The translations under genes were made by a program, and so were the position numbers. The notes beneath the pieces were generated by a model. The model ran no database searches. It saw only the letters and a list, made by a program, of their open reading frames with translations, and was not told where the DNA came from. From NCBI GenBank assembly GCA_018434325.1, contig JAHDPO010000029.1, positions 22,784 to 86,783 on the forward strand: 64,000 nt of DNA, in the 5' to 3' direction. The stretch's first letter is position 1; each line of letters opens with the position of its first letter. This DNA is from Clostridia bacterium. GTDB taxonomy: Bacteria; Bacillota; Peptococcia; DRI-13; UBA5745. Below, in pieces: positions 1 through 64,000 of this stretch.

Positions 1-1232
1 AAGAGGGAGTGGTCTCCCTCAACGACCATTTCTACTGCGGCGGCGCCGTCAAGCTGCCCGGCGGCACTGTGCGCTGCTGGCGTTCTGTGCCCCATGGCAG
101 CGAAACCTTTGTGCAGGGGGTGCAAAACTCCTGCAACCCCGTGTTTATTACTATCGGCCTCAATATGGGCAAGGATCTTTTTTATAAATACCTCAACGGT
201 TTTGGTTTCGGCAAAAAAACCGGCATTGAGCTGTCCGGCGAGGCCACCGGCATTTTGGTGCCCCAAAAGCGGGCCCAGGAGCTGGACCTGGCCACCATGA
301 GCATCGGTCAGGCCAATGCGGTGACGCCTATTCAGCTGCTGACGGCTTTTTGCGCCATCACTAACGGCGGCAACTTGATGAAGCCTCAGATCGTCAAGGA
401 GATCCGGGATGGGGAAGGAAATGTAGTAAAGACTATCGAGCCGGAAGTGGTGCGCCAGGTTATTTCCGCCTCCACTTCTGAAAAAGTATTGAAAACCCTG
501 GAGGCGGTGGTCAGTTCCGGCACGGGCAAAACGGCCTACATTGAAGGCTATCGGGTAGGCGGCAAGACCGGTACCGCCCAGAAAGTAATGCCCGGCATTG
601 GCTATTCCGAAAAGGAATACATCGCTTCTTTTATGGGGGCGGCGCCTATCAATGATCCTCAGGTTGTCTGCCTGGTGGTCATGGACTATCCCAAAGGCCC
701 CGTACACACCGGCGGCGCCATTTGCGGCCCGGTTTTTCAGGCTGCGGTTAAAGACGTCCTCAGTTATTTGCAGGTGCCTACCCAGGTAGAGCCGGAAAAA
801 GTCAGCGCTTCCTCCCTTGAGGAAGTCACCTTGCTGGATTATACAGGAATGACCGTTGCCGCTGCTCAGAGCCAGGCAGCCAGCCAGGGCCTCAGCACAT
901 CCATAGTGGGCGCCGGCGGCCAGGTCTATGCCCAGCTGCCTTTAGCCAATACGAAGATGCTCAAAGGCGGCAGCGTGGTTCTTTATACGAAGCTGCCCAA
1001 GACCGCGGAAACCATGCAGCAGATTGCGGTACCGGAGCTGACGGGTAAGTCCGCCGAGGAAGTCCTGGCTATTGCGGCGGAATACAACCTGAATTTTGAG
1101 CTGTCGGGCCAGGGTGTGGTCATGTATCAGCAGCCCTCTCCCGGGGTAATGGTGGATGTGGGCAGCAAAGTCACCGTAGGATTGGAAGAGCCTCTGGCTA
1201 CAGGCGCATCAGGAGAATTAGCAGGTCCCTGA
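1..1232 (+). CDS. Class B penicillin-binding protein/transpeptidase with two C-terminal PASTA domains (SpoVD/FtsI-like); 5' end outside window
   Basis: ORF 9..1232 is open to the window edge. SxN (SCN) and KTGT transpeptidase motifs are present, with two PASTA-like repeats near the C-terminus. It lies directly upstream of murE. Confidence 0.9.
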   Translation, partial: EGVVSLNDHFYCGGAVKLPGGTVRCWRSVPHGSETFVQGVQNSCNPVFITIGLNMGKDLFYKYLNGFGFGKKTGIELSGEATGILVPQKRAQELDLATMSIGQANAVTPIQLLTAFCAITNGGNLMKPQIVKEIRDGEGNVVKTIEPEVVRQVISASTSEKVLKTLEAVVSSGTGKTAYIEGYRVGGKTGTAQKVMPGIGYSEKEYIASFMGAAPINDPQVVCLVVMDYPKGPVHTGGAICGPVFQAAVKDVLSYLQVPTQVEPEKVSASSLEEVTLLDYTGMTVAAAQSQAASQGLSTSIVGAGGQVYAQLPLANTKMLKGGSVVLYTKLPKTAETMQQIAVPELTGKSAEEVLAIAAEYNLNFELSGQGVVMYQQPSPGVMVDVGSKVTVGLEEPLATGASGELAGP

Positions 1233-1290
1233 TGTCTCTGCGGTAGGATAAATGAAATGGTGAGGATGGATGTATGGGAGGTGAGGTTGT

Positions 1291-2784
1291 TTGAATCTAA
1301 GAGAATTAGTTGCCGCAAACCCCGGTTTAAGCCGCTGGCAACAGGATGTAGAATGGGATAAAGAGATTGGGTCCGTTACTGCCGATTCCCGCAAGGTCAA
1401 AGCAGGCGATGTTTTTGTCGCCTTAAAAGGGGAGCATTATGACGGCCATCAGTATATAGAGCAGGCCTTAAGCCAGGGCGCCCTGGCGGTGATCCTGGAG
1501 AATGAGGAATTTTGCATCGGGAAAAAGCCCTGGATATTGGTGAAAAACAGCCGGGAGGTCTACGGCGTTATCATGCAATATCTGGCCGGCAGACCTTCTC
1601 TGGCCATGAATGTCATCGGCGTTACCGGTACCAACGGCAAAACCACCGTAACCAATATGGTGGCCAATATCATGGAGGAAGCGGGCAAGACCATAGGCCT
1701 TTTGGGGACTATTCATAACAGAATAGGCCGGCATCAGGAGGCAGCTCTGCTGACGACCCCGGACAGCCCTCAGCTGGCTGAGCTTTTCCGTCAGATGAAA
1801 GAGGAAAAGACGGATTATGCCATCATGGAGGTCAGCTCTCATGCCCTGGCTCAATCGAGAACCGCCGGCATCGAATTTGATGTGGCGATTTTTACGAATC
1901 TCAGTCAGGACCATTTGGATTACCATGAGACCTTCAATGAATACCTGGCCCAAAAGGCAAAACTTTTTTCCAGCCTCACTCCTCAGGGGGAGAAAAAACG
2001 CAAAAAAACGGCTATACTAAATCTGGATGACAACTCCAGCGCCTTTTTGGCCGACTATTGCCGGGTGCCGGTGATTACTTACGGTTTGAACGGTTTAAGT
2101 CATGTGCGTGCTGAAGATATCGAGCTTTCTGCCGCCGGCATCCGCTATCAGCTGGTCTATGGCGGCCGCCGGCAGGAGATCAGCCTCAAGCTCCACGGGC
2201 GGTTTAATGTGTACAATTCCCTGGCGGCCATCACCGCCGCCTTGGTGGAGGGCGTGGATATTGAGGTGATCCGGCGGGCCTTGGCCAAGATGGAACCGGT
2301 GGCCGGCCGTTTTCAGCAAGTAGTTGATCCCACAGGCAAATTGCCTTTCAACGTCTTTGTGGATTATTCCCATACGCCGGATAGCCTGGAAAACTGTATC
2401 ACCACCGGCAGAGAGCTATGCCGGGGCAGGATCATCAGTGTTTTTGGCGCCGGCGGCCACCGGGATGTGACGAAACGGCCCTTGATGGGAGAGGTGGCGG
2501 CCCGGCTGTCGGATATTGCCATTGTTACCTCCGATAATCCCAGAGAAGAAGAGCCTTTGGCCATCATCCATGATATAATGAAAGGAATGGCCGGCCCCTT
2601 GGCTAAAGCTGAGATATTGATGGAGCCGGACCGGCGGCAGGCTATTGCGAAAGCGGTATCTTTGGCCCAGGCCGGCGATATTATACTGGTTTGCGGCAAA
2701 GGCCATGAGAATTATCAAATCATAGGCAGCGAGAAGCACTCCTTTGACGACTATGAGGAAGTTCAAAAGGCAATGCTGCTGTGA
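1291..2784 (+). CDS. murE: UDP-N-acetylmuramoyl-L-alanyl-D-glutamate--2,6-diaminopimelate ligase
   Basis: Mur ligase P-loop GVTGTNGKTT and a DNPR motif (TSDNPREEEP) typical of meso-DAP-adding MurE. TTG start preceded by GGGAGGTGAGG. dcw context. Confidence 0.93.
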   Translation: MNLRELVAANPGLSRWQQDVEWDKEIGSVTADSRKVKAGDVFVALKGEHYDGHQYIEQALSQGALAVILENEEFCIGKKPWILVKNSREVYGVIMQYLAGRPSLAMNVIGVTGTNGKTTVTNMVANIMEEAGKTIGLLGTIHNRIGRHQEAALLTTPDSPQLAELFRQMKEEKTDYAIMEVSSHALAQSRTAGIEFDVAIFTNLSQDHLDYHETFNEYLAQKAKLFSSLTPQGEKKRKKTAILNLDDNSSAFLADYCRVPVITYGLNGLSHVRAEDIELSAAGIRYQLVYGGRRQEISLKLHGRFNVYNSLAAITAALVEGVDIEVIRRALAKMEPVAGRFQQVVDPTGKLPFNVFVDYSHTPDSLENCITTGRELCRGRIISVFGAGGHRDVTKRPLMGEVAARLSDIAIVTSDNPREEEPLAIIHDIMKGMAGPLAKAEILMEPDRRQAIAKAVSLAQAGDIILVCGKGHENYQIIGSEKHSFDDYEEVQKAMLL

Positions 2785-2853
2785 AAAACCGCAGTCTTTT
2801 ACAGCAGATCAGTAAAATAGCCGAATTTAACGAACTAGTGAGGTTATGACCCG

Positions 2854-3804
2854 ATGCCCGATTATTTGAAAGCCGGTTTGACGGCACTGGCGGTGGCGCT
2901 GATCAGCGGCCCCTTCCTGATCCCGGCTTTGCGCAGGTTTAAGTTTGGCCAATTTATCCGCCAGGAAGGACCCCAAAGCCACTTGACCAAATCCGGCACT
3001 CCCACTATGGGAGGAATCATGTTTTTGATCGCCATACCGGCGGCCATGTTTTTTGCCGGCAAGGTGGGGATCGAAAGCTTTCTGGCCTTATATCTGGTTT
3101 TAGCCATGGGTATCCTGGGCTTTTTAGACGACTACCTGAAAATCAAAAAAAGGCAATCGGAGGGTTTGACCTCCAAACAAAAATTTATCGGGCAAATTCT
3201 GGTGGCCCTTGTCTTTGCCGCTGTTCTGTGGTGGTTGAAGGGCGGCAGGGTTTGGCTGCCTTTCGTCAATCGTTTTTATGATATCGGTATTCTGTACATT
3301 CCGGTGGCAATATTCATTATTGCGGCTACGGTCAATGGCGTAAACTTCACTGACGGCCTGGACGGCTTATGCTCCGGCGTCACCTTTTTCGTGGCTTTGG
3401 CTTTTCTTTTGCTTTGCCGGGCCTGGGGCCTCAGTCAATTGACCTGGTTTGCCGCCAGCCTGGCCGGCAGCTGCCTGGGCTTTTTGTTCTTTAATCTTCA
3501 TCCGGCCCGGGTTTTTATGGGGGATACGGGTTCCCTGGCCTTAGGGGGAGGGGTGGCGGCTCTGGCCTTGCTTAGCGGCACCGAGTTTTTGCTGCCTCTC
3601 TTAGGTGTTGTCTATGTGGCGGAGGTCTTGTCGGTGATCCTGCAAGTAGGCTATTTCCGCCTTACCGGCGGCAAAAGGCTTTTCCGGATGGCCCCTCTCC
3701 ACCACCATTTCGAGCTTTGCGGCTGGAATGAAAGTCAGGTAGATATCGCTTTTTGGTTTTTAACGGCTATCGTTTCTTTGATCTTTCTCGGGATATTAAT
3801 TTGA
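2854..3804 (+). CDS. mraY: Phospho-N-acetylmuramoyl-pentapeptide transferase
   Basis: Polytopic membrane protein with FTDGLDGL, MGDTGSLALGG and APLHHHFE motifs characteristic of MraY. Confidence 0.95.
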   Translation: MPDYLKAGLTALAVALISGPFLIPALRRFKFGQFIRQEGPQSHLTKSGTPTMGGIMFLIAIPAAMFFAGKVGIESFLALYLVLAMGILGFLDDYLKIKKRQSEGLTSKQKFIGQILVALVFAAVLWWLKGGRVWLPFVNRFYDIGILYIPVAIFIIAATVNGVNFTDGLDGLCSGVTFFVALAFLLLCRAWGLSQLTWFAASLAGSCLGFLFFNLHPARVFMGDTGSLALGGGVAALALLSGTEFLLPLLGVVYVAEVLSVILQVGYFRLTGGKRLFRMAPLHHHFELCGWNESQVDIAFWFLTAIVSLIFLGILI

Positions 3805-3855
3805 GAAAACTGCGTCCGGAAGCCAGTCCGGCAGCAGGGTAAAGAAGGGTTCATT

Positions 3856-5304
3856 ATGTGGCAAGGAAAAAGGGTATATCTGATTGGCGCCGGCAAGAGC
3901 GGTTTGGCTGCTGCCGGCTGGCTTTTACAGCAAAAGGCCCTGGTTTGCCTCAACGATAAAAAAGCTTTTGAGGATTTTGACGAAGCAAAAAAAGCGGAGC
4001 TTTTGGCTCTGGCGGATAGAGGAGTAATTCTGGATCTGGGCAAGGCCTGCGATCCACTGGGCTTTGACGCCGAATTCATCGTAACCAGCTCCGGCGTCCC
4101 CCTGGATCAAAGCGGCATAATGGCGGCCAAGGCTAAAGGCATCCCCGTCACCAACGAAATTGAGCTGGCCTGGCAGTTAAGCCGGGCTTCCATTGTTGCC
4201 ATTACCGGCAGCAACGGCAAAACCACGGTGACCAGCCTCATCGGTCAGATCCTGAAAGCGGCGGGTTTTGACCCCTTTGTGGGAGGCAATATCGGCGTAC
4301 CCTTTATTTTGGCGGCGCCCGGTCTGAATGAACAGAGTTGGGCGGTGCTGGAGCTTTCCAGCTTCCAGTTGGAGGGCGTTCTGTCTTTGCGGCCGAAAGT
4401 GGCGGTTTTTCTCAACCTGACGCCGGATCACCTGGATTGGCATAAATCCTTTGCCAATTATGCTGCGGCTAAGTGGCGGATCGCGGGTTTTCAGGGGACG
4501 GAGGATTGGCTGATTCTCAACTACGACGATCCTCTTTTGCGGGAAGCGGGCTGTAAGAAGCTGGCTGAGGCCGGCCAAGGCAAAGAAGGTCCGCAGATTT
4601 TATGGTTTAGCGTCAGAGAAAAGCTGCCGGCCGGGTTATGGATAGACGAAGAAGGCTGGGTCAGGTTCTCACCTATAGACAAGGCAGGCGGTGCGGGCGC
4701 TGACCCGGATGGGATCAGGATCATGCCGGCGGCAGAATTTACCTTGCCGGGCCGCCACAATCAGGAAAATTTGCTGGCAGCCCTGGCGGCTTGTCTGGTT
4801 CTGGATGTGCCTCTTGAGATTCTGCGCCGGACTGCCGGCAGCTTTCAGGCAGTAGAGCACAGGATGGAAGTGGTGGGTGAGTGGGGGGGCGTCCTCTATG
4901 TTAACGATTCCAAAGCGACGAATCCCGACGCCGCCATAAAGTCTCTGGATTCTTATGAACGGCCGGTGCTGCTGATTGCCGGCGGCGACGGGAAGAATAC
5001 TCCTTTTAAAGAACTGGCCGAAAAAATTGCCGCAAAGGCTAAGCTGGCGGTCTTAATTGGCAAAGACGGCGATAAAATGAAAGAAGCCCTATTGGCGCAG
5101 GGCTTCGACGGCATACGTATGGCGGCTACTTTAGAAGAAGCCGTAGCCATCTGCCACAGCGCGGCTTTGCCGGGGGATCTGGTGCTTTTGGCGCCGGCCT
5201 GCGCCAGCACAGATATGTTCAGCAATTACGAGCAGCGCGGTAAAGCGTTCAAGGCTGCAGTTTCTGCGAAACTCAATCCTACGGACTCAATCCGCTATCC
5301 GTAG
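3856..5304 (+). CDS. murD: UDP-N-acetylmuramoylalanine--D-glutamate ligase
   Basis: N-terminal Rossmann GAGKSGLAAA and Mur ligase P-loop ITGSNGKTT. The last ~11 codons and the stop codon are supplied by the downstream repeat element. Confidence 0.92.
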   Translation: MWQGKRVYLIGAGKSGLAAAGWLLQQKALVCLNDKKAFEDFDEAKKAELLALADRGVILDLGKACDPLGFDAEFIVTSSGVPLDQSGIMAAKAKGIPVTNEIELAWQLSRASIVAITGSNGKTTVTSLIGQILKAAGFDPFVGGNIGVPFILAAPGLNEQSWAVLELSSFQLEGVLSLRPKVAVFLNLTPDHLDWHKSFANYAAAKWRIAGFQGTEDWLILNYDDPLLREAGCKKLAEAGQGKEGPQILWFSVREKLPAGLWIDEEGWVRFSPIDKAGGAGADPDGIRIMPAAEFTLPGRHNQENLLAALAACLVLDVPLEILRRTAGSFQAVEHRMEVVGEWGGVLYVNDSKATNPDAAIKSLDSYERPVLLIAGGDGKNTPFKELAEKIAAKAKLAVLIGKDGDKMKEALLAQGFDGIRMAATLEEAVAICHSAALPGDLVLLAPACASTDMFSNYEQRGKAFKAAVSAKLNPTDSIRYP

Positions 5305-5512
5305 ATGCTTAGGGCGCGGATGTTCCTACGGACTCAACCCTGCGGACTCAATCTGCTATCCAGAGATACTAAGGGCGCAGATGTTCCGCTATCCGTAGAT
5401 GCTTAGGGCGCAGATGTTCCTACGGACTCAACCCTGCGGACTCAATCTGCTATCCAGAGATGCTTAGGGCGCGGATGTTCCGCTATACGAAGATACTAAG
5501 GGCGCGGATGTT
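5270..5512 (+). repeat. Tandem composite repeat (family R2): five 33-nt cores CCGCTATCCGTAGATGCTTAGGGCGCGGATGTT plus 28-nt modules, forming a 94-nt higher-order unit duplicated in tandem
   Basis: Cores at 5292-5324, 5353-5385, 5386-5418, 5447-5479 and 5480-5512. The 94-nt units 5325-5418 and 5419-5512 are near-identical. There are no unique spacers. The same family occurs at 47264-47372. Confidence 0.9.
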
Positions 5513-5567
5513 TGAGGGCGCTCTGGCGTTAAAGCCGGTAATCAGAAGTTTTGTGAAAGGAGGATGG

Positions 5568-6665
5568 ATGATGAAAAGCGGCAAGACATTAAAAAAAGGC
5601 ACGCCGGATATGTGGCTCTTTTTAATTACCTTATTTCTCGTCGGCATCGGTATCATCATGGTATTCAGCGCCAGTTATTATGATACCCTGTCCAGCGACC
5701 CCTTTGAGTATTTAAAGCGCCAGGGCAGTTTTGCCGCCATAGGCGTTGTGGTTATGCTGGTTGCTATGAATTTTGATTATCAAAGATACAGATATTTATA
5801 TAAGCCCCTGCTGGCCATTACCCTCGTTCTCCTTGTGGTGGTATTTCTATTTGAGGATACGAAGGGTTCTCATCGCTGGATTCCTTTGGGCATCATCAAT
5901 TTGCAGCCTTCGGAAATAGCGAAATTTACACTGGCCCTTTTTTTGGCCGTCTTTCTCAGCCGCCGGGAGGCCAACCTCAATGACTTGCGGGGCGATCTGG
6001 GCCGCATCATCGTCGTGCTGGGACTGGTGTTGGGTTTGGTGCTGATTGAGCCGGATTTGGGAGCTACCATGTCTTTAGCCGGCATGTCTATGGTAATTCT
6101 CATTGCCGCAGGCCTGAAATGGTTTTATGTGACGGCGGCGGCCGTATTGGGCGGCGCCGGCGTTGTCTTTGTTATTATAAATAGTGAATATCAGATGCGG
6201 CGCATCATGGGCTGGCTTGATCCCTGGGCCGACAAAGCCGATACCGGCTATCAGCTGATCAATTCCCTCTATGCCCTGGGTTCCGGCGGTTTTTGGGGTA
6301 TGGGCATCGGCAACAGCCGGCAGAAGCTGGGCTTTTTGCCGGAGCAAAATACCGACTTTATCTTTTCGATCATTGGTGAAGAACTGGGCTTCATTGGCGC
6401 CGGTCTGATAATCCTGCTTTTTTTGTTCTTTGCCTGGCGGGGTTATATGATTGCCGTGCGCTGTCCCGATCTTTACGGCAGCCTGCTGGCGGTAGGCATT
6501 ACCACCAGCCTGGTTTTTCAGGCGGCCCTCAATTTGGGCGTGGTCACCGGTTGCCTGCCGGTAACCGGTATTGCCTTGCCTTTCTTGAGCTACGGCGGTT
6601 CTTCTTTGCTGATGTCCATGGGCTCCGTAGGCGTATTGCTCAATATATCCCGTTACCGAATGTGA
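5568..6665 (+). CDS. ftsW: SEDS-family peptidoglycan glycosyltransferase (FtsW/SpoVE)
   Basis: Polytopic membrane protein with the SEDS motifs RWIPLG..LQPSEIAK and TDFIFSIIGEELG. The start was moved from the track's 5460 (inside the repeat) to ATG 5568, downstream of AAAGGAGG. Confidence 0.9.
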   Translation: MMKSGKTLKKGTPDMWLFLITLFLVGIGIIMVFSASYYDTLSSDPFEYLKRQGSFAAIGVVVMLVAMNFDYQRYRYLYKPLLAITLVLLVVVFLFEDTKGSHRWIPLGIINLQPSEIAKFTLALFLAVFLSRREANLNDLRGDLGRIIVVLGLVLGLVLIEPDLGATMSLAGMSMVILIAAGLKWFYVTAAAVLGGAGVVFVIINSEYQMRRIMGWLDPWADKADTGYQLINSLYALGSGGFWGMGIGNSRQKLGFLPEQNTDFIFSIIGEELGFIGAGLIILLFLFFAWRGYMIAVRCPDLYGSLLAVGITTSLVFQAALNLGVVTGCLPVTGIALPFLSYGGSSLLMSMGSVGVLLNISRYRM

Positions 6666-6694
6666 GCAACATAATTTAAACTGAGGCACTGAAG

Positions 6695-6845
6695 TGCGCA
6701 AAATTGCAAGTTTAAAGTGTGCTGTTCTTTCAAAATAGCGGACATCTCGTGGCCGCCACACTGCATATAGTGAAACGCAGGCGATAATCAGCCGATAAGC
6801 AGCCAATTAGCAGTGCTGGACACTTTAAACCTGCAATTTTGCTCA
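6695..6845 (+). repeat. MITE-like intergenic element, copy 1 (about 25-bp terminal inverted repeats TGCGCAAAATTGCAAGTTTAAAGTGT / ACACTTTAAACCTGCAATTTTGCTCA)
   Basis: Terminal inverted repeats are read directly. The internal sequence is shared with copies at 26111-26251, 36964-37125, 55168-55290 and 57031-57167. Confidence 0.85.
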
Positions 6846-6921
6846 GAAATGGGGCGGCGTTGTTTCGCATTGGAATAAAGCCTGCCAAAAAAGGGTAATG
6901 TTAGATAAAGGAGCCAGAAAA

Positions 6922-8064
6922 ATGACGAGACTTATCTTAACCGGCGGCGGCACCGGCGGCCATATTTATCCGGCTCTGGCCATTGCCGACGGCATAAGGC
7001 GGCGCTGGCCCCAGGCGGAGATCCTCTATGTGGGGGCTAGCCGGGGTATGGAAAGCCGGGTAGTGCCGCAAGCCGGCTATCCCTTTCAGGGCATAACGGC
7101 AGAAGGCTGGCAGGGCAGGAAAATCAGCACGTTATCCAACGCGTTGAAGGCTTCTTACCGAGGCCGCCAGGAAGCTCTGGAGCTTTTGGCCAAGTTTAAG
7201 CCCCGGGCAGTCATCGGTACCGGCGGCTATGTCTGTTTGCCCATGGCGGCGGCAGCCTCTCAGAAAAAAATACCTGTCTACATTCACGAACAAAACGCTT
7301 TTCCCGGTATAGCTAACCGCCTGATCTCCTTATGGGCCAAAAAAATCATGGTCAGCTTCGCTGAAGCCGCCGGCCGCTTTCCTCCCAATGTTCGCAAACG
7401 GGTGGCGGTAACGGGGCTGCCGGTAAGGGCAGCGATTACCAGTGCCAAAAAAGAAGAGGCCTTGGCATTTTTTCATTTAAAAGAGGGCAAAAAGACACTG
7501 CTGGCCATAGGCGGTTCCCAGGGAGCCCAAAGCATTAACCGGGCCATGCTCCACGTCATTAAAAACCTCTATCATAGGCAGGATGTACAAGTTCTTCTGG
7601 CCACCGGCCCCAGGGATTACGAACAGATGGCGGAGGAATTAAAGAAAGCGGATATAACCTGGAGTTATGAGGAAAGTGACGGGGCCCGGGAAAGCAACAT
7701 CAGGATGCTGCCTTACATCGACCGGATGGATTTAGCCTATGCCGCCGCTCAGCTTTTTGTGGGCAGGGCCGGGGCCTCCACCTTGGCGGAAATCACTTTA
7801 TGCCGGCTGCCGGCGCTGCTGATTCCTTATCCCTATGCCTCGGAAAACCACCAGGCCCATAATGCCGCCAGTCTGGCCGGCAAAGGCGCCGCTGTGGTGC
7901 TGGAGGACCAGAAGCTGACGGGGCCTTTATTGCTCAAAAACCTGGAAGAGATTTTCAACGACGAAAATAAGCGCCTGGCCATGGCGAATGCCAGCGGTGA
8001 AGCCGCCCGCGGCCAGGCTTTGGAAGATATATTGGATATAATAAAGGAAGTCATGGATATTTAG
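6922..8064 (+). CDS. murG: UDP-N-acetylglucosamine--N-acetylmuramyl-(pentapeptide) pyrophosphoryl-undecaprenol GlcNAc transferase
   Basis: GGGTGGHIYPALAIA N-terminal motif and GGSQGA. ATG 6922 follows AAGGAG; the track ORF starts upstream at 6898. Confidence 0.93.
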   Translation: MTRLILTGGGTGGHIYPALAIADGIRRRWPQAEILYVGASRGMESRVVPQAGYPFQGITAEGWQGRKISTLSNALKASYRGRQEALELLAKFKPRAVIGTGGYVCLPMAAAASQKKIPVYIHEQNAFPGIANRLISLWAKKIMVSFAEAAGRFPPNVRKRVAVTGLPVRAAITSAKKEEALAFFHLKEGKKTLLAIGGSQGAQSINRAMLHVIKNLYHRQDVQVLLATGPRDYEQMAEELKKADITWSYEESDGARESNIRMLPYIDRMDLAYAAAQLFVGRAGASTLAEITLCRLPALLIPYPYASENHQAHNAASLAGKGAAVVLEDQKLTGPLLLKNLEEIFNDENKRLAMANASGEAARGQALEDILDIIKEVMDI

Positions 8065-8148
8065 GGACGTGCACTCTTTATCAGGGGACGGCATATAAAG
8101 AAGACATAGCCGGAAACCCTTTAAAAAGATTCCCTATCAAAGGAAGGA

Positions 8149-9531
8149 ATGGTCATCAGGATGACAAAAGAAGGTAAATGGCACTTCATAGGTATCGGCG
8201 GCGTGGGCATGAGCGGTATCGCCAAAGCACGCTTGGAGATGGGAAAGCCGGTAAGCGGTTCGGATATGGCAGCTTCTGTATTGACGGACCGCTTATTGGC
8301 GTTGGGAGCCGAGATCCATATCGGCGGCCATCAGGGATCCCTCATCAGTGATGATCTGGAAGCGGTAGTGGTTTCCAGCGCTATCCGGCAGGAAAATCCC
8401 GAGCTGCAGGCTGCTTTGGCTAAAGGAATTCCTGTGATTCATCGGGGCAGTTGCCTGGCCCGGCTGATGGATCACAAGAGAGGCATTGCTATTGCCGGCG
8501 CCCACGGTAAAACTACCACCAGTGCCATGATTGCTTTACTGCTGGAAAAAAGCGGTTTTGATCCTGCTTTCTTTGTAGGAGCTTATGTAGGGAATCTGGA
8601 TACCAATGCCAAATGGGGTCAAGGCGAATACATGGTGGCGGAAGCCGACGAATCCGACGGTTCCTTTCTGGAGTTGTCGCCGTCGATTGCGCTTGTGACC
8701 AATGTGGAAGACGATCATCTTGATCACTACGGCAGTCAGGAAAAAATCAACGAAGCTTTCGTTACCTTCATCAACAAAGTACCTGAGGGAGGCAAGGCTA
8801 TTCTTTGCGCCGACGATCCCGGCATCCGGCAGCTGCTGCCTTTGATCAGCCACAAACGTATAGTGACGTATGGCGTTGATGAAGGGGCAGATCTGCGGGG
8901 CGCCAATCTTCGCTGTCAGTCAGGCGAAATGAGGGCGGAGGTCTATTGGCAGGGACGGCTTCTGGGTACCCTGCGGCTGCAGGTCTACGGCAATCATAAT
9001 CTGCTGAATGCCTTGGGGGCATTGGCGGCAGGCCTGGAATGCGGCCTGGAGTTTCAGGCAATGACCGGGATTTTGCACAGCTTCCGGGGCGCCCACCGCC
9101 GGCTGGAATATATGGGTGAAAGAGACGGCGTCAAGTTTTATGACGACTACGCCCACCATCCTACGGAGATCAAGGCCACCTTGGCGGCGGCCGCAATGAT
9201 CGGCGCCAGACGGATGCTGGTCTTGTTTCAGCCTCATCGTTTCAGCCGCACTCAGCTTTTGGCTAAAGAATTCGGCGGCGCTTTCACTCAGGCGGATCAG
9301 CTGATCCTGCTGCCGATTTACAGCGCCGGTGAAAACCCTATAGCGGGGGTGGATTCCGGCTTGATCGCCGCAGCTGTCGAAGCCAATACCGGCCGTTTGC
9401 CGGAGGTGGCGGCGGATTTTGAGCAGGCCGCCGGGCTTATGGGGCAAATTCTCGAGCCGGGGGATCTGGTATTGACTTTAGGCGCAGGCAATGTGAGAAA
9501 GCTTGGAGAAATGATTTTAAACAGAGGATAG
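8149..9531 (+). CDS. murC: UDP-N-acetylmuramate--L-alanine ligase
   Basis: HFIGIGGVGMSGIA N-terminus and Mur ligase P-loop GAHGKTTT. The start could instead be ATG 8161. Confidence 0.93.
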   Translation: MVIRMTKEGKWHFIGIGGVGMSGIAKARLEMGKPVSGSDMAASVLTDRLLALGAEIHIGGHQGSLISDDLEAVVVSSAIRQENPELQAALAKGIPVIHRGSCLARLMDHKRGIAIAGAHGKTTTSAMIALLLEKSGFDPAFFVGAYVGNLDTNAKWGQGEYMVAEADESDGSFLELSPSIALVTNVEDDHLDHYGSQEKINEAFVTFINKVPEGGKAILCADDPGIRQLLPLISHKRIVTYGVDEGADLRGANLRCQSGEMRAEVYWQGRLLGTLRLQVYGNHNLLNALGALAAGLECGLEFQAMTGILHSFRGAHRRLEYMGERDGVKFYDDYAHHPTEIKATLAAAAMIGARRMLVLFQPHRFSRTQLLAKEFGGAFTQADQLILLPIYSAGENPIAGVDSGLIAAAVEANTGRLPEVAADFEQAAGLMGQILEPGDLVLTLGAGNVRKLGEMILNRG

Positions 9532-9536
9532 ATGGT

Positions 9537-10448
9537 ATGCAGCAAGTGGATTGGCAGCAGATAGAGAACTGGATAGAAAAACAGCAGATCGGCAGATGGC
9601 AGGCGGCGGCTCCCCTGGCGGAGTTTACTTCCTGGCGCATCGGCGGCCCGGCCCGGCTGATGGTTTGGCCGGAAACGGAAGAAAAATGCGCCGCCTTGCT
9701 GCAATATGGCAGCCAACAAGGGGCTGACCTGCGTTTTTTAGGCAGCGGCACTAATCTGCTGGCAGCCGACGAAGGTGTGGAGGCTTTGGTGATTCATACC
9801 GGAGCTTTACGCCGGCTGGAATGGGCAGGCAAAGAAGTGCAGGCAGGCGCAGGCTTGCCTTTGGCTCAGCTGTCTAAGGCCGCCGCCGATCGCAGTTTGA
9901 AAGGCTTGGAGTTTGCCATCGGCATCCCCGGCTCTTTGGGCGGTGCTCTGATGATGAATGCCGGCGCTTATGGCGGCCAGATGTCCGATTTAGTATTGGA
10001 AGTTCGGGCCATGGATAAAACAGGACGGATTCGGGTGCTGCAAGAGCAGGAATTGTCTTACGGTTACCGGGAGAGCCGGCTTAAACATGAAGATTTGTTA
10101 ATATTAAGCGGCCGCTTGGGCTTTAAAGAAGGCAATCAGGAGGAAAGCCTGGCGCTAATGAAAGAATATTTGGAAGCCAGACGTCAAAAGCAGCCTCTGG
10201 ATTTGCCCAATGGCGGCAGCGTGTTTCGCAATCCTGCCGGCGGCGGCGCCGGCCGGTATATTGAGCAGGCGGGCCTTAAGGGACTGCAGATCGGCAAAGC
10301 TCAGATATCTCCCAAACATGCCAATTTCATCGTTAATCTGGGCGGAGCAAAAGCCGCCGAGGTGAGCGCTCTGATGGACAGAGCCCAAAAGGAAGTAGCG
10401 GAAAAATTCGGGGTCAGATTGGAAAGCGAAGTTATTTGCTGGAGATAG
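9537..10448 (+). CDS. murB: UDP-N-acetylenolpyruvoylglucosamine reductase
   Basis: FAD-binding PCMH-type N-terminal half, with the conserved strings GGSVFRNP and KHANFIVN. Confidence 0.92.
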   Translation: MQQVDWQQIENWIEKQQIGRWQAAAPLAEFTSWRIGGPARLMVWPETEEKCAALLQYGSQQGADLRFLGSGTNLLAADEGVEALVIHTGALRRLEWAGKEVQAGAGLPLAQLSKAAADRSLKGLEFAIGIPGSLGGALMMNAGAYGGQMSDLVLEVRAMDKTGRIRVLQEQELSYGYRESRLKHEDLLILSGRLGFKEGNQEESLALMKEYLEARRQKQPLDLPNGGSVFRNPAGGGAGRYIEQAGLKGLQIGKAQISPKHANFIVNLGGAKAAEVSALMDRAQKEVAEKFGVRLESEVICWR

Positions 10449-10489
10449 TGAATTGGTCTTGGATGACGTGGTGGAAGCGGGGGATAGTT

Positions 10490-11743
10490 ATGGAAAAATA
10501 CGTAGTGGTCGGCGGCAGGCCATTGTCCGGTAAGGTACGGATCGGCGGCAGTAAAAATTCGGTGTTGACCTTGCTGCCGGCCTGCTTATTGGCGGAGGAT
10601 GCCTGCAATCTATACGATGTGCCAAATCTCAGCGATGTAGAGAATATGCTCCAGGTCTTGAGCACTCTGGGGGCAGCGATAAAGAGAAACCAAAACTCCC
10701 TGACGATTGATGCCGGTGGGCTTCAGTTTGAAACGGTTCCCGACCGTTTGGCCAGAAGCATGAGGGCATCAAATTTAGTCTTAGGGCCTCTCCTGGCCAG
10801 GCTGGGGCACGTGCGGATACCTTATCCCGGCGGCTGTCTGATCGGCTCCCGTCCCATGGATCAGCATATCCGGGGGCTGAGGCTGATGGGGGCAGAATTT
10901 ACCGATAGATACGGCTGTATTGAAGCCAGAGCAAAAAAATTAAAAGGCGCAGAAATCTGCCTGGATTTTCCCAGTGTGGGAGCCACGGAGAATTTAATAA
11001 TGGCGGCTTCTTTAGCCCAAGGCGTAACCATCATCCATAATGCGGCCAGAGAGCCGGAAATCGTGGAGCTCCAGAATTTCCTCAATGCCATGGGGGCCAA
11101 AGTGAAGGGGGCCGGCAGCAATACGGTGCGCATCGAAGGCGTAGATAAGCTCAGCGGCGCCGAGCAGGTAGTGACGCCGGACCGTATCGAAGCGGGAACT
11201 TATATGGTAATGGCCTTGGCGACCAAGGGCCAGATCTTTTTGGAAAACGTGATTCCCGAGCATTTGGAGGCAGTGACGGCCAAGCTGCGGGAAGCCGGCG
11301 CCAGGATCCAGGAGGACAACAGCGGCCTTTGGATTGGCAGCCCCAGAAGGCTGAAACCCGTAGACCTGAAGACCATGCCTTATCCCGGCTTCCCTACCGA
11401 CATGCAGGCTCAGGTGATGGCGCTGATGACTTTAGTAAAAGGCACCAGTATCGCTACGGAAACCATATTTGAAAACCGCTTTCAGCATGTGGCGGAGCTC
11501 TGCCGCATGGGAGCCAATATTCGCCTGGAAGGCCGTACAGCCGTGGTTCAGGGTGTGGAATCTTTAAGCGGCGCTTATGTGGAGGCGACGGATCTGCGGG
11601 CAGGAGCGGCTTTGGTGACGGCGGCCCTGATGGCCGAAGGAGCCAGCATTATTGGCAATATTCACTATATAGACAGAGGCTATGATCAGTTTGAGCAGAA
11701 GCTGGCCAATTTAGGGGCCCAGATCATGAGGATAACTTCCTAA
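10490..11743 (+). CDS. murA: UDP-N-acetylglucosamine 1-carboxyvinyltransferase
   Basis: KVRIGGSKNS N-terminal motif and active-site Cys in PGGCLIGSRPMDQH. ATG 10490 was chosen; the track start 10436 overlaps murB. Confidence 0.93.
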   Translation: MEKYVVVGGRPLSGKVRIGGSKNSVLTLLPACLLAEDACNLYDVPNLSDVENMLQVLSTLGAAIKRNQNSLTIDAGGLQFETVPDRLARSMRASNLVLGPLLARLGHVRIPYPGGCLIGSRPMDQHIRGLRLMGAEFTDRYGCIEARAKKLKGAEICLDFPSVGATENLIMAASLAQGVTIIHNAAREPEIVELQNFLNAMGAKVKGAGSNTVRIEGVDKLSGAEQVVTPDRIEAGTYMVMALATKGQIFLENVIPEHLEAVTAKLREAGARIQEDNSGLWIGSPRRLKPVDLKTMPYPGFPTDMQAQVMALMTLVKGTSIATETIFENRFQHVAELCRMGANIRLEGRTAVVQGVESLSGAYVEATDLRAGAALVTAALMAEGASIIGNIHYIDRGYDQFEQKLANLGAQIMRITS

Positions 11744-11898
11744 AGTCCGGATTAATAAGTAAATAAACGGGAGGGGGTTGGGGCGCCATCAAGCTTGCCG
11801 CCTCAACCTTCCCCGGTTGCCCCGTTTTTACCGGTTGCTTCGATTGTCTCCGATTGTTTCGGTTTCTCCGATGGGTTGTTGTAATTGTGTGAGGCTTC

Positions 11899-11970
11899 TT
11901 CCGCGAAATTTTCCGCGAAATCGCCCACGAAATCTTCCGCCAATTCTTCCACCAATTCCCTTGCCATTTA
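11899..11970. repeat. Degenerate 12-nt tandem repeat, 5-6 units of TTCCGCGAAATY
   Basis: Units at 11899, 11911, 11923, 11935, 11947 and 11959, read directly from the murA-ftsQ intergenic region. Confidence 0.8.
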
Positions 11971-12065
11971 TTATGGCAATTCCCTCAAAGACTGGACAAA
12001 GAGGATGCTATGAGATATTATTGTGATGTGCTGGTTTAGTATAAAGCAAAGAAAGGACAAGCCGG

Positions 12066-12842
12066 GTGACGATAAGACAAAGCAGCGCCAGGCAAAGAAA
12101 AGGGCGGCGTCGCCTAAAGCGCACATTTATTACGGGCCTGGGTTTGATTTTTATATTTTTGGCGGGCTTTGGCGGATACTCCTTGGCCAATTCCTCTTTT
12201 TTTGATTTAAAGGAGATTCGAGTGGCAGGCAATGAGGTTCTTAATCAGGAGGAGCTCATTCAACTGTCAGGCTTGCGGATCGGCACCAATTTGCTCAAGG
12301 TTTCCCGGCAGCAGGTGGCAGAAAGCATTCTGTCGCAGCCTTATGTTAAAGAAGTAGACGTAAAGCGCAGCCTTCCCAATAAGATAGAGATCCGGATTAC
12401 CGAGCGGTCGCCGATGGCGCTGATCAGCGGTGATCAGCGATATCTCATCTTGGATGGAGAGGGCTATTGCATAGCCGAGGTAGGCCTGGCGGCGGCGGAA
12501 AGCTGGACCTTGCCCAGTATACGCTGCAGCAGCGCAGCCATGGCTCTGCTGCCGGGAGAGAAGACGGAGGATGAAGGCGTACTGGCCGCTCTTACGCTTA
12601 TTGAGAAGCTGGATCCGTTTTTTCTGGAGAATATTTTGGAGTTTGATGCCCCTTCTGCCGAAAAGCTGGCAGTGATCAATATAGACGGCCTGCCGGTATA
12701 TTTCGGCTTGCCGGAAAATTTAGACCGGAAGCTGCAATATTATGAAGAGCTGCTCATTAAAAACAAGGAGCAGTGCAATGCCCAAACCTTAAATTATGTG
12801 GATCTTCGCTACGATACCCAGCCGATTTTGAGCAGAAAGTAA
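12066..12842 (+). CDS. ftsQ: Cell division protein FtsQ/DivIB (single TM + POTRA)
   Basis: Basic N-terminus, one TM segment (GLGLIFIFLAGFGGY) and a POTRA-like LKEIRVAGNEVL. GTG start. Lies directly upstream of ftsZ. Confidence 0.85.
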   Translation: MTIRQSSARQRKGRRRLKRTFITGLGLIFIFLAGFGGYSLANSSFFDLKEIRVAGNEVLNQEELIQLSGLRIGTNLLKVSRQQVAESILSQPYVKEVDVKRSLPNKIEIRITERSPMALISGDQRYLILDGEGYCIAEVGLAAAESWTLPSIRCSSAAMALLPGEKTEDEGVLAALTLIEKLDPFFLENILEFDAPSAEKLAVINIDGLPVYFGLPENLDRKLQYYEELLIKNKEQCNAQTLNYVDLRYDTQPILSRK

Positions 12843-12955
12843 TGAGTTTTTATCTGCTGAAAATTTGTTAATGGAATAAGAAGGAAAACGCAGACTAGCT
12901 GTTGAATTTACTACAAATTGGAGAAAAAGAAGCCTGAAGGAAGCGAGGGATTAGT

Positions 12956-14119
<1,164 letters not shown>

Positions 14120-14285
14120 ATGATTGGCTGATTATTTGGCTGATCGCGGCAAAAGGCAAAAAGCAGCTGATGAGCAATGGCCGTGATTGACGGTGGATGC
14201 TCAGGCTGATGGTTGCTGAATGATCAAGCGGATTGATACCGGATAATTAAGCAGATTGATGTGCCGAATTCTTCAATGTCTATTT

Positions 14286-14325
14286 AACCGGCTTTTCTGA
14301 TGAAGAGATCAGAGAAGCCGGTTTT
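14286..14325 (+). terminator. Rho-independent terminator after ftsZ
   Basis: Hairpin ACCGGCTTTTCTGAT..ATCAGAGAAGCCGGT followed by a TTTTCC run. Confidence 0.7.
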
Positions 14326-14560
14326 CCTATTCTCATTTAGTTAAGAAAGAAGGTCGTCGAGCCATAGGGTGCCGGCAGATGGCCGGCAGTGACCCGACAG
14401 TGACTCGGTAATATCGGCAGTGGCTCAACTCGGCACTAACCCGGCATCTTGTGCAGAATTTACGAAAAAATTGTACAGAGATCACGGGCCCATTGCTCAC
14501 CCTTCCGCTTCTGCAATAGTTTAGCTTATGATAAATAATTGAAATTCTGTGCAATAATAG

Positions 14561-14589
14561 ATGACGCAGGCAAAGGGCTGTTGTATAAT
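14561..14589 (+). promoter_or_regulatory. Sigma-A-like promoter (ATGACG-17 nt-TGT-TATAAT)
   Basis: -35-like box at 14561-14566, 17-nt spacer and extended -10 TGnTATAAT at 14581-14589. It lies upstream of the RBS/TTG start at 14657. Confidence 0.5.
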
Positions 14590-14656
14590 AAGGTGCAGCA
14601 TTAAGAAATGTTATAGTATCGGAGTAATCACGATTTTTCGTCGAGGAGGAGAACCT

Positions 14657-16051
14657 TTGAACGATACCGATTCGTTGTTACAATTTTCGAAGCAATATCC
14701 GGTGGGATCAGTTCTTCTACAGGAGGGTGATGCCGTAAAGGGTGATATGTTTGTCCTGTTGCAAGGCAGTGTCGGCGCATATCGGAGTTATGGGGAGGCC
14801 GGGGAAGTTAGATTGAGCACCTATGAAGCCGGCAGTTTTTTTGGCGAGCTGGACTTCTTTCTTGATGAAGCGCCTAAGGCGACTTTTGTGGCATTGATAG
14901 ACTGTATTGTCCTTGCCGTCAGCCGGCAAAACCTTTATTCCTTCTTTGCCGGTCAGCCTGGGATGACTTTTATGATTATTCAGGGTTTATGCCGGCAGCT
15001 GGCGGCAACAAATGAAAACTACAGAATGCTTTATGAGAGATATATGACAGAAGTGGCCGTTGCCGGCAGTGGCAGCAGATTGGCTCAGGCTACGGGGGAG
15101 GAGGCCTGGCCGCCGGCCGCTGCTGAGCTTGAGTTACCGGCTGAGTCCAAGTCGGCGCCGAGTCAGGAGCTGGAGTCAGGATTGGGGGTGGTGCCGGCAG
15201 CGGAGCCCGCGTCGTCCTCCACGTCTGCGCCTGCCTCCGCGTCTGCGCCTGCGTCCGCTTCTGCATCTGCGCCGGCCTCCGCGCCGGAGCAAAAGGCCTC
15301 CGCTGGCAGCATCCTGTTTCCCGTCGGCCACGGCTCCTACGTGCTGCCTATGGATCACAAAAAAGATAATCTGCTTTTTGAGCGGGATATTGTTTGCCCG
15401 GTGTGCGGTCATCAATTCAAAGCCTTATCCCTTTTCATGTCAAAGCTGCGGCAGGAGCGGACCGACAGAGATATGCGCACCCGTTACAAAGGCATCGAGC
15501 CTATGCACTACGATGTCATTACCTGCCCGGCTTGTCACTATAGCGCACTGATGGATTCCTTTGCCGGCGCGAGCAAACGGCAGGCCGAGCAGATTGCTGC
15601 CAAAGTCGGACCTTATAGCCGGGGGCTGGAAATCAAGACAGGATTTGACCGGGATACCTTCACTGTATTCGCCGGTTATTATCTGGCGCTGCTTTGTGCA
15701 CCGGCGGTGGCCGCCGACCATCAGCTTATTACCGCTAAGCTTTGGCTGCGGCTGGCTCGCCTTTACGAAGACTGCGGCGATGAAAAGATGAAGCAATACG
15801 CCAATCGGATGGCGCTGGCCGACTATACCTACGCTTACGAAGGGCTGCGGCTGTCGGAGAAGCAAAATCAACAGCTGTGTTTCGTCATCGGTGATTTATA
15901 CTATAAGCAGGACGACCTTGAAAATGCCCGGACGTTTCTCCATTATGCCAAGATGAATAAGGACGGCTCTCAGGCCGTCAAACGGCAGGCAGACTTATAT
16001 TTGGATGAAGTGCGCGAGGAGATCAAAAGACGCAAGGACAGCCATCAATAA
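14657..16051 (+). CDS. Cyclic-nucleotide-binding domain protein fused to a DUF2225-type zinc-ribbon/helical-repeat domain via a Ser/Ala/Pro low-complexity linker
   Basis: N-terminal cNMP-binding-like segment (GDMFVLLQGSVGAY...FFGEL). SAPASASAP linker. CPVCGHQF...CPACHYSAL with a following helical region, as in DUF2225. TTG 14657 lies 7 nt after GAGGAGG; the track start 14561 coincides with the promoter. Confidence 0.7.
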   Translation: MNDTDSLLQFSKQYPVGSVLLQEGDAVKGDMFVLLQGSVGAYRSYGEAGEVRLSTYEAGSFFGELDFFLDEAPKATFVALIDCIVLAVSRQNLYSFFAGQPGMTFMIIQGLCRQLAATNENYRMLYERYMTEVAVAGSGSRLAQATGEEAWPPAAAELELPAESKSAPSQELESGLGVVPAAEPASSSTSAPASASAPASASASAPASAPEQKASAGSILFPVGHGSYVLPMDHKKDNLLFERDIVCPVCGHQFKALSLFMSKLRQERTDRDMRTRYKGIEPMHYDVITCPACHYSALMDSFAGASKRQAEQIAAKVGPYSRGLEIKTGFDRDTFTVFAGYYLALLCAPAVAADHQLITAKLWLRLARLYEDCGDEKMKQYANRMALADYTYAYEGLRLSEKQNQQLCFVIGDLYYKQDDLENARTFLHYAKMNKDGSQAVKRQADLYLDEVREEIKRRKDSHQ

Positions 16052-16097
16052 GATATTTGAACCGGCAATTTATTATCCATTTAACGAGATGCATAAA

Positions 16098-16131
16098 ATC
16101 ATGGCCGTTGCGGTGGCCATGATTATTTTTT
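16098..16131 (+). terminator. Rho-independent terminator
   Basis: ATCATGGCC-gttgcggt-GGCCATGAT stem followed by TATTTTTT. Confidence 0.75.
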
Positions 16132-16183
16132 CTCCCGACCTAAATTGACACGTTTCCTGGTTTCACAGGTGTATAATCAAAAC

Positions 16184-17083
16184 ATGTCAACCATTATTGT
16201 CTATGCCGATTTGGTTTTCGCCGCCAATCTGGTCATGGATTGGCTGGTATTATGGATTGCCGGACGTCTTGCCGGCCGGCCGGGCAAAAAGCTTTGGCTG
16301 GGGGCGGCGGCAGTTCTGGGGGCTTTCTACGCCCTGGCGGCAGCGTTATGGCCTTATAGCATACTGGCTGCCGGCTGGCTTAAGCTGCTGAGCGGCTGCC
16401 TTTTGGTAGCCGTTGCTTACAGGCCGGAGAGCTGGCTATGGTTTTGGCGGTATTGCGGCGCTTTTTATCTTGTTTCTTTTGCTTTAGGGGGAGCCGCCTT
16501 CGGCCTGTGGTATCTGCTGCTTTCCACCGCCGGCCTGCCGGATAGTCTGGGCCGTTTTGCGGCTCCCTCAGCCTTTGCCCTGCCTTTGGGCGTGCTTGTA
16601 ATGGGCCTGCTGCTGCTGGCAGACCGCCGGCAGAAGCGGCGTGCGGCGATGAGCTCTTTACTGATGGAGATTGAGCTTTGGCCGCCGCAAGAGGCAGAAG
16701 GCCGCAGTTGGAGATTTACTGCTTTTCTGGATACGGGCCACCATTTACACGATCCGGCCAGCGGTTTGCCGGTGCTGGTGATGGCTTTGGCAAGCTTGCC
16801 GGAACCCTGGGCTCAGACTATTAGCAACATAGGCTGGGAAAGGCTGGAGCGCCTATCCTTGCGCACCGTGGCCGGCGTCAAAACCTTGCCGATTTGGGGG
16901 CCTTTGGTGCTGCAGGCAGTAGGCAGGGAAAAAAGAGAATGTATGATGGCGCTGACGCCGGAGCTTTTAAACCGGGAAGGAAATTATCAGCTGTTGGCGC
17001 CTTTTGAGCTGGCAGAGTATTTTTCTTTGCCGCATAAAAAGGAGGAGACAAATCAACATGAAAGTCTTGCGGACCATCATTGA
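16184..17083 (+). CDS. spoIIGA: Sigma-E processing aspartic peptidase SpoIIGA
   Basis: Five-TM-like N-terminal half and [11 protein letters not shown] (a DxG protease motif aligned to DSGN of Bacillus SpoIIGA). Directly precedes and overlaps sigE. ATG 16184 was chosen. Confidence 0.85.
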
Positions 17084-17762
17084 TAAAATATTACGATTTT
17101 TCCACCTGGTTGAGCCGGTGCAATACATCGGCACGGGAGAATCCCTGCCCCAGCCTCTGACTACGGAAGAAGAGAGGAGCTTGCTGGAGCATTTAGAGGA
17201 TGACGGCGACCGGGTAAGAAGCATGTTGATTGAACGAAACCTGCGGCTGGTCGTTTATATTGCCCGCAAATTTGAAAATACGGGGATACAGATCGAAGAC
17301 CTGATTTCCATCGGCACTATTGGGCTGATCAAGGCCGTCAATACTTTTGATCCCCAAAAAAAGATCAAATTAGCCACTTATGCCTCCCGCTGCATAGAAA
17401 ATGAAATATTAATGCACCTCAGGCGCACCAGTAAAACCAAGGCGGAGGTTTCTTTTGACGAACCCTTGAATGTGGATATGGATGGCAATGAGCTTCTGCT
17501 CTCCGACGTCATGGGTACCGACGCCGACTTGATTTACCGGGGAATTGAAGAGGAACTGGAGCTGCGGCTTTTGGGCCAGGCTTTGACAAAGCTTTCCGGC
17601 CGGGAACGTCAGATCATGAACCTGCGCTTTGGTCTGGTGGGCGGTCAGGAAAAAACCCAAAAGGAAGTGGCCGATTCCCTGGGTATTTCTCAATCTTATA
17701 TATCTCGTCTGGAAAAACGGATCATCAAGCGGCTGCGCCGGGATATGGAACGCATGGTCTGA
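17058..17762 (+). CDS. sigE: Sporulation sigma factor pro-sigma-E
   Basis: Pro-sequence followed by [17 protein letters not shown]. Sigma-70 region 2 ([11 protein letters not shown]) and region 4 HTH ([20 protein letters not shown]). ATG 17058 lies after GGAGGAG. Confidence 0.9.
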
Positions 17763-17772
17763 GAGATTTTTA

Positions 17773-17801
17773 TTGCAATAAAATTCAGCATAGTGTATAA
17801 T
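17773..17801 (+). promoter_or_regulatory. Sigma-A-like promoter TTGCAA-17 nt-TATAAT
   Basis: Read directly. It lies 33 nt upstream of the GNAT gene start. Confidence 0.55.
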
Positions 17802-17833
17802 ATGCCAAAGAACATACAAGGGGATGATTCAGC

Positions 17834-18289
17834 ATGTTGTACAGGAAAGCCTTAATGAGCGATGCGGAACAGATATACGAATTGGCTAATTATTATGCAG
17901 AAAAGGGCCAGATGCTAACGAGAGCCCGGCATCAGATTTATGAGAATATCCGGGATTTTTTAGTGGCGGAAGATGAAGGCAAGATCGTAGGGGTAGCGGC
18001 ATTGCACATGATGTGGAACGACCTGGCTGAAGTGCGGACCCTGGCCGTAGCTGAGGGATATAAAAGAAAGGGCATCGGCCATAAAATCGTTACCGATCTG
18101 ATGGAGGAAGGCAAGGCTTTAGGCGTTAAAAAGTTTTTTGCCCTTACCTATCAGCCGGAGTTTTTCAGAGCCTGCGGCTTCAGCGAGGAAGACAAAAACA
18201 ACATGCCCCAAAAAGTATGGATGGACTGCATCAATTGTCCCAAGTTTCCCAATTGTGACGAAATCTGCATGACAAGGCTGGCCGATTAA
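17834..18289 (+). CDS. GNAT-family N-acetyltransferase (ArgA-like small form) with C-terminal Cys cluster
   Basis: Acetyl-CoA binding motif YKRKGIGHKIV. C-terminal CINCPKFPNCDEIC. Confidence 0.75.
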   Translation: MLYRKALMSDAEQIYELANYYAEKGQMLTRARHQIYENIRDFLVAEDEGKIVGVAALHMMWNDLAEVRTLAVAEGYKRKGIGHKIVTDLMEEGKALGVKKFFALTYQPEFFRACGFSEEDKNNMPQKVWMDCINCPKFPNCDEICMTRLAD

Positions 18290-18349
18290 AGGACGAGGAA
18301 AGCTTTTGAGTATTCCTGGAAAATCTGGCAATAATACGAGTACAGCATT

Positions 18350-18385
18350 GCCTAACCATTTGTGCAATGCTGTACTTACAACCGG
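18350..18385 (+). terminator. 12-bp perfect hairpin downstream of the GNAT gene
   Basis: GTACAGCATTGC-12 nt-GCAATGCTGTAC. The U-tract is weak. Confidence 0.5.
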
Positions 18386-18425
18386 TAAACATAGCGGCGA
18401 TCAATGAAAAAGGAAGGATGATACG

Positions 18426-18614
18426 ATGAAAGCTGTAATCGACAGGGATGGCTGTATTAGCTGCGGTTTGTGCTATGACACATGCCCGGAGGTTTTTCGG
18501 GTAGGAGACGACGGTTTGGCAGAGGTTTGGGGAGAAGTAAAGGAAGATAATTACGATCTGGCCAAGGAAGCGGAAGAAGGCTGCCCCGTTTCCGTTATCA
18601 CCATCGAAGAATAG
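18426..18614 (+). CDS. Small single-cluster [4Fe-4S] ferredoxin
   Basis: 62 aa, with CISCGLCYDTCP plus a distal CP. Confidence 0.85.
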   Translation: MKAVIDRDGCISCGLCYDTCPEVFRVGDDGLAEVWGEVKEDNYDLAKEAEEGCPVSVITIEE

Positions 18615-18643
18615 ACCGAGGAGTCCTGTCCATATACAAATAG

Positions 18644-18682
18644 AAATGAGCCGTGAGGACTGTGCCGTCCCCGGCTCATTTG
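18644..18682. terminator. Hairpin between convergent genes (possible bidirectional terminator)
   Basis: AATGAGCCG...CGGCTCATT stem between the ferredoxin (+) and the molybdoenzyme (-). Confidence 0.5.
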
Positions 18683-18709
18683 CTATGTATCAACCCTTTT
18701 CAAGCGTTT

Positions 18710-20725
18710 TCAAGTTATTTTAACATCGATAGTATTGTCGTTCAGCGTGGTGGCTTCCCCTATATCCGACAGCCTTTCGTGGTGCAGCGCATTGACCAGC
18801 AGGCCCCGGGGCGAGGCGGCAGTAGTATAGATGCCGACAGCGGCGGCGGCGCCTTTGGCTACTTTATCCGTAACCCGGGCAATGAAGCCTACTTCCGCCA
18901 GGTCGTTGAAGGCGGTGATGCTATCGCAATCCGAAATGCCCCGGTCGGCGGCGTCCTCGGGATGGAGGGCCAGGGTCATCAGGCCCCGCTGCCGCAGCAG
19001 CTCCGGCCGCTCCAAAAAAATCGAGTTCAAGGTATGGCTGCTGGGAACGGCTACAAGACGCAGCGGGTATGGGCCGCCGTGGCTTTCAAAATAATAAGGC
19101 AGGGGCTTAGCCAAGTCCTCGTTGATGATCTGGATTTTGCCGCTTTTCGTTTGCCAATTCAGATGATCGGCAAAGGGCATGTCAATGACGGCGCCCTGCC
19201 GCAAGGCGGCCCGGTCATTGTCGTCTATGGCGGCCAATGCCGGCAGGGGATGAGCTAAAAGCTCCTCCAGCATTTCTTCTTCTGTCCGCTGAAAGTAATC
19301 TTCCTGATAGCCCATGACCTTGGCCAGGAGACGGAAGGTGTCCCAATTGCTTTTGCAGCTGCCGGGGGGCGGGATGACTTTCGGGGCAACGCCGAAAGTG
19401 CAGTAACCGTAAGAATTATAGCAATCGGCCTGCTCCACCGAAAAGGTAGCCGGCAGTATAACATCGGCATATCTGGCGGTATCCGTCATAAAGCGCTCAT
19501 GAACCACGGTAAAGATATCCGGCCGCAATAGACCTTTAATGATGCCGGTCTGATTGCTGACGGAGCCTACGGGATTGCCGCCGTAAACGAAAAGGCTTTT
19601 AACAGGGGGCTGGCCGTCTGAGCCGGTCAGGGCCGAGGCCAGCTGATTGATGTTCACCCTGCGGGAGGAGTTGGTGCGGAAATCGGGACGGCTAATGCGC
19701 TGAATATCCACGTACTGGCCGTTGCCGGGATTGCAGCCGCAAAGGCCGCCGCCGGGACGCTGCCAGGCGCCGGTAAAGGCAGAAAGGATGGTAATGAGCC
19801 GGACGGTCATACCGCCGTTGCCATACCTGGAATTGCCGCTGCCAAGTATGATGGCGGGAGCTTGGGCGGCGGCGTATTCTCTGGCCAGATTAACGATAGA
19901 GGCGGCGGGAATGCCGGTGACGCCTTCTGCCCAAGCGGCCGTGTAGTGATGCAGGGAGTCCTTGAATTCTGCAAAACCCAAGCTATGCTTGAGCAGGAAA
20001 GGCTCGTCGGCTAAGCCTTCTTTCGTGAGGATATGCATCAGGGCCAGGGCCAGAGCGCCGTCGGTGCCCGGCTTAATCAGGAGGCTCTCATCGCAGTGGG
20101 GAGCCATGTCTTCGCTCCAGGTTTCAATGAGCACCGCTTTCTTGCCCGCCTGCCGGCCCTTGATGATTTCAGGCAGAGCTTGGATGCGGGTGGCCTTCAT
20201 ATTGCAGCCCCAAATGAGGTAATAATCACTGTCCTTCAGCTCCCGGGGGTCCAGGCAGCCGGTTTTACCCATAACGGCTTCATAGCCGGCTTGCTTGGCT
20301 GAGGAGCAAAGGGTTTTCACCAGTCGGCAGGCCCCCATGCGGTTAAAAAAGGCGTCGCCGCAATTGCGCTGAATCAGGCTCATGACGCCGGAATAATACA
20401 TAGGCAAGATTGCCTGAGGGCCGTCCTCAGCGATGATCCTGAGCCAATTATCCCTGATCTCGTTGATTGCTTCTTCCCAGGAGATGGGCGCAAAAAGGCC
20501 TGCTCCTTTGGCTCCCTGACGCTTTAACGGCGTCATTATACGGTCGGCCGCCTGAATAGACTTCTCATAACGGCGCATTTTACGGCAAATCAGGCCTTTG
20601 GTGACAGGATGATCTGGATCGCCGTCAATGTGAAAGACGGTTTGGCCGTCGGTCTCCGCCAATAGTCCGCAGGAGGTGGGGCAATCGTAGGGGCAAATAG
20701 TTTTTTTTATCTCCATTTTTGGCAT
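18710..20725 (-). CDS. Cytoplasmic molybdopterin (MopB-superfamily) oxidoreductase, substrate unknown
   Basis: 671 aa. N-terminal 4Fe-4S motif CPYDCPTSCGL...C, then molybdopterin oxidoreductase and C-terminal molybdopterin dinucleotide-binding-like regions. No Tat or signal peptide. Confidence 0.85.
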   Translation of the reverse strand: MPKMEIKKTICPYDCPTSCGLLAETDGQTVFHIDGDPDHPVTKGLICRKMRRYEKSIQAADRIMTPLKRQGAKGAGLFAPISWEEAINEIRDNWLRIIAEDGPQAILPMYYSGVMSLIQRNCGDAFFNRMGACRLVKTLCSSAKQAGYEAVMGKTGCLDPRELKDSDYYLIWGCNMKATRIQALPEIIKGRQAGKKAVLIETWSEDMAPHCDESLLIKPGTDGALALALMHILTKEGLADEPFLLKHSLGFAEFKDSLHHYTAAWAEGVTGIPAASIVNLAREYAAAQAPAIILGSGNSRYGNGGMTVRLITILSAFTGAWQRPGGGLCGCNPGNGQYVDIQRISRPDFRTNSSRRVNINQLASALTGSDGQPPVKSLFVYGGNPVGSVSNQTGIIKGLLRPDIFTVVHERFMTDTARYADVILPATFSVEQADCYNSYGYCTFGVAPKVIPPPGSCKSNWDTFRLLAKVMGYQEDYFQRTEEEMLEELLAHPLPALAAIDDNDRAALRQGAVIDMPFADHLNWQTKSGKIQIINEDLAKPLPYYFESHGGPYPLRLVAVPSSHTLNSIFLERPELLRQRGLMTLALHPEDAADRGISDCDSITAFNDLAEVGFIARVTDKVAKGAAAAVGIYTTAASPRGLLVNALHHERLSDIGEATTLNDNTIDVKIT

Positions 20726-20832
20726 AAGCAGATCCTTTCTTGACCTTTGCCGGTAAAAGTATATAGTTGTATTATAACAAAGGCGTTAGTATTCACAACT
20801 GTTTAAATAACGTAAAGAAAGGAACGACAATT

Positions 20833-21222
20833 ATGCAGATTTATTATTTTACCCGTTCCGGCAGGAGCCAAAAGATCGCCGGCGAGCTGGCGGCCCGCTA
20901 CGGTGTTCAGGCGGAGCAAATCAAGGACGGTAAGGATTGGCAAGGTATCGGCGGCTACATTAAAGCCTGTTATGTGGCCATAAAAGGCCAATCTCTGCCC
21001 GGCGTTTATAAAATACCCGGCGAGGATAGCCCTATTGCCTTGGTTTTTCCCATTTGGGCGGGAACCTTTCCCCCGGTAGTCCGGCAGTTCATTAGCGCAG
21101 TGGGCAGAGAAAGGATCATCTGCATTCCCACATCCGGAGGCAGCAAGCTGAAAGACCGCGGCGGCTTTAGCAAAGTCATCGATCTTGTGGGCGCCAATAT
21201 TGCGGCGCCGGCGGAGCTGTAA
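20833..21222 (+). CDS. Flavodoxin-like protein
   Basis: MQIYYFTRSGRSQKIAGELA N-terminus is typical of short flavodoxin-fold proteins. ATG 20833 was chosen over the upstream TTG. Confidence 0.55.
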   Translation: MQIYYFTRSGRSQKIAGELAARYGVQAEQIKDGKDWQGIGGYIKACYVAIKGQSLPGVYKIPGEDSPIALVFPIWAGTFPPVVRQFISAVGRERIICIPTSGGSKLKDRGGFSKVIDLVGANIAAPAEL

Positions 21223-21290
21223 CGAGGCAGTCTGAAGCACTTCCTGCATGCGTTATAAAGGCGTACAGCTGCGGGGGATTGAGGGAGCTC

Positions 21291-21866
21291 CTACTTCACG
21301 GTTAATTCCGTTGCCGCCAAACGATAATATTCCCTATCTGATTCTTCGTAGATCTGCAGAGCGCCTACGACTTCGATCATGAATCCTTCTTCGGGATAAT
21401 CCTGGGGGTAGGCGTGATCACCCTGCCAGATAAACTCAATCCCCTGCTGGCAGCAGGCTAAAGCATCCTCAATGATAACGAAATGGTAGGCGCTTTCCGT
21501 TGTTTCGTCATAGAAGCAAGAGTAAAGCCCTGCCATTTTTATGGTTTTGTCCATATATTCCTCGGGGCGCTCCATCATGCTGAAGACCTCGGAATAAACC
21601 ATGATACTGCTTAACTGGGTCAAATCCAAATCGATGGCGGAGCCGGCAGCGGCCGGCTGGTTTTCTGCGGCGGCGCCCCCGGCAGCGGCGTCTCCGGCGG
21701 CAGTGCCTCCGGTGACAGTATCCCCTGCGGCCGTGTTTCCGGGGACAGTTTCTCCGGCGGCGTCCCCGGCGGTGCTTTTCTCCGCCGCGCTTTCCGATGT
21801 TGCGCAGCCGCCTAAAAGGCCAATGAGCAGCAACAAAACAAGAATTGACCAAAAAGGTTTTTTCAT
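21291..21866 (-). CDS. Lipoprotein of unknown function (low-complexity Ala/Gly/Thr linker plus conserved-looking ~110-aa C-terminal domain), last gene of the zinc operon
   Basis: Lipobox LLGGC. The start overlaps the znuB stop by 4 nt. C-terminal domain contains ALACCQQGIEF. Confidence 0.75.
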   Translation of the reverse strand: MKKPFWSILVLLLLIGLLGGCATSESAAEKSTAGDAAGETVPGNTAAGDTVTGGTAAGDAAAGGAAAENQPAAAGSAIDLDLTQLSSIMVYSEVFSMMERPEEYMDKTIKMAGLYSCFYDETTESAYHFVIIEDALACCQQGIEFIWQGDHAYPQDYPEEGFMIEVVGALQIYEESDREYYRLAATELTVK

Positions 21867-22714
21867 AAGCGTCCTCCAGTCAGCCGGCCGATTATGCTGA
21901 ACATTCCAAAGGTGGCAATATCTACGGCTACGATAGTAGCGCCCACGGGCGTACCGGCCAGGATGGCAATGAGGATGCCTAAAGCCGTGCAGACAACAGA
22001 AATTACCACGGAGCAGAGGGTGACGGACTTGAAGCTTTTGAATACCCGCATAGCCGATAAGGCGGGGCAGATGACTAAAGCGGAGATCAAAAGAGAGCCG
22101 ACTAAATTCATGGCCAAAACGATGATAACGGCGATAACCACGGCGATAAGCAAGTTGTAGATATTCGCTTTGATTCCTGTGGCCTTGGCAAAGGTTTCAT
22201 CAAAGGTGACGGCAAATATCTGGCGGTAAAACAAAAGAAAAACAGCGATGACCACCAAAGACATGCCGATGCACAGCCATACTTCCGTCATGGTCAGAGT
22301 AAGGATAGCGGTGGAGCCGAACAAAGTGGCGCAGACGTCGCCGGCTAAATTGGCGGAGGCAGAGAAGAGGTTCAGCAGCAGATAACCGATGGCCAGGGAG
22401 CCTACGGAGAGCAGGGCTATTGCCGCATCGCCTTTGATTTTTGTATGCTGCCCGGTGGCCAGCAGCAGGATACCGCATAAAACCGTTACGGGAACCACCA
22501 GCAGCATATTATTGGACAGATTCAAAATGGTGGCGATGGCTATGGCGCCGAAGGCCACATGGGATAAGCCGTCGCCGATAAAGGAAAAGCGCTTTAGCAC
22601 CAGGGTGACTCCCAGCAGGGAGGAAGAGAGGGATATTAATACGCCTACGATCAAGGCGTAGCGGACAAAAGGGAATTGAAAGTAAAGGGACAGTTTTTCG
22701 ATGATCATCTGCAT
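21863..22714 (-). CDS. znuB: Metal (zinc/manganese-type) ABC transporter permease
   Basis: ABC-3 family polytopic membrane protein. ATG 22714 overlaps the znuC stop (TGATG) and follows AGGAGG. Confidence 0.85.
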   Translation of the reverse strand: MQMIIEKLSLYFQFPFVRYALIVGVLISLSSSLLGVTLVLKRFSFIGDGLSHVAFGAIAIATILNLSNNMLLVVPVTVLCGILLLATGQHTKIKGDAAIALLSVGSLAIGYLLLNLFSASANLAGDVCATLFGSTAILTLTMTEVWLCIGMSLVVIAVFLLFYRQIFAVTFDETFAKATGIKANIYNLLIAVVIAVIIVLAMNLVGSLLISALVICPALSAMRVFKSFKSVTLCSVVISVVCTALGILIAILAGTPVGATIVAVDIATFGMFSIIGRLTGGRL

Positions 22715-23430
22715 CAGGCCTCCTCTCCTTTTGCCAGGCAGAAAGCCTTGCCCAGGTCGCTGGCGACGTAATCGGCTTTTTTGCCGCAAAACAAAGGCTT
22801 CTGATGGCCGATATGCAGGATGTGGCTGGCATATTTGGCAGCGGCGGCGATATCGTGGGAAATCATGATAACGGTGATGCCGTCGTTGGCGTTGATCTTC
22901 TCAATTAATTGATACATATCGGCGGTGGCTTTCGGGTCCAGGCCGGCTACCGGCTCGTCAAGGAGCAGCAGCTTGCGGGTGGCGCATAAGGCTCTGGCCA
23001 GCAAAACCCTCTGCTGTTGTCCGCCGGAAAGCTCCCGGTAGCAGCGCTTAGCCAGATTGGCAATGCCTAATTTCTCCATGTTGGCGAAAGCCAGCCGTTT
23101 TTCTGCCTGGTTATAGAATGGCCCCAGGCCGGAGCGGTTCAGGCAGCCCGACAGCACCACTTCTTTAACAGAGGCGGGAAAATCTTTTTGCACCTCCGTT
23201 TGCTGAGGGAGATAACCGATTTCGTTTTGTTTAAGGCCGTCGCCGGTCAGGATCTGCCCTTTGACAGGGGGCATCAGCTTTAGCAAGGTCTTGATCAGCG
23301 TGCTTTTGCCTGATCCGTTTTCTCCTACAATACACAGGTAATCGCCGGGGTCTACGGAGAAAGATAGATCCTCAACAACCTTTTTCCCTTCATAACCAAG
23401 GGCAAGATCCTGACAGGTCAGCAGAGCCAT
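22714..23430 (-). CDS. znuC: Metal ABC transporter ATP-binding protein
   Basis: Walker A GENGSGKST, signature LSGGQQQR and Walker B LLLLDEP. Confidence 0.88.
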   Translation of the reverse strand: MALLTCQDLALGYEGKKVVEDLSFSVDPGDYLCIVGENGSGKSTLIKTLLKLMPPVKGQILTGDGLKQNEIGYLPQQTEVQKDFPASVKEVVLSGCLNRSGLGPFYNQAEKRLAFANMEKLGIANLAKRCYRELSGGQQQRVLLARALCATRKLLLLDEPVAGLDPKATADMYQLIEKINANDGITVIMISHDIAAAAKYASHILHIGHQKPLFCGKKADYVASDLGKAFCLAKGEEA

Positions 23431-23484
23431 GTACGGCCTCCTTATGTTAAGACGAAATGTTAGGACAAATAGTAAAATAAAATG

Positions 23485-24489
23485 TTAGGACAAAGCCTCT
23501 TTCAGCACTTCAAGGTTGCTTTCCATTACGGAAAGGTAAGTAGTGCCTGAGGAAATGCCGGCGGCGGAAACAGATTGCAGGGAATCCAGAACCAGGACGT
23601 TTTGCCCTTTATCCTTGGTGTTTTGAATGATGGTTTTGGCAATGGATTGATCTGAGGTCTCAACCACCATAACGTTCTTCAGGGTCAGCTCATCGGTTTT
23701 GCCGGCCAGAAATACGATGGTTTCAAAGCTGGCTTCTGTTTCCGCCGAGCAGCCGGAGAAAGCCGCAAAATAATCCAGGCCGTAATCATCGACTAAATAG
23801 CGGAAGGGGAAGCGGTCGCCAAAGAGCAGAGTGTGATAGGCCGCGCCTTTGACTACTTCGGCGTAGGCGCTGTCCAAAGCCTTGAGCTTGCCGATGTATT
23901 CGGCGGCGTTTGCCTGATAGACGGCTTGGTTTTGCTCATCCAGCCGGCTCAGTTGATCGGAAATGTAGGAGGTGAGGGTCTGGGCATGTTTCAGAGAAAG
24001 CCAGACATGCTCATCCAGTTCTTCCTCGTGCTCATGGTCGTGGTCATGATCGTCTTCATCCCCGTGATCGTGATCATGCTCCATGCCTTCCTTGATCTCC
24101 TCCGTTTTAACCCCGTCGCCCAAGACCTCTAAAAGGTTAATAACGATCATATCCTTATTGGTGGCAACTTTTAAAGCATCCTCTACCCAGTCGTCGGAAG
24201 GGCCGCCCACATAAATAAACATGTCGCAGGTTGAGATCTTGACCATATCCTCGGCGGTGGGCTGGTAGCTATGCAAATCGATGCCGTCATCAAGGAGCAG
24301 TGTTAAATTAAAATCTGCGGCTTTGCCACCCCCAATTTCCCGCAGCCAGTCATAAGGAGGGAAAACGGTCGAGACGACGCTTAGTTTTTGGCTGCTGACC
24401 TGTGCAGGTTGTACAGGCTGGCTGCCGCAGGATGTAACCATCAGAGCTATCATCAATATTGCCAGTAAAGCGGCGATAGTTTTTTTCAT
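23485..24489 (-). CDS. znuA: Zinc ABC transporter substrate-binding lipoprotein with His/Asp/Glu-rich loop
   Basis: Lipobox VTSCG. Cluster-9 SBP fold strings. The loop MEHDHDHGDEDDHDHDHEHEEE is typical of ZnuA/AdcA. Confidence 0.88.
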   Translation of the reverse strand: MKKTIAALLAILMIALMVTSCGSQPVQPAQVSSQKLSVVSTVFPPYDWLREIGGGKAADFNLTLLLDDGIDLHSYQPTAEDMVKISTCDMFIYVGGPSDDWVEDALKVATNKDMIVINLLEVLGDGVKTEEIKEGMEHDHDHGDEDDHDHDHEHEEELDEHVWLSLKHAQTLTSYISDQLSRLDEQNQAVYQANAAEYIGKLKALDSAYAEVVKGAAYHTLLFGDRFPFRYLVDDYGLDYFAAFSGCSAETEASFETIVFLAGKTDELTLKNVMVVETSDQSIAKTIIQNTKDKGQNVLVLDSLQSVSAAGISSGTTYLSVMESNLEVLKEALS

Positions 24490-24563
24490 GAATCAATAAA
24501 CCTCCATAGGCAAATGTATTGAAATAAGGTTCAGACCGAAAGAATCCCTTGCCCACGGATCGT

Positions 24564-24851
24564 TCAGATGGTCAACCGCACTTTTAATGAGACCAGAGTA
24601 TCCTTGCGGCCGGCGCCAAACCGTCTTTTAAGGAGAGGGCAGGCAGAGACGGCGACAGAGAGCAAAAAGGCTGCAATGACGGCTAAAATAATGCCGTTCA
24701 GCAGGGAGAAAGAGGCTCTCAGCTCCAGGCAGATGTGGCAATCCCGGCCGGAGCAATGGTGATCGGCTGCCTCGGCGATCAGCTTGAAGGAGGAAGCCAT
24801 GGCAAAGCAAAGCAAAAGGCAAAGCAGCAAAGCGATGATTTTTTTATTCAT
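24564..24851 (-). CDS. Small membrane protein with HHCSGRDCHIC motif (unknown function)
   Basis: 95 aa, with an N-terminal signal/TM segment, an exposed Cys/His motif, a second TM segment and a basic tail. Sits between zur and znuA on the same strand. Confidence 0.6.
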   Translation of the reverse strand: MNKKIIALLLCLLLCFAMASSFKLIAEAADHHCSGRDCHICLELRASFSLLNGIILAVIAAFLLSVAVSACPLLKRRFGAGRKDTLVSLKVRLTI

Positions 24852-24869
24852 GATCTTCCTCCTTCCGTT

Positions 24870-25274
24870 TTAGGTACAATCCCGGCATGAACCGTAAAGT
24901 ATGGTTTTTTGCTTATTAATACGAAAAGCGTTATTGCTCATAGCAAAGGCCAGTATGCTGTCCATAGCTTGATCATCCATATGGAAAATCTGGCCGCATT
25001 TTTCACATTTTAAATGGAGATGCCGGCTGCAATCACTGCCGCCGATATATTGATAAAGGAAGCGGCGGCTGCCCTCTACCGGAAAGCGCTGCAGACAGCC
25101 TTCAGCCACCATGTCGCTGATATTGCGATAGATGGAGCTGATACTGATGTTAATGCTGATGTCTTCTGTCCGGCATAATTGCTCGGCAATTTGCTCAACG
25201 GAAAACTGTTGATCCTGATGCTCCTGAAAAAAAGAGAGCAGCAGCTTTCTTTGTGCGGTAATGTATTTTTTCAA
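24870..25274 (-). CDS. zur: Fur-family metalloregulator, probably Zur
   Basis: Winged-helix N-terminus, then HLHLKCEKCGQIFH and CRDC (two CxxC pairs). First gene of the zinc-uptake operon. Confidence 0.75.
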   Translation of the reverse strand: MKKYITAQRKLLLSFFQEHQDQQFSVEQIAEQLCRTEDISINISISSIYRNISDMVAEGCLQRFPVEGSRRFLYQYIGGSDCSRHLHLKCEKCGQIFHMDDQAMDSILAFAMSNNAFRINKQKTILYGSCRDCT

Positions 25275-25289
25275 GAAAACAACCTCCTA

Positions 25290-25310
25290 ATTTGCGAGTA
25301 ATTCGCAAAT
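25290..25310. promoter_or_regulatory. Perfect 8-5-8 palindrome ATTTGCGA-gtaat-TCGCAAAT, candidate Zur operator
   Basis: Read directly. It lies 16 nt upstream of the zur start codon. Confidence 0.6.
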
Positions 25311-25428
25311 CTTAATTACTATACCACTTGAAGGAAGCGTTTGTCAAATAAAACCAGAATCATTGTGGAAAGGTCAACTCTGCGGTATAATATCAGCATA
25401 GGGAACACATGAAAGGAGGTCTGTCAAT

Positions 25429-26019
25429 ATGATACTCAGCCAACCCCAACGCTATAGCTATGCCGACATGCTGGCGGATAATACCGAGGCCCAATACGAG
25501 ATCATCAGTGGCGAGATCGTAATGATGGCGCCGCCTTCTACCCGGCATCAAGAAATCAGCTTTGAGCTTTCCGGCCAGTTTTACAACCAGCTTAAGGGGA
25601 GAAATTGCCAGGCCTTTGCCGCGCCCTTTGCTGTCCGTTTGTTTGAGGGTGCGCAGGATAAGCCGGATGATATCGATACTATCGTGCAGCCTGATATAAC
25701 GGTCATTTGTGATAAAAACAAAATTGATGGTAAAGGTTGCAAAGGGGCGCCGGACATGGTTGTGGAGATACTTTCACCGTCGACCCGCCGTTATGATATG
25801 TTTACCAAGCTCAATTTGTACGCCAGGGCTGGTATTAAGGAATATTGGATTATTAGCCCTGAGCAGGAAACGGTGCAGCTTTATGTTCTCAAAGGCGAGC
25901 ATTATGTGATCACCAATGTAGCTGAAGGCGGACCGGTGGAAAGCCAGACCGTTACTGGCTGCATCATTGACTTTGACTTGGTTTTCCCCAAGGCCAACTC
26001 AGCAGATGCTGAGCGTTGA
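25429..26019 (+). CDS. Uma2-family (DUF820) endonuclease-fold protein
   Basis: Conserved PD-(D/E)xK-like core PDITVICD...APDMVVEILSPST...KLNLYARAGIKEYWI. Confidence 0.8.
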   Translation: MILSQPQRYSYADMLADNTEAQYEIISGEIVMMAPPSTRHQEISFELSGQFYNQLKGRNCQAFAAPFAVRLFEGAQDKPDDIDTIVQPDITVICDKNKIDGKGCKGAPDMVVEILSPSTRRYDMFTKLNLYARAGIKEYWIISPEQETVQLYVLKGEHYVITNVAEGGPVESQTVTGCIIDFDLVFPKANSADAER

Positions 26020-26034
26020 TAAGTTTTGCACCGC

Positions 26035-26076
26035 AAAAGAGGTGCTGTCCCAATTAAGGGGCAGCACCTCTTTTGT
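26035..26076 (+). terminator. Rho-independent terminator
   Basis: AAAGAGGTGCTGTCCC-loop-GGGGCAGCACCTCTTT followed by TG. Confidence 0.75.
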
Positions 26077-26110
26077 GGCGCACCTACAAGGAGCCGCGCC
26101 CAAAGGATTT

Positions 26111-26251
26111 TGCTCAAAATTGCAAGTTTAAAGTGTGCTGTTCCTTCGGAATAGCGCGCGCCTTCTGTCTGCAACACTAAATACAGCCAAATATAGCCGA
26201 ATACAGCTAATAGCTGATGTCCTGACACCGCTAAACCTGTAATTTTGCGCA
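26111..26251 (+). repeat. MITE-like element, copy 2
   Basis: TGCTCAAAATTGCAAGTTTAAAGTGT...ACACCGCTAAACCTGTAATTTTGCGCA, with the internal ACACTAAATACAGCCAAATATAGCC module. Confidence 0.85.
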
Positions 26252-26307
26252 TTTTTCATATCAGCGCATTTTTCAACTGCCTGGGCGCCCGCCGGCCCGG
26301 CTCCGTG

Positions 26308-27150
26308 CTATTTGTGGGAAAGAAAAGTGCCGGCCTCCAGCTCCGCAAAAGCCTGGTGCAGCTCCTCCCGGGTATTCATCACGATGGGCCCGCCCCAGGA
26401 GACGCTTTCGCCCAGAGGCTTGGCGGAATGAAAAAGGAAGCGCAGCTTTTGGCCTTGGGGAGCGGCTGCCGTTATGTAGTCTCCGGCGCCAAAGAGCACG
26501 GCGGTTTTTTCGGCAATTGCTTCTCCGGCCGCCAGGCCGTCCCCTTCGATCAAAAAGATGAACACCGTTTCATCTTTTTTGGTATCCAGGCGGATGGAGG
26601 CTCCCTCGGCCAGCTCCACGTCGTAATAGGTGGCCTGGATATAGGGGGGAGTGACGCCTTTGACCCCTTTATACTCGCCGGCAATGACGTGGATGGTCGC
26701 TCCTGCTTCTGCCGTCAGGCCGATCATGTCTTCGGTGATGTCAAAATAATGGGGCTCTGTCATCTTGTCTTTGGCCGGCAGGTTCAGCCAAAGCTGGGTG
26801 CCCAGCATGCGCTGCGAGGGCTGGGGCATTTCCTGATGCAGGATACCGCTGCCGGCGGTCATCCATTGGCTTTGGCCGGACAGGATAACGCCGGCGTTGC
26901 CCAGGCTGTCCTGGTGGTCGATGCGGCCTTCGATCAGGTAGGTTATGGTCTCGATGCCCCTGTGGGGATGGGTGGGAAAGCCGGCAATATAGTCGGCGGG
27001 ATTTTTTGAGTCGAAGGAATCCAGCATCAGAAAAGGATCGAATGCCTGTATCGTATCCTTGCTTAAAACCCGGGTCAAGTGAACGCCGGCTCCGTCCGTC
27101 GTTTTTTTACCTTGCACTTTTTGTATGATTTTTCGTTCCATTGTTTCCAT
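26308..27150 (-). CDS. Pirin-family protein
   Basis: HPHRGIETITYLIEG cupin motif. ATG 27150 follows GGGAGGTG. Confidence 0.88.
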   Translation of the reverse strand: METMERKIIQKVQGKKTTDGAGVHLTRVLSKDTIQAFDPFLMLDSFDSKNPADYIAGFPTHPHRGIETITYLIEGRIDHQDSLGNAGVILSGQSQWMTAGSGILHQEMPQPSQRMLGTQLWLNLPAKDKMTEPHYFDITEDMIGLTAEAGATIHVIAGEYKGVKGVTPPYIQATYYDVELAEGASIRLDTKKDETVFIFLIEGDGLAAGEAIAEKTAVLFGAGDYITAAAPQGQKLRFLFHSAKPLGESVSWGGPIVMNTREELHQAFAELEAGTFLSHK

Positions 27151-27194
27151 TGTTACACCTCCCGCTTTAATCATATCGGCACTTCTGCAATTTT

Positions 27195-28262
27195 TCAAGC
27201 CAGCATCTGGTTGCGGTATTGATTGGGCGTGACGCCGGTAATCCGTTTAAACACCTGGCAAAAATATTTAGGATCGCCAAAGCCCACTTGCTCCGCTAAA
27301 GTGTTGGGGTCAACCTTGGGGTCCCGCAGCAGCCTTTGGGCCTGCTCGACCCGGACTTGGTTAACATAAGAGACGAAAGACGTGCCCAAAGACTTGGAAA
27401 ACAAAGTGCTGAGATAAGTCGGGGTAATATATACCGCCTCTGCCACCGTATCCAGGGTGAGCTTGTCTTTATAATGGATGCGGATGTATTTTTCCGCAGA
27501 AATCACCGCCGGATTTATGGTGGATTCGGAATGGATGATGGAATAGGTCTCATCTAAAAGGGACAAGAGAAATTGGCGCAGGGATTTGGCCAAATCCCTG
27601 TCCTTCCAGCGAATACCCTCCATGGGGTCGATGGAAAGCTTCTTGCGGCGTTCCATGAGCAGCCTGGTGATGGCTCCATACAGCATAGAAACGCAGGCTA
27701 AAGCATCATTATTATCATTGCGGGAAAAGATTTGCTTGATAAAATCGTCGAGAGCAAAAGCCAGATCTTCCTTCTTGCCGGTGAAAAGGATGCTCATAAT
27801 AGCCTTTTCCTTGTCCACAGGATAGCTTAAAAAATCACTGCCTCCCCGCGGCAGCTTATATTGAGGCATAATCAGATCAGAAATCCGCTTTTCCAATTCC
27901 GCCACAGCCTTTTCAAAGGCTTGTCTTAAATCCGTCGGACTATAGGGCTTAAGGATATATTCACTGACCGAAAGCCGCAAGGCGGTTTGGGCATATTTAA
28001 AATCCGCATAGCCGCTCATGACAATGAAATAGGGATCAAGGCCGTTTTTGCGGGTTTCTTCAATGACTTCCAGCCCATCCATTCCCGGCATTTTAATATC
28101 GATCAAGACAATATCCGGTTTGATGCTTAAAATAGCTTCCAGGCCGGAGATGCCGTTATCCGCCGTCGTAGCTAAATCCAGGCCCATTTGGTTCCAATCA
28201 TAAAAAGCTCCTATTGTTTCTAAAGTTGACCTGTCATCATCAATCAAGATTATTTTGTACAT
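27195..28262 (-). CDS. Response regulator, receiver + AraC-type HTH (YesN-like)
   Basis: Receiver DIVLIDIKMPGMDG. C-terminal AraC HTH ending KYFCQVFKRITGVTPNQYR. Confidence 0.88.
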   Translation of the reverse strand: MYKIILIDDDRSTLETIGAFYDWNQMGLDLATTADNGISGLEAILSIKPDIVLIDIKMPGMDGLEVIEETRKNGLDPYFIVMSGYADFKYAQTALRLSVSEYILKPYSPTDLRQAFEKAVAELEKRISDLIMPQYKLPRGGSDFLSYPVDKEKAIMSILFTGKKEDLAFALDDFIKQIFSRNDNNDALACVSMLYGAITRLLMERRKKLSIDPMEGIRWKDRDLAKSLRQFLLSLLDETYSIIHSESTINPAVISAEKYIRIHYKDKLTLDTVAEAVYITPTYLSTLFSKSLGTSFVSYVNQVRVEQAQRLLRDPKVDPNTLAEQVGFGDPKYFCQVFKRITGVTPNQYRNQMLA

Positions 28263-30176
28263 TTACAGTGCCCCCCTATCAGGTTCGTCGGTGTAAATAA
28301 CCGGTATGACAATTTTCATCAGAGTCTTTTCATAGGGGATGCTTTCAATAGTGAAGGAGTGCTGACCGTTGTAAGTGTGCCTCAGCCGGTCGCTGATATT
28401 TTTCATCGCTAATCTGTTGCCTTGGGATTTTTCATCCCGACCCGACGGCGGCAGCTTGTCGGGAAGCAGGGCCAGTATCTCCGGCTTAATGCCGGGGCCG
28501 TTATCGAATACTTCAAGATTAATCATTTTGCGATCCGGGGAAAGATAGATATTGACCCGGATTTTAATCTTCTCCTGCCGGCTCTCGGCCGCATGGACAC
28601 CGTGAGCGATAGAATTTTCCACCAGGGGCTGCAGACTGAGCCGGGGTATATAGATTTCACCCACGCCGTTTTCTACGGATATTTTATAGTCGAAGTGATT
28701 GCCGTAGCATTGCTTTTGCAGCTTGAGATAATTATAAAGGAGCTCTACTTCCTGGCGCACGGTGGACATTTTTTGCTTGGTACCCAGGCTGAATTGAAAG
28801 ATCCTTCCTAAAGAATAAATGAGATCGGCCACTTCCTGGTCATGGTTTTTCATGGCCAGCCATTGCAGGGAGTTGACCACATTGTATAAGAAATGGGGGT
28901 TGATTTGGGATTGAAGAGTAGCCAGCTCAGCCTCTTTTTCTTTTAGCTTTAGAACATAATTGCTGTTGATGAGGGATTGGTTCTCCTCAACCATAGAGTT
29001 GAAGACATTGCCCAGGCGGCCCACTTCGTCATGGTGACGGAAATTTACCCGGGAGGCAAAATCGCCATGGGCAAAGTTTTCCATGGAGATAGTTAATTTA
29101 TTGAGGGGCTTGATAATCGATTTGGTGATGAAAAGGAAGAAGGGGATTAGGAGAGAGAGAAACAAAGCCATAGCCACAATGGTATAAACCGCAAAAGAGC
29201 TGATGTCCCAACGGAAATCCCAAAAGGGCAGCAGATAAAAGAGACGCAGGTCGGTGTTGGCCACCCGGGCGGAAAAGCTCCAATAATGATCATTATCTAT
29301 GGTGACCTGGGTGCCGGCGCCGGCCGTTACGCCCGAGCTATTAAGATGGCTGATCGTCTTATTGTCCAGAGAGATTTTCGTTCTGTTAAAAACCTCTTCA
29401 TTTTTTTCATTGACAATAATGATTGAGCCGTAAGCCGGTCCTAAGTGAGGGCCGATATCCAGCAGTTTGCGGACGTCCACCGATATGGCTACCGCTCCGA
29501 TGGTCTGTCTGTCTTTGCTGCTTTGGACTCTTTTCCACAGGCAAAGCTTGGGTGAAAAGTCCCGCTCCATAAAAGAGCCTTCATTGGCCGGGATATACTG
29601 CCAGACAAAGCCTTTTTCCTCGGCCATTATGCTGCTTAGCGGGTGGTGAGGGTCGGTTACGTCCTGATCTAAAGGTCCGGAAGAACCGTCTATCGACGAA
29701 TAGTTGAGCACCTGGCCGTTTCTATTGTAAACAATGATACTGACGGCGTATTTTAAGCTGCTGACGGCGGCTAAGGTATTTGATTCGGTGATTTCCGATT
29801 TTCCTAAGTTGCTGTTGGTTATCATGGTTTGAATATCCTGGGCCAAGCCCATGTAATCAGCGATACCGCTGATGTATTGCATTTCTTCCCGGACAATATT
29901 GAGGCCGCTTTTCAGAAATTCCTCTCCTTGCCTCTTTTGGTCGGCTATATTGTTTTTCTGAGAAAGAAAAAGCATCAGGGCCGAGAGGAAAATGAAGATG
30001 GCAAAAATGCCTGAGCAGATGACCAGCATCAGCTTTGTGGCCAGGCTAAGGTTGGAAAAACGCTGAAAAGCAGTTGCTTTTATTTTGGATACTCCGTAAG
30101 ATGAAGAGGGCAAATTTATCATACCCTTCCTTACAATATACAGTTGCACTATAGCATAGGCCTGAGGCTTGTTCAA
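28263..30176 (-). CDS. Sensor histidine kinase, YesM-like (two TM, extracytoplasmic domain, HAMP, His_kinase, HATPase)
   Basis: HAMP segment, QINPHFLYNVVNSLQW H-box and GPGI/N-box strings. The start may be the internal ATG at 30122. Confidence 0.85.
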   Translation of the reverse strand: MNKPQAYAIVQLYIVRKGMINLPSSSYGVSKIKATAFQRFSNLSLATKLMLVICSGIFAIFIFLSALMLFLSQKNNIADQKRQGEEFLKSGLNIVREEMQYISGIADYMGLAQDIQTMITNSNLGKSEITESNTLAAVSSLKYAVSIIVYNRNGQVLNYSSIDGSSGPLDQDVTDPHHPLSSIMAEEKGFVWQYIPANEGSFMERDFSPKLCLWKRVQSSKDRQTIGAVAISVDVRKLLDIGPHLGPAYGSIIIVNEKNEEVFNRTKISLDNKTISHLNSSGVTAGAGTQVTIDNDHYWSFSARVANTDLRLFYLLPFWDFRWDISSFAVYTIVAMALFLSLLIPFFLFITKSIIKPLNKLTISMENFAHGDFASRVNFRHHDEVGRLGNVFNSMVEENQSLINSNYVLKLKEKEAELATLQSQINPHFLYNVVNSLQWLAMKNHDQEVADLIYSLGRIFQFSLGTKQKMSTVRQEVELLYNYLKLQKQCYGNHFDYKISVENGVGEIYIPRLSLQPLVENSIAHGVHAAESRQEKIKIRVNIYLSPDRKMINLEVFDNGPGIKPEILALLPDKLPPSGRDEKSQGNRLAMKNISDRLRHTYNGQHSFTIESIPYEKTLMKIVIPVIYTDEPDRGAL

Positions 30177-30314
30177 TAAATTCTGTTAACATTTGAATAA
30201 TTGCGGGAAGATTTATAATATTTTAAGTTGTCAGCTAAGGGTCAAATAATTAAACTTTAAACAGAACCGGGTTCCTGCTTAAAAATGTTAATCAGTCAGA
30301 CGGTGAAGGGAGGC

Positions 30315-31310
30315 ATGGTTTTGGGAAGGTATGTATTAAAGAGGCTGTTACAGCTAATCCCGGTATTGATTGGCGTAATGCTTTTGGCATTTTTACTTAA
30401 CGAAATCGCACCTGGAGATCCGGCCACATTATTAGCCGGCGGCGAAAGTGCGACCCCGGAGAAAATTGCTCAAATCCGGGCGGAATTAAAACTGGATGAC
30501 CCTTTTATTCTCAGATTTGGCGATTATGTTAAGAAATTGGTTACCGAAGGGAATATAGGCGTTTCCTATAAAACAAAGCAGCCGGTGGCGGCAGAGGTAG
30601 CCCACCGTTTCCCCCAAACCTTCAAAATGGCGGCAATCAGCGCCATATTAGCATCGATAATCGGTATTGCTTTGGGGATCATTTCCGCCATTAAACAATA
30701 TTCCTTTTTGGACAATATCATTGCCATGTTTTCTCTTTTGGGCGTCAGCATGCCGGTGTTTTGGTCCTCGCTTTTATTGATTTTGTTCTTTGCCATCAAT
30801 CTGAAATGGCTGCCTTCTTCAGGCTTTAGCACATGGAAACACTGGATTCTGCCCTGCGTAGTTATCGGCACCAGCATGGCTGCCTCAATCGTCAGGATGA
30901 CCCGCTCCAGCATGCTGGAGGTTATCCGTCAGGATTATATTCGGACAGCCCGGGCCAAAGGCCAGGTGGAAAGAGTGGTTATCTCCAAGCACGCGCTGAA
31001 AAATGCGCTGATTCCTGTGGTAACCAATATCGGAATGCACTTTGGCGTACTGCTGGGCGGGGCCGTAATTATTGAAACGATTTTTGTCATACCCGGTATC
31101 GGCAAATACATAACCGACGCCATCAGAAACCGGGACTATCCGGTTGTCCAGGGTTCTGTGCTGGTTTTAGCTTTAGCCAACAGCTTTGTCAATCTGGGTG
31201 TGGATTTGCTGTATGCCGCTATCGATCCCCGGATCAGAACCCAGTATCGTAATATGGGCAAAATGAAAAAGAAAAAGGCGGCTTTGCCGCTGGGAGGGAA
31301 GGCTGCGTAA
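30315..31310 (+). CDS. Opp/Dpp-type ABC transporter permease (OppB-like), system 1
   Basis: YVLKRLLQLIPVLIGV N-terminus and an EAA-loop region. The start is ambiguous (ATG 30315 or TTG 30321). Confidence 0.85.
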   Translation: MVLGRYVLKRLLQLIPVLIGVMLLAFLLNEIAPGDPATLLAGGESATPEKIAQIRAELKLDDPFILRFGDYVKKLVTEGNIGVSYKTKQPVAAEVAHRFPQTFKMAAISAILASIIGIALGIISAIKQYSFLDNIIAMFSLLGVSMPVFWSSLLLILFFAINLKWLPSSGFSTWKHWILPCVVIGTSMAASIVRMTRSSMLEVIRQDYIRTARAKGQVERVVISKHALKNALIPVVTNIGMHFGVLLGGAVIIETIFVIPGIGKYITDAIRNRDYPVVQGSVLVLALANSFVNLGVDLLYAAIDPRIRTQYRNMGKMKKKKAALPLGGKAA

Positions 31311-32251
31311 TGGCTAAAATGAATACACCGGCTATGATGGCCTTTCAAAAAAATCAGGAGAAGAGAGAACGTATTTTCAAAAAGAAAAATAACAGTGGGG
31401 AGGCTGCCAGCGTACCTCTTTGGATGGAATCCTGGCGCCGGTTAGTACGGCGGCCCACAGCTACCTTAGGTATGATCATCTTTGTGGTTTTAGTCATTAT
31501 GGCCCTATTCCCTACAATAATTGCTCCTGAGGGTTACGACAACCAGCAATATGGCAGGCTTTTTCAGCCGCCTAATGCCCAAAATATTATGGGCACCGAT
31601 AATCTGGGCCGGGACGTTTTTAGTCGGGTTTTATATGGCGCCAGATATTCCATGGGCGTAGGCTTTTTTGCCGTAATCTTTGCCCTGATGATCGGCGGCA
31701 CCATGGGATCCATCGCCGCCTTTTATGGGGGCCGGGCCGACAGCCTTATTATGAGATTTTTAGATATTGTCTTATCAATACCCAGTATTTTGCTGGCCAT
31801 TGCCATAACCTCAATTTTAGGCACCAGTATAATCAACCTGACGATAGCCATCAGTATTTCATCTTTTCCTCACTATGCCCGGATTGTGCGGGCAGCTATC
31901 CTGAGCATTAAAGAGCAGGAGTTTGTGGAAGCCGCCCGGGCTATCGGCGCCAGCGACGTCAGAATTATCTTCCGGCATTTGCTGCCCAATGCTATGGCCC
32001 CGATTATTGTTCAAGCCACCGTGGGCTTAGGTGGCGCCATTCTTTCCTGTGCCGCTTTAAGCTTTATCGGCCTTGGCATTCAGCCGCCCTTGCCGGAATG
32101 GGGTACAATGCTCTCCACCGGCCGTGAGTACATCCGTGAATACTGGTGGCTGGTTGTATTTCCCGGTATGTTCATAATGCTTGCTATATTCTCCGTAAAT
32201 CTCTTTGGCGACGGCTTAAGGGATGCTCTTGATCCCAGATTAAAACAATAG
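31310..32251 (+). CDS. Opp/Dpp-type ABC transporter permease (OppC-like), system 1
   Basis: BPD_transp_1-type membrane protein. TAATG overlap with the upstream permease. Confidence 0.85.
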
Positions 32252-32262
32252 AGGTTAAAAGC

Positions 32263-33258
32263 ATGAGCACAAATGAGAACGCTTCATTCCTGGAAGTGAA
32301 AAACCTGGTGATCCATTACGAAACCGATAATGGCGTGGTGGAAGCGGTTAACAATATATCATTTAAAATGAACCGGGGAGAGACTTTAAGCCTGGTAGGA
32401 GAAACCGGCGCCGGCAAAACCACCACCGCTTTGGGTTTGCTTAACTTAGTCCCTAACCCGCCCGGTCGAATTATTGCCGGCGAGATTCTGCTAAACGGTG
32501 AAAACCTGCTGAAGATGAGCGCCCACCAGATGCAAAAAATCAGGGGCAGCAAGATTACGATGATTTTTCAAGATCCCATGACCTCCTTAAACCCTATTGA
32601 GACGGTGGGAGAACAAATTTCCGAAGTAATCAGGCTGCACAATAAAGTCAGCAGGTCCGAAGCGGCTCAAATGGCCTGCGATATGCTGGAGAAGGTAGGA
32701 ATACCTGCCGAGCGCTATGGCGACTACCCCCACCAGTTTTCCGGAGGCATGAAGCAAAGGGTGGTTATTGCCATCGCCTTAGCCTGCGACCCGGAGCTCC
32801 TCATCTCCGACGAGCCTACTTCAGCTTTGGATGTGACCATCCAGGCTCAGGTTTTGGATACCATGCGGCAGCTCAAGAAAGAGCTGAAGACCTCAATGCT
32901 GATGATCACCCATGACTTAGGAGTGGTAGCGGAAACCAGTGATAATGTGGCGGTAATGTATGCCGGGGAAATCGTGGAGTACGGCACCTTGCGTCAGGTA
33001 TTTAAAGACACCAGGCATCCTTACACCCAGGCATTATTCGATTCCCTGCCGGACATTAACAAAAATGTGAAACGTTTGATACCGATTAAAGGTTTAACGC
33101 CGGATCCCTCCAGCCTGCCGAATTATTGCAGTTTCTATGATCGCTGCACGAAAAGGATGGAGGAATGCAAGAAAACCGATCCGGCAGTGGTGGATGTAGG
33201 GGATGGGCACCTGGTAAAATGCCTCCTTTTTGCATCGGAAAGGAGCGGCCATGAATAA
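32263..33258 (+). CDS. Opp/Dpp-type ABC ATPase (OppD-like), system 1
   Basis: Walker [10 protein letters not shown], signature FSGGMKQR and a C-terminal oligopeptide-type extension with four Cys. Confidence 0.88.
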
Positions 33259-34216
33259 GTTCCTGGAGGTAAAAAATCTAAAAAAATATTATGAAACCAG
33301 CAGAGGTGTTCTTCACGCCGTGGACAGCGTAAGCTTTTCCCTGGCCAAAGGAGAAACCCTGGGCGTAGTGGGCGAATCGGGCTGCGGCAAAAGCACTCTG
33401 GGACAGACGATTTTGCATCTGCGCAAACCGACAGACGGCGAAATTTACTTTAATGGCGAGGATATTTCCAATCCCAGCAAAAAAAAGCGCCACGATTTGT
33501 GCCGGGATATGCAGATCATCTTCCAGGATCCCTTTTCCTCTCTTAACCCTCGGATGACGGTAAAGCAAATCATCAGCGAGCCTTTAAAGATTTTTAATGC
33601 CGTCAAAAACAAAGCCGAATTGGATGAACGGGTAGCTAAATTAATGGAAACGGTGGGGTTGGCCAAACGCTTTGTCAACACCTATCCCCATGAACTGGAT
33701 GGGGGACGCCGGCAAAGAATTGGCATAGCCAGAGCTCTGGCCCTGGAGCCAAGCTTTATTGTTTGCGACGAGCCGGTATCGGCTCTCGATGTATCGATCC
33801 AGGCTCAGGTTTTGAATCTGATGCAGGATTTGCAGGAGCAGCTAAACCTGACTTATATATTTATTACCCATGACTTATCCGTTGTTAAACATATTTCCAA
33901 CAATATTATGGTGATGTATCTGGGCGTAGTGGTGGAGCGTACTTCTTCCCAAGGCTTGTTCGCCGCCCCCTTGCATCCTTATACTAAAGCTCTTTTAAGC
34001 GCCATACCCCACAGCGATATTGACGTGCCCAGAGATCGTATCTTATTGAGGGGGGAGATATCTTCGCCCATTGAACCGCCCCCCGGCTGCCGATTTGCCA
34101 AGCGCTGCAATTATGCTACGGAAAAATGTTTTGCCGAAGACCCGGTAATGGAAGAGATTTATCCCGGCCATGAAGTTGCCTGCCACCATGTCAAGGAAAT
34201 CAATGCTATCCCCTAA
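33251..34216 (+). CDS. Opp/Dpp-type ABC ATPase (OppF-like), system 1
   Basis: Walker [10 protein letters not shown], signature LDGGRRQR and a C-terminal four-Cys extension. ATG 33251 lies after AGGAG. Confidence 0.88.
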
Positions 34217-34254
34217 AAAACAAAACGAATAAAATTATACGAGGAGGTAGTCAA

Positions 34255-35856
34255 GTGAAAAAACAAGTAATTAAGGCCCTGTCCCTTCTAGTGGTAGTTA
34301 TGTTTATCGTAGCCGGATGCGGTGGTCAGCCTGCCAGCTCAGGCGGTTCTGCAACGACCCCCCCGGCAGGCGGCGGCTCTGCACCCTCTGAAGCAACCCC
34401 GGCTAAAGTTACGGTAGAGGACGATACCTTAATCGTGGCTGTGGATGCTGAAGGCGTCACCTTTGATCCCTTTGGTTTTGCAGACTTAGACAGCGGATTT
34501 TTAGTAAGGCAAACCCATGAGCCTCTGGCCTACCTGGACGGCACCAATCCTGAGGGCAATACTCCTGTTTTAGCGGAATCCTGGGAATACCCCGACAACC
34601 AGACCATTCGTCTTAACTTAAGAAAGGGTGTAAAATTCCAAAACGGCGAAGAAATGAAAGCCAGCGACGTGGTTTTCTCCATCATGATGGCAAAGACCAA
34701 GGGACTGGTCAGCCCGGTGAACTGGCAGAACCTGGACATTGACAACGCTAAAATTATTGACGATTATACTCTGGAACTAAAAACTTATGAGCCTTCATCC
34801 TTCACCTTTGCCTGGCTCCTCAGTGAAATGGTCTCTATCGTCAGCGAAAAGGCTTATACGGAGCAAGGCAGTGAAAAATACGGCCGCAATCCTAACGGCG
34901 GCACCGGTCCTTACATTTTGGCAGACTGGGTGGCCGGCGACCGGGTAACCTTTACCAGAAATGAAAACTACTGGGGTGAAAAACCGCAATACAAAACCCT
35001 GATCCTGCGCTTTATTGTTGAAGGCACAGCCAGAACCTTCGCCGTGGAATCAGGCGACGTGGACGTTGCTTACTCCTGTCCGACAGCTGATTTGAACACC
35101 TTATCCAACTTGCCCAACTATCAAGTCATTCGTCAAAAAACCTCCGGGGTAAACTATTTATTCATGAATACCCAAGACAAGTACTTAAAAGACGTCAGGG
35201 TCAGAAAAGCCCTAAGCTATGCTTTAGACCTGGAGACCATGGTTCCCATCGCTTACAATAATATGGGCACGGTAGCTTTCAGCGTATTTGGACCTTCCGC
35301 TCCTCAGCAAATCAGGCCGGACCTGGTTTACACCAAGGATATGGAAAAAGCCAAAGCCTTGATGAAGGAAGCCGGCTATGAAAACGGCTTTAACCTGAAG
35401 ATCATTATTACCGACAGAGCAGCCCGCAAGACGCTTTGCGAAATGATGAAGAATGCCTGGAAAGAGTTAAATATCAATCTGGAAATTGAGGTCCTGGAGC
35501 TCTCCACGATTCTTGACCTGACCATGAAAGGCGATTACCAGCTGACCATTATGGCTGAAGGCGGTTTCCACGGTGAAGCCTGGCGCGCCTTCCTCCACTC
35601 CTCAGGCGTCAACAACTACTCTCAATACAGAAATCCCAGAGTGGACGAACTTTTTGACCTGGCTGTAAAAACTGCCGACATCCATGAAGGCGCCAAGTAC
35701 TACAACGAATTGCAGAATATTTGCGCCGAAGAACTGCCCATGCTGCCCATGCAATATGACGAGATCTTAAATGTGGCAGGCAAAAACTTATATTACTCTG
35801 TCGATCCCACCTACAACTTTATGGCGGCCAGATTCTACTACATTCGCCACGATTAA
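34255..35856 (+). CDS. Family-5 substrate-binding lipoprotein (OppA/DppA/NikA-type), system 1
   Basis: Lipobox VAGCGG and SBP_bac_5-like sequence. GTG start after GAGGAGG. Confidence 0.85.
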   Translation: MKKQVIKALSLLVVVMFIVAGCGGQPASSGGSATTPPAGGGSAPSEATPAKVTVEDDTLIVAVDAEGVTFDPFGFADLDSGFLVRQTHEPLAYLDGTNPEGNTPVLAESWEYPDNQTIRLNLRKGVKFQNGEEMKASDVVFSIMMAKTKGLVSPVNWQNLDIDNAKIIDDYTLELKTYEPSSFTFAWLLSEMVSIVSEKAYTEQGSEKYGRNPNGGTGPYILADWVAGDRVTFTRNENYWGEKPQYKTLILRFIVEGTARTFAVESGDVDVAYSCPTADLNTLSNLPNYQVIRQKTSGVNYLFMNTQDKYLKDVRVRKALSYALDLETMVPIAYNNMGTVAFSVFGPSAPQQIRPDLVYTKDMEKAKALMKEAGYENGFNLKIIITDRAARKTLCEMMKNAWKELNINLEIEVLELSTILDLTMKGDYQLTIMAEGGFHGEAWRAFLHSSGVNNYSQYRNPRVDELFDLAVKTADIHEGAKYYNELQNICAEELPMLPMQYDEILNVAGKNLYYSVDPTYNFMAARFYYIRHD

Positions 35857-36125
35857 TCTATCTGTATCAGGGGGCGGCCTAAGCTGTCCCCTCCCTCCCC
35901 CCTGATACTGCTTAACGCTATTTTTCTGCTCTTGGATGTGCTGCTGCCCTCAGCAGCCGGTATATCCAAGAGCCTTTTTCCTTTTCGGGTGCTTGACGTT
36001 TGATCCGTGGCGGCCGGCCCGACTGGCTCTCGAGGGGGCATTTGACTTTGGTCTGTTCCAATGATAAAATGCCGTAAGATACAATTTATTTTAATCAAGA
36101 CAAATAATTGTAATGGAGAAGCGCC

Positions 36126-36809
36126 ATGAATAATCACCCACTGCAACTGGAGCCATATAAGGGAGTATTGCGCATGCTGGGGGGACAGTTTGGTGATAGC
36201 TGCCAATCTGTCTTATATAGCCTGGAGCAGGACCAGGATAAGCTCGAGGGGGCTGTGGTCAGTGTTTCGGGCACTACGACAAATGCCAATATTGGAGACC
36301 CTTTGCCAGCTTTTTTAGAAACTCATATCAGGGAAAAGGGCATGGCGAGCCAGTATGGCTTTATCAATAAGGCATTTCCCAGCCTGGTGCTGCGGACCTC
36401 CCTGGAATTTCTCCGGGATGAGGCGGGGGAGGTTTTTGGCTGCATTTGTATTCATCACAATATCGTTCACATTAAGATGATCACCAGCTTTTTGGATGAA
36501 TTGACCCGCCCCAACAATTTAGAGGATGAAGATGAGGAATCCTCAGCTGCCGGCGGGGAAGGCAGGCAATATACAGCCAGCAATATTCAGGGCTTTTTGG
36601 ATAATATTATTTCGGAATTTTTGGAAGAACACCTGGAGGCCAATAACTTTGCGGCTTTGGACAAAAACGATAAGCTGGATTTGATCAAGGAGCTGGACCG
36701 TCGCGGTGTATTTTTGGTCAAGGGCGCAGTTAACCTGATTGCCAAAAGAATCAATGTGTCCAAATTCAGCATTTACAATTATTTGGACGAGATACGGGAG
36801 CAGAGTTGA
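36126..36809 (+). CDS. YheO-like transcriptional regulator (PAS-like + C-terminal HTH)
   Basis: N-terminal YheO-type PAS-like region. C-terminal LIKELDRRGVFLVKGAVNLIAKRINVSKFSIYNYL is typical of COG2964 regulators. Confidence 0.7.
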   Translation: MNNHPLQLEPYKGVLRMLGGQFGDSCQSVLYSLEQDQDKLEGAVVSVSGTTTNANIGDPLPAFLETHIREKGMASQYGFINKAFPSLVLRTSLEFLRDEAGEVFGCICIHHNIVHIKMITSFLDELTRPNNLEDEDEESSAAGGEGRQYTASNIQGFLDNIISEFLEEHLEANNFAALDKNDKLDLIKELDRRGVFLVKGAVNLIAKRINVSKFSIYNYLDEIREQS

Positions 36810-36891
36810 GTTGAACAAAGGAAAGCCAAACAACCTTAAGCAAAATTAAGCAGAGCTAAACAGGATTAAACGGATAAGCGGAATTTTCCTC

Positions 36892-36919
36892 GCCGGTCAG
36901 GATTTGACCGGCTTTTTTT
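36892..36919 (+). terminator. Rho-independent terminator
   Basis: GCCGGTCA-ggat-TTGACCGGC followed by TTTTTTT. Confidence 0.8.
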
Positions 36920-36963
36920 ATTGCTTCAAACAGCAGTAATAGGGTGGAGGGATAGCGCTGAAA

Positions 36964-37125
36964 TGCGCAAAATTGCAAGTTTAAAGTGTCCTTAACATGG
37001 GGTGTACATCATTTTTGGCTGTATTGGCCTGTACTCGGCTGATGTTTGGCTATATTTAGTGTCACAGCCAGAAGTTGATCACTATTCTAAAGGAACAGCA
37101 TACTTTAAACTTGCAATTTTGCGCA
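36964..37125 (-). repeat. MITE-like element, copy 3 (internal part inverted relative to copies 1 and 2)
   Basis: TGCGCAAAATTGCAAGTTTAAAGTGT...TACTTTAAACTTGCAATTTTGCGCA. The internal module is the reverse complement of that in copy 2. Confidence 0.85.
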
Positions 37126-37225
37126 AAATTGAACGAGTACCGTGCTGGCTGCTCTGTTTACTGCCGTCTCTACCTATTAGCCTGTCCCCCTATTATTAAA
37201 AAATTTTTAGTATTACAAAAAATTG

Positions 37226-37253
37226 TTGACAGTACGGAATTTTCTGATATAAT
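37226..37253 (+). promoter_or_regulatory. Near-consensus sigma-A promoter TTGACA-16 nt-(TGa)TATAAT
   Basis: Read directly. It lies 67 nt upstream of the first lyase start. Confidence 0.65.
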
Positions 37254-37319
37254 TAAAATTGTAATTGAGTGATGTAATCAGCCGTCTATCTAAAAATAAG
37301 GGAATGGAGGTATTTGTTC

Positions 37320-38795
37320 ATGAGAATCTCTAGGGAAGAAATGCTGGCGCCAACGGATTTGCCATTTGATAAGGTTCCTCCTTATCGGGTCAAAGTTGTA
37401 GAGTACACAGAACCCACCACCAGAGATCAGCGTAAACAACTGATTAAAGAGGTACAGTATTCGGCTTGCAACCTGCCGGCAAAATACGTGTATGTCAACA
37501 TGACCACCGACTCCGGTACCAGTGCCATGAGTGACCGTCAGTGGGCGGGCATGTGGCTGGGCGATGAATCTTATTTCAACTCCAAAAGCTGGGAACCTCT
37601 GAAAAAGGCGCTCCAGGAGTTTTCCGGCATGGAATATGCACTGCCTACCCATCAAGGCCGTTCTGGCGAGGCTATTTTGTATGAAGCCTTTGTTAAAGAA
37701 GGTGACATTGTGCCTTCCAACATGCACTTTACTACTACCCGGGCCCATTGCTACTACTACGGCGCTGAGCCCGTGGATATGACCTGCAAAGAATATTACG
37801 ATGAGCATGATCCCTCTTGGTTTAAAGGCAATATAGATGTCGAAGCTCTTAAGCAGCTCTTCATTGAAAAGGGCGATAAAATCGGCTTTGTCGAGCTGGT
37901 CGTCCCCAACAATCTCTGCGCCGGACAGCCTGTTTCTATGCAGAATATTAAAGAAGTCCGTGAAATCATCGACAAATATAAAAAGCGGGACGTCATCTTT
38001 TCCCTGGATATTGCCCGTATCTCGGAAAATGCCTGGATGATTAAGAAACATGAAGCCGGTTACGGCCATATGTCTTGCTTGCAGATTGTCCAGGAAATGA
38101 TGTCTTATGCCGACGTATCCCACATGAGCGCCAAAAAAGCCGCTTTGGTCAATATGGGCGGTTTCGTTACCGTAAGAGACCGTACAAACTATATGCGCTT
38201 ACAGCCGAAGCTGATCCGTTTAGACGGCTTTTTGACTTACGGCGGCCTGGCCGGCCGGGATTTGGAAGCCTTGGCTATCGGTTTAATGGAAGGCATCAAT
38301 GATTATTACCTGGAAGACAAGCAGCGCCAGAGTGACGTTTTTGCCAATGCCTGCAAGAAATTGGGCGTCGCTACCTATAATCCCGCCTGCACCTTGGGCG
38401 TTTGGATTTTAGCCGAGCATTGCCTGCCTCATATTCCCAAGCATCAGGGTCCTGGTACCGCTCTTGCCAGCCAGGCTTACATTGAAGGCGGCATCGGCCT
38501 CACCTCCATGGACTCCCTGCACCGGGGCCACTTGGATCCCGATGATCCCACCAACTATGCCAAGATTCAGTTAGCTCCTTTTGAACTGATCCGCTGCGCC
38601 TTCCCCCGCCGGGTCTACACCGATTCCCAATACGAATGGTGTGCGGAAGCTTTATACAAGGCTATGGAATGGGGCGATAAGGTACCCGGTTACCGCCGCT
38701 TTGATATGGGCGACGCCAGACCTCAATTAGAGGACAGAGACTTTGGCACCCATACCTTCTTTGACGAATTTGAGCCTTTGTTTGAGCATCCGTAA
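37320..38795 (+). CDS. PLP-dependent beta-eliminating lyase, tyrosine phenol-lyase/tryptophanase family, paralog 1
   Basis: Aligns by eye along its length to TPL/TnaA. Matching strings are TDSGTSAMSDRQWAGMWLGDESY (catalytic Tyr), THQGRSGE, NMHFTTTRAH, LDIARISENAW (PLP Asp), MSAKKA (PLP Lys) and IRCAFPRRVYT. ATG 37320 matches the paralog 2 N-terminus MRIS. Confidence 0.85.
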   Translation: MRISREEMLAPTDLPFDKVPPYRVKVVEYTEPTTRDQRKQLIKEVQYSACNLPAKYVYVNMTTDSGTSAMSDRQWAGMWLGDESYFNSKSWEPLKKALQEFSGMEYALPTHQGRSGEAILYEAFVKEGDIVPSNMHFTTTRAHCYYYGAEPVDMTCKEYYDEHDPSWFKGNIDVEALKQLFIEKGDKIGFVELVVPNNLCAGQPVSMQNIKEVREIIDKYKKRDVIFSLDIARISENAWMIKKHEAGYGHMSCLQIVQEMMSYADVSHMSAKKAALVNMGGFVTVRDRTNYMRLQPKLIRLDGFLTYGGLAGRDLEALAIGLMEGINDYYLEDKQRQSDVFANACKKLGVATYNPACTLGVWILAEHCLPHIPKHQGPGTALASQAYIEGGIGLTSMDSLHRGHLDPDDPTNYAKIQLAPFELIRCAFPRRVYTDSQYEWCAEALYKAMEWGDKVPGYRRFDMGDARPQLEDRDFGTHTFFDEFEPLFEHP

Positions 38796-38878
38796 AAACA
38801 AGAGGTCAACCCGGTAATGGATAATAAACAGACAGCAGCTAAAATAAATAGAAATAGCTATTGAGGAGGTAAGCGCAG

Positions 38879-40351
38879 ATGAGAATCAGCGATCAGGAAA
38901 TGATGGTAAAAACCGACTTGCCATTTCACAAAGCACCGCCTTACCGCACTAAGGTAGTGGAATATACTATTCCCACTACCCGCCAGCAGCGGCAAGAAAT
39001 CATGAAGAAACACGGCTATTCCGGCCGTTTGCTCCCTGCAAAATACGTTTTCATTAACATGGTCACCGACTCCGGTACCGGCGCCATGAGCGACCGTCAG
39101 TGGTCGGCCATGATGGAAGGCGACGAGTCCTACTTCTACTGCCGCAGCTATGAGTATTTTGAAGAGGTAGCCCAGAATTATACCGGCATGCCTTATATTC
39201 TGCCCTCTCACCAGGGCCGCAGCGCCGAAGCTCCCCTTTATGAATGCCTTGTGCAGCCGGGAGATAAAGTGCCTTCCAATACCCACTTTACCACCACCAG
39301 CGCCTGGAGCTTCCAGAGGGGCGCCGAGCCGGTAGACTTTGTGGAAGTTTCCTATTTTGATCCCAATGACACCACCAGCCAGTTTAAGGGCGGCATCGAT
39401 ACGGAAGCACTGGAACGCTACTTTGAGCTGCATGCCGAGAAGATTCCCCTGGTTGACCTGGTTGTTCCCAACAACCTCAACGGCGGCATGGGCGTATCCA
39501 TGAAAGACATTAAAGAGACCCGCCGCATTATTGACAAGTACAATAAAAGAGGCACCTTGCTTTGCCTGGATATTGCCCGCATCTCCGAAAACGCCTGGAT
39601 TATCAAAAACCACGAAGAAGGCTACAAAGATAAATCTTGCGCCGAGATTGTCAGGGAAATGCTTTCTTATGCCGATTGCTGCCATATGAGTTCTAAAAAA
39701 TGCGGCTTGGTCAACATGGGCGGCTTCTCAGCAGTCAGAGACAAGCAGCTTTGGTACCGCATGCAGCCTAAGGTTATCCGCACCGACGGCTACATCACCT
39801 ACGGCGGCATGAATGGCCGCGATCTGGAAGCTCTGGCCGTTGGATTAGTGGAAGGCGTCAACGACTACTATCTCCAGGATCGCCAGCGCCAGGTAGAGTA
39901 TTTTGCCAACGCCTGCAAAAAACGGGGCGTTCACATCTTGGAGCCCGCCTCCAGCTATGCCGTTTACATCAATGCCGGCAAATGCGTACCCCATTTAGAT
40001 CACACCCAGGGCCCCGCCACTTGCTTGTCTGCCCAGGCTTATATTGAAGGCGGCTTTGCCTCCACAGCCATGGACTCCCTGCAAAGAGGCCGGATCGATC
40101 CTGAAAATCCCTTGGATACCAGCAAGCGTATTAAGGCTCCTTATGAATTGATCCGTTGCGCCATTCCCCGCCGGGCCTATTTTGAGCCTCATTATGACTG
40201 GGCTGCCGAATGCTTGGCCAGAGCTATGGCCCATGGCACCAAGCTGCCGGCCTTCAAACCCATCGCCGACGACCGTCCTCCCTTAGAAATCAGCGAGATC
40301 GGTCTGCACACCTTCTTTGACGATTACGAACCCGTTACTCCCCTCCCTTGA
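38879..40351 (+). CDS. PLP-dependent beta-eliminating lyase, tyrosine phenol-lyase/tryptophanase family, paralog 2
   Basis: Roughly half of residues are identical to paralog 1 by eye, with the same motif set (GDESY, SHQGRSAE, HFTTTSAW, LDIARISENAW, MSSKKC, IRCAIPRRAY). Strong RBS GAGGAGG. Confidence 0.85.
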   Translation: MRISDQEMMVKTDLPFHKAPPYRTKVVEYTIPTTRQQRQEIMKKHGYSGRLLPAKYVFINMVTDSGTGAMSDRQWSAMMEGDESYFYCRSYEYFEEVAQNYTGMPYILPSHQGRSAEAPLYECLVQPGDKVPSNTHFTTTSAWSFQRGAEPVDFVEVSYFDPNDTTSQFKGGIDTEALERYFELHAEKIPLVDLVVPNNLNGGMGVSMKDIKETRRIIDKYNKRGTLLCLDIARISENAWIIKNHEEGYKDKSCAEIVREMLSYADCCHMSSKKCGLVNMGGFSAVRDKQLWYRMQPKVIRTDGYITYGGMNGRDLEALAVGLVEGVNDYYLQDRQRQVEYFANACKKRGVHILEPASSYAVYINAGKCVPHLDHTQGPATCLSAQAYIEGGFASTAMDSLQRGRIDPENPLDTSKRIKAPYELIRCAIPRRAYFEPHYDWAAECLARAMAHGTKLPAFKPIADDRPPLEISEIGLHTFFDDYEPVTPLP

Positions 40352-40398
40352 TTAAATATAAATAAGCAGCCATAAAACTTATATGGAAAAGCAAAAAA

Positions 40399-40436
40399 GA
40401 GGCATTATCCCGACAAGGGATAGCGCCTCTTTTTTA
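40399..40436 (+). terminator. Rho-independent terminator
   Basis: AGAGGC...GCGCCTCT stem followed by TTTTTT. Confidence 0.75.
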
Positions 40437-40527
40437 TAATATCCGCACCTCTTAAGCTTTTCCACATATTTTATAATGAGATGGGGATAGCCTTATGCTC
40501 TAAAACGAAAAAGGAAAGAACATCATC

Positions 40528-42309
40528 ATGAATATAATGAAAAATTTATCTGTCAGCAAAAAGCTGATCCTGGGTTTTGGGATTGTGCTGATTTTGCTGA
40601 TGGCGTCGGCGACTCTGTTTATGCTTAGCATCAGCAGCATGGACAGACAAGTGAAGCTGTATGAAAACTACACTGTGCCCAACGGCGAGCATATCAGGAC
40701 TATGCAAGTGAATTTGCAAAGTACTCTCAATAAGCTATTGGAAGCCCTGGTATCGGAAGAAGCCGGCTACACCCGGGAAGCCCTGGATTTATCCCAAGCC
40801 TATGGCAAGGCTACCGCCGAGGCCTTAGCCGCATTTAAAGATAACCAGCGCAACGAAGATAGAGAAGAGGAGCTTAAAAGGCTCAGCGATATCGTAGCCG
40901 CAGCTGCTGCCAAAAGGGGGGAGATCACCAAGCTTATTCCCCTGGGGACGGCAGAGGCTCATCGCCAAGCTCTTGACCTTTATTGGCAGGAATATCGGCC
41001 CAGAATAGACCAAGTCACGGAAATTCTGCTGGATTTCTCTGCCGCACAGAAAATGCAGGCTGATCAGCAAAGCATCGATGCGGAAGCCGCCATAAGGCTG
41101 GCCTGGATCAGGTTTATCTTTTGTACTGCAATATCCCTTTTGCTGACCGTCGCCGCAGTTATGGCTATCCGGCAATCCATTCTTAAGCCGGTAAAGGAGA
41201 TAGTCAATGCCTATGAAGAAATCTCTAAGGGCAACGTCAGGACGACTATTTCCTACGACAGCAAGGATGAAATGGGCCAAATGGCTAAATTGATTCGGGA
41301 ATCCAATAAAATGCAGGGTGCTTTTATTGACGATGTGATCGAAAAATTGACGAAGATATCCAATGGGGATCTGCAAATCCAGGTGGATTTGGATTACCCC
41401 AATGATTTCCTGGCCCTTAAAACTACCATTGAAAAAACCGTAGCCAATCTTAACCGGATTATGGCCAATATCAATACTGCCGCCGGACAAGTCAGCCTGG
41501 GAGCCAGCCAGGTTGCCGGCGGCGCTCAAGCCCTGGCAGCAGGATCTACCGAACAAGCCGCTTCTCTTGAGGAACTCCATGCTTCAGCCGGCGAGATAGC
41601 CAGGCAGGCTGAACAAAACCTGACCAATGTGGAAATGGCGGCCCAACACATGGAACAGGCCAGTGCCGGCGCCGCCACCGGCAACGAGCATATGCGGCAG
41701 CTCTCGGAAGCGATGGCGGATATTGATGCTTCCTCCAGGCAGATTGTCAGCATTACTAAAGTGATTGAGGATATTGCTTTTCAAACGAATATTCTGGCTC
41801 TGAATGCCGCCATTGAAGCCGCCCGGGCAGGCGCTGCCGGCAAAGGGTTTGCGGTAGTGGCTGACGAGGTCCGCAATTTGGCGGCCAAATCCGCGGAAGC
41901 TGCCCGTCAGACAGCGGGGCTGATCCAGAATTCCGTAGATAGCGTATCCAAGGGCACGCAAATAACGGAACAAACGGCCGCAATTCTGGGGGAGGTAGGA
42001 ATAAGCACACTGAAGGTGGCGGAAAGCTTTACGAAAATCGAGGAAGCCTCCGCCCGGCAGGTCAAGGCTATTGAGCAAATCAACGAGGGACTGTCTCAAG
42101 TTTCCGCGGTGGTGCAAACGAATGCCGCCACAGCGGAAGAAAACTCCGCCACCAGTGAGGAAATGTCGGCTCAGGCCACGGCTTTGCGGGAAGAAGTAGG
42201 CCGATTCAAGCTCAGCGCTGAGTTTGGCGATGAATTCAATAACGCAGGACAAAAGGATGACAGAGCCAAGGTCATTATGCAGTACAGCCGGCAGTCAGGG
42301 AAATACTGA
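40528..42309 (+). CDS. Methyl-accepting chemotaxis protein
   Basis: Two TM segments flank a ~170-aa sensor domain, followed by HAMP. Highly conserved signalling hairpin [20 protein letters not shown]. Confidence 0.92.
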
Positions 42310-42313
42310 GCGG

Positions 42314-43870
42314 TCAGACAACCTTTGTGGTCCATTTCTCACAATTCCAGACGTCGTTGACGATATCGGTATAGAACTCCGGTTCATGGCAGACCATCAG
42401 AATGCTGCCGTTATAAGCCTGGAGAGCTTCCTTCAGAGCATCCTTGGCGTCCACGTCAAGGTGATTGGTGGGCTCGTCCAGCAGCAGCACATTGGTGGGC
42501 CGGTTGACCAGCTTGCAAAGGCGCAGCTTGGCTTGCTCACCGCCGCTGAGGACCATGACCTTGCTCTCAATGTGCTTAGTGGTCAGGCCGCATTTGGCCA
42601 AAGCTCCCCGGATCTCCCCCTGGTTCCAATCGGGAAATTCTTCCCATAATTCTTCGATACAGGTCCTGGTATTGCCGTCGGCGCTCTCCTGCTCAAAATA
42701 GCCCTGGCTGAGGAATTCCCCTGTAATCACTGTGCCGGATAAGGCGGGGATCAGGCCGAGAATGCTTTTCATCAAGGTGGTTTTGCCGATGCCGTTAGCG
42801 CCGGTGAGGGCAATTTTCTGCTTGCGCTCCATAGAAAGGGAGAGGGGGCGGGAGAGAGGGCTGTCGTAGCCGATGATCAGATCCTTCGTTTCAAAAATTG
42901 TCCGGCCCGGTGAGCGATCCTCCTTAAACTGGAAAACCGGTTTAGGGTTTTCCTTGGCCAGCTCGATAATCTCCATTTTGTCCAGCTGCTTTTGGCGGGA
43001 CATGGCCATATTGCGGGTAGCGTACCGGGCCTTATTTTTCGCCACGAATTCCTTAAGGGATTCAATCTCCTGCTGCTGGCGTTTATAAGCAGACTCCAGC
43101 TGGCTTTTGCGGGCTTCATAGGCGGCCAGGAACTCGTCGTAATCGCCGACATAGCGGGTCAGCTCGCAGTTGTCCACATGGTAAATCAGATTGACCACGC
43201 TGTTGAGAAAGGGGATATCGTGGGAGATCAGCACGAAAGCATTCTCGTATTCCTGGAGATAACGCTTCAGCCAGACGATGTGCTCTTCGTCCAGGTAGTT
43301 GGTGGGCTCGTCCAGCAGCAAAATATCCGGTTTTTCCAGCAGCAGCTTGGCGATCAGCACTTTGGTACGCTGGCCGCCGCTTAGCTCCGTCACGTCTCTG
43401 TCTAAGCCGAGATCCGTAAGTCCCAAAGCTTTAGCCACTTCGCCTACTTTAGCGTCAATCATGTAAAAGTCGTTGTGGTTCAGCAGATCCTGGATTTCGC
43501 CGACCCGCTCCATGGCCTGATCCAGGGCGGCTTCGTCCAGATCGCCCATTTGCTCGTAGAGGGAGATCATCTCCTGCTCCTGAACGAAGAGATACTCAAA
43601 AGCCGAATCAAGGATATCCTTAATGGTTTTGCCCGGCTCCAGGGTGGTATGCTGATCCAGATAGCCTATCCGAATACGGCGGGCCCATTGGATGGTCCCC
43701 TCGTCAGGCTGAAGATTGTCGGTGACAATGTTGATAAAAGTAGATTTGCCTGCTCCGTTGGCGCCGATGAGGCCGATGTGTTCCCCTTTCAGCATGCGAA
43801 AGGAGATATTGTTGAAAATGGCCCGGTCGCCGAAGCCGTGGGTCAGGTTGGATACCGTAAGAATGCTCAT
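42314..43870 (-). CDS. ABC-F family ATPase (two ABC domains, no TM domain)
   Basis: Two Walker A motifs (GANGAGKST, GANGIGKTT) and two signatures (LSGGQRTK, LSGGEQAK). A charged inter-domain linker is present. 518 aa. Confidence 0.88.
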   Translation of the reverse strand: MSILTVSNLTHGFGDRAIFNNISFRMLKGEHIGLIGANGAGKSTFINIVTDNLQPDEGTIQWARRIRIGYLDQHTTLEPGKTIKDILDSAFEYLFVQEQEMISLYEQMGDLDEAALDQAMERVGEIQDLLNHNDFYMIDAKVGEVAKALGLTDLGLDRDVTELSGGQRTKVLIAKLLLEKPDILLLDEPTNYLDEEHIVWLKRYLQEYENAFVLISHDIPFLNSVVNLIYHVDNCELTRYVGDYDEFLAAYEARKSQLESAYKRQQQEIESLKEFVAKNKARYATRNMAMSRQKQLDKMEIIELAKENPKPVFQFKEDRSPGRTIFETKDLIIGYDSPLSRPLSLSMERKQKIALTGANGIGKTTLMKSILGLIPALSGTVITGEFLSQGYFEQESADGNTRTCIEELWEEFPDWNQGEIRGALAKCGLTTKHIESKVMVLSGGEQAKLRLCKLVNRPTNVLLLDEPTNHLDVDAKDALKEALQAYNGSILMVCHEPEFYTDIVNDVWNCEKWTTKVV

Positions 43871-43949
43871 GGTTGTGCGTAGTCCTTTTATAAATTTTTA
43901 GTAGGCTGGTAAGAAGATTCCTACATTGTACTTGATGCAGCTTTGGCTG

Positions 43950-45173
43950 TCAAATCATCCAAATTGGTACAATATAATTTTGGCGATCCACTGCGGATAA
44001 TTCCTCTCGCAGGCAGAGTATAGCACCTGTACCCCGGGGGAGGGAGGCGGCGTCCAAAACTTTAAAGGTGTTTGCTAATTCACTGCCGGGCCGGGTGGAT
44101 TTCTTGATTTCCAGCGGATGCAGCATTCCATCTGCTTCGATTACCGCATCGACCTCCTTGCTGTCCCGATCCCGGTAATAGTGCATCAGGCAGTCCCGGC
44201 CTGCATTGTTATAGCTTTTGCGGATTTCGGCAACGGCATAATTCTCCAGTATCGCCCCGTTCATGGCGCCGTTCATTAAAATTTCAGGACTGCTGTATTT
44301 TGTCAGGTAGGCCACCAGCCCCGTATCAAAAAAATACAGTTTGGGAGTTTTGATGGTTCGTTTCAATAGATTGTTGAAGTAAGGGCGGAGATAAAAAATT
44401 ACGTCCGATTTCTCCAGAATGGCCAGCCAGCGTTTGGCCGTATCGGCACTGCAGCCTACATCGGAGGCAATATCATGGATGTTTAGCATCTGCCCGCAGC
44501 GGCAAGCAGCGGCCCGGATAAAATCGACGAAGGCCAGCTTATTGATGCTCTCTACCATGTCGCTGATATCACGCTCAATATAGCTTTGAAGGTAGCTGCT
44601 GTAAAAGACTTCCCTGTTCGTATATTTGCCACTGGCCATACCTGGCATAGCGCCATTCCAAATTCGTTTATAGATTTCGGCTGCATTTGCCGGCGTGCCT
44701 CTTTTGGCTCTTTCCTGCAACGTAGATAGCTCCAAAGTAAAGGGGGTATTTTCACCGCTGCCGTATATCTCATGCTGAGATAAGGCTGTTAAATGGAAAA
44801 TGGCAATCCGTCCGGCCAGAGACTCCTGGGCCAGTTCCATAAGGCGAAAGGATTGAGAGCCGGTCAGCCAAAAAGAGCCGGGAGCAGCATGGCTGTCTAT
44901 CAATATTTTAATGTAGGAGAATAGCTCCGGCGCATATTGGACTTCATCGATCAAAACCGGCGCCGGATGTAAAGATAAAAACAATGCCGGATCTTCTTTA
45001 GCCAGCTTGCGCTCATCCAGGTCATCCAAGGTCACATAATTGCGGCTGTCATCCATGAGCTGCCGCAGCATGGTGGTTTTACCCACCTGCCGGGGGCCGG
45101 TAATTAAGAGTGCCGCATACTCTTTCGAGGTATCAAGGACCAGTGTTTCAATATCTCGCTTTATATAAGACAT
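43950..45173 (-). CDS. AAA-type ATPase with C-terminal DUF4143-like domain
   Basis: Walker A GPRQVGKTT. Walker B LIDEVQ. The C-terminal part resembles DUF4143. Confidence 0.75.
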   Translation of the reverse strand: MSYIKRDIETLVLDTSKEYAALLITGPRQVGKTTMLRQLMDDSRNYVTLDDLDERKLAKEDPALFLSLHPAPVLIDEVQYAPELFSYIKILIDSHAAPGSFWLTGSQSFRLMELAQESLAGRIAIFHLTALSQHEIYGSGENTPFTLELSTLQERAKRGTPANAAEIYKRIWNGAMPGMASGKYTNREVFYSSYLQSYIERDISDMVESINKLAFVDFIRAAACRCGQMLNIHDIASDVGCSADTAKRWLAILEKSDVIFYLRPYFNNLLKRTIKTPKLYFFDTGLVAYLTKYSSPEILMNGAMNGAILENYAVAEIRKSYNNAGRDCLMHYYRDRDSKEVDAVIEADGMLHPLEIKKSTRPGSELANTFKVLDAASLPRGTGAILCLREELSAVDRQNYIVPIWMI

Positions 45174-45382
45174 AAGGTCTGTTGCCCTCCTTTTCGGCAG
45201 ATAACCGATTTGAGCTTATATTAGCCGAAAACCCAGTATTTGTCAAGGAGGCATGCTTCTAATGCGGGGCATAGCTTCGGCCCCTGATTAGTGGAACTAA
45301 CCAGAGGCCGAAGTCAGTTGAAGTCAGGAGCTTGGCAAGAAACAGAGTAGTCTTATCTGTCCCGTGCCGGTTCTGCACCATT

Positions 45383-46354
45383 TTATTTTTTTGGGGTAAA
45401 CTCCACATTGCCGGAGGTAATAACCTCATGAGCTTCCGTCACAGCCACATAGCTGATGAACTCACCGGATTCCCGGACCAATTCCTCTACCAGCTTTGTC
45501 CCGGCTTCCAGGCCCAGCATGAAAAAGGCCGTGGAAAGAAAATCCGTGTAGGCGCCGTTGGAGGAGAGGATGGATACGCTCTGGAGGGTGAGAGGCTTAG
45601 GCTCCCCCGTAAAGGGATCCAGCAAGTGGTGGTAAATACGTCCGTCTTTGCGGAAGGAATGCTCATACCACGAGGAAGTGGCTATCCCCATATCCCGCAT
45701 GGAAACAGTACCTATATAGGTGTCCGTGTCTTCCGGGTCAATGAGGGCAATACGCCAGGGATTATCTGCCTCGCCGCCGCCTTCGCTGTCCTGCCGGCCG
45801 CCAATGAGGTACAGGTTGCCTCCAAAGTCGATTACGGCGTTTTGGATACCTTCCCGCTGCAGCAGGGAGGCGACCAATCCTAGGGCATAGCCTTTGCCGG
45901 AGGCTCCCGGATCAAGAACGATGCCCGGGACATCCAGCCGCACCGACGAGCGGGTGGCATCAAGATGGATATGTTCATAACCTACGCGCTTGCGGGCTTC
46001 GGCTATCTCCTCCTGTGAGGGCACCCGGGGATCGGCGGCCAGGAAATCCCACAGCCGGATCAGAGGGCCTACAGTAGGGTCAAAAGCGCCCTTGGTGCGG
46101 CGGCAGAACATCAGGTTTAAGGCCAGAAAATCCGCCAGCATGGGGGAAATGGGATAATCTCTGCCGGGAACATAGCCGGCGCAGAGGCGGGATAGCTCCG
46201 AGGCCGGGTCATACATGCTCAGGGTGGCTTCTACCTCCAGGGCCAGCTTCTGGCCCTGATCCAAAAGAGCATCGGCCTTTTCCCGGGTTTCGGCCTCCAG
46301 CCTGATCCGGCACAAGGTATCGTAGGCAAAGAACCTGCGCTCGCCTGCTATCAC
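45383..46354 (-). CDS. apbE: FAD:protein FMN transferase (ApbE family) without signal peptide or lipobox
   Basis: ApbE strings FGGNLYLIG, TSSWYEHSF..GRIYHHLLDPFTGEP and TDFLSTAFFMLG. The likely GTG start at 46354 overlaps the upstream stop (GTGA); the track ATG is at 46420. Confidence 0.85.
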   Translation of the reverse strand: MIAGERRFFAYDTLCRIRLEAETREKADALLDQGQKLALEVEATLSMYDPASELSRLCAGYVPGRDYPISPMLADFLALNLMFCRRTKGAFDPTVGPLIRLWDFLAADPRVPSQEEIAEARKRVGYEHIHLDATRSSVRLDVPGIVLDPGASGKGYALGLVASLLQREGIQNAVIDFGGNLYLIGGRQDSEGGGEADNPWRIALIDPEDTDTYIGTVSMRDMGIATSSWYEHSFRKDGRIYHHLLDPFTGEPKPLTLQSVSILSSNGAYTDFLSTAFFMLGLEAGTKLVEELVRESGEFISYVAVTEAHEVITSGNVEFTPKK

Positions 46355-47238
46355 GCCAGGCGCCCATCCTGCATGGCTTCTGTCCGGATACGCTCGGCCA
46401 GACGCAGATAGCGATCCCACTCGGCGGAATGCTTGCGTTTTTCGGTATCCACCGTCCAGGGCAAGCCGGAAATGTCGGTGAAGTTCTGGGTGAGCAGAAC
46501 CCGTTGCTCAAGGAGATCAAATACGGAATTAAAGCCGTCGGGATAGTCCGACTCGTAGGAAACGCTGTCGTACTTGCTCATACGGTAGTATTTTTTCAGC
46601 CGTTCATCGGTGATCTCTTCAGGGGTATCCGCAAGAATCTCATTATAGAAACAACGCAAAATGCGGCCGTTTTCCACAACAACCTGGAGCCAGGCCGTGA
46701 TGCCGTCTTCGTATCTTTCCGAAAGGCCATAGTAATACTTGTTATTGGGTCTATCCAGCAGCGCGCCGATCTTGGCTGCCAAGGGCAGCAGGGAACGCTT
46801 CACGCTGTTGGAAGCGCCGGTGGCCATATCAAAATCGCCGGTCAGCCGGTTTTCCCGCAGCATCTGCCCCTCCACAGTGGTAAAGCCGTTATCCAGCACA
46901 TGGAGGGTTTGGGCGGTGCGCTCCTTGGTAGCCTGGAAGAAGCAGTATTCGCTGCGCCGTTTGGACGTATTCTGATACATCCGGGCATAGTAGGCCGGCG
47001 AGGTGTATTCGTTGAATTCCACATGAACCAACCGTCCCTCGGCGCGCACCACTTCCAGAATACCGTGATAACCCGGATCCGTGGCAAAATGGGGGGCAAA
47101 GAAGTTTTCTTCACGGAAATAGTCGCCTTTAATGAGTCCGGCAGGGGGCTGCACGGTCCAAAAGAGCTTTTCCAGTACATTTACGGTACGCTCTACGCCT
47201 TCCAAAGGCTTTTTGCCAGTCCAAGTCTTGTTTTCCAT
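46351..47238 (-). CDS. Uncharacterized cytoplasmic protein with FMN_bind-like domain and candidate flavinylation motif (paralog P1)
   Basis: 295 aa with no signal peptide or TM segment. WTVQPPAGLIKGDYF box. GILEVVRAEGRLVHVEFNE followed by FDMATGASNSV (a D-x-x-[ST]-G-A-[ST]-like motif). Second GITAWLQVVVENGRILRCFYNEI module. Confidence 0.7.
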   Translation of the reverse strand: MENKTWTGKKPLEGVERTVNVLEKLFWTVQPPAGLIKGDYFREENFFAPHFATDPGYHGILEVVRAEGRLVHVEFNEYTSPAYYARMYQNTSKRRSEYCFFQATKERTAQTLHVLDNGFTTVEGQMLRENRLTGDFDMATGASNSVKRSLLPLAAKIGALLDRPNNKYYYGLSERYEDGITAWLQVVVENGRILRCFYNEILADTPEEITDERLKKYYRMSKYDSVSYESDYPDGFNSVFDLLEQRVLLTQNFTDISGLPWTVDTEKRKHSAEWDRYLRLAERIRTEAMQDGRLA

Positions 47239-47263
47239 CGATCAGTACGCTCCTTCACATCTG

Positions 47264-47372
47264 AACATCTGCGCCCTTAATATCTTCGGATAGCGGATAC
47301 ATCTGCGCCCTTAGTTTCTACGGATAGCAGATTAAATCCGTAGGATTGAGTCCGTAGGACATCTGCGCCTTT
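47264..47372 (-). repeat. Family R2 composite repeat, second locus (one 94-nt unit plus a partial core), same orientation relative to the mRNA as at 5270-5512
   Basis: The reverse complement reads AAGGCGCAGATGT + CCTACGGACTCAATCCTACGGATTTAAT + two 33-nt cores. It abuts and overlaps the stop codon of P2. Confidence 0.88.
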
Positions 47373-48300
47373 AGTCGACGAGCACGCCGTCCTTTTTCAT
47401 TTCTGCCAGAACCACTTTGGCCATGCGCAGATAATTGGTCCAGGTGGGATACATCGGCCGCTCGCTCATATCCAGCTCTTTTTTCTCCGGATTGGGATCG
47501 TCCCACAGAGGACCTAAATCCTTGCCTGTAGCATGGGGCAGGCCGGTGAGATCCAACATATCCTGGGTGGCGCAGACCTTGAGGTTTAAGTTGTCCATCT
47601 GCGTGCGGTAGCCAACTAAAAAGGCATGGCGGTCAAAGCCGGGGGGGAAGGGATCCTCGTAGGTGGGGCAATCGTATTTGCTCTGACGGTAATACTGCTT
47701 CAGCTCCGGATGGACGATCTGCTCCGGTTCATCGGCAAAAATTTCATCGAAGCGGCAGCTGACGATTTTGCCGTTTTCCACGACCACTTTGAGCCAGCCG
47801 GTAAGGCCGTAGCCATAATCCTCACTGTAGCTGTAAATGGTTTGAGCCGAGGGCTTATCCAGCTTTTCCTGGAGCTGGGCGGCGATCTTCAGCAGTTTTT
47901 TTACGCTGCCGGAGGCGCTGGCCAGCATATCGAATTCGCCGGCCAGGCTCTGCTTTGCCATCATCTGGGCTTCCACCAGCTCCATGCCCATGGTCAGCGT
48001 GGCCTGAGCCTTCTGCATGCGCTCCTTGGTGTACTGCCAGAAGCTGTAGCTGCTGCGGCGCTTGGAAATGCCTTGATACAGGTGGTTGTAATAGCTTTCA
48101 GCCGTGATCTCGTTGAGCTCGATGAACACCAGCTTGTCGTCGTTTTTGATTACCTCTACGATGCCCAGGTGGCCGGGATCGGCGGGAAATTGGCCTTCTA
48201 CGCCTGCATAATAGGGCGGAAACCGTTCCTCGATGCGGTAATATTCGCCTTTTACCAGCCCTTTAGGGGGCTGCACAGTCCATTGCGGTATGGTTACCAT
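47371..48300 (-). CDS. Uncharacterized cytoplasmic protein with FMN_bind-like domain (paralog P2)
   Basis: 309 aa. WTVQPPKGLVKGEYY box. GIVEVIKNDDKLVFIELNE followed by FDMLASASGSV. GLTGWLKVVVENGKIVSCRFDEI module. C-terminal W..YLRMAKVV. Confidence 0.7.
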   Translation of the reverse strand: MVTIPQWTVQPPKGLVKGEYYRIEERFPPYYAGVEGQFPADPGHLGIVEVIKNDDKLVFIELNEITAESYYNHLYQGISKRRSSYSFWQYTKERMQKAQATLTMGMELVEAQMMAKQSLAGEFDMLASASGSVKKLLKIAAQLQEKLDKPSAQTIYSYSEDYGYGLTGWLKVVVENGKIVSCRFDEIFADEPEQIVHPELKQYYRQSKYDCPTYEDPFPPGFDRHAFLVGYRTQMDNLNLKVCATQDMLDLTGLPHATGKDLGPLWDDPNPEKKELDMSERPMYPTWTNYLRMAKVVLAEMKKDGVLVD

Positions 48301-48314
48301 GATCTTTGTCTCCT

Positions 48315-49307
48315 TTATTTGAGAATGCCGTCCTTAACCATTTCGTCATGAACGACTTTGGCCATGCGCAAGTAATTGTTCCAGACCGGGGAGCGGGGAC
48401 GCTCCACGCTGCGAGCCGTGGCGTCGGTGTTGGAGATCAGAGGCGTATCGTCCTTATGGGGCTTATCCCAAACCACGCCCATATCCGGGCCTTCTGCGCA
48501 GGGCAGGCCGGCGATGTCGAACATATCCTGAGTCTGGCAGACCCTGAGATTGAGCTGATCGCTGAGTTCCTTGAAGCAAACCAGCCAGGCATGGCGGTCC
48601 CAGCCTGTGGGGAAGGGATCTTCATAAGTGGAGGATTCGTATTTGCTCTGGCGGTAGAACTGCTTGAGGTCATCATAGACGATCTCGGCGGTATGGTCGG
48701 CAAAGATTTCGTCGTAGAAGCAGCGGACGATCTTGCCATCTTCCACTACTACCTGCAACCAGCCGGTAAGGCCATAGCCAAAGTCCTCCACATAGCCGTA
48801 GTACAGCTGTTTCTTGTGGTTGGGATCCTTAATCTGAGCGTCCACTTCCTTGGTGAGGCCGATCATACTCTTCATGGAGAAAGAGGCTCCGTGGAGCAGG
48901 TCAAACTCTCCGGAGAGATCCTGTTTGGCCAGGATCTGGTCTTCCACATGCTTAAAGCCATTGGCCAAAACCGTGCCGTAGGCTACGCTGCGGCGCTTGT
49001 CATGGAAATCCTGAAAGAATTGAAACTCTGTCCGGCGTTTGCTGAGGCCCTGGAAATGCCGCACATAGTAATTATCCATAGTATTCTCATTGAATTCGGC
49101 AAAGACGATCTCGCCGTCTTTCACGGCCACATCCAGCGTGCCTTTGTGGCCCTTGGCGCCCCAGCGGCCGCTGTAATACAGCTCCCCGTGGTAATAATCG
49201 CCTTTCACCAGTCCTTTATAAGGAGGCTGAGCCGTCCATTGGATCAGCTCGCTTTCATTGTCTTCATGCCAGGGGCCGCAGCCCAGCCAGCGGGTTTTGT
49301 CTGTCAT
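48315..49307 (-). CDS. Uncharacterized cytoplasmic protein with FMN_bind-like domain (paralog P3)
   Basis: 330 aa. WTAQPPYKGLVKGDYY box. GTLDVAVKDGEIVFAEFNE followed by FDLLHGASFSM. GLTGWLQVVVEDGKIVRCFYDEI module. C-terminal W..YLRMAKVV. Confidence 0.7.
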   Translation of the reverse strand: MTDKTRWLGCGPWHEDNESELIQWTAQPPYKGLVKGDYYHGELYYSGRWGAKGHKGTLDVAVKDGEIVFAEFNENTMDNYYVRHFQGLSKRRTEFQFFQDFHDKRRSVAYGTVLANGFKHVEDQILAKQDLSGEFDLLHGASFSMKSMIGLTKEVDAQIKDPNHKKQLYYGYVEDFGYGLTGWLQVVVEDGKIVRCFYDEIFADHTAEIVYDDLKQFYRQSKYESSTYEDPFPTGWDRHAWLVCFKELSDQLNLRVCQTQDMFDIAGLPCAEGPDMGVVWDKPHKDDTPLISNTDATARSVERPRSPVWNNYLRMAKVVHDEMVKDGILK

Positions 49308-49339
49308 AGGTCATTATCCTCCGTCGCGTATTATTTAGT

Positions 49340-50323
49340 TTATTCTTCGATGCCGGCCGCTTCCTTACGCAGCTCTTCTGCCCGGAAGCAAGCACAAAAA
49401 TGGTTATCGCCAAAGTCCTGGAGCGTCGGGTCCTGACCGGTGCAATAAGGGGCGGCATACAGGCAGCGCTTGGCAAAACGGCAGCCCGGTTCCGGGTTAA
49501 TCGGACTGGTCAGCTCGCCGGTAAGCTTGACCCGCTGCATCTTATGGTGAGCCCGGGGCTCCGGAATGGCGGAAAGCAACGCCTGGGAATAAGGATGCAG
49601 CGTATTGCGGAACAGCTCGTCGGAAGCAGAGGTTTCCACCAGCTGCCCCAGATACATAACGGCGATTTTATCGGAAAAATATTTGACTACAGAAAGGTCA
49701 TGGGTGATGAACAGATAGGTAAGACCGAATTCCGCCTGCAAATCTTTGAGCAGGTTCAGCACCTGGGCCTGAATGGAAACATCCAGGGAGGAAACGGGCT
49801 CGTCGCACATGATAAACTGCGGGGTCAGGGACAGGGCCCGGGCAATGCCCACCCGCTGCCGGCGGCCGCCATCCAGCTCATGGGGATAAGAGTTTTCCAG
49901 ACGCTGGCTGAGACCTACCACATCCATGAGCTCCAGCACTCGCTTATCCAGCTCCGCCCTCGAGGAGACCATCTTGTGGATAATCAGGGGCTCGCCGATG
50001 ATTTCGCTGATGGACATGCGGGGATTGAGGGAGGAGAAGGGGTCCTGGAAGATGATCTGCATCTGGCGGCGCAAGTCATGCATTTGTTGGGCGTCGGCCT
50101 TGCAGATATCCTGGCCGTTAAAGAGAATCTCGCCGCTGGTGGCGGAATGGAGCCCCAGAATCAGCCGGCCGATGGTGCTCTTGCCGCAGCCGGACTCGCC
50201 CACCAGGCCCAGGGTTTCGCCTTTGCGGATGGAGAAGTTGACATCATCTACGGCGTGGAGAGTACCCCGGTTGGTCTTAAAATATTTTTTCAAGTGTTTA
50301 ACTTCTAAAATATTATCGGCCAC
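49340..50323 (-). CDS. Opp/Dpp-type ABC ATPase (OppF-like), system 2
   Basis: Walker [10 protein letters not shown], signature LDGGRRQR and a C-terminal four-Cys extension. Confidence 0.88.
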   Translation of the reverse strand: MADNILEVKHLKKYFKTNRGTLHAVDDVNFSIRKGETLGLVGESGCGKSTIGRLILGLHSATSGEILFNGQDICKADAQQMHDLRRQMQIIFQDPFSSLNPRMSISEIIGEPLIIHKMVSSRAELDKRVLELMDVVGLSQRLENSYPHELDGGRRQRVGIARALSLTPQFIMCDEPVSSLDVSIQAQVLNLLKDLQAEFGLTYLFITHDLSVVKYFSDKIAVMYLGQLVETSASDELFRNTLHPYSQALLSAIPEPRAHHKMQRVKLTGELTSPINPEPGCRFAKRCLYAAPYCTGQDPTLQDFGDNHFCACFRAEELRKEAAGIEE

Positions 50324-51326
50324 GCTTAATCACCTCCATCAGGGTTTCGTCGGGCTGTTCCCAGCCTAAAGCAAAACAGCGCAGCTCATGGGTCGCTTCT
50401 CCGGGAATGCGGGTTACGCCGGGTTTTTTGCTGTGGCATTCCGCCCGGGCATAGGGACAGCGGGGGCTGAAGTTGCAGCCGGCGGGCAATTCCGTCGGGT
50501 CCGGCATCTGTCCTTCAATGGGAGTAAGCTTGGTGCTTTCCATGCTCAGGGTTGGTATGGAGCCAAAGAGACCGATGGTATAAGGGTGGGCCGGATGGTC
50601 AAAGACCTCCGGTATGGTGCCCTGCTCTACGATCTCCCCGGAATACATAATGGCGACCCGGTCGCAGACCTGGGCTACCACGCCCAGATCATGAGTGATC
50701 AGGAGCAGGGAGGTGTGCAGCTTTTCCTTGAGATCGTTCATCAGCTCCAGCACCTGGGCCTGAATGGTCACATCCAAAGCGGTAGTCGGTTCATCCGCAA
50801 GGATAATTTGCGGCGAGCAGGCCACGCTCATGGCGATGACTACCCGCTGCTTCATGCCGCCGGAGAATTGATGAGGGTATTCCTCATAGCGCTCTTTGGG
50901 GATGCCCACCATCTCCAGCATTTCCTCGGCTTTGCGGCGAGCTTCCTCCTTAGAGCAGTTCTCATGGAGCTGAATGACCTCGGCAATTTGAAAGCCTACG
51001 GAATAAACGGGATTTAAGCTGGTCATGGGATCCTGAAAGATCATGGAGATCTTGTTGCCCCGTACGGAGCGCAGGAGGGATTTCTTTGTTTTGAGCAGAT
51101 CTACCCCGTCAAAAAAGATTTCTCCACCCATAATTTTGCCTGGGGGGTCGGCCACCAGTTGCAAAATGCTTAGAGCGGTGGTGGTTTTCCCCGCCCCTGT
51201 TTCTCCCACTAAGCCCAGGCTCTCGCCCTGGCGCAAGTTGAGGCTCAGGCCGTTTACCGCATGGACGATTTCGCCCTGGGTGTGGTATTCTACGGTAAGA
51301 TTTTTGATTTCCAACAGGTTTTCCAT
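50313..51326 (-). CDS. Opp/Dpp-type ABC ATPase (OppD-like), system 2
   Basis: Walker [10 protein letters not shown] and signature [11 protein letters not shown] 51326 lies after GAGGA, which overlaps the upstream stop. Confidence 0.88.
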   Translation of the reverse strand: MENLLEIKNLTVEYHTQGEIVHAVNGLSLNLRQGESLGLVGETGAGKTTTALSILQLVADPPGKIMGGEIFFDGVDLLKTKKSLLRSVRGNKISMIFQDPMTSLNPVYSVGFQIAEVIQLHENCSKEEARRKAEEMLEMVGIPKERYEEYPHQFSGGMKQRVVIAMSVACSPQIILADEPTTALDVTIQAQVLELMNDLKEKLHTSLLLITHDLGVVAQVCDRVAIMYSGEIVEQGTIPEVFDHPAHPYTIGLFGSIPTLSMESTKLTPIEGQMPDPTELPAGCNFSPRCPYARAECHSKKPGVTRIPGEATHELRCFALGWEQPDETLMEVIKRGR

Positions 51327-51336
51327 ATGTATGTCC

Positions 51337-52239
51337 TCAGTTCTTGAGCTTGGGGTCCAATGCGTCGCGCAGGCCGTCCCCAAGCAGGTTCAGGGAAAGG
51401 ATGGTCAGCATGATAGCGATGCCGGGAAAGGTGCAGACCCACCAGGCAACACGGATATACTGGCGTCCATTGCTGAGCATGGAGCCCCATTCAGGTGTAG
51501 GGGGCTGAATGCCCAACCCCAGAAAACTGAGGCTGGCAATGGAGAGCACGGAGCCTGCAATGCACATGGTTGCCTGCACGATCATCGGGGCCATGGCATT
51601 GGGCAGGATGTGCTTGAATATGATGCGTCTGTCATTGGCGCCGATAGCCTGGGCCGCTTCAATGAATTCCTCGTTGCGAATGGTGATCACCGAGGAACGG
51701 ATAATGCGGGCAAAAGGCGGAATATTGGAGACCGCAATGGCGATCAGCAAATTGCGGATGCTGGAGCCCAGGGTGGCTACGATGGCAATGGCCAGCAGAG
51801 TGCTGGGGATGGCCAGAAACATATCCATTATCCGCATGATAATATTATCTGCGGTGCGGCTGCCGTAGCCGGCTATAGCGCCCAGCAGGCCGCCGATGAC
51901 GGCGGCGATCAGGATAGTAGCAAAGGCTACGGGCAGAGAAATCCGGGCGCCAAAGACGATGCGGGCCAAAATATCGCGGCCTACTTCATCGGTGCCCAGC
52001 CAGTGCTCACTGGAAGGAGGGTTGAGGCGGATGGAAGCGTTTTGCCTCACCGCCATGGCCTCGTAGTCAAAAAGCAAGTTGGCAAATATAGCAGCCAGCA
52101 CAATAACGCTGAGAATGACCAGGCCTGCCACTGCCAGCCGGTTTTGCTTAAGACGTTCCCAAACCATGACGAATTGGGACTTTTTCTTGCGCCTTTTCAC
52201 TATTGTAGTTGTTGTTATTGTTGTCATGAAATTCACCAT
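51337..52239 (-). CDS. Opp/Dpp-type ABC permease (OppC-like), system 2
   Basis: BPD_transp_1-type membrane protein, similar to the system 1 OppC-like protein. Confidence 0.85.
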   Translation of the reverse strand: MVNFMTTITTTTIVKRRKKKSQFVMVWERLKQNRLAVAGLVILSVIVLAAIFANLLFDYEAMAVRQNASIRLNPPSSEHWLGTDEVGRDILARIVFGARISLPVAFATILIAAVIGGLLGAIAGYGSRTADNIIMRIMDMFLAIPSTLLAIAIVATLGSSIRNLLIAIAVSNIPPFARIIRSSVITIRNEEFIEAAQAIGANDRRIIFKHILPNAMAPMIVQATMCIAGSVLSIASLSFLGLGIQPPTPEWGSMLSNGRQYIRVAWWVCTFPGIAIMLTILSLNLLGDGLRDALDPKLKN

Positions 52240-52244
52240 GGCTC

Positions 52245-53171
52245 CTATTTGTACTGCGCTTTGACCCGGGGGTCAAAAAAGGCATATAAAATGTCAATAA
52301 TGAGGTTAATCACCGTGAAGGAGACCGCCATGACCAACACCAGTCCCAGCACCAGCGGCGTATCCTTGAGCTTGATAGCATCCACCAGCAGCCGGCCGAT
52401 GCCCGGCCAGGAAAATACGGTTTCTACCAGCACGGCGCCGCCGAGAGCAAAGCCGAATTGCAAACCGGCGCTGGTGATGATGGGAATCATCGCGTTGCGA
52501 AGCGCATGGCGGAATACAACCACACTCTCCCTCAGGCCCTTGGCCCGGGCTGTGCGGATGTAATCCTGCCGGATGATTTCCAGCATGGAAGACCGGGTCA
52601 TACGGGTGATGGTGGCCAGGGAGTTGGCGCTGAGGGTAATAGCCGGCAGAACCAGAGATTTGAATCCCGCATCTCCGGAGGCAGGGAAAATACCCAGGTT
52701 GGCGGCCAGCAGCAGAATCAGCATAATCCCCAGCCAGAAATTAGGCATGGATACACCCAATAGCGCTACCAGCATGGAAGCGTTGTCCGTTAAAGAATAT
52801 TGCTTGACGGCGGAAACAATACCCAGGGGCATGCCCACCGCAATGGCAAAGAACAACGCCGCACCGGCCAGCCGCACCGTAGCGGGGAAGCGGGCGAAGA
52901 TTTCTGTGGTGACCGGGCGTTTGGTGGAATAGGTATTGCCCAAATCGCCTTGCAGCGCATTAAATACATATTTGGCATAACGAATGAGGAAGGGGTCATT
53001 CAAACCTAATTCTTCAGAAATCTGGTCGTGAGCCTCCTGGGAGTAATTATCCCCCAGGTAAAGCTGGACGGGATCGCCGGGCGTAAGACTCATAATAGTA
53101 AACACGATGAAGCTGACGCCTAAAAGAACGGGAATGAGCATAAATAGCCGTTTCAGGATAAATTTGTACAT
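52245..53171 (-). CDS. Opp/Dpp-type ABC permease (OppB-like), system 2
   Basis: MYKFILKRLFMLIPVLLGV N-terminus. ATG 53171 lies after GGAGA. Confidence 0.85.
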   Translation of the reverse strand: MYKFILKRLFMLIPVLLGVSFIVFTIMSLTPGDPVQLYLGDNYSQEAHDQISEELGLNDPFLIRYAKYVFNALQGDLGNTYSTKRPVTTEIFARFPATVRLAGAALFFAIAVGMPLGIVSAVKQYSLTDNASMLVALLGVSMPNFWLGIMLILLLAANLGIFPASGDAGFKSLVLPAITLSANSLATITRMTRSSMLEIIRQDYIRTARAKGLRESVVVFRHALRNAMIPIITSAGLQFGFALGGAVLVETVFSWPGIGRLLVDAIKLKDTPLVLGLVLVMAVSFTVINLIIDILYAFFDPRVKAQYK

Positions 53172-53271
53172 GGGCAAATCTCCAGATGTTTTGGACGTCG
53201 GATGAACTCCCCCCTGAGCCAAAGCTCAGGGGGAGAGATCATAAGATCGACAGAGTGATTGGTGGCAGGGC

Positions 53272-54828
53272 TTATTCGCCGATATGGGTACCGTAGATGT
53301 AATGGGTTTTGCCGGGATAGAGCTTAAAGCCATTGACGTCGGACTGCATACCGACATTGAGGTATTCGACAGCAAGAGGATACAGGGGTACGTCTTCAGC
53401 CACAATGGCCTGAATCTGCTTATACAGATCCTTGGCATGCTCGGAATCGGTGGTGGCCAAAGCTTCATCCAGCATCTGATCGATCTCCGGCACTACGTAG
53501 AAAGTACGGTTGCCGGAAGCGCCCAGGGAATCCTCGGAGTACATGGCACGCAGCATGGAGTCGGGATCGATGGAGGTCTTGGACATGAAGAAGAGCTGAT
53601 GCTCACCCTTGGAGGTAGCGGAGGTAAAGGTGGCGCCGTCCATGGATTTGATCTCCACAGTGATGCCGATCTGGCGCAGGGCCTCCTGAAGGGCCACGGA
53701 AGCATCTTTGTAAATCTGAGCATCCTGGACATAGAGAGTGCAGGAGAAACCGTTGGGATAACCTGCTTCAGCCAACAAGGCTTTGCCTTTTTCTACGTCG
53801 TAATCATAGGTAACCAGATCCGGTGCATAGCCCATGAGATAAGGACTCATCATGGTATTGCTGGCGTCTGTCGCATTGCCGTTGAAAGTGAGGGTAATGA
53901 AATCCTGTTTGTTGATAGCATGAGCCATGGCCTGGCGAACTTCTTTTTTGGAGAGAATGGGATCTTTCACGTTGGCGCCCACATACCAAACGGTGCCGGA
54001 GGTGGTGGTTGCCATCTTGAGTTTGGGATTTGCTTCTACGGTAGCGAAGTCGGTGGCGGACAGGTCGTAAGCGATATCCACTTCACCGGTCTCCAAAGCT
54101 ACAGTTCTGCTGATGCTTTCGGGAATGGTTTTGAATACCAGCGTTTTGATGGGGGAGGCGCCTGCCCAGTAATCTTCGAAGGCAGCCAGGGTGATGTCGC
54201 CGCCCAATTCCCAGGAGACGAACTTGAAGGGGCCGCAGCCTACGGGTGCAGCGTTGAAATCAGAAGTGCTTTCAGCGGCAGCTTTGGAAACGATGGAAGC
54301 GGCGTCCAAAGTGAGCCGGTAAAGCAGAACGCTGCAGGGCTCGGAGGTGACGATCTCCACGGTATTCTCATCGATAACGTTGATTTCGCTGATGATCAGG
54401 TAGTTGTAATTGACGCCGGCGCTGGCAATGCAGCGCTCCAGGGAATACTTGACGTCTTCGGCGGTCATGGTGTTGCCGTCATGGAATTTTACGCCCTTGC
54501 GCAGGTGGAATACGGTGGTCGTAGCATCCTTGATATCCCAGGATTCGGCCAGGGTAGGCACCAGGTTCATGTCTGCATCCAGCTCGACCAGGCGGTCAAA
54601 AATCTGGGTGACGACCCGGAAAGTACCGATGGTTGCCTGAATATGGGGATCTACATAGGTAGGTGTTTCCGGAATGGCGACGATTAGTTTGTCCCTGGCA
54701 GGGGTTCCGGCAGAGCCCTGCGGAGAGGTTGCAGCCGGTTGAGTTGCGGCAGTACCGCCGGAGCCGCCACAACCGGCCATTGCCAATACGAAGGCAACGA
54801 TGAGCAGCGAAGTTACGATTTTTTTCAT
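53272..54828 (-). CDS. Family-5 substrate-binding lipoprotein, system 2 (ligand unknown)
   Basis: Lipobox LAMAGCGG and SBP_bac_5-like sequence. ATG 54828 lies after GGAGGA; the track uses TTG 54837. Confidence 0.85.
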   Translation of the reverse strand: MKKIVTSLLIVAFVLAMAGCGGSGGTAATQPAATSPQGSAGTPARDKLIVAIPETPTYVDPHIQATIGTFRVVTQIFDRLVELDADMNLVPTLAESWDIKDATTTVFHLRKGVKFHDGNTMTAEDVKYSLERCIASAGVNYNYLIISEINVIDENTVEIVTSEPCSVLLYRLTLDAASIVSKAAAESTSDFNAAPVGCGPFKFVSWELGGDITLAAFEDYWAGASPIKTLVFKTIPESISRTVALETGEVDIAYDLSATDFATVEANPKLKMATTTSGTVWYVGANVKDPILSKKEVRQAMAHAINKQDFITLTFNGNATDASNTMMSPYLMGYAPDLVTYDYDVEKGKALLAEAGYPNGFSCTLYVQDAQIYKDASVALQEALRQIGITVEIKSMDGATFTSATSKGEHQLFFMSKTSIDPDSMLRAMYSEDSLGASGNRTFYVVPEIDQMLDEALATTDSEHAKDLYKQIQAIVAEDVPLYPLAVEYLNVGMQSDVNGFKLYPGKTHYIYGTHIGE

Positions 54829-54858
54829 TCTTGTCAATCCTCCATGTTGTTAATTAAG

Positions 54859-55167
54859 GAGGGCACTGAAAAAGTCACAACCCGTATAAGGTTAAAATCA
54901 AATTCGCTGCTGCTAACTGCTCAAAAATCGTAGTTGTGTGGAGTTGCCAGACGAATTTAGCCTGAAATCGGCAGTATTTTGCTCCAAAATCGTAGCTGTG
55001 TGCAGTTATCAGCCTCAAAATGGTCCTGTAACCGGATAAAACTCCACACAACTCGCAAATTTGAGCAGTTAGCCCCTGCTTTTAACCTAAATTCGATGTC
55101 CGTTGCAACACAACTCCAATTTTTGAGCACCTCACCCCGATCCGCCACCAACTTTTTCAGTGCCCTC
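54859..55167. repeat. Nested inverted-repeat structure: 17-bp perfect outer IR enclosing four copies (two direct, two inverted) of a ~28-nt motif TGCTCAAAAATCGTAGTTGTGTGGAGTT
   Basis: Outer IR GAGGGCACTGAAAAAGT at 54859-54875 pairs with 55151-55167. Inner motifs lie at 54913-54945, 54980-55007, 55040-55072 and 55107-55129. Confidence 0.85.
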
Positions 55168-55290
55168 AGTTTAAAGTGTGCCGCTCCTTCAAAACAGGGG
55201 GTAACTCACGGCTGTGACACTAAATACAGCTAAATATAGCCAAATAAAGCCGATGATCAGTGCCCTCCTTTAAACCTGCAATTTTGCGCA
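55168..55290 (+). repeat. MITE-like element, copy 4 (left terminal repeat truncated)
   Basis: AGTTTAAAGTGTGCCGCTCCTTC...GTGACACTAAATACAGCTAAATATAGCC...CCTTTAAACCTGCAATTTTGCGCA. Confidence 0.8.
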
Positions 55291-55384
55291 GCTTGGATTT
55301 TGATAGTGTGGAACAGAGGCCCAAGGTGGCGATGTGTTAAGATAATCAGGGGGCTGCCGCATAAGTGTGTGGTATGCTCCTTTT

Positions 55385-55504
55385 CACTTGTTGATCAGTG
55401 AACGCTTGGGTCATGAGGACATAAAAATGACTTTACAGACCTACTCTCACCTATACCCGAACAAGCGGGCAGAGGCTGAAGAGAAGCTGCAAAGTCTATA
55501 TTAG
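55385..55504 (+). pseudogene. C-terminal remnant of a tyrosine recombinase/integrase
   Basis: Translates to LLISERLGHEDIKMTLQTYSHLYPNKRAEAEEKLQSLY*, the typical LGH...T..Y.H catalytic-Tyr tail. There is no upstream ORF: an in-frame stop lies at 55343. Confidence 0.75.
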
Positions 55505-55542
55505 GCTCTTCCCGTATACTTTTTGCGTACTTTCAGGAGATA

Positions 55543-55581
55543 GAAAACCCCGCAACCACACTGTGCATGCGGGTTGCGGGG
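55543..55581 (-). terminator. Rho-independent terminator of guaA
   Basis: The minus strand reads CCCCGCAACC-loop-GGTTGCGGGG followed by TTTTCT. Confidence 0.75.
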
Positions 55582-55591
55582 CGATTAATCA

Positions 55592-56938
55592 TTACTCCCA
55601 CTCAATGGTTGCCGGCGGCTTCGGCGAAAGGTCGTAGAGCACCCGGTTGACCCCCGGCACCTCCGCCAAAATCCGGTTGGTGATTTTTTGCAGCAGGGCC
55701 CAATCAATTTGAGGGACCTCCGCCGTCATGGCGTCTACCGTATTGACCGCCCTCAAAATAACCGGATACTCGAAGGTGCGGGCTCCATCCTTCATGCCGA
55801 CGGATTTGAAATTCGGCACCACCGTAAAGTACTGCCAGACTTGGCGGTCAAGGCCGGCTGCGGCAAATTCCTCCCGCAAGATGGCGTCGGCTTCCCGCAG
55901 GGAATGAAGCCTGTCGGCGGTGATGGCGCCCAGGCAGCGGACGCCTAAACCGGGGCCGGGGAAGGGCTGGCGGTAAACCATGGTTTCCGGCAGGCCAAGC
56001 TCCAGGCCGCAGGCCCGGACTTCGTCTTTAAATAAGAATTTTATTGGCTCCACCAATTGGAATTTCATATCTTCCGGCAGGCCGCCTACATTATGGTGGC
56101 TTTTGACGACTTTTGCGGTCTTGGTGCCGCTTTCGGCAATATCGGGATAAATGGTGCCCTGGGCCAGAAAGTCCATCTTGCCCAGTTTGGCGGCTTCTTC
56201 TTCAAAAAGCCGGATAAATTCGCTGCCGATGATTTTGCGCTTTTCTTCGGGATCGGCTACGCCGGAGAGTTTGCCGAGAAAACGGTCGGAAGCATCTACA
56301 TAAACAAGATTGGCCTCTAATTGCTGCCGGAAGACTTCCACCACTTGCTCGCTTTCGCCTTTGCGCATCAGACCGTGGTTAACATGGACGCAATGGAGCT
56401 GTTTGCCGATGGCCTTAATGAGCAAAGCGGCCACCACCGAAGAATCCACGCCGCCGGAAAGAGCCAGCAGAACCTGCTTGTCCCCCACTTGCTGGCGAAT
56501 CAGGGCTATCTGGTCGGCAATGAAGTTGGGCATGTTCCAATTGGCCTCAGCCTTGCAATCTTCAAAGATAAAGGGGGAGAGCAGGGCGGCTAAGTCCCGG
56601 TCATCAGCCGGCAGAGAATCGGCTTGGCGATAGGAGGCGGCGCTATCCTTAGCATTGCCGGCATCGATGCAGCCGGTACAGGGGTAGTCCACCAGTAAAA
56701 GGGGAATATCCAGAGAGAATAGCCAAGGCTCCACGGTGATGGGCTGGCCGTCTACTACGTTGTTTTTGCCGCCGTTGACGATGATGCCCCGCAGGTTTGG
56801 CATGGCTTCGATCTCCGGACGGGAGATGTCATGGGGATAAATTTCGCTGTATACGCCCAGGGTACGGATGGAGCGGGCAAGACGGACATTTTCTTCGCTG
56901 CCTAAGTCCAGGATCAGGATCAAGTCTTGTTTCATCAT
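55592..56938 (-). CDS. guaA: GMP synthase-like protein: intact ATP-pyrophosphatase/dimerisation domains, truncated and degenerate glutamine amidotransferase domain
   Basis: SGGVDSSV PP-loop, KSHHNVGGLP and a C-terminal PPATIEWE. Only 448 aa. The N-terminal ~90 aa align to GATase, but LGICYGMQ is replaced by LLVDYPCTG and the His/Glu part is deleted. Confidence 0.85.
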   Translation of the reverse strand: MMKQDLILILDLGSEENVRLARSIRTLGVYSEIYPHDISRPEIEAMPNLRGIIVNGGKNNVVDGQPITVEPWLFSLDIPLLLVDYPCTGCIDAGNAKDSAASYRQADSLPADDRDLAALLSPFIFEDCKAEANWNMPNFIADQIALIRQQVGDKQVLLALSGGVDSSVVAALLIKAIGKQLHCVHVNHGLMRKGESEQVVEVFRQQLEANLVYVDASDRFLGKLSGVADPEEKRKIIGSEFIRLFEEEAAKLGKMDFLAQGTIYPDIAESGTKTAKVVKSHHNVGGLPEDMKFQLVEPIKFLFKDEVRACGLELGLPETMVYRQPFPGPGLGVRCLGAITADRLHSLREADAILREEFAAAGLDRQVWQYFTVVPNFKSVGMKDGARTFEYPVILRAVNTVDAMTAEVPQIDWALLQKITNRILAEVPGVNRVLYDLSPKPPATIEWE

Positions 56939-56970
56939 AAGTAGGGCTCCTTTTCGTCAGGTTATGATTT

Positions 56971-56999
56971 ATTATACATGGCTTGGAGCCTTTTTTCAA
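56971..56999 (-). promoter_or_regulatory. Consensus sigma-A promoter TTGAAA-17 nt-TATAAT for guaA
   Basis: Read on the minus strand. The -10 box lies 32 nt upstream of the ATG, and AAGGAG lies in between. Confidence 0.7.
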
Positions 57000-57030
57000 T
57001 TTCTTCGGCGCTTGCAGCCGGGGCAGGGTA

Positions 57031-57167
57031 GGCAAAATTGCAGGTTTAAAGTGTATTGGCAGTGCCGGAGTACTGCTTTTTAATCATATTGGGATATATA
57101 TAGTGTGCCGGTCTGTATGCGACCGCTATTCTAAAGGGACAGCACACTTTAAACTTGCAAATTTTGA
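57031..57167 (-). repeat. MITE-like element, copy 5 (inverted orientation)
   Basis: GGCAAAATTGCAGGTTTAAAGTGT...CTATTCTAAAGGGACAGCACACTTTAAACTTGCAAATTTTGA. Confidence 0.8.
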
Positions 57168-57256
57168 CTGGCTGTATATAAAAAAACGGCGCCGAACCAT
57201 GGCCGGCGCCGCTGTCCTTTTTGTGGAGGCAATTTGTCGCAAGGGATGAGAAACGA

Positions 57257-58681
57257 TCAGATGCCGATGGCTACCGCAATAACCAGCATGATCATTTGCG
57301 CCACATAGATGATGCCGAAAAGAGGGATAAAAAACCGCAGCCATTTGTCATAGGGGATGCCGGAGAGGCCGCAGACGATGGTGATGCTGCAGGTGGGCCA
57401 CAGCAGATTGGATAAGCCGTCGCCGAACTGGAAGGCCATAATCACTGTTTCCCTGGTGAGCCCCAGGATATCGCCGATGGGGGCCATAATCGGAATAGTA
57501 ATGGCCGCCTGACCGGATCCGGAAGGAACAATAAAGTTGAAGAGAGTCTGAATAACCAGCATGCCCTGGGCGGCCAGCATCGGAGGCAGGCCCTCCAGGT
57601 TGGAAACCATGCCGTGGATAATGGTATCGACGATCATGCCTTCCTGGAGCAGCACCAGAGTGGCCCGGGCAAGACCGGTGACTAAAGCGCCGAAAGCTAC
57701 GGACTTAGCGCCTTCCAGAAACTCCTTGGCAATTTTGTCGGTATTCCAGCCGTCGATGATAGCGGCCAAAATCCCCATCAGGACAAAGACGGCGGTCAGC
57801 TGGATCATGCCCCAGCCCTGCTTGATGGAGCCGTAAATAATCCAGACAAGGGCCAGCACGACTATGCCTAAAATAGCCTTATGCTTGCCGGTCATGCTGA
57901 CGCTGATCAGCTCATCATGGTCGGTGACGGCTTCTAGCTTGATGCCCAGCTCATCAACGGAAACGAGGCTGGCGGAGGGATCCTTTTTCAGCTTGGCGCC
58001 GTAGCGCAAGATCCAGAAGATAGCGATGGAACAAAACAGGATGAAGCAGACAACCCTGAAGGGGGTATTGCTGTACAGAGGAACTCCGGCAATGCTTTGG
58101 GCAACAACTACGGTAAAGGGATTCATGATGGAGCCCATGAAGCCGATAAAGGCGCCTAAAGCGACAATGGCCGTGCCGAAGAGGGCGTCGTAGCCCAAGG
58201 CTATGCCCAGGCCGACGAAAATAGGATAGAAGCCGTTGTATTCGTTGAGCATACCAAAAAGTGAGCTGCCCAGAGCGAAAACCAGGAACATAATAGGTAC
58301 CAGTATTTTGTCCTTGCCTTTGAATTTCTTGAGCAGATTGGCCAGCAAAGCATTAAATGCACCGGTCTTGATAATCATGCTGAAAGCGCCGTTAACCAGG
58401 AAAATCAGCATGACAACGTCGGCGCCGGCGATTAAGCCTTTATGGAAAGAACCGAAGAAATCAATAATTCCGGCTTGCTTTGCTCCGCTGGGATCAATAG
58501 AGGCGTAAGAGCCGGGTACCACCAGATTTCGCATGGTGCCGTTGACGTCTACTTTTTCATATTGATATTGTCCGGGAGGCAATACCCAGGTTAAAATAGC
58601 GGCAAGTAAGGCCAGAAAGAACAAAAGGACAAAGGTATGGGGAACTTTTATCCGTTTTTTTTCTTTTTTCTCAACACTCAT
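57257..58681 (-). CDS. YfcC/DcuC-family membrane transporter
   Basis: 474 aa. The N-terminus KVPHTFVLLFFLALLAAILTWVLPPGQY is typical of the YfcC family, followed by multiple TM segments. 4-nt overlap with the upstream amidohydrolase. Confidence 0.8.
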   Translation of the reverse strand: MSVEKKEKKRIKVPHTFVLLFFLALLAAILTWVLPPGQYQYEKVDVNGTMRNLVVPGSYASIDPSGAKQAGIIDFFGSFHKGLIAGADVVMLIFLVNGAFSMIIKTGAFNALLANLLKKFKGKDKILVPIMFLVFALGSSLFGMLNEYNGFYPIFVGLGIALGYDALFGTAIVALGAFIGFMGSIMNPFTVVVAQSIAGVPLYSNTPFRVVCFILFCSIAIFWILRYGAKLKKDPSASLVSVDELGIKLEAVTDHDELISVSMTGKHKAILGIVVLALVWIIYGSIKQGWGMIQLTAVFVLMGILAAIIDGWNTDKIAKEFLEGAKSVAFGALVTGLARATLVLLQEGMIVDTIIHGMVSNLEGLPPMLAAQGMLVIQTLFNFIVPSGSGQAAITIPIMAPIGDILGLTRETVIMAFQFGDGLSNLLWPTCSITIVCGLSGIPYDKWLRFFIPLFGIIYVAQMIMLVIAVAIGI

Positions 58682-59892
58682 GATTTTGCTCCTCTCAAAT
58701 AATCATAGGCTACTTTAGCGTGAACCGCACTCATCACCGGAAGGGCGTCTTCGTCGATGTTGAATTGACCGTTGTGTAAAGGGACAGTGGGGGTTTTGGC
58801 TGGATTGGCTACCCCTGCCTGATAGAAGCAGCCGGGGACATGCTCCAGAAAAATACCGAAATCTTCCGTGCCCATGGTGGGGTGAGCCACAGGAAAGAGC
58901 TTATCCTCGCCCAGTAATTCGGCAATTGAGCTGCAGGCCAGCCGCGTCATGGCCTCGTCGTTGACTACACCGGGATAGCTGGTACGGATTTCGATTTCTG
59001 CTGTGGCGCCGTGGGCCTGGACAATGCCTTCCACGATGCGGCGGAATGCTGCTACGGTCTTTTGGCGCATTTCCGGGCCCAGCGTACGGATGATGCCGCT
59101 CATTTTTACCTCTTCGGCAATGGCGTTGCGCTGAGTGCCACCATGGAAGGTGCCGACGGTGATGACGGCGGAGTCCAGGGGATTGGTTTCCCGGCTGACG
59201 TAAAGCTGCAGGGCCCCGACGACCTGAGCGGCAACGGCGATGGCGTCAATGCCCAGATGGGGGCTGGCCCCGTGGCTGCCGAAGCCTTTGACGGTAATGT
59301 CAAAAGGATTGGAAGCGGCATAGGATTTGCCCGGGCGGGCTCCCATATATCCCACGGGGATGCCGGGGCTCACATGGGCGCCGAACATGGCGGTGACTTG
59401 CGGGTTTTCCAGGGCGCCTTCGGCAATCATTTGCTCAGCGCCGCCGTCGCCTTCCTCGTCGGGCTGAAAGAAAAACTTCACGTTTCCCGGCAGATCCTGC
59501 CGGCAGGCAGCCAGGATTTTTGCTGTTCCCAGGAGTGCAGCGGTGTGGCAGTCATGGCCGCAGGCGTGCATCAGGCCGGGCCGCCGTGAGGCGTAGGATA
59601 CTCCTGTTTGTTCTTCGATTTTCAAGGCGTCCATATCGGCCCGCAAGCCAACGGTAGAAATTGCACCCGGATTGACGTCAACGCCGGCTCCGCCTCCTTC
59701 AAGGAGCCCCAAAACACCGGTGCCGGCAATTCTTTGGGTTTTGATACCTAAGTTTTGCAAATACTCCTCCACCAGCTTCTGCGTTTCTACTTCGGTTTTT
59801 CCTATTTCCGGGTACTGGTGGATCCTCCTGCGCAAATCAATAATCTCATCTTTGATACTCAGGGCTGCTTCCATAAAATCAAGCTGTTGCAT
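58678..59892 (-). CDS. M20-family amidohydrolase (N-acyl-amino acid / hippurate hydrolase-like)
   Basis: IHQYPEIG, RADMDAL, ACGHDCH and FQPDEEG metal-binding motifs. ATG 59892 lies after GGAGG. Confidence 0.85.
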   Translation of the reverse strand: MQQLDFMEAALSIKDEIIDLRRRIHQYPEIGKTEVETQKLVEEYLQNLGIKTQRIAGTGVLGLLEGGGAGVDVNPGAISTVGLRADMDALKIEEQTGVSYASRRPGLMHACGHDCHTAALLGTAKILAACRQDLPGNVKFFFQPDEEGDGGAEQMIAEGALENPQVTAMFGAHVSPGIPVGYMGARPGKSYAASNPFDITVKGFGSHGASPHLGIDAIAVAAQVVGALQLYVSRETNPLDSAVITVGTFHGGTQRNAIAEEVKMSGIIRTLGPEMRQKTVAAFRRIVEGIVQAHGATAEIEIRTSYPGVVNDEAMTRLACSSIAELLGEDKLFPVAHPTMGTEDFGIFLEHVPGCFYQAGVANPAKTPTVPLHNGQFNIDEDALPVMSAVHAKVAYDYLRGAKS

Positions 59893-59933
59893 AATAATCG
59901 CCTCCTTTCTTAATTGTAATTGTAATTTACAGA

Positions 59934-59951
59934 TTGCAAGTTTTATGCCTA
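59934..59951 (-). promoter_or_regulatory. Sigma-54 (-24/-12) promoter AGGCAT-AAAAC-TTGCA
   Basis: The minus strand reads ATAGGCATAAAACTTGCAAT, with GG and GC in the canonical spacing. It lies ~45 nt upstream of the amidohydrolase ATG, and a divergent sigma-54 activator is adjacent. Confidence 0.7.
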
Positions 59952-60012
59952 TGGAAGGGCAAAAGGAAAAAAGTCTGCAAAGTCTGATAGAACAGGAAAA
60001 AAACATCTGAAA

Positions 60013-60041
60013 GTTGAAGAAAGGTGAAATTTTCTGTATAA
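60013..60041 (+). promoter_or_regulatory. Sigma-A-like promoter TTGAAG-17 nt-TATAAT for the activator gene
   Basis: Read directly. Confidence 0.55.
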
Positions 60042-60092
60042 TAGAAAAAACCTAGGTTTAGCCTAGGGCGAAAGATGAAAAAGGAGAAGCCT

Positions 60093-62273
60093 ATGGTAAA
60101 ATTACCGGTTTTGGCCGTATTGGCCATCAAGGAAGAACTCATCGAATGGAACTGCGCCCAATTACAAGAACTCATTGGGGATTCCATAGAGATCCGGGGC
60201 TATTCCATGCATGATCCCCGTTTGCGGATGTTTGACCCGAAAGCTGACCTTTGCCTTGTGGTAGGACCCAAAGATTTAGCGGCCCGTATTATTGCCATGC
60301 TCCGTCCTGATGTGAAGTATATCGTCAAAGAGCGTTCTTTGGACTTAGTGAAGCTTCACTTGCTGCAGCAAATACCGGAAGGCTCCGACGTCTTGATGGT
60401 CAACGACGTGTACCTTAATTCCCTTGAAGTTATCGATGAGCTGAATAAGATAACCTTTCATACCATGAAGATGTATCCTTACGCCCCCGATGCTCCGCTG
60501 GCCGTGCAGGGGGATGCCGCGGCTTACCGCCGGCCTGACGGCAGCCCTTTTCAATATGCCGTTACGGCAGGAGAGCCCCATTTGGTGCCGCCGGAAATCC
60601 CTGTGGTGGTGGATATCGGTTACCGCCAGATCAATATTATGACGGTGGCCGATATTTTGCGCTGCCTGAAAAAAGACCAGAGCATGGATTCAATGGTAGG
60701 CATCCGCTATATGCGGCCTTTTGCCAATCTCAGCATGATGATGGCTAAAAAGAATCGAGAGGTGTCTTTGCTCCAGGCCCAGCTGGCTTCGGTTATTGCC
60801 AATATGGAAAACGGCATACTCCTGGTTAATGAAAGTCAGGAAATTTTAATTTTTAATGAGAGCGCTCAAAAAATACTAGGGGAAAAGGCTTTATTGGGCC
60901 GGCTGGCCAGGGAATTTCTTGGCGATGAATTTCTTCCGGATAATCCTGGGAAAAAATTTATTCACATCCAAGGCAGCCTGGTTTATATCACTGTTACGGA
61001 GATCGTAGCCTCCTTCCAGGTGGGGAAGTGCTATCTGATCAGCATTGAGAGTATGGAGCAGCTGCAAAATATTGGCTGGGATTATCAGAAGCAGGTGAGT
61101 CAGGCCAATAAAGCCCGCTATCGCTTTCGGGACATCATTTTTCGCAGCCAGGCGATGGGCAGGGTGGTGGAGAAGGCCTGGAGCTTTGCTAAAAGCAATG
61201 CCAATATTTTGATCACCGGCGAAAGCGGCACCGGCAAGGAACTTTTGGCTCAAGCCATTCATAATGCATCCAGCCGCAAAATGGCGCCGTTTCTGGCTAT
61301 CAATTGCGGAGCTTTGACGGAGACTCTTCTGGAAAGCGAGCTGTTTGGCTATGAGGAGGGCGCTTTCACCGGGGCCAAAAAGGGCGGCAAGAAGGGCCTT
61401 TTTGAACTGACTCACGGCGGTACTTTATTTTTGGATGAGATCGGTGATACGCCTCGTAATATCCAAGTTAAGCTTCTTAGAGCATTGCAGGAAAAGGAGA
61501 TATTGCGGGTAGGGGGCAATAGGACGATTCCCGTAGATGTGCGGATAATTGCCGCCACTAATCAGAATTTGATTGAACTGCAGCGCCAGGGCCTTTTTCG
61601 GCAGGACCTGTATTATCGGCTCAATACCCTACCCTTGACTATTCCCCCTTTACGGCAGCGGAGAGAGGACATTGAGCCTTTATTTGTGTATTTGATGAAT
61701 AAGGCCATAAGCCGCCAGCAAAAGACAACCCGGCAGATGAAGCTCAGCCCGGAGGCTATTGTTCTGCTGGAGAATCACTCCTGGCCCGGCAACGTGCGGG
61801 AACTGGAAAATATGGTTGCCTACCTGCTGAGCCTGGGCGCCTTGGACAAAGGCCAGGCCGCTGCCATCAAGGAATTGCTGGCGGTGGGAGAGAGAGCGGA
61901 AGAAACCGGGCAAGAAAGCATAAAGACCAATCAGCCGGACATAAATCAGCCGGGCACAAATCAGCGGGGCCCAAAGCAGCCGCCGCAGAGCAAAAACCTT
62001 CATTCCCTGACCGGTCATTTTTCCAGTCATCAAATGAAGGCGGAGTGCGAGGCGATTTTGCGAGTTTTGCTGAGCGCTAAAAATAGCGGAATAGGCTTGA
62101 TCGGCCGGGGGGATTTGCAGCGTTGTCTGCGCCAGGAAGAAGAACTGATTTTATCCCTGGATCAAATCAAGCTGCGTCTAAATGCCCTGCGCAGCTTTGG
62201 CTATGTGGAAGCCAAAATGGGCAAGGGCCATTATTTGCTGGCGGCGGGTGAGGAATATATCGCCCATGCCTGA
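60093..62273 (+). CDS. Sigma-54-dependent transcriptional activator (N-terminal sensory region, PAS, AAA+ with GAFTGA) with atypical C-terminal region
   Basis: GESGTGKELLAQAIH Walker A, GAFTGA loop, TLFLDEIGD and GNVRELEN. ATG 60093 lies after AAGGAG (the track ATG is 60075). No recognisable Fis-type HTH at the C-terminus. Confidence 0.85.
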   Translation: MVKLPVLAVLAIKEELIEWNCAQLQELIGDSIEIRGYSMHDPRLRMFDPKADLCLVVGPKDLAARIIAMLRPDVKYIVKERSLDLVKLHLLQQIPEGSDVLMVNDVYLNSLEVIDELNKITFHTMKMYPYAPDAPLAVQGDAAAYRRPDGSPFQYAVTAGEPHLVPPEIPVVVDIGYRQINIMTVADILRCLKKDQSMDSMVGIRYMRPFANLSMMMAKKNREVSLLQAQLASVIANMENGILLVNESQEILIFNESAQKILGEKALLGRLAREFLGDEFLPDNPGKKFIHIQGSLVYITVTEIVASFQVGKCYLISIESMEQLQNIGWDYQKQVSQANKARYRFRDIIFRSQAMGRVVEKAWSFAKSNANILITGESGTGKELLAQAIHNASSRKMAPFLAINCGALTETLLESELFGYEEGAFTGAKKGGKKGLFELTHGGTLFLDEIGDTPRNIQVKLLRALQEKEILRVGGNRTIPVDVRIIAATNQNLIELQRQGLFRQDLYYRLNTLPLTIPPLRQRREDIEPLFVYLMNKAISRQQKTTRQMKLSPEAIVLLENHSWPGNVRELENMVAYLLSLGALDKGQAAAIKELLAVGERAEETGQESIKTNQPDINQPGTNQRGPKQPPQSKNLHSLTGHFSSHQMKAECEAILRVLLSAKNSGIGLIGRGDLQRCLRQEEELILSLDQIKLRLNALRSFGYVEAKMGKGHYLLAAGEEYIAHA

Positions 62274-62290
62274 ACCCGGAATCCGGTGTA

Positions 62291-62995
62291 TTACGACAGC
62301 AGCCGTTTGACGATTTCCTGATAGGCTTCTTCCACACCGCCCAAATCCTGGCGGAAGCGGTCTTTATCAAGCTTTTTACCGGTTTTGGCATCCCAAAGCC
62401 GGCAGGTATCCGGTGAAATTTCGTCGGCCAGAATGATTTCGCCCTGAAAGCGGCCGAATTCCAGCTTGAAATCGATGAGCTCCACCCCCAGGCTTAAAAG
62501 GTATGACGAAAGAATTTCGTTTATCCGAAAGGCGTATGCCGCCACCTTTGTCATCTCCTCATCATTTGCCAGCCCAAGGGCCCGAATGTAATAGGTATTG
62601 ATAAAGGGGTCGCCAAGCTCGTCGTCTTTGTAGCTGTATTCTAATATAACGCAATGCAAAGGCGTGCCTTCCGGGACGCCCATGCGCTTGGAAAAGCTGC
62701 CGGCAGCCCGGTTGCGGATAATTACCTCAAGGGGCAGAATGTCCACCCGCTTTACGGCAGTTTCCCTGTCCGAAAGCTGCTCTATATAATGGGTGGGAAT
62801 ACCCTCGTTCTCCAGAAGCTTAAAAAAATGATTGGAGATTTTGTTGTTTACCACGCCTTTGCCGCTGATCGTGCCCTTTTTCAAACCGTTGAAGGCTGTG
62901 GCGTCGTCTTTGTACTCAACGATGACCGTATTGGCGTCGCCGGTGGCAAAGACTTTTTTTGCTTTGCCCTCGTAAAGCTGTTTCAGCTTTTTCAT
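62291..62995 (-). CDS. purC: Phosphoribosylaminoimidazole-succinocarboxamide (SAICAR) synthase
   Basis: 234 aa. LYEGKAKKVF N-terminus and LADEISPDTCRLWD motif. Confidence 0.92.
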   Translation of the reverse strand: MKKLKQLYEGKAKKVFATGDANTVIVEYKDDATAFNGLKKGTISGKGVVNNKISNHFFKLLENEGIPTHYIEQLSDRETAVKRVDILPLEVIIRNRAAGSFSKRMGVPEGTPLHCVILEYSYKDDELGDPFINTYYIRALGLANDEEMTKVAAYAFRINEILSSYLLSLGVELIDFKLEFGRFQGEIILADEISPDTCRLWDAKTGKKLDKDRFRQDLGGVEEAYQEIVKRLLS

Positions 62996-63040
62996 GGGTT
63001 TTCATCTCCTTGCTTTCTTACTCCCGACCAATTCAAAGCT

Positions 63041-64000
63041 CTATTGTTGCAAAAAAACGTCATTCCGCTGCTTGGCCAGTTCGCGCAGTTCCTCGGTAAA
63101 CCCGTTTACGCTGAACAGGACATACCACAGCTTGCGGCTGTCTTTATGCCAATTGACCGCCGCCGCCTTCTTCTCCAGTTCCCGCAGGATATTGGCGCCC
63201 ACGGGTTCCTTCCAATACTTGCATTCGCCCAAAATCAGATTTCCGCCTTCGGCATCCAGGGCGGCAATGTCAATCTCTGTATCACCGCTCCAATACCGGC
63301 CCAGCTTTGAAAAATGAAAGGGCCAAATGTCCGCCCCATTCATATCCCACATCTTTTCACGGCAGATATCTTCATAGACAAAGGCCGCGTGATTACTGAC
63401 AAAACCGCCTTTGATCTTCTCCATCACAATTTGCAGGTTTCCGCTTTCGATCAGGCTTTGATTCGGATAGATGAATGCAAACCAAAACCGGATGTAGTTG
63501 TCTTTGATCCTATAGAGGCCTTTTTTGCTTTTTTCCGGCGCATCCTCCGTGACCGGCACCTGGCGCTCAATGAGCTCCAGATCAGCCAGGGTTTTCAGAT
63601 ACTTTGTCAAGCTGGTGGATTTAATCTCCAGGGCGGCGGCAATCGCAGACAGCTTGCTGTTGCCCGCGGCGATGGCTCTGATCACGGAGAAATAGCTGCC
63701 GATTTCTGTAACCTCCTGCTGCAGCAAGAAGTTGGGTTCATCATAGAGGTAGCCGGTGCGGTCCAGAACACATTCCCGGATTGCCTGATAGATATCATCC
63801 TGTCCCAGGAAGGATTCGATATACTTGGGAACGCCGCCGGTCACGGCATACATGTCAATCAATTGATGTTCGCTTCGCCCGGGAAAAAACTCGTGATAAT
63901 ATTTAAAGGGAACCGGCCCAAGGCGCATCTGGGCGGTGCGCCGCCCATACAGAGGACTGCCGTATGCCAGCGTCTGAGACACCATCATGGAGATTAAAGA
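63041..64000 (-). CDS. ATPase with C-terminal DUF234-like domain; N-terminal part outside window
   Basis: The ORF is open to the window end. The wHTH-like LTKYLKTLADLELIERQ and the C-terminal nuclease-like EIDIAALD...LGECKYW resemble DUF234. Confidence 0.65.
   Translation of the reverse strand, partial: SLISMMVSQTLAYGSPLYGRRTAQMRLGPVPFKYYHEFFPGRSEHQLIDMYAVTGGVPKYIESFLGQDDIYQAIRECVLDRTGYLYDEPNFLLQQEVTEIGSYFSVIRAIAAGNSKLSAIAAALEIKSTSLTKYLKTLADLELIERQVPVTEDAPEKSKKGLYRIKDNYIRFWFAFIYPNQSLIESGNLQIVMEKIKGGFVSNHAAFVYEDICREKMWDMNGADIWPFHFSKLGRYWSGDTEIDIAALDAEGGNLILGECKYWKEPVGANILRELEKKAAAVNWHKDSRKLWYVLFSVNGFTEELRELAKQRNDVFLQQ

Follow-up and report, generated by a model that had tools for sequence, protein, structure and literature searches.

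The 64,000-nucleotide stretch of Clostridia DNA analyzed here (hereafter, the window) contains a cluster in which the genes for a family-5 ABC importer are followed by those for three related proteins (P3, P2 and P1) and a signal-less ApbE. This arrangement raises the question of what an FAD:protein FMN transferase and its putative targets do in the cytoplasm beside a transporter.

Organization of the nine-gene cluster

The nine open reading frames of the cluster, all on the minus strand at 45383-54828, encode, in order, the substrate-binding protein (SBP), permease B, permease C, ATPase D, ATPase F, P3, P2, P1 and ApbE. The original prediction of a nine-gene operon at these coordinates, with tight gaps or overlaps, is upheld by the ORF coordinates and the computed gaps: 100 nt between SBP and permease B, 5 nt between the permeases, 10 nt between permease C and ATPase D, 32 nt between ATPase F and P3, and 14 nt between P3 and P2, with an 11-nt overlap between the ATPase genes and a 4-nt overlap, read from the sequence as GTGA, between P1 and ApbE. 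The one exceptional gap claimed, between P2 and P1, is likewise confirmed, at 132 rather than 133 nt. It is filled by three minus-strand copies (47265-47373) of the 15-mer TAAGGGCGCAGATGT, of which five further copies lie at 5309-5511; since chance would yield only 0.13 copies in the window, which has 8, this is a dispersed intergenic repeat, as first described. A consensus scan of the operon revealed no convincing internal terminator, with counts no higher than shuffle level, and no promoter or terminator could be confidently assigned to it. In the absence of expression data, co-transcription is inferred rather than shown, and we consider it likely that the nine genes form a single transcription unit. 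The non-coding zone upstream of the operon (54838-55591), presumed to be its promoter or regulatory region, contains nested inverted repeats and periodic units of ~62 nt. A divergent LysR-type regulator occupies the upstream position in 8 of 11 related loci and is absent from the window.

Pfam searches with all nine proteins recognized ApbE and the importer components, and left P1-P3 unmatched. The SBP (53272-54828; SBP_bac_5, 3e-90) is a family-5 (Opp/Dpp/Nik-type) substrate-binding lipoprotein with the N-terminus MKKIVTSLLIVAFVLAMAGC, which includes a lipobox. Its residues 1-27 form a hydrophobic segment, the only one in a non-permease protein of the operon, which fits the claim that the SBP is the sole exported component. 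The OppB/NikB-like permease (52245-53171; BPD_transp_1, 5.8e-45, and BPD_transp_1_N; alternative TTG start at 53222) has several TM segments and, at 351.7 bits, passes the 350-bit cut-off of the NCBIfam model Opp2B "nickel ABC transporter permease". The remaining components are an OppC/NikC-like permease (51337-52239; BPD_transp_1, 3.7e-38, and OppC_N), also with TM segments, and two ATPases with ABC_tran and oligo_HPY domains, one OppD-like (50313-51326; alternative TTG start at 51383) and one OppF-like (49340-50323). The operon therefore encodes the full five-component set of Opp/Dpp/Nik (PepT-family) importers, with an SBP_bac_5 lipoprotein and oligo_HPY ATPases, but without an equivalog-level match naming a substrate; the SBP itself met no NCBIfam equivalog cut-off. 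The solved structures nearest to it are 5u4o (ligand unknown), AgaA (agropinic acid), HbpA/GsiB and DppA, a similarity that suggests a peptide-, glutathione- or opine-like cargo, although its identity is unknown.

P1-P3 are distant FMN_bind relatives

P3 (48315-49307, 330 aa), P2 (47371-48300, 309 aa) and P1 (46351-47238, 295 aa) are cytoplasmic paralogs with 45-52% mutual identity, each preceded at 9-12 nt from the start codon by a Shine-Dalgarno sequence (GGAGG, AGGAG and GAAGGAG, respectively). None matches a Pfam or NCBIfam model, and PF04205 is silent even at E <= 0.1, so that kinship with FMN_bind had to rest on other evidence. Searched against the PDB, the P-family profile identified 3o6u (E 0.0034) and 2kzx (E 0.025), whose chains both belong to PF04205; the former, an FMN-bind1 protein, is described as flavinylated (PMC11334425). 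These alignments set the P-family DxxxGAS against DxxTGAT. In an hmmsearch of the whole library, the profile also reached multi-FMN_bind proteins (down to E 5.5e-16). An AlphaFold2 model of P2 (pLDDT 93.3, pTM 0.91) returned 3o6u as its only real Foldseek match (prob 1.0, TM 0.67 normalized to the target), and alignment of the N- and C-terminal halves of P2 with hhalign (prob 80.7, E 1.3e-5) indicates an internal duplication. Profile matches, fold and internal duplication show that P1-P3 are genuine distant relatives of FMN_bind, and each is built as a tandem of two FMN_bind-like halves. The original description of these proteins as FMN_bind-like thus holds as remote homology to which PF04205 itself is blind, and membership in an unrelated characterized family, which would have refuted it, was not found.

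The candidate flavinylation motif, D-x-x-x-[G/S]-A-S, is kept solely in the first half of each protein; the second domain has W-x-N-Y instead of G-A-S-x-S. The canonical D-x-x-[S/T]-G-A-[S/T] (defined in the review PMC12052999) is fully matched by P1 (DMATGAS, 46810-46830, Ser143), and P2 and P3 depart from it at the S/T and G positions. In P3, DLLHGAS (48882-48902) aligns with DVITGAT of 3o6u and places the predicted FMN site at the family-conserved Ser142; in P2, DMLASAS (47911-47931, Ser130) has Ser in place of the canonical Gly, and ASAS/SSAS/NASAS variants are typical of the whole P2 clade. Ala129, Ser130 and Ser132 do not vary among 56 diverse family members, and the motif Ser is present in every cytoplasmic member examined; outside the motif, the family has many further invariant polar residues (E64, Y70, Y71, K80, E110, E186, D190, S207, K208, Y209, Q246 and Y290). 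Motif conservation is therefore shown; flavinylation itself is inferred, and we regard covalent attachment of FMN to P1-P3 by ApbE as likely.

The attachment residue in P1-P3 is Ser, which counts against the flavinylation reading: Thr-to-Ser substitution is reported to have cut flavinylation by 10-55% (ApbE review PMC12052999).

ApbE and P1-P3 lack export signals

ApbE (45383-46354; Pfam ApbE, 7.5e-68) is a signal-less, 323-aa FAD:protein FMN transferase of the ApbE/Ftp type. Its best PDB match is Treponema pallidum Ftp (4xdt, 1.8e-37), with the blocks GxxGKG, DxGGN, TSxxYE and YHHxxDPxTGxP conserved between the two. Translation starts at the GTG inside GTGA, and the N-terminus, MIAGERRFFAYDT, opens directly at the first core strand; the longest possible N-terminus, from a GTG at 46420, is hydrophilic. 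Upstream stop-to-stop room is limited to 1 codon for P3, 11 for P2 and 1 for P1. A hydropathy scan detected no hydrophobic segment in P1, P2, P3 or ApbE, with 19-residue maxima of 0.7-1.0 versus 2.3-2.9 for the SBP and permeases. The claim that these four proteins lack a signal peptide, lipobox or TM segment thus holds by hydropathy and frame limits, and no in-frame upstream start, the stated route to refutation, can give any of them a signal peptide.

Conservation and relatives of the cluster

The nine-gene set SBP5-permease-permease-ATPase-ATPase-P3-P2-(P1)-ApbE recurs outside the window in ~10 loci (L004/L012, L007-L011, L013, L014 and L017), which include Oscillospiraceae and Flexilinea/Anaerolineae MAGs and have no cis-encoded oxidoreductase. 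All of these window-like loci have a member of the orthologous P3 clade, and the orthologous SBPs score 577-1049 bits, versus 238 bits for the other Opp SBP of the window. The set stays together even where P1 is transposed to the opposite end, upstream of SBP, and its flanking genes are not conserved, with loci spanning different families and probably different phyla. Synteny is hence shown to be conserved, as the proposed neighborhood check had sought, and the objection that homologs might never co-occur with ApbE or an ABC importer does not apply.

Other cytoplasmic P members either belong to compact operons that encode a CUT1 ABC importer, P, ApbE, a second P, a PyrK-like protein and a DHO_dh-like protein (Hungatella, Schaedlerella), or are fused to the PyrK-like protein. 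In these sister clusters the importer uses SBP_bac_1/DUF3502 (CUT1) rather than SBP_bac_5. A window-like cluster (L014) and one with a DHODB-like pair (L021) share a single Oscillospiraceae contig. In all ApbEs adjoining cytoplasmic P genes, the first core strand begins within a few residues of the N-terminus, and the cytoplasmic clusters always adjoin a regulator (LysR, AraC or two-component system). In the NJ tree, the clades without signal peptides are those with an adjoining ApbE; where the members are secreted or lipoproteins, ~45 loci lack an ApbE within 10 kb. A Ferrimonas/Marinobacter group departs from this rule in that P and ApbE both have signal peptides. The secreted relatives, to which P1 is the nearest paralog, adjoin two-component systems, not transporters or reductases: in 14-15 of 25 loci, P sits with a histidine kinase (HK) and a response regulator (RR; AraC), and in all 14 loci of an Enterococcus group it sits with DUF4822, HK and RR (OmpR). 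This association suggests that the ancestral role was possibly sensing or electron shuttling, not catalysis.

Comparison with known flavinylated systems

Klebsiella pneumoniae has a cytoplasmic ApbE with a soluble NADH:fumarate reductase (review PMC12052999), and ApbE-dependent flavinylation in the cytoplasm is documented for the acrylate reductase ARD of Vibrio harveyi and the cinnamate reductase Crd of V. ruber (bioRxiv 10.1101/2022.01.20.477176, 10.1101/2023.03.04.531086). Given these cases, cytoplasmic location alone is not unprecedented, and the implied novelty of a cytoplasmic ApbE target must be corrected. In these reductases, as inferred for P1-P3, a signal-less transferase attaches FMN to an FMN_bind module in the cytoplasm; the soluble reductases depend on this covalent FMN to transfer electrons. 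The Klebsiella and Vibrio proteins, however, fuse one canonical PF04205 domain to FAD_binding_2 and OYE-like NADH:flavin domains, whereas P1-P3 are stand-alone proteins of ~300 aa with neither FAD_binding_2 nor OYE domain, belong to a divergent tandem family invisible to PF04205, lie within an ABC importer operon, and have Ser rather than Thr as attachment residue. No description of an Opp/Dpp/Nik importer linked to flavinylation genes was found in the literature searched.

Pseudo-symmetric FMN-bind2 double domains and multi-flavinylated proteins outside the cytosol (Meheust et al., eLife 2021; Huang et al., mSystems 2024) share the paired FMN_bind-type domains, and the P profile aligns with multi-FMN_bind proteins repeat by repeat; those proteins are secreted or lipidated with every domain flavinylated, whereas P1-P3 are cytoplasmic and have lost the second-domain motif. 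For the Listeria FmnB/PplA system, which serves extracellular electron transfer (EET) in Gram-positive bacteria, context is given in PMC9973259. PplA is described as a lipoprotein of ~300 aa with two FMN_bind-like domains. The secreted P-family members resemble it by analogy, as ~300-aa lipoproteins with two such domains, without sequence comparison to PplA; the window P proteins differ in having no lipobox or signal peptide, and the operon lacks the Ndh2, EetA/B and Dmk genes of PplA-type EET. Lastly, the sister-cluster partners resemble class 1B DHOD (PyrD/PyrK, 1ep1): the PyrD-like FMN protein matches 1ep1_A and 5ue9 at 1e-36 to 1e-40 and keeps the catalytic Cys, and the PyrK-like protein keeps the [2Fe-2S] Cys motif. 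In the alignment, though, two orotate-binding Asn are replaced by Ser and Tyr, the PyrK-like part has no recognizable FAD and NAD Pfam domains, and the pair is missing from the window.

Alternative explanations

The closest contender, which we judge clearly less likely than not, holds that P1-P3 are flavinylated but serve only as electron carriers or adaptors. They would be the cytoplasmic equivalent of multi-flavinylated proteins and, performing no chemistry on a substrate themselves, would feed a catalytic oxidoreductase encoded elsewhere, for example a DHODB-like PyrD/PyrK pair. In every characterized enzyme, FMN_bind domains act in electron transfer, sister P genes adjoin or fuse with a PyrK-like [2Fe-2S] protein next to a DHO_dh-like protein with its catalytic Cys, and the Oscillospiraceae contig holds both cluster types. 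Against this electron-wire reading stand the ~10 window-like loci devoid of a cis-encoded oxidoreductase and the many invariant polar residues off the motif, a pattern that suggests a binding or active site more than a mere carrier. It is very unlikely that the cluster instead serves flavin salvage, with the importer taking up FAD, FMN or riboflavin, ApbE serving above all as an FAD pyrophosphatase of the Ftp type, and P1-P3 binding or storing flavin without redox chemistry on a separate substrate. The T. pallidum Ftp class, the nearest solved homolog of ApbE, does have Mg-dependent FAD pyrophosphatase activity (PMC4767422), and the operon has no catalytic partner; but both Ftp classes still flavinylate proteins, the SBP resembles peptide, opine and glutathione binders, and an Rfam scan of the upstream region detected no FMN riboswitch or other Rfam element. 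Moreover, ApbE and P remain constant among sister clusters as the transporter family switches and a reductase pair is added, as would be expected if substrates vary and not if flavin were the only cargo.

A role of P1-P3 as redox- or ligand-sensing accessories that regulate the transporter or its expression would agree with the conserved HK/RR units of the secreted members and with the regulators beside the cytoplasmic clusters. Yet three conserved paralogs with a dedicated modifying enzyme would be a heavy outlay for a sensor, Pfam reveals no DNA-binding or signaling domain in P1-P3, and the fusion and operon linkage with PyrK-like and DHO_dh-like proteins indicate electron transfer, leaving this idea with little support. 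Nor do we give much credence to mere adjacency of importer and P/ApbE genes without a functional link. Opp-type operons are indeed very common, and the repeat-filled gap shows that the unit tolerates insertions, but an orthologous SBP travels with P3, P2, P1 and ApbE between unconserved flanks, the set persists despite rearranged order, and in independent clusters P and ApbE accompany an ABC importer of another family.

Proposed function

By a modest margin, we favor reading the nine genes as an import-plus-redox module in which covalent flavin acts on the solute taken up. This small organic solute would enter through the Opp/Dpp-type transporter with its lipoprotein SBP. In the cytoplasm, the signal-less ApbE would use FAD to link FMN by a phosphoester bond to the Ser of DxxxGAS, targeting P1 Ser143, P2 Ser130 and P3 Ser142. 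Each P protein would be a pseudo-dimer of two FMN_bind-like domains with flavin on the first only. The preservation of P1-P3 as three distinct orthologous lineages suggests that they probably assemble into a hetero-oligomer, a complex that is inferred and not shown. The three flavinylated paralogs would form a covalent-flavin redox unit, working on the compound themselves or wiring electrons to a partner oxidoreductase, which in sister clusters may be the DHODB-like pair of a PyrD-like FMN subunit with its catalytic Cys and a PyrK-like [2Fe-2S] subunit. The operon encodes neither an NAD(P)H-binding nor a catalytic oxidoreductase as partner, and the 64 kb contain no DHODB-like pair, so the electron source or sink remains unidentified; the direction of electron flow, like the substrate, is a matter of inference. 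The originally suggested action of the module on what is imported is inferred from synteny, not shown; its reading as a cytoplasmic, covalently flavinylated redox module is supported, with flavinylation itself inferred. With substrate and chemistry unknown, this operon of gut-type Clostridia likely represents an uncharacterized intracellular redox module.

Operon organization and ABC importer

Reading of open reading frames (ORFs) between positions 45383 and 54828 of the window revealed nine head-to-tail genes on the minus strand, encoding the substrate-binding protein (SBP), two permeases and two ATPases of an ABC importer, the three paralogous proteins P3, P2 and P1, and ApbE. With start codons chosen for Shine-Dalgarno support, the spacings from SBP to ApbE are 100, 5, 10, -11, 32, 14, 132 and -4 nt, the end of P1 and the beginning of ApbE overlapping in a GTGA. 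Pfam identified a full Opp/Dpp/Nik-type set, comprising an SBP_bac_5 protein (3e-90), two BPD_transp_1 permeases, one with BPD_transp_1_N and the other with OppC_N, and two ABC_tran/oligo_HPY ATPases. The 132-nt gap between P2 and P1 contains three minus-strand copies (47265-47373) of a REP-like dispersed 15-mer, TAAGGGCGCAGATGT, which a repeat search also located in five plus-strand copies in another intergenic region (5309-5511). Only 0.13 matches are expected by chance in the window, and because the 15-mer recurs far above this level we interpret the gap as a repeat insertion. ORF coordinates, computed spacings and Pfam matches hence uphold the original prediction of a nine-gene minus-strand layout with short gaps or overlaps, and its repeat-filled P2-P1 gap also held, with a length of 132 nt by computed spacing. 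Scans for consensus promoters and terminators returned counts at the level of shuffled sequence and were uninformative.

The substrate of the importer cannot be named, because the neighbors of SBP are mixed, no equivalog threshold was reached for it and no riboswitch was found. SBP fell well short of the NCBIfam equivalog cut-offs for substrate class (221.6 vs 594 bits for GsiB and 198.8 vs 600 for NikA-type proteins), and only the OppB/NikB-like permease marginally exceeded an NCBIfam cut-off (Opp2B, 351.7 vs 350 bits). Comparison with PDB structures placed SBP closest to binders of agropinic acid, glutathione or heme, and dipeptides. Assignment of a single cargo from these NCBIfam and PDB neighbors was abandoned as ambiguous among glutathione, dipeptide, heme, opine and nickel binders, and an Rfam search over the whole window detected no riboswitch; FMN, NiCo and cobalamin elements, any of which might have pointed to the cargo, were all missing.

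Two further gene groups were observed elsewhere in the window. A second Opp-type ABC operon, with two permeases, two ATPases and an SBP (34255-35856, plus strand), lies within 27195-35856 and lacks P or ApbE genes; divergent from it on the minus strand (27195-30176) are an AraC-type response regulator and a 637-aa ORF that might encode a histidine kinase. The neighboring unit at 57257-62273 pairs a DcuC-type carrier with an M20 peptidase, both on the minus strand, and has a sigma-54 activator transcribed divergently; it appears to be an inducible catabolic cluster in its own right, with no relation to the operon.

Relationship of P1-P3 to FMN_bind domains

P1, P2 and P3 are paralogs with 45-52% pairwise identity. 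They matched no Pfam-A or NCBIfam model, and the FMN_bind model PF04205 was silent at E <= 0.1. Five independent results nevertheless identify them as distant FMN_bind relatives. A family profile (A2), built on 56 members, matched the PDB chains 3o6u (E 0.0034) and 2kzx (E 0.025), with the family motif 'DllagASnS' in register with 'DviTGATsS'; the matched fragments of both chains score as PF04205 in Pfam, and flavinylation of 3O6U, an FMN-bind1 protein, is reported in the literature (PMC11334425). From 1.84 billion representatives, the A2 profile retrieved just 152 clusters (50% identity) at E <= 0.001, and the weak tail of this search consisted of multi-FMN_bind proteins (E 5.5e-16 to 1e-4; P0203, at 5.5e-16, P0209, P0226, P0244 and P0267), the alignments running repeat by repeat. 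An AlphaFold2 model of P2 (pLDDT 93.3, pTM 0.91) displayed two successive halves, each with three strands followed by helices, and its only meaningful Foldseek match in the PDB was 3o6u (probability 1.0, TM 0.67 normalized to target). Alignment of the two P2 halves with hhalign detected the duplication (probability 80.7, E 1.3e-5). Lastly, the motif at P2 residues 124-130 sits at the start of helix 127-148 of the model. This is the final helix of the first half, and FMN_bind domains carry their motif at the corresponding N-terminal position. The FMN_bind-like label of the original prediction therefore held at profile and fold level, but not by PF04205 itself. In source annotations, relatives are listed as 'hypothetical protein' or, for two secreted members, as 'FMN-binding domain-containing protein'.

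The predicted flavin acceptor is a serine in all three paralogs. The P1 motif (DMATGAS, Ser143) is a complete match to D-x-x-[S/T]-G-A-[S/T], the P3 motif (DLLHGAS, Ser142) has His at the S/T position, and the P2 motif (DMLASAS, Ser130) has Ala at the S/T and Ser at the G position. Ala129, Ser130 and Ser132 (P2 numbering) are invariant in all 56 family sequences, whose alignment also reveals many invariant polar residues outside the motif. The equivalent place in the second half reads W-x-N-Y, without a conserved Ser or Thr. According to a review of ApbE (PMC12052999), Ser is accepted as acceptor with flavinylation 10-55% lower than with Thr, and a Gly-to-Ala change in the motif still allows ~50% flavinylation.

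Cytoplasmic location of ApbE and P1-P3

The operon ApbE matches PF02424 over model positions 2-258 of 266 (229.4 bits against a cut-off of 25.6, E 7.5e-68), and comparison with Treponema pallidum Ftp (PDB chain 4xdt) shows conserved FAD- and metal-site blocks (GASGKG/GAIAKG, DFGGN/DLGGN, TSSWYE/TSGAYE and YHHLLDPFTGEP/YHHIIDPVTGFP). An N-terminal lipoprotein or secretion signal is typical of the ApbE/Ftp family, though not universal. Translated from the GTGA start, the operon protein begins with MIAGERRFFAYDT, which aligns with the first core strand of mature T. pallidum Ftp; it contains no hydrophobic segment, hence no lipoprotein or secretion signal, and even the most extended start available to it (GTG at 46420) gives a hydrophilic N-terminus. 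Because no possible N-terminus carries an export signal, we place it, as an inference from sequence alone, in the minority cytosolic subclass known from Klebsiella pneumoniae; its transferase activity is likewise inferred.

Maximum 19-residue Kyte-Doolittle values were 0.72 for P3, 0.79 for P2, 0.76 for P1 and 1.02 for ApbE, against 2.26 for the SBP N-terminus and 2.7-2.9 for the permeases, and the stop-to-stop frames leave room for only 1 (P3), 11 (P2) and 1 (P1) extra upstream codons. SBP, with the lipobox LAMAGC, is the sole exported component. Hydropathy and upstream frames consequently bear out the claimed lack of signal peptides and transmembrane segments in ApbE and P1-P3; an in-frame upstream start supplying a signal peptide, which would have refuted that claim, was sought and not met for any of the four.

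Conservation of the gene cluster

Comparative analysis scanned a single genome for each GTDB species and added contig look-ups, yielding 84 loci (L001-L084) that were mapped by phmmer with the window proteins as queries. The neighborhood from SBP to ApbE, whose conservation the original prediction had proposed to check, was found as a conserved set in about ten other loci: SBP5, two permeases, two ATPases, P3, P2, P1 and ApbE recur in L004/L012, L007, L008, L009, L010+L030, L011, L013, L014 and L017. The hosts comprise Oscillospiraceae, other Clostridia and a Flexilinea MAG, with one contig labeled Anaerolineaceae or Sphaerochaeta. P1 is transposed to the opposite end of the cluster in several loci. 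The flanks are otherwise not conserved, but 8 of 11 loci share a LysR-type regulator (HTH_1) that is transcribed divergently and mostly lies just upstream of SBP or of the transposed P1. No LysR or AraC regulator adjoins the window operon, and LysR is absent from the entire window, which has a repeat-rich 750-nt region where relatives place this gene.

Directly upstream of the SBP start, this part of the window holds a perfect 17-nt inverted repeat (54859-54875/55151-55167), nested with a perfect 14-nt pair (54856-54869/55257-55270). The nested repeats (54856-55270) enclose units with a ~62-nt period, some in opposite orientation; the region has no Rfam match and could represent a MITE-like insertion or a regulatory array. 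Between the window (54838-57000) and its 89%-identical relative L007 (1-3433, 12912-18601) the neighborhood is rearranged; guaA abuts the operon in the window, and V4R, GGDEF and PTS_EIIC-EAL genes intervene in L007.

Sister, secreted and fused relatives of P

A second type of cluster, forming tight operons in Hungatella, Schaedlerella and common gut-metagenome contigs, runs from a two-component system or AraC regulator through a CUT1 ABC importer, P (any member of the P family), ApbE and a further P to PyrK-like and DHO_dh-like genes. This last, DHODB-like pair occurs in L005, L015-L021, L037, L040, L041, L043, L044, L050 and L051, and has no homologs across the 64-kb window. Class 1B PyrD is the nearest relative of the DHO_dh-like protein, in which the catalytic Cys is retained and, in the alignment, Ser and Tyr replace two orotate-binding Asn positions. 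The PyrK-like protein keeps the [2Fe-2S] Cys motif, and no FAD- or NAD-binding domain was recognized in it by Pfam; the same applies where it is fused to P (L040, 119-1762; L050/L051, 9959-11542; proteins P0098 and P0104), the motif there reading CGIGACKAC...C. In these fusions covalent FMN may conceivably replace the FAD of PyrK. ApbE is split into two overlapping ORFs in L021 (362-1203) and L041 (9358-10337) and intact in the near-identical L043; a frameshift or assembly error is possible.

All 'solo' P homologs, with no ApbE within 10 kb, carry a lipoprotein or signal peptide; their hosts include Desulfitobacterium, Fusobacterium, Cetobacterium, Acidaminobacter, Paenibacillus, Halolactibacillus and Enterococcus. 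The ApbE-less Desulfitobacterium and Fusobacterium homologs were considered as counter-evidence to the ApbE link and dismissed, since both carry lipoprotein signals. Secreted P lies directly downstream of a HisKA kinase and a response regulator with AraC output in 14-15 of 25 loci (L001, L024, L027-L029, L031-L033, L039, L046, L049, L052, L055-L057 and L059; ~8500-10900 in most), a linkage that suggests a sensing or regulated extracytosolic redox role. In Enterococcus, Vagococcus and Pseudolactococcus (L063-L077, 6400-10750), a conserved four-gene unit joins DUF4822, a HisKA kinase and an OmpR-type regulator to a lipoprotein resembling P; ahead of its P module this lipoprotein has an additional short motif, DVVTGATQT, and the motif inside the module is degenerate (G-S-S-T-[TS]). 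Lipoproteins of ~450-480 aa in Ferrimonas, Marinobacter and Mycoplasmatota (L078-L082, L080 and L084; ~9500-10900) carry a canonical PF04205 domain (DAVSGAT) ahead of a P-like module (DIVAGASNS). ApbE adjoins this lipoprotein in the gammaproteobacterial (Ferrimonas/Marinobacter) loci, and has a signal peptide in Ferrimonas L078, the sole ApbE N-terminus read in this group.

A neighbor-joining tree separated the signal-less clades (P1-like, P2, P3 and DHODB-linked relatives) from the secreted ones, and the signal-less clades are those with an adjoining signal-less ApbE. N-terminal hydrophobicity was bimodal among 150 database proteins with complete N-termini (~48 secreted-looking, ~102 not), and one relative, the P0061 cluster, is present on hundreds of metagenome contigs. 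Read most simply, with flavinylation itself inferred, these data suggest that a cytoplasmic branch arose from an extracytosolic family of flavinylated lipoproteins. Since the usual ApbE acts outside the membrane, this branch would require a cytoplasmic ApbE of its own.

Proposed mechanism and alternatives

Our analysis shows the identity of the genes, their remote homology together with the fold, conservation of the Ser motif, the cytoplasmic location and conserved synteny. The mechanism that we propose is inferred, without flavinylation data: ApbE would transfer FMN from FAD to Ser143 of P1, Ser130 of P2 and Ser142 of P3, the three conserved paralog lineages would assemble as a hetero-oligomeric covalent-flavin unit, and this unit would handle the electrons of a reaction that acts on the compound brought in by the ABC transporter. 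The cytoplasmic, covalently flavinylated redox module of the original prediction is supported, with the caveat that cytoplasmic ApbE has precedents.

Because the transporter family switches between cluster types and P and ApbE stay constant, we infer from synteny that these probably form a generic redox module serving varied imported substrates; flavin salvage was down-weighted on the same evidence. Mere chance adjacency of the transporter and P/ApbE genes was also considered and down-weighted. The P proteins may themselves be catalytic, a possibility left open by the many invariant polar residues outside the motif and by some ten loci that contain no other oxidoreductase. The DHODB-linked clusters argue instead, by analogy, that P may wire electrons to a DHOD-type ene-reductase. 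A bolder reading, unlikely but not excluded, is that P1-P2-P3 is a hetero-oligomeric enzyme that directly reduces or oxidizes the imported solute with three ApbE-attached FMNs as its sole cofactors. Were this true, the tandem FMN_bind-like fold would be a catalytic scaffold, more than an electron wire, and the family would also illustrate a general rule that a flavinylated protein moving from the cell exterior into the cytoplasm must bring a dedicated ApbE.

Relation to known flavinylation systems

Intracellular flavinylation is not new, since a cytoplasmic ApbE is documented for K. pneumoniae fumarate reductase (FRD; PMC12052999) and cytoplasmic FMN_bind domains requiring ApbE for Vibrio harveyi ARD and V. 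ruber Crd (bioRxiv 10.1101/2022.01.20.477176, 10.1101/2023.03.04.531086). The FAD_binding_2 and OYE-like NADH:flavin domains of these proteins are absent from all nine operon proteins according to Pfam. Unlike them, the putative targets in the window are stand-alone members of a divergent, PF04205-silent tandem family, present as three paralogs with a predicted Ser acceptor and a linked ABC importer. Secreted FMN-bind2 pairs (PMC11334425) share the pseudo-symmetric two-domain build, but P1-P3 have lost one site, and the window differs from the DHODB-linked sister clusters in lacking DHO_dh-like and PyrK-like genes. A census of flavinylation in 2021 could not have found the system, because it relied on PF04205 and discarded genes without export signals. 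The full-text literature searched contained no description of this gene combination. What is new is a divergent cytoplasmic family of putative targets; the underlying kind of system, ApbE flavinylation of FMN_bind-type modules, is already known.

ApbE-dependent flavinylation has so far been surveyed almost wholly as an extracytosolic process, and the P system slips past both survey filters. Our analysis adds a rare P family, unnamed in the sources examined, together with a dedicated cytoplasmic ApbE and a recurring link to inducible ABC importers among Clostridia of the gut and of anaerobic digesters. The Ser-type motif variants might be useful for flavin-tagging. If the biochemistry holds, the list of ApbE substrates would grow by a new family, the system would offer a clear example from evolution of a modifying enzyme that crossed the membrane after its substrate, and Oscillospiraceae and Lachnospiraceae would be credited with an unknown reductive or oxidative step on imported compounds.

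Follow-up and report, generated by a model that had tools for sequence, protein, structure and literature searches.

Organisation of the locus

The window, by which we mean the whole 64-kb stretch of DNA analysed, carries on its minus strand an operon headed by an ABC importer, five genes of which lie ahead of P3, P2, P1 and an ApbE-family gene. The genes and motifs are the following.

53272..54837, minus strand: SBP_bac_5-type (Opp/Dpp/Nik) substrate-binding lipoprotein (SBP), first gene of the operon, with a lipobox at the N-terminus MKKIVTSLLIVAFVLAMAGC
52245..53222, minus strand: OppB-like ABC permease (ORF; orthologues at the same position in L010 and L090-L092 with BPD_transp_1_N and BPD_transp_1, matched by phmmer)
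51337..52239, minus strand: OppC-like ABC permease (ORF; orthologues with OppC_N and BPD_transp_1)
50313..51383, minus strand: OppD-like ABC ATPase with a Cys-rich C-terminal tail of the oligo_HPY type (ORF; orthologues with ABC_tran and oligo_HPY)
49340..50323, minus strand: OppF-like ABC ATPase with a Cys-rich C-terminal tail (ORF; orthologues)
48315..49307, minus strand: P3, 330 aa, tandem FMN_bind-like protein without signal peptide (ORF, alignment)
48876..48902, minus strand: motif DLLHGASFS in module 1 of P3, predicted acceptor Ser142, codon 48882-48884 (translation and conservation)
47371..48300, minus strand: P2, 309 aa, tandem FMN_bind-like protein without signal peptide (ORF, alignment, AF2, Foldseek)
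47905..47931, minus strand: motif DMLASASGS in module 1 of P2, candidate acceptor Ser130, codon 47911-47913
46351..47238, minus strand: P1, 295 aa, tandem FMN_bind-like protein without signal peptide (ORF, alignment)
46804..46830, minus strand: motif DMATGASNS in module 1 of P1, predicted acceptor Ser143, codon 46810-46812
45383..46354, minus strand: ApbE-family FAD:protein FMN transferase, 323 aa, without signal peptide (Pfam PF02424, E = 7.5e-68)

The ORFs of P1, P2 and P3 (minus strand, 46351-49307) lie exactly where the preliminary description had placed them, and the adjoining gene that it had taken for an ApbE is a real one by its Pfam match. The OppF-like gene lies 32 nt upstream of P3. 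The probable GTG start of the ApbE gene overlaps the stop codon of P1 (GTGA), and the two genes are translationally coupled. The importer that heads the operon, as well as the cytosolic nature of P1-P3 and ApbE, had been missed in that description.

The best relative of the SBP in the PDB is an uncharacterised SBP (5u4o, 2.4e-81), followed by AgaA, HbpA, YliB and DppA, and in NCBIfam its matches to GsiB, NikA and DppA fall well short of the cut-offs. The protein is related to binders of Ni, heme, opine and glutathione, and the comparison with PDB and NCBIfam gave no clue to its ligand.

P1, P2 and P3 are paralogs

The three proteins had been proposed to be paralogs sharing several sequence boxes. 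Pairwise blastp alignments, which span nearly the full length of the proteins, gave E values of 8e-81 (P1/P2), 7e-69 (P1/P3) and 2e-104 (P2/P3), and the identities of P2 and P3 to P1 in the alignment are 47% and 45%, respectively. The N-terminal box WT[VA]QPP...GL[IV]KG[DE]Y is present in all three, but the proposed spacing does not hold for P3, where two residues (YK) instead of one separate PP from GL. The beta segment (EVV..G.LV..EFNE), the second segment G[IL]T[GA]WLxVVVE.G.I..C...EI and the C-terminal W..YLR[ML]A were found in each protein; the translations also confirmed the three motif strings listed above, which are located about 59 residues beyond the beta segment. This sequence pattern is not due to chance, because these three orthologous groups recur in the same order in other genomes. 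P1, P2 and P3 diverged long ago as paralogs within a small family without a name. With 147 clusters in 1.84 billion the family is rare; neither Pfam nor NCBIfam has a model for it, and no paper on it was found in the literature.

Each paralog is a tandem of FMN_bind-like modules

P1-P3 themselves match neither PF04205 nor any other Pfam or NCBIfam model. PF04205 is touched by 7 of the 59 family members, and only one of them, P0108, exceeds the gathering score (24.5 bits against 22, across the motif). The similarity to FMN_bind that had been suggested from the sequence was nevertheless found, both by profile alignment and by Foldseek. With the family profile, module 1 aligns to CPE2226 of C. 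perfringens (PDB 3O6U; E = 0.0072) with the DVITGAT motif in register, and module 2 aligns to 2KZX (E = 0.024); the PDB and Foldseek E values are modest, about 1e-2 to 2e-3. The profile also reaches bona fide multi-FMN_bind, PF04205-positive proteins with whole-library E values of 6e-15 to 1e-5. When the AF2 model of whole P2 (pLDDT 93.1, pTM 0.91) was submitted to Foldseek, 3O6U was the sole real match (prob 1.00), while module 2 alone (model pLDDT 88.4) had three 3O6U chains on top (prob 0.99-1.00) and 2KZX in fourth place. An hhalign comparison of module 1 with module 2 (E = 1.7e-5) revealed an internal duplication, in agreement with the two-module architecture described earlier. Computation therefore supports the view that each of P1-P3 consists of two FMN_bind-like modules in tandem, both with the CPE2226 fold. 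As had been noticed, the ApbE motif is confined to module 1; in module 2, whose fold is the same, W-x-x-Y-L-R-[ML]-A takes its place. This second module also contains the residues that are best conserved in the family (DEIFAD, YRQSKY).

The acceptor motif and predicted flavinylation

In module 1 the Ala-Ser of the motif lies where the last helix begins, and in the AF2 model of P2 the motif directly precedes helix 131-144. Among 216 unique relatives, the acceptor position is occupied by Ser in 209 and by Thr in 7, and the residue before it is Ala in 187; in the 59-sequence family alignment this Ala-Ser is invariant. The preliminary description had fitted all three strings to the ApbE acceptor motif; that of P2 deviates from it, the Gly of the motif being replaced by Ser. 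Throughout the P2 clade S, T or N is found where the motif needs Gly, and in the fumarate reductase of K. pneumoniae a change of this Gly to Ala lowered flavinylation (PMC12052999). Judged from the sequence, FMN is likely to be attached to Ser143 of P1 and Ser142 of P3, and flavinylation of P2 at Ser130 is uncertain.

Cytosolic location and association with ApbE

No hydrophobic segment is present in P1-P3 and ApbE (maximum KD19 at most 1.02, compared with 2.26 for the SBP lipoprotein), and the N-terminus of the ApbE is not hydrophobic. To assign the loci of relatives to classes, N-termini were re-read, by which L032, L063, L065 and L067 fell into the secreted class. A signal-less ApbE is encoded within 7 kb in 23 of the 28 loci with signal-less family members and farther off in 2, the other 3 being short or cut contigs, whereas an ApbE adjoins the family gene in only 4 of the 54 loci whose members are secreted. 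Without exception, the ApbEs beside cytosolic relatives begin with the catalytic domain itself; those beside secreted relatives carry signal peptides. Several paralogs per locus occur in 15 cytosolic loci and in none of the secreted ones. A cytosolic ApbE has a precedent in the Klebsiella fumarate reductase (PMC12052999).

These data bear on the notion that the likeness of the motif is incidental, with P1-P3 being unflavinylated, non-redox proteins, for example a cytoplasmic solute-binding protein or chaperone, and the ApbE serving another substrate. The lack of direct Pfam or NCBIfam matches and the non-canonical motif of P2 would agree with it. We consider it highly improbable, given the invariant Ala-Ser, an acceptor that is always Ser or Thr, the register with the 3O6U motif, the presence of a signal-less ApbE beside virtually all cytosolic members whose contig is long enough, and, in the window, the overlap of the ApbE start with the P1 stop codon in an operon that holds no other candidate ApbE substrate.

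The gene module and its relatives in other genomes

The arrangement SBP5-OppBCDF-P3-P2-(P1)-ApbE is repeated in Oscillospiraceae and other Clostridia as well as in Flexilinea and in a Sphaerochaeta/Anaerolineaceae MAG, with gaps of 1-20 nt or overlapping genes. Three orthologous clades were distinguished, one each for P1, P2 and P3. Of the paralogs in an operon, the member of the P3 clade invariably comes first behind OppF, and this clade is sister to PyrK-adjacent relatives; the P2 clade is confined to importer-linked operons; the P1 clade also holds relatives fused to a PyrK-like domain. Several such operons are accompanied by a LysR-type, not a metal-responsive, regulator. Lipoprotein members of the family occur in Fusobacterium, Desulfitobacterium, Paenibacillus and Treponema, and secreted relatives stand alone beside two-component sensors or, in Ferrimonas, beside a porin and an ApbE.

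In some relatives, genes for ApbE, a family member, a PyrK-like and a PyrD-like protein stand in a row; in others, a PyrK-like domain forms one protein with a family member, and a PyrD-like gene follows. The [2Fe-2S] cysteines are retained in the PyrK-like subunit, which lacks the R-x-x-S FAD motif, and the PyrD-like partner scores 181 bits, below the DHOD equivalog cut-off of 269, which sets both apart from their counterparts in dihydroorotate dehydrogenase B (PDB 1EP1-1EP3). P1-P3 might accordingly be relay subunits for a reductase of this type encoded elsewhere in the genome, the operon being incomplete and a TIM-barrel FMN enzyme reducing a C=C bond of the imported compound. This agrees with the adjacency and fusions of P1 and P3 relatives, and with one cluster (L026) that unites PyrK-like and PyrD-like genes with SBP5-OppBCDF, P3-like and P1-like genes; the MAG contig of L026 carries a further cluster without PyrK/PyrD. 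We regard it as unlikely, since the window contains no PyrK-like or PyrD-like gene, at least 10 independent importer-linked operons have none within 10 kb, and members of the P2 clade occur only in the absence of PyrK/PyrD, suggesting a different solution instead of a missing partner.

Comparison with known flavinylated proteins

Both modules of P1-P3 share the fold of the compact 'FMN-bind1' PF04205 domains (CPE2226/3O6U; C. thermocellum A3DHT5/2KZX), including a Lys/Arg...Tyr insertion between sheet and helices, and the D-x-x-x-G-A-S of module 1 aligns on DVITGAT of 3O6U. They differ in being fused module pairs with extra insertions and with the motif in the first module only, in being missed by PF04205, in lacking export signals and in occurring as three paralogs. 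The 'FMN-bind2' two-domain proteins (exemplar NTW96865.1), compared here by their published description, are alike in a module length of about 150-160 aa, in carrying insertions behind beta1 and between beta3 and alpha1, in the packing of two modules as one rigid unit (as the pTM of the P2 model indicates) and in lying outside Pfam/InterPro coverage; however, they are described as extracytosolic with two flavinylation sites (Huang et al. 2024, PMC11334425), while P1-P3 have one predicted site each and no signal peptide.

The window encodes neither an FAD_binding_2 nor an OYE-like domain. Both FAD_binding_2 and OYE-like NADH-oxidising domains are contained in the cytoplasmic reductases of Klebsiella and Vibrio. 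The K. pneumoniae NADH:fumarate reductase resembles our system in its signal-less ApbE and cytoplasmic FMN_bind-type module (PMC12052999). The Vibrio harveyi acrylate and the heterodimeric Vibrio ruber cinnamate reductases also belong here (bioRxiv 10.1101/2022.01.20.477176, 10.1101/2023.03.04.531086). In such soluble reductases, which act on a small organic acceptor, covalent FMN relays electrons within the enzyme. In relatives of P1-P3, by comparison, the partners, where present, are PyrK-like/PyrD-like and the genes are linked to those of ABC importers.

P1-P3 are cytosolic with one predicted site each, unlike Listeria PplA. Both modules of PplA are canonical PF04205 domains. This lipoprotein of an EET system has about 300 aa and two FMN_bind-type modules flavinylated by an ApbE-family enzyme (PMC8238504, PMC12052999); it is a cell-surface protein with both modules flavinylated (PMC8238504). 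The lipoprotein members of our family may, by analogy, work similarly.

An assembly of P1-P2-P3 could itself be the terminal enzyme, a free-standing cytosolic reductase fed by a general donor and using exposed covalent FMN inside the cell as PplA does outside it; its substrate might be, for instance, a metal chelate, a compound of the quinone or flavin type, or an oxidised solute resembling a peptide. The module of nine genes is conserved and complete in itself, the conservation of module 2 is consistent with a second ligand site, the secreted relatives beside sensors or a porin are again solute-linked, and the kinship of the SBP would suit such substrates. We nevertheless judge this quite unlikely: a donor-binding domain is not recognisable and there is no clue to the substrate, the regulators mentioned above are not metal-responsive, and the FMN_bind domains characterised so far are relays and not catalysts (PMC8238504, PMC12052999).

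Proposed role of P1-P3

We consider it probable that P1-P3 constitute a cytosolic, ApbE-flavinylated, hetero-oligomeric flavoprotein performing redox chemistry on a solute delivered by the co-encoded ABC importer. The signal-less ApbE would transfer FMN from FAD onto the module-1 serine in the cytoplasm. P1, P2 and P3 would then assemble into a hetero-oligomeric multi-flavin protein, as gene order and tight spacing suggest, and this protein would give electrons to, or take them from, a small solute imported by the Opp/Dpp-type transporter. Neither the window operon nor most operons of this kind encode a nicotinamide-binding, Fe-S or catalytic redox protein. By analogy, the covalent FMN most likely serves a cytosolic reductase as the flavin through which electrons enter or are relayed, because relatives adjoin a PyrK-like [2Fe-2S] subunit without FAD motif, or form a fusion with one, in the neighbourhood of a PyrD-like FMN enzyme. 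P1-P3 very probably work inside the cell, unlike the extracellular counterparts that are normally studied.

A nine-gene operon containing the P1, P2 and P3 genes

ORF calling in the window placed P1, P2 and P3, three neighbouring paralogs, within nine tightly packed minus-strand genes forming a single operon. The other members encode an ABC importer with its substrate-binding protein (SBP), and an ApbE-family flavin transferase.

Genes of the operon, from ORF calling; ApbE was assigned with Pfam
53272-54837, minus strand: SBP of the Opp/Dpp/Nik type, a lipoprotein
52245-53222, minus strand: ABC permease
51337-52239, minus strand: ABC permease
50313-51383, minus strand: ABC ATPase (OppD)
49340-50323, minus strand: ABC ATPase (OppF)
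48315-49307, minus strand: P3
47371-48300, minus strand: P2
46351-47238, minus strand: P1
GTG start at 46354, minus strand: ApbE-family flavin transferase, 323 aa (PF02424, E 7.5e-68)

The intergenic gaps are 32 nt between OppF and P3, 14 nt between P3 and P2, and 132 nt between P2 and P1. The longest ORF for ApbE overlaps P1 by 70 nt; the GTG at 46354, which forms a GTGA overlap with the P1 stop codon, gives a 323-aa protein that starts at the catalytic domain itself. We concluded that the ApbE gene is translationally coupled to the P1-P3 genes. No Rfam model matched at the gathering threshold within window positions 40000-60000, and scans for promoter and terminator consensus sequences gave no more matches than expected by chance.

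The unusually long P2-P1 spacer (window 47239-47370) is occupied by an intergenic tandem repeat (94 nt, about 1.4 units), with the core AGGGCGCAGATGT, plus TCCGCTATCCGTAGA and CCTACGGACTCAA. At least 2.5 units of the same repeat lie between two genes at window 5277-5512, and its core has 8 matches in the window against 0.08 expected. The repeat looks like a genome-specific REP/BIME-like element inserted within the operon, where it might shift the expression balance of P1 and ApbE. A different array is found in the SBP leader (window 54859-55274), which contains four copies of a 31-33-nt unit, GCTCAAAAATCGTAGTTGTGTG..., spaced by 62-63 nt in two orientations (those at 54918 and 54980 run one way, those at 55046 and 55108 the opposite way), together with perfect inverted repeats of 17 nt (54859-54875/55151-55167) and 14 nt (54856-54869/55257-55270). 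This unit has no further copy in the window and no Rfam match, and is missing from the 94%-identical relative L012; an array of operators and a small mobile insertion are two possible explanations.

The C-termini of both ATPases, OppD and OppF (window 49340-51383), are Cys-rich, for example ...FCAC and GCNFSPRCPYARAEC...RC. Binding of [4Fe-4S] clusters has been reported for such tails in Opp/Dpp ATPases, and those found here are probably Fe-S-binding, which is possibly of interest since the flavoprotein genes lie directly downstream.

Neighbouring genes and the solute of the importer

No redox partner was found among the ten flanking genes scanned in the window, which encode beta-eliminating lyases, a YheO-like regulator, an AAA/DUF4143 protein, a GMP-synthase-like protein, DcuC, an M20 peptidase, a sigma-54 activator, SAICAR synthase and a DUF234 protein. 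The relatives of the SBP (GsiB, NikA, DppA, AgaA and HbpA) were considered as guides to the solute; the similarity is generic and far under the family cut-offs, and we therefore claim no ligand.

The window also contains a second Opp-type operon (permeases, ATPases and SBP) at 30285-35856, followed by the gene for the YheO-like PAS/HTH regulator (36126-36809) and by two tandem paralogs of the tryptophanase/tyrosine phenol-lyase family of beta-eliminating lyases (37314-38795 and 38879-40351). The GMP-synthase-like gene (55592-56938, 448 aa) retains the ATP-pyrophosphatase and GMP_synt_C parts. The first 140 or so residues of its product match no Pfam glutamine amidotransferase domain at E <= 1e-5, and may be a degenerate GATase.

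Each paralog is a tandem of two diverged FMN_bind-type modules

P1, P2 and P3 had been described as paralogs with shared sequence boxes, a two-module architecture and an ApbE acceptor motif. The paralogy is borne out by blastp (E 8e-81, 7e-69 and 2e-104) and by alignment, in which P2 and P3 are 45-47% identical to P1. All the listed boxes are present, with one correction: in P3, QPP and GL are separated by two residues instead of one. Translation confirmed the three motif strings and their coordinates, and the two-module architecture was recovered by hhalign, which aligned module 1 with module 2 over the sheet core at E 1.7e-5.

PF04205 (gathering score 22 bits) matched none of P1, P2 and P3 even at E <= 1, and Pfam and NCBIfam scans of the three proteins returned noise only (DUF1707, Molybdopterin_N and IF-1A). 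To describe the family, P2 was used in a database search that gave 137 relatives, 59 of which were aligned (alignment A2) and served as the source of a family profile. The similarity to FMN_bind proposed in the preliminary description emerged from both this profile and Foldseek, each of which matched the solved structures 3O6U and 2KZX. Against the PDB, the A2 profile aligned module 1 (positions 42-155) with CPE2226 (3O6U) at E 0.0072, the D-x-x-x-G-A-S of the family falling on DVITGAT of 3O6U, and module 2 (157-278) with the entire 2KZX at E 0.024.

The AF2 model of P2 (pLDDT 93.1, pTM 0.91) predicts the two modules as one rigid body. In a Foldseek search of the PDB with this model, 3O6U was the sole convincing match (prob 1.00, target-normalised TM score, TMt, 0.67). 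When module 2 was modelled alone (pLDDT 88.4), three 3O6U chains led the matches (prob 0.99-1.00) and 2KZX came fourth. In the models the three-stranded sheet and helices fold as in 3O6U, with TMt values of 0.62-0.67; the E-values that link the family to solved structures are modest (Foldseek 2e-3 to 5e-2).

A search with the profile against 1.84 billion representatives gave only 147 clusters, and the weaker matches in several stretches (E 6e-15 to 1e-5) were proteins with several PF04205 domains above the gathering score. PF04205 in turn weakly matched 7 of the 59 aligned members, one of which, P0108, scored 24.5 bits across the motif. At the profile level the family is thus homologous to bona fide FMN_bind proteins. 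Taken together, the profile, the P2 model, the module 2 model, the internal duplication and the link to canonical FMN_bind proteins led us to conclude that each of P1-P3 is a tandem of two diverged FMN_bind-type modules. Since some lipoprotein members are automatically named 'FMN-binding domain-containing protein' in UniRef, a general kinship to FMN-binding proteins is not new.

Conservation of the predicted flavinylation site

The published ApbE motif is D-x-x-[S/T]-G-A-[S/T] (PMC12052999). P1 (D-M-A-T-G-A-S) and P3 (D-L-L-H-G-A-S) fit it as had been proposed; P2 (D-M-L-A-S-A-S) does so only in part, having Ser for Gly. The acceptor Ser itself proved to be conserved, with Ser in 209 and Thr in 7 of 216 unique near-full-length relatives. 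Among the same 216 proteins the preceding Ala is kept in 187, the Asp in 184 and the Gly in 171, with Ser replacing Gly in 41. The Gly-to-Ser members make up the P2 clade, whose motif reads D-x-x-A-S-A-S-G-S; a few members have T or N at the Gly position. In the fumarate reductase of K. pneumoniae, changing the motif Gly to Ala reduced flavinylation (PMC12052999).

In the P2 model, helix 131-144 of module 1 follows immediately after the motif. At the equivalent site of module 2, before helix 286-304, the motif is missing and the sequence reads W-x-x-Y-L-R-[ML]-A. Module 2 contains the strongest conservation of the family (DEIFAD and YRQSKY), a pattern that may reflect a second site, binding a flavin, partner or substrate.

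Lipoproteins of about 348 aa from Enterococcus, Vagococcus and Pseudolactococcus (loci L068-L082) form a branch with a canonical D-V-V-T-G-A-T-Q-T within a short extension at the N-terminus; at the core position these proteins have F-E-T-V-K-G-S-S-T-T. The probable site of flavinylation in this branch seems to have shifted or been duplicated.

Compartment and association with ApbE

Neither P1-P3 nor ApbE has a hydrophobic N-terminal segment (maximum 19-residue Kyte-Doolittle score at most 1.02); the SBP has a clear lipobox (2.26). An extracytosolic, PplA-like reading of P1-P3, in which both substrate and ApbE would carry a signal peptide or lipobox, was dropped because no export signal is present on either. 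The cognate ApbE, which lacks a signal peptide and whose gene overlaps the P1 stop codon, belongs to the same compartment as P1-P3.

The family also includes a monophyletic branch of lipoproteins or secreted proteins, found in Fusobacterium, Cetobacterium, Desulfitobacterium, Paenibacillus, Halolactibacillus, oral Treponema, Enterococcus, Shewanella, Ferrimonas and Mycoplasmatota. We scored 32 loci as cytosolic, of which four (L032, L063, L065 and L067) were moved to the secreted class after their N-termini were read again, leaving 28 cytosolic and 54 secreted loci. By our own ORF calling and heuristic signal-peptide calls, the latter corrected by eye in those four cases, ApbE lies within 7 kb in 23 of the 28 loci with signal-less members and farther along in 2 more, the remaining 3 being short or cut contigs; an adjacent ApbE was found in only 4 of the 54 secreted-member loci. 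Two or three paralogs per locus occur in the cytosolic branch only (15 loci vs 0). The ApbE beside cytosolic members starts at the catalytic domain; that beside the secreted Ferrimonas and Marinobacter members has a signal peptide.

Secreted versions of 447-478 aa from Ferrimonas, Marinobacter, Shewanella and Mycoplasmatota (L083-L087, L089 and the P0132 cluster) have an extra canonical FMN_bind domain (D-A-V-S-G-A-T) before the tandem core (D-I-V-A-G-A-S-N-S).

Gene context and phylogeny of the relatives

Four arrangements were distinguished among the loci carrying relatives. Type A is the order of the window, SBP5-OppBCDF-P3-P2-P1-ApbE, and also occurs in the 94%-identical Clostridia MAG JAHDMJ01, several Oscillospiraceae, Flexilinea, and a 344-kb MAG contig deposited as both Sphaerochaeta and Anaerolineaceae. 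P1 is sometimes placed before the SBP, or is missing, and a LysR-type regulator is often upstream. This regulator was the sole recurring gene in a search for conserved extra genes near the orthologous operons, OsmC, Fer4 and DJ-1 being seen once each. Type B, from Hungatella, Schaedlerella and gut metagenomes, has the order regulator, SBP_bac_1 ABC importer, ApbE, one or two family members, PyrK-like and PyrD-like genes. In type C a P1-like member is fused to a PyrK-like domain and followed by a PyrD-like gene, with ApbE nearby. In type D a lipoprotein member directly follows a histidine kinase and an AraC-type response regulator. The Ferrimonas locus comprises a two-component system, a porin, an ApbE with a signal peptide and a family member; no electron-transfer membrane protein was found in the Ferrimonas and Mycoplasmatota loci.

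PyrK-like and PyrD-like genes are both present in L001, L007, L020-L025, L026, L042, L046, L048, L049, L052, L055 and L056, and none was found in the 64-kb window. Locus L026, which has ApbE fragments, PyrK-like, PyrD-like, SBP5-OppBCDF, P3-like and P1-like genes in one cluster, bridges the importer-linked and PyrK/PyrD-linked arrangements. The PyrD-like proteins belong to the DHO_dh family and score under the DHOD equivalog cut-off. The PyrK-like proteins keep the [2Fe-2S] Cys motif C-G-x-G-A-C-x-x-C...C (L007 10961-11683; L020-L026, L042, L046 and L048). That of L007, the sole one compared with L. lactis PyrK by alignment, has S-P-V-M where the FAD-binding motif R-P-I-S would be. The loss suggests that the covalent FMN protein stands in for the FAD/NAD module of a DHOD-B-like enzyme.

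In a neighbour-joining tree, P1, P2 and P3 formed distinct orthologous clades, P1 grouping with the fusion proteins and P3 being sister to the PyrK-adjacent members; the P2 clade is confined to type A.

Comparison with known systems

In fold and chemistry P1-P3 correspond to ApbE-flavinylated FMN_bind proteins, their flavinylation being predicted from sequence. Huang et al. 2024 take CPE2226 (3O6U) as their reference for flavinylated 'FMN-bind1' proteins (PMC11334425). Compared by description only, the two-module body of P1-P3 seems to resemble the 'FMN-bind2' pairs of the same study, whose domains of about 160 aa have inserted segments between beta1 and beta2 as well as between beta3 and alpha1 and pack as a unit (PMC11334425). 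In module 1 of the P2 model, a loop of 18 residues joins strands 14-26 and 45-53, and some 36 residues separate strand 56-65 from helix 102-116. The FMN-bind2 pairs are described as extracytosolic with two sites, whereas P1-P3 have no signal peptide and carry the motif in module 1 only, W-x-x-Y-L-R-[ML]-A taking its place in module 2. The FMN-bind2 exemplars NTW96865.1 and WP_312031774.1 (Table S1, PMC11334425) did not surface in a cluster look-up of ten family relatives.

A cytosolic ApbE has been described for the fumarate reductase of Klebsiella (PMC12052999). The operon differs from the cytoplasmic NADH:2-enoate reductases (fumarate, acrylate and cinnamate reductases), which have FAD_binding_2 and OYE-like NADH-oxidising domains; neither domain was found in P1-P3, the operon or the ten flanking genes scanned. 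These two domains are the ones that cytosolic ApbE-flavinylated enzymes of the fumarate-reductase type use. The operon also differs from flavinylated DHODB-like complexes, as defined from the relatives, in which PyrK-like and PyrD-like genes are adjacent; the window has neither.

Proposed function and significance

The locus combines three paralogous tandem FMN_bind proteins having a conserved acceptor Ser with a coupled cytosolic ApbE and a dedicated importer. ApbE would move FMN from FAD onto the module-1 Ser in the cytoplasm. P1, P2 and P3 may assemble as a hetero-oligomer, as suggested by their conserved order, the 1:1:1 gene content and the fact that in relatives the genes overlap or nearly do so. 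The covalent FMNs would then carry electrons to or from the imported solute, either directly or via a PyrK/PyrD-like enzyme as in relatives; in the PyrK-linked relatives, where PyrK has lost its FAD/NAD module, the family member appears to take over from that module as the point of electron entry. A further reading, which we consider rather improbable, is that the nine-gene module is a self-sufficient, unrecognised cytosolic enzyme: a heterotrimer of single-site tandem FMN_bind proteins with up to three covalent FMNs and no nicotinamide-binding or Fe-S subunit of its own, which would reduce or oxidise the solute of the importer and possibly dock on the Cys-rich tails of OppD/OppF, coupling transport and redox chemistry.

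ApbE flavinylation has been mapped almost wholly outside the cytosol. The main survey (Meheust et al. 2021) removed all proteins without a signal peptide (PMC8238504), and the current review lists few cytosolic ApbE cases, all fumarate-reductase-like (PMC12052999). We found no description of the family or of the importer/ApbE module in the literature. As judged from the sequences, the locus defines a separate family, undetected by models, with one FMN_bind module predicted to be active and another that is degenerate. The cytosolic branch of this family has a signal-less ApbE and two to three co-ordered paralogs; it is tied to importers of solutes, and in relatives to DHOD-B-like reductases as well. 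If confirmed, P1-P3 would represent a new class of ApbE substrate, and covalent flavin would not be merely a means against flavin loss outside the cell; the finding would also suggest that Clostridia of the gut and of digesters carry out a catabolic or respiratory reaction not yet characterised. Were the self-sufficient-enzyme reading true, ApbE flavinylation would have a role in intracellular nutrient processing, in a compartment that large surveys have excluded by design.
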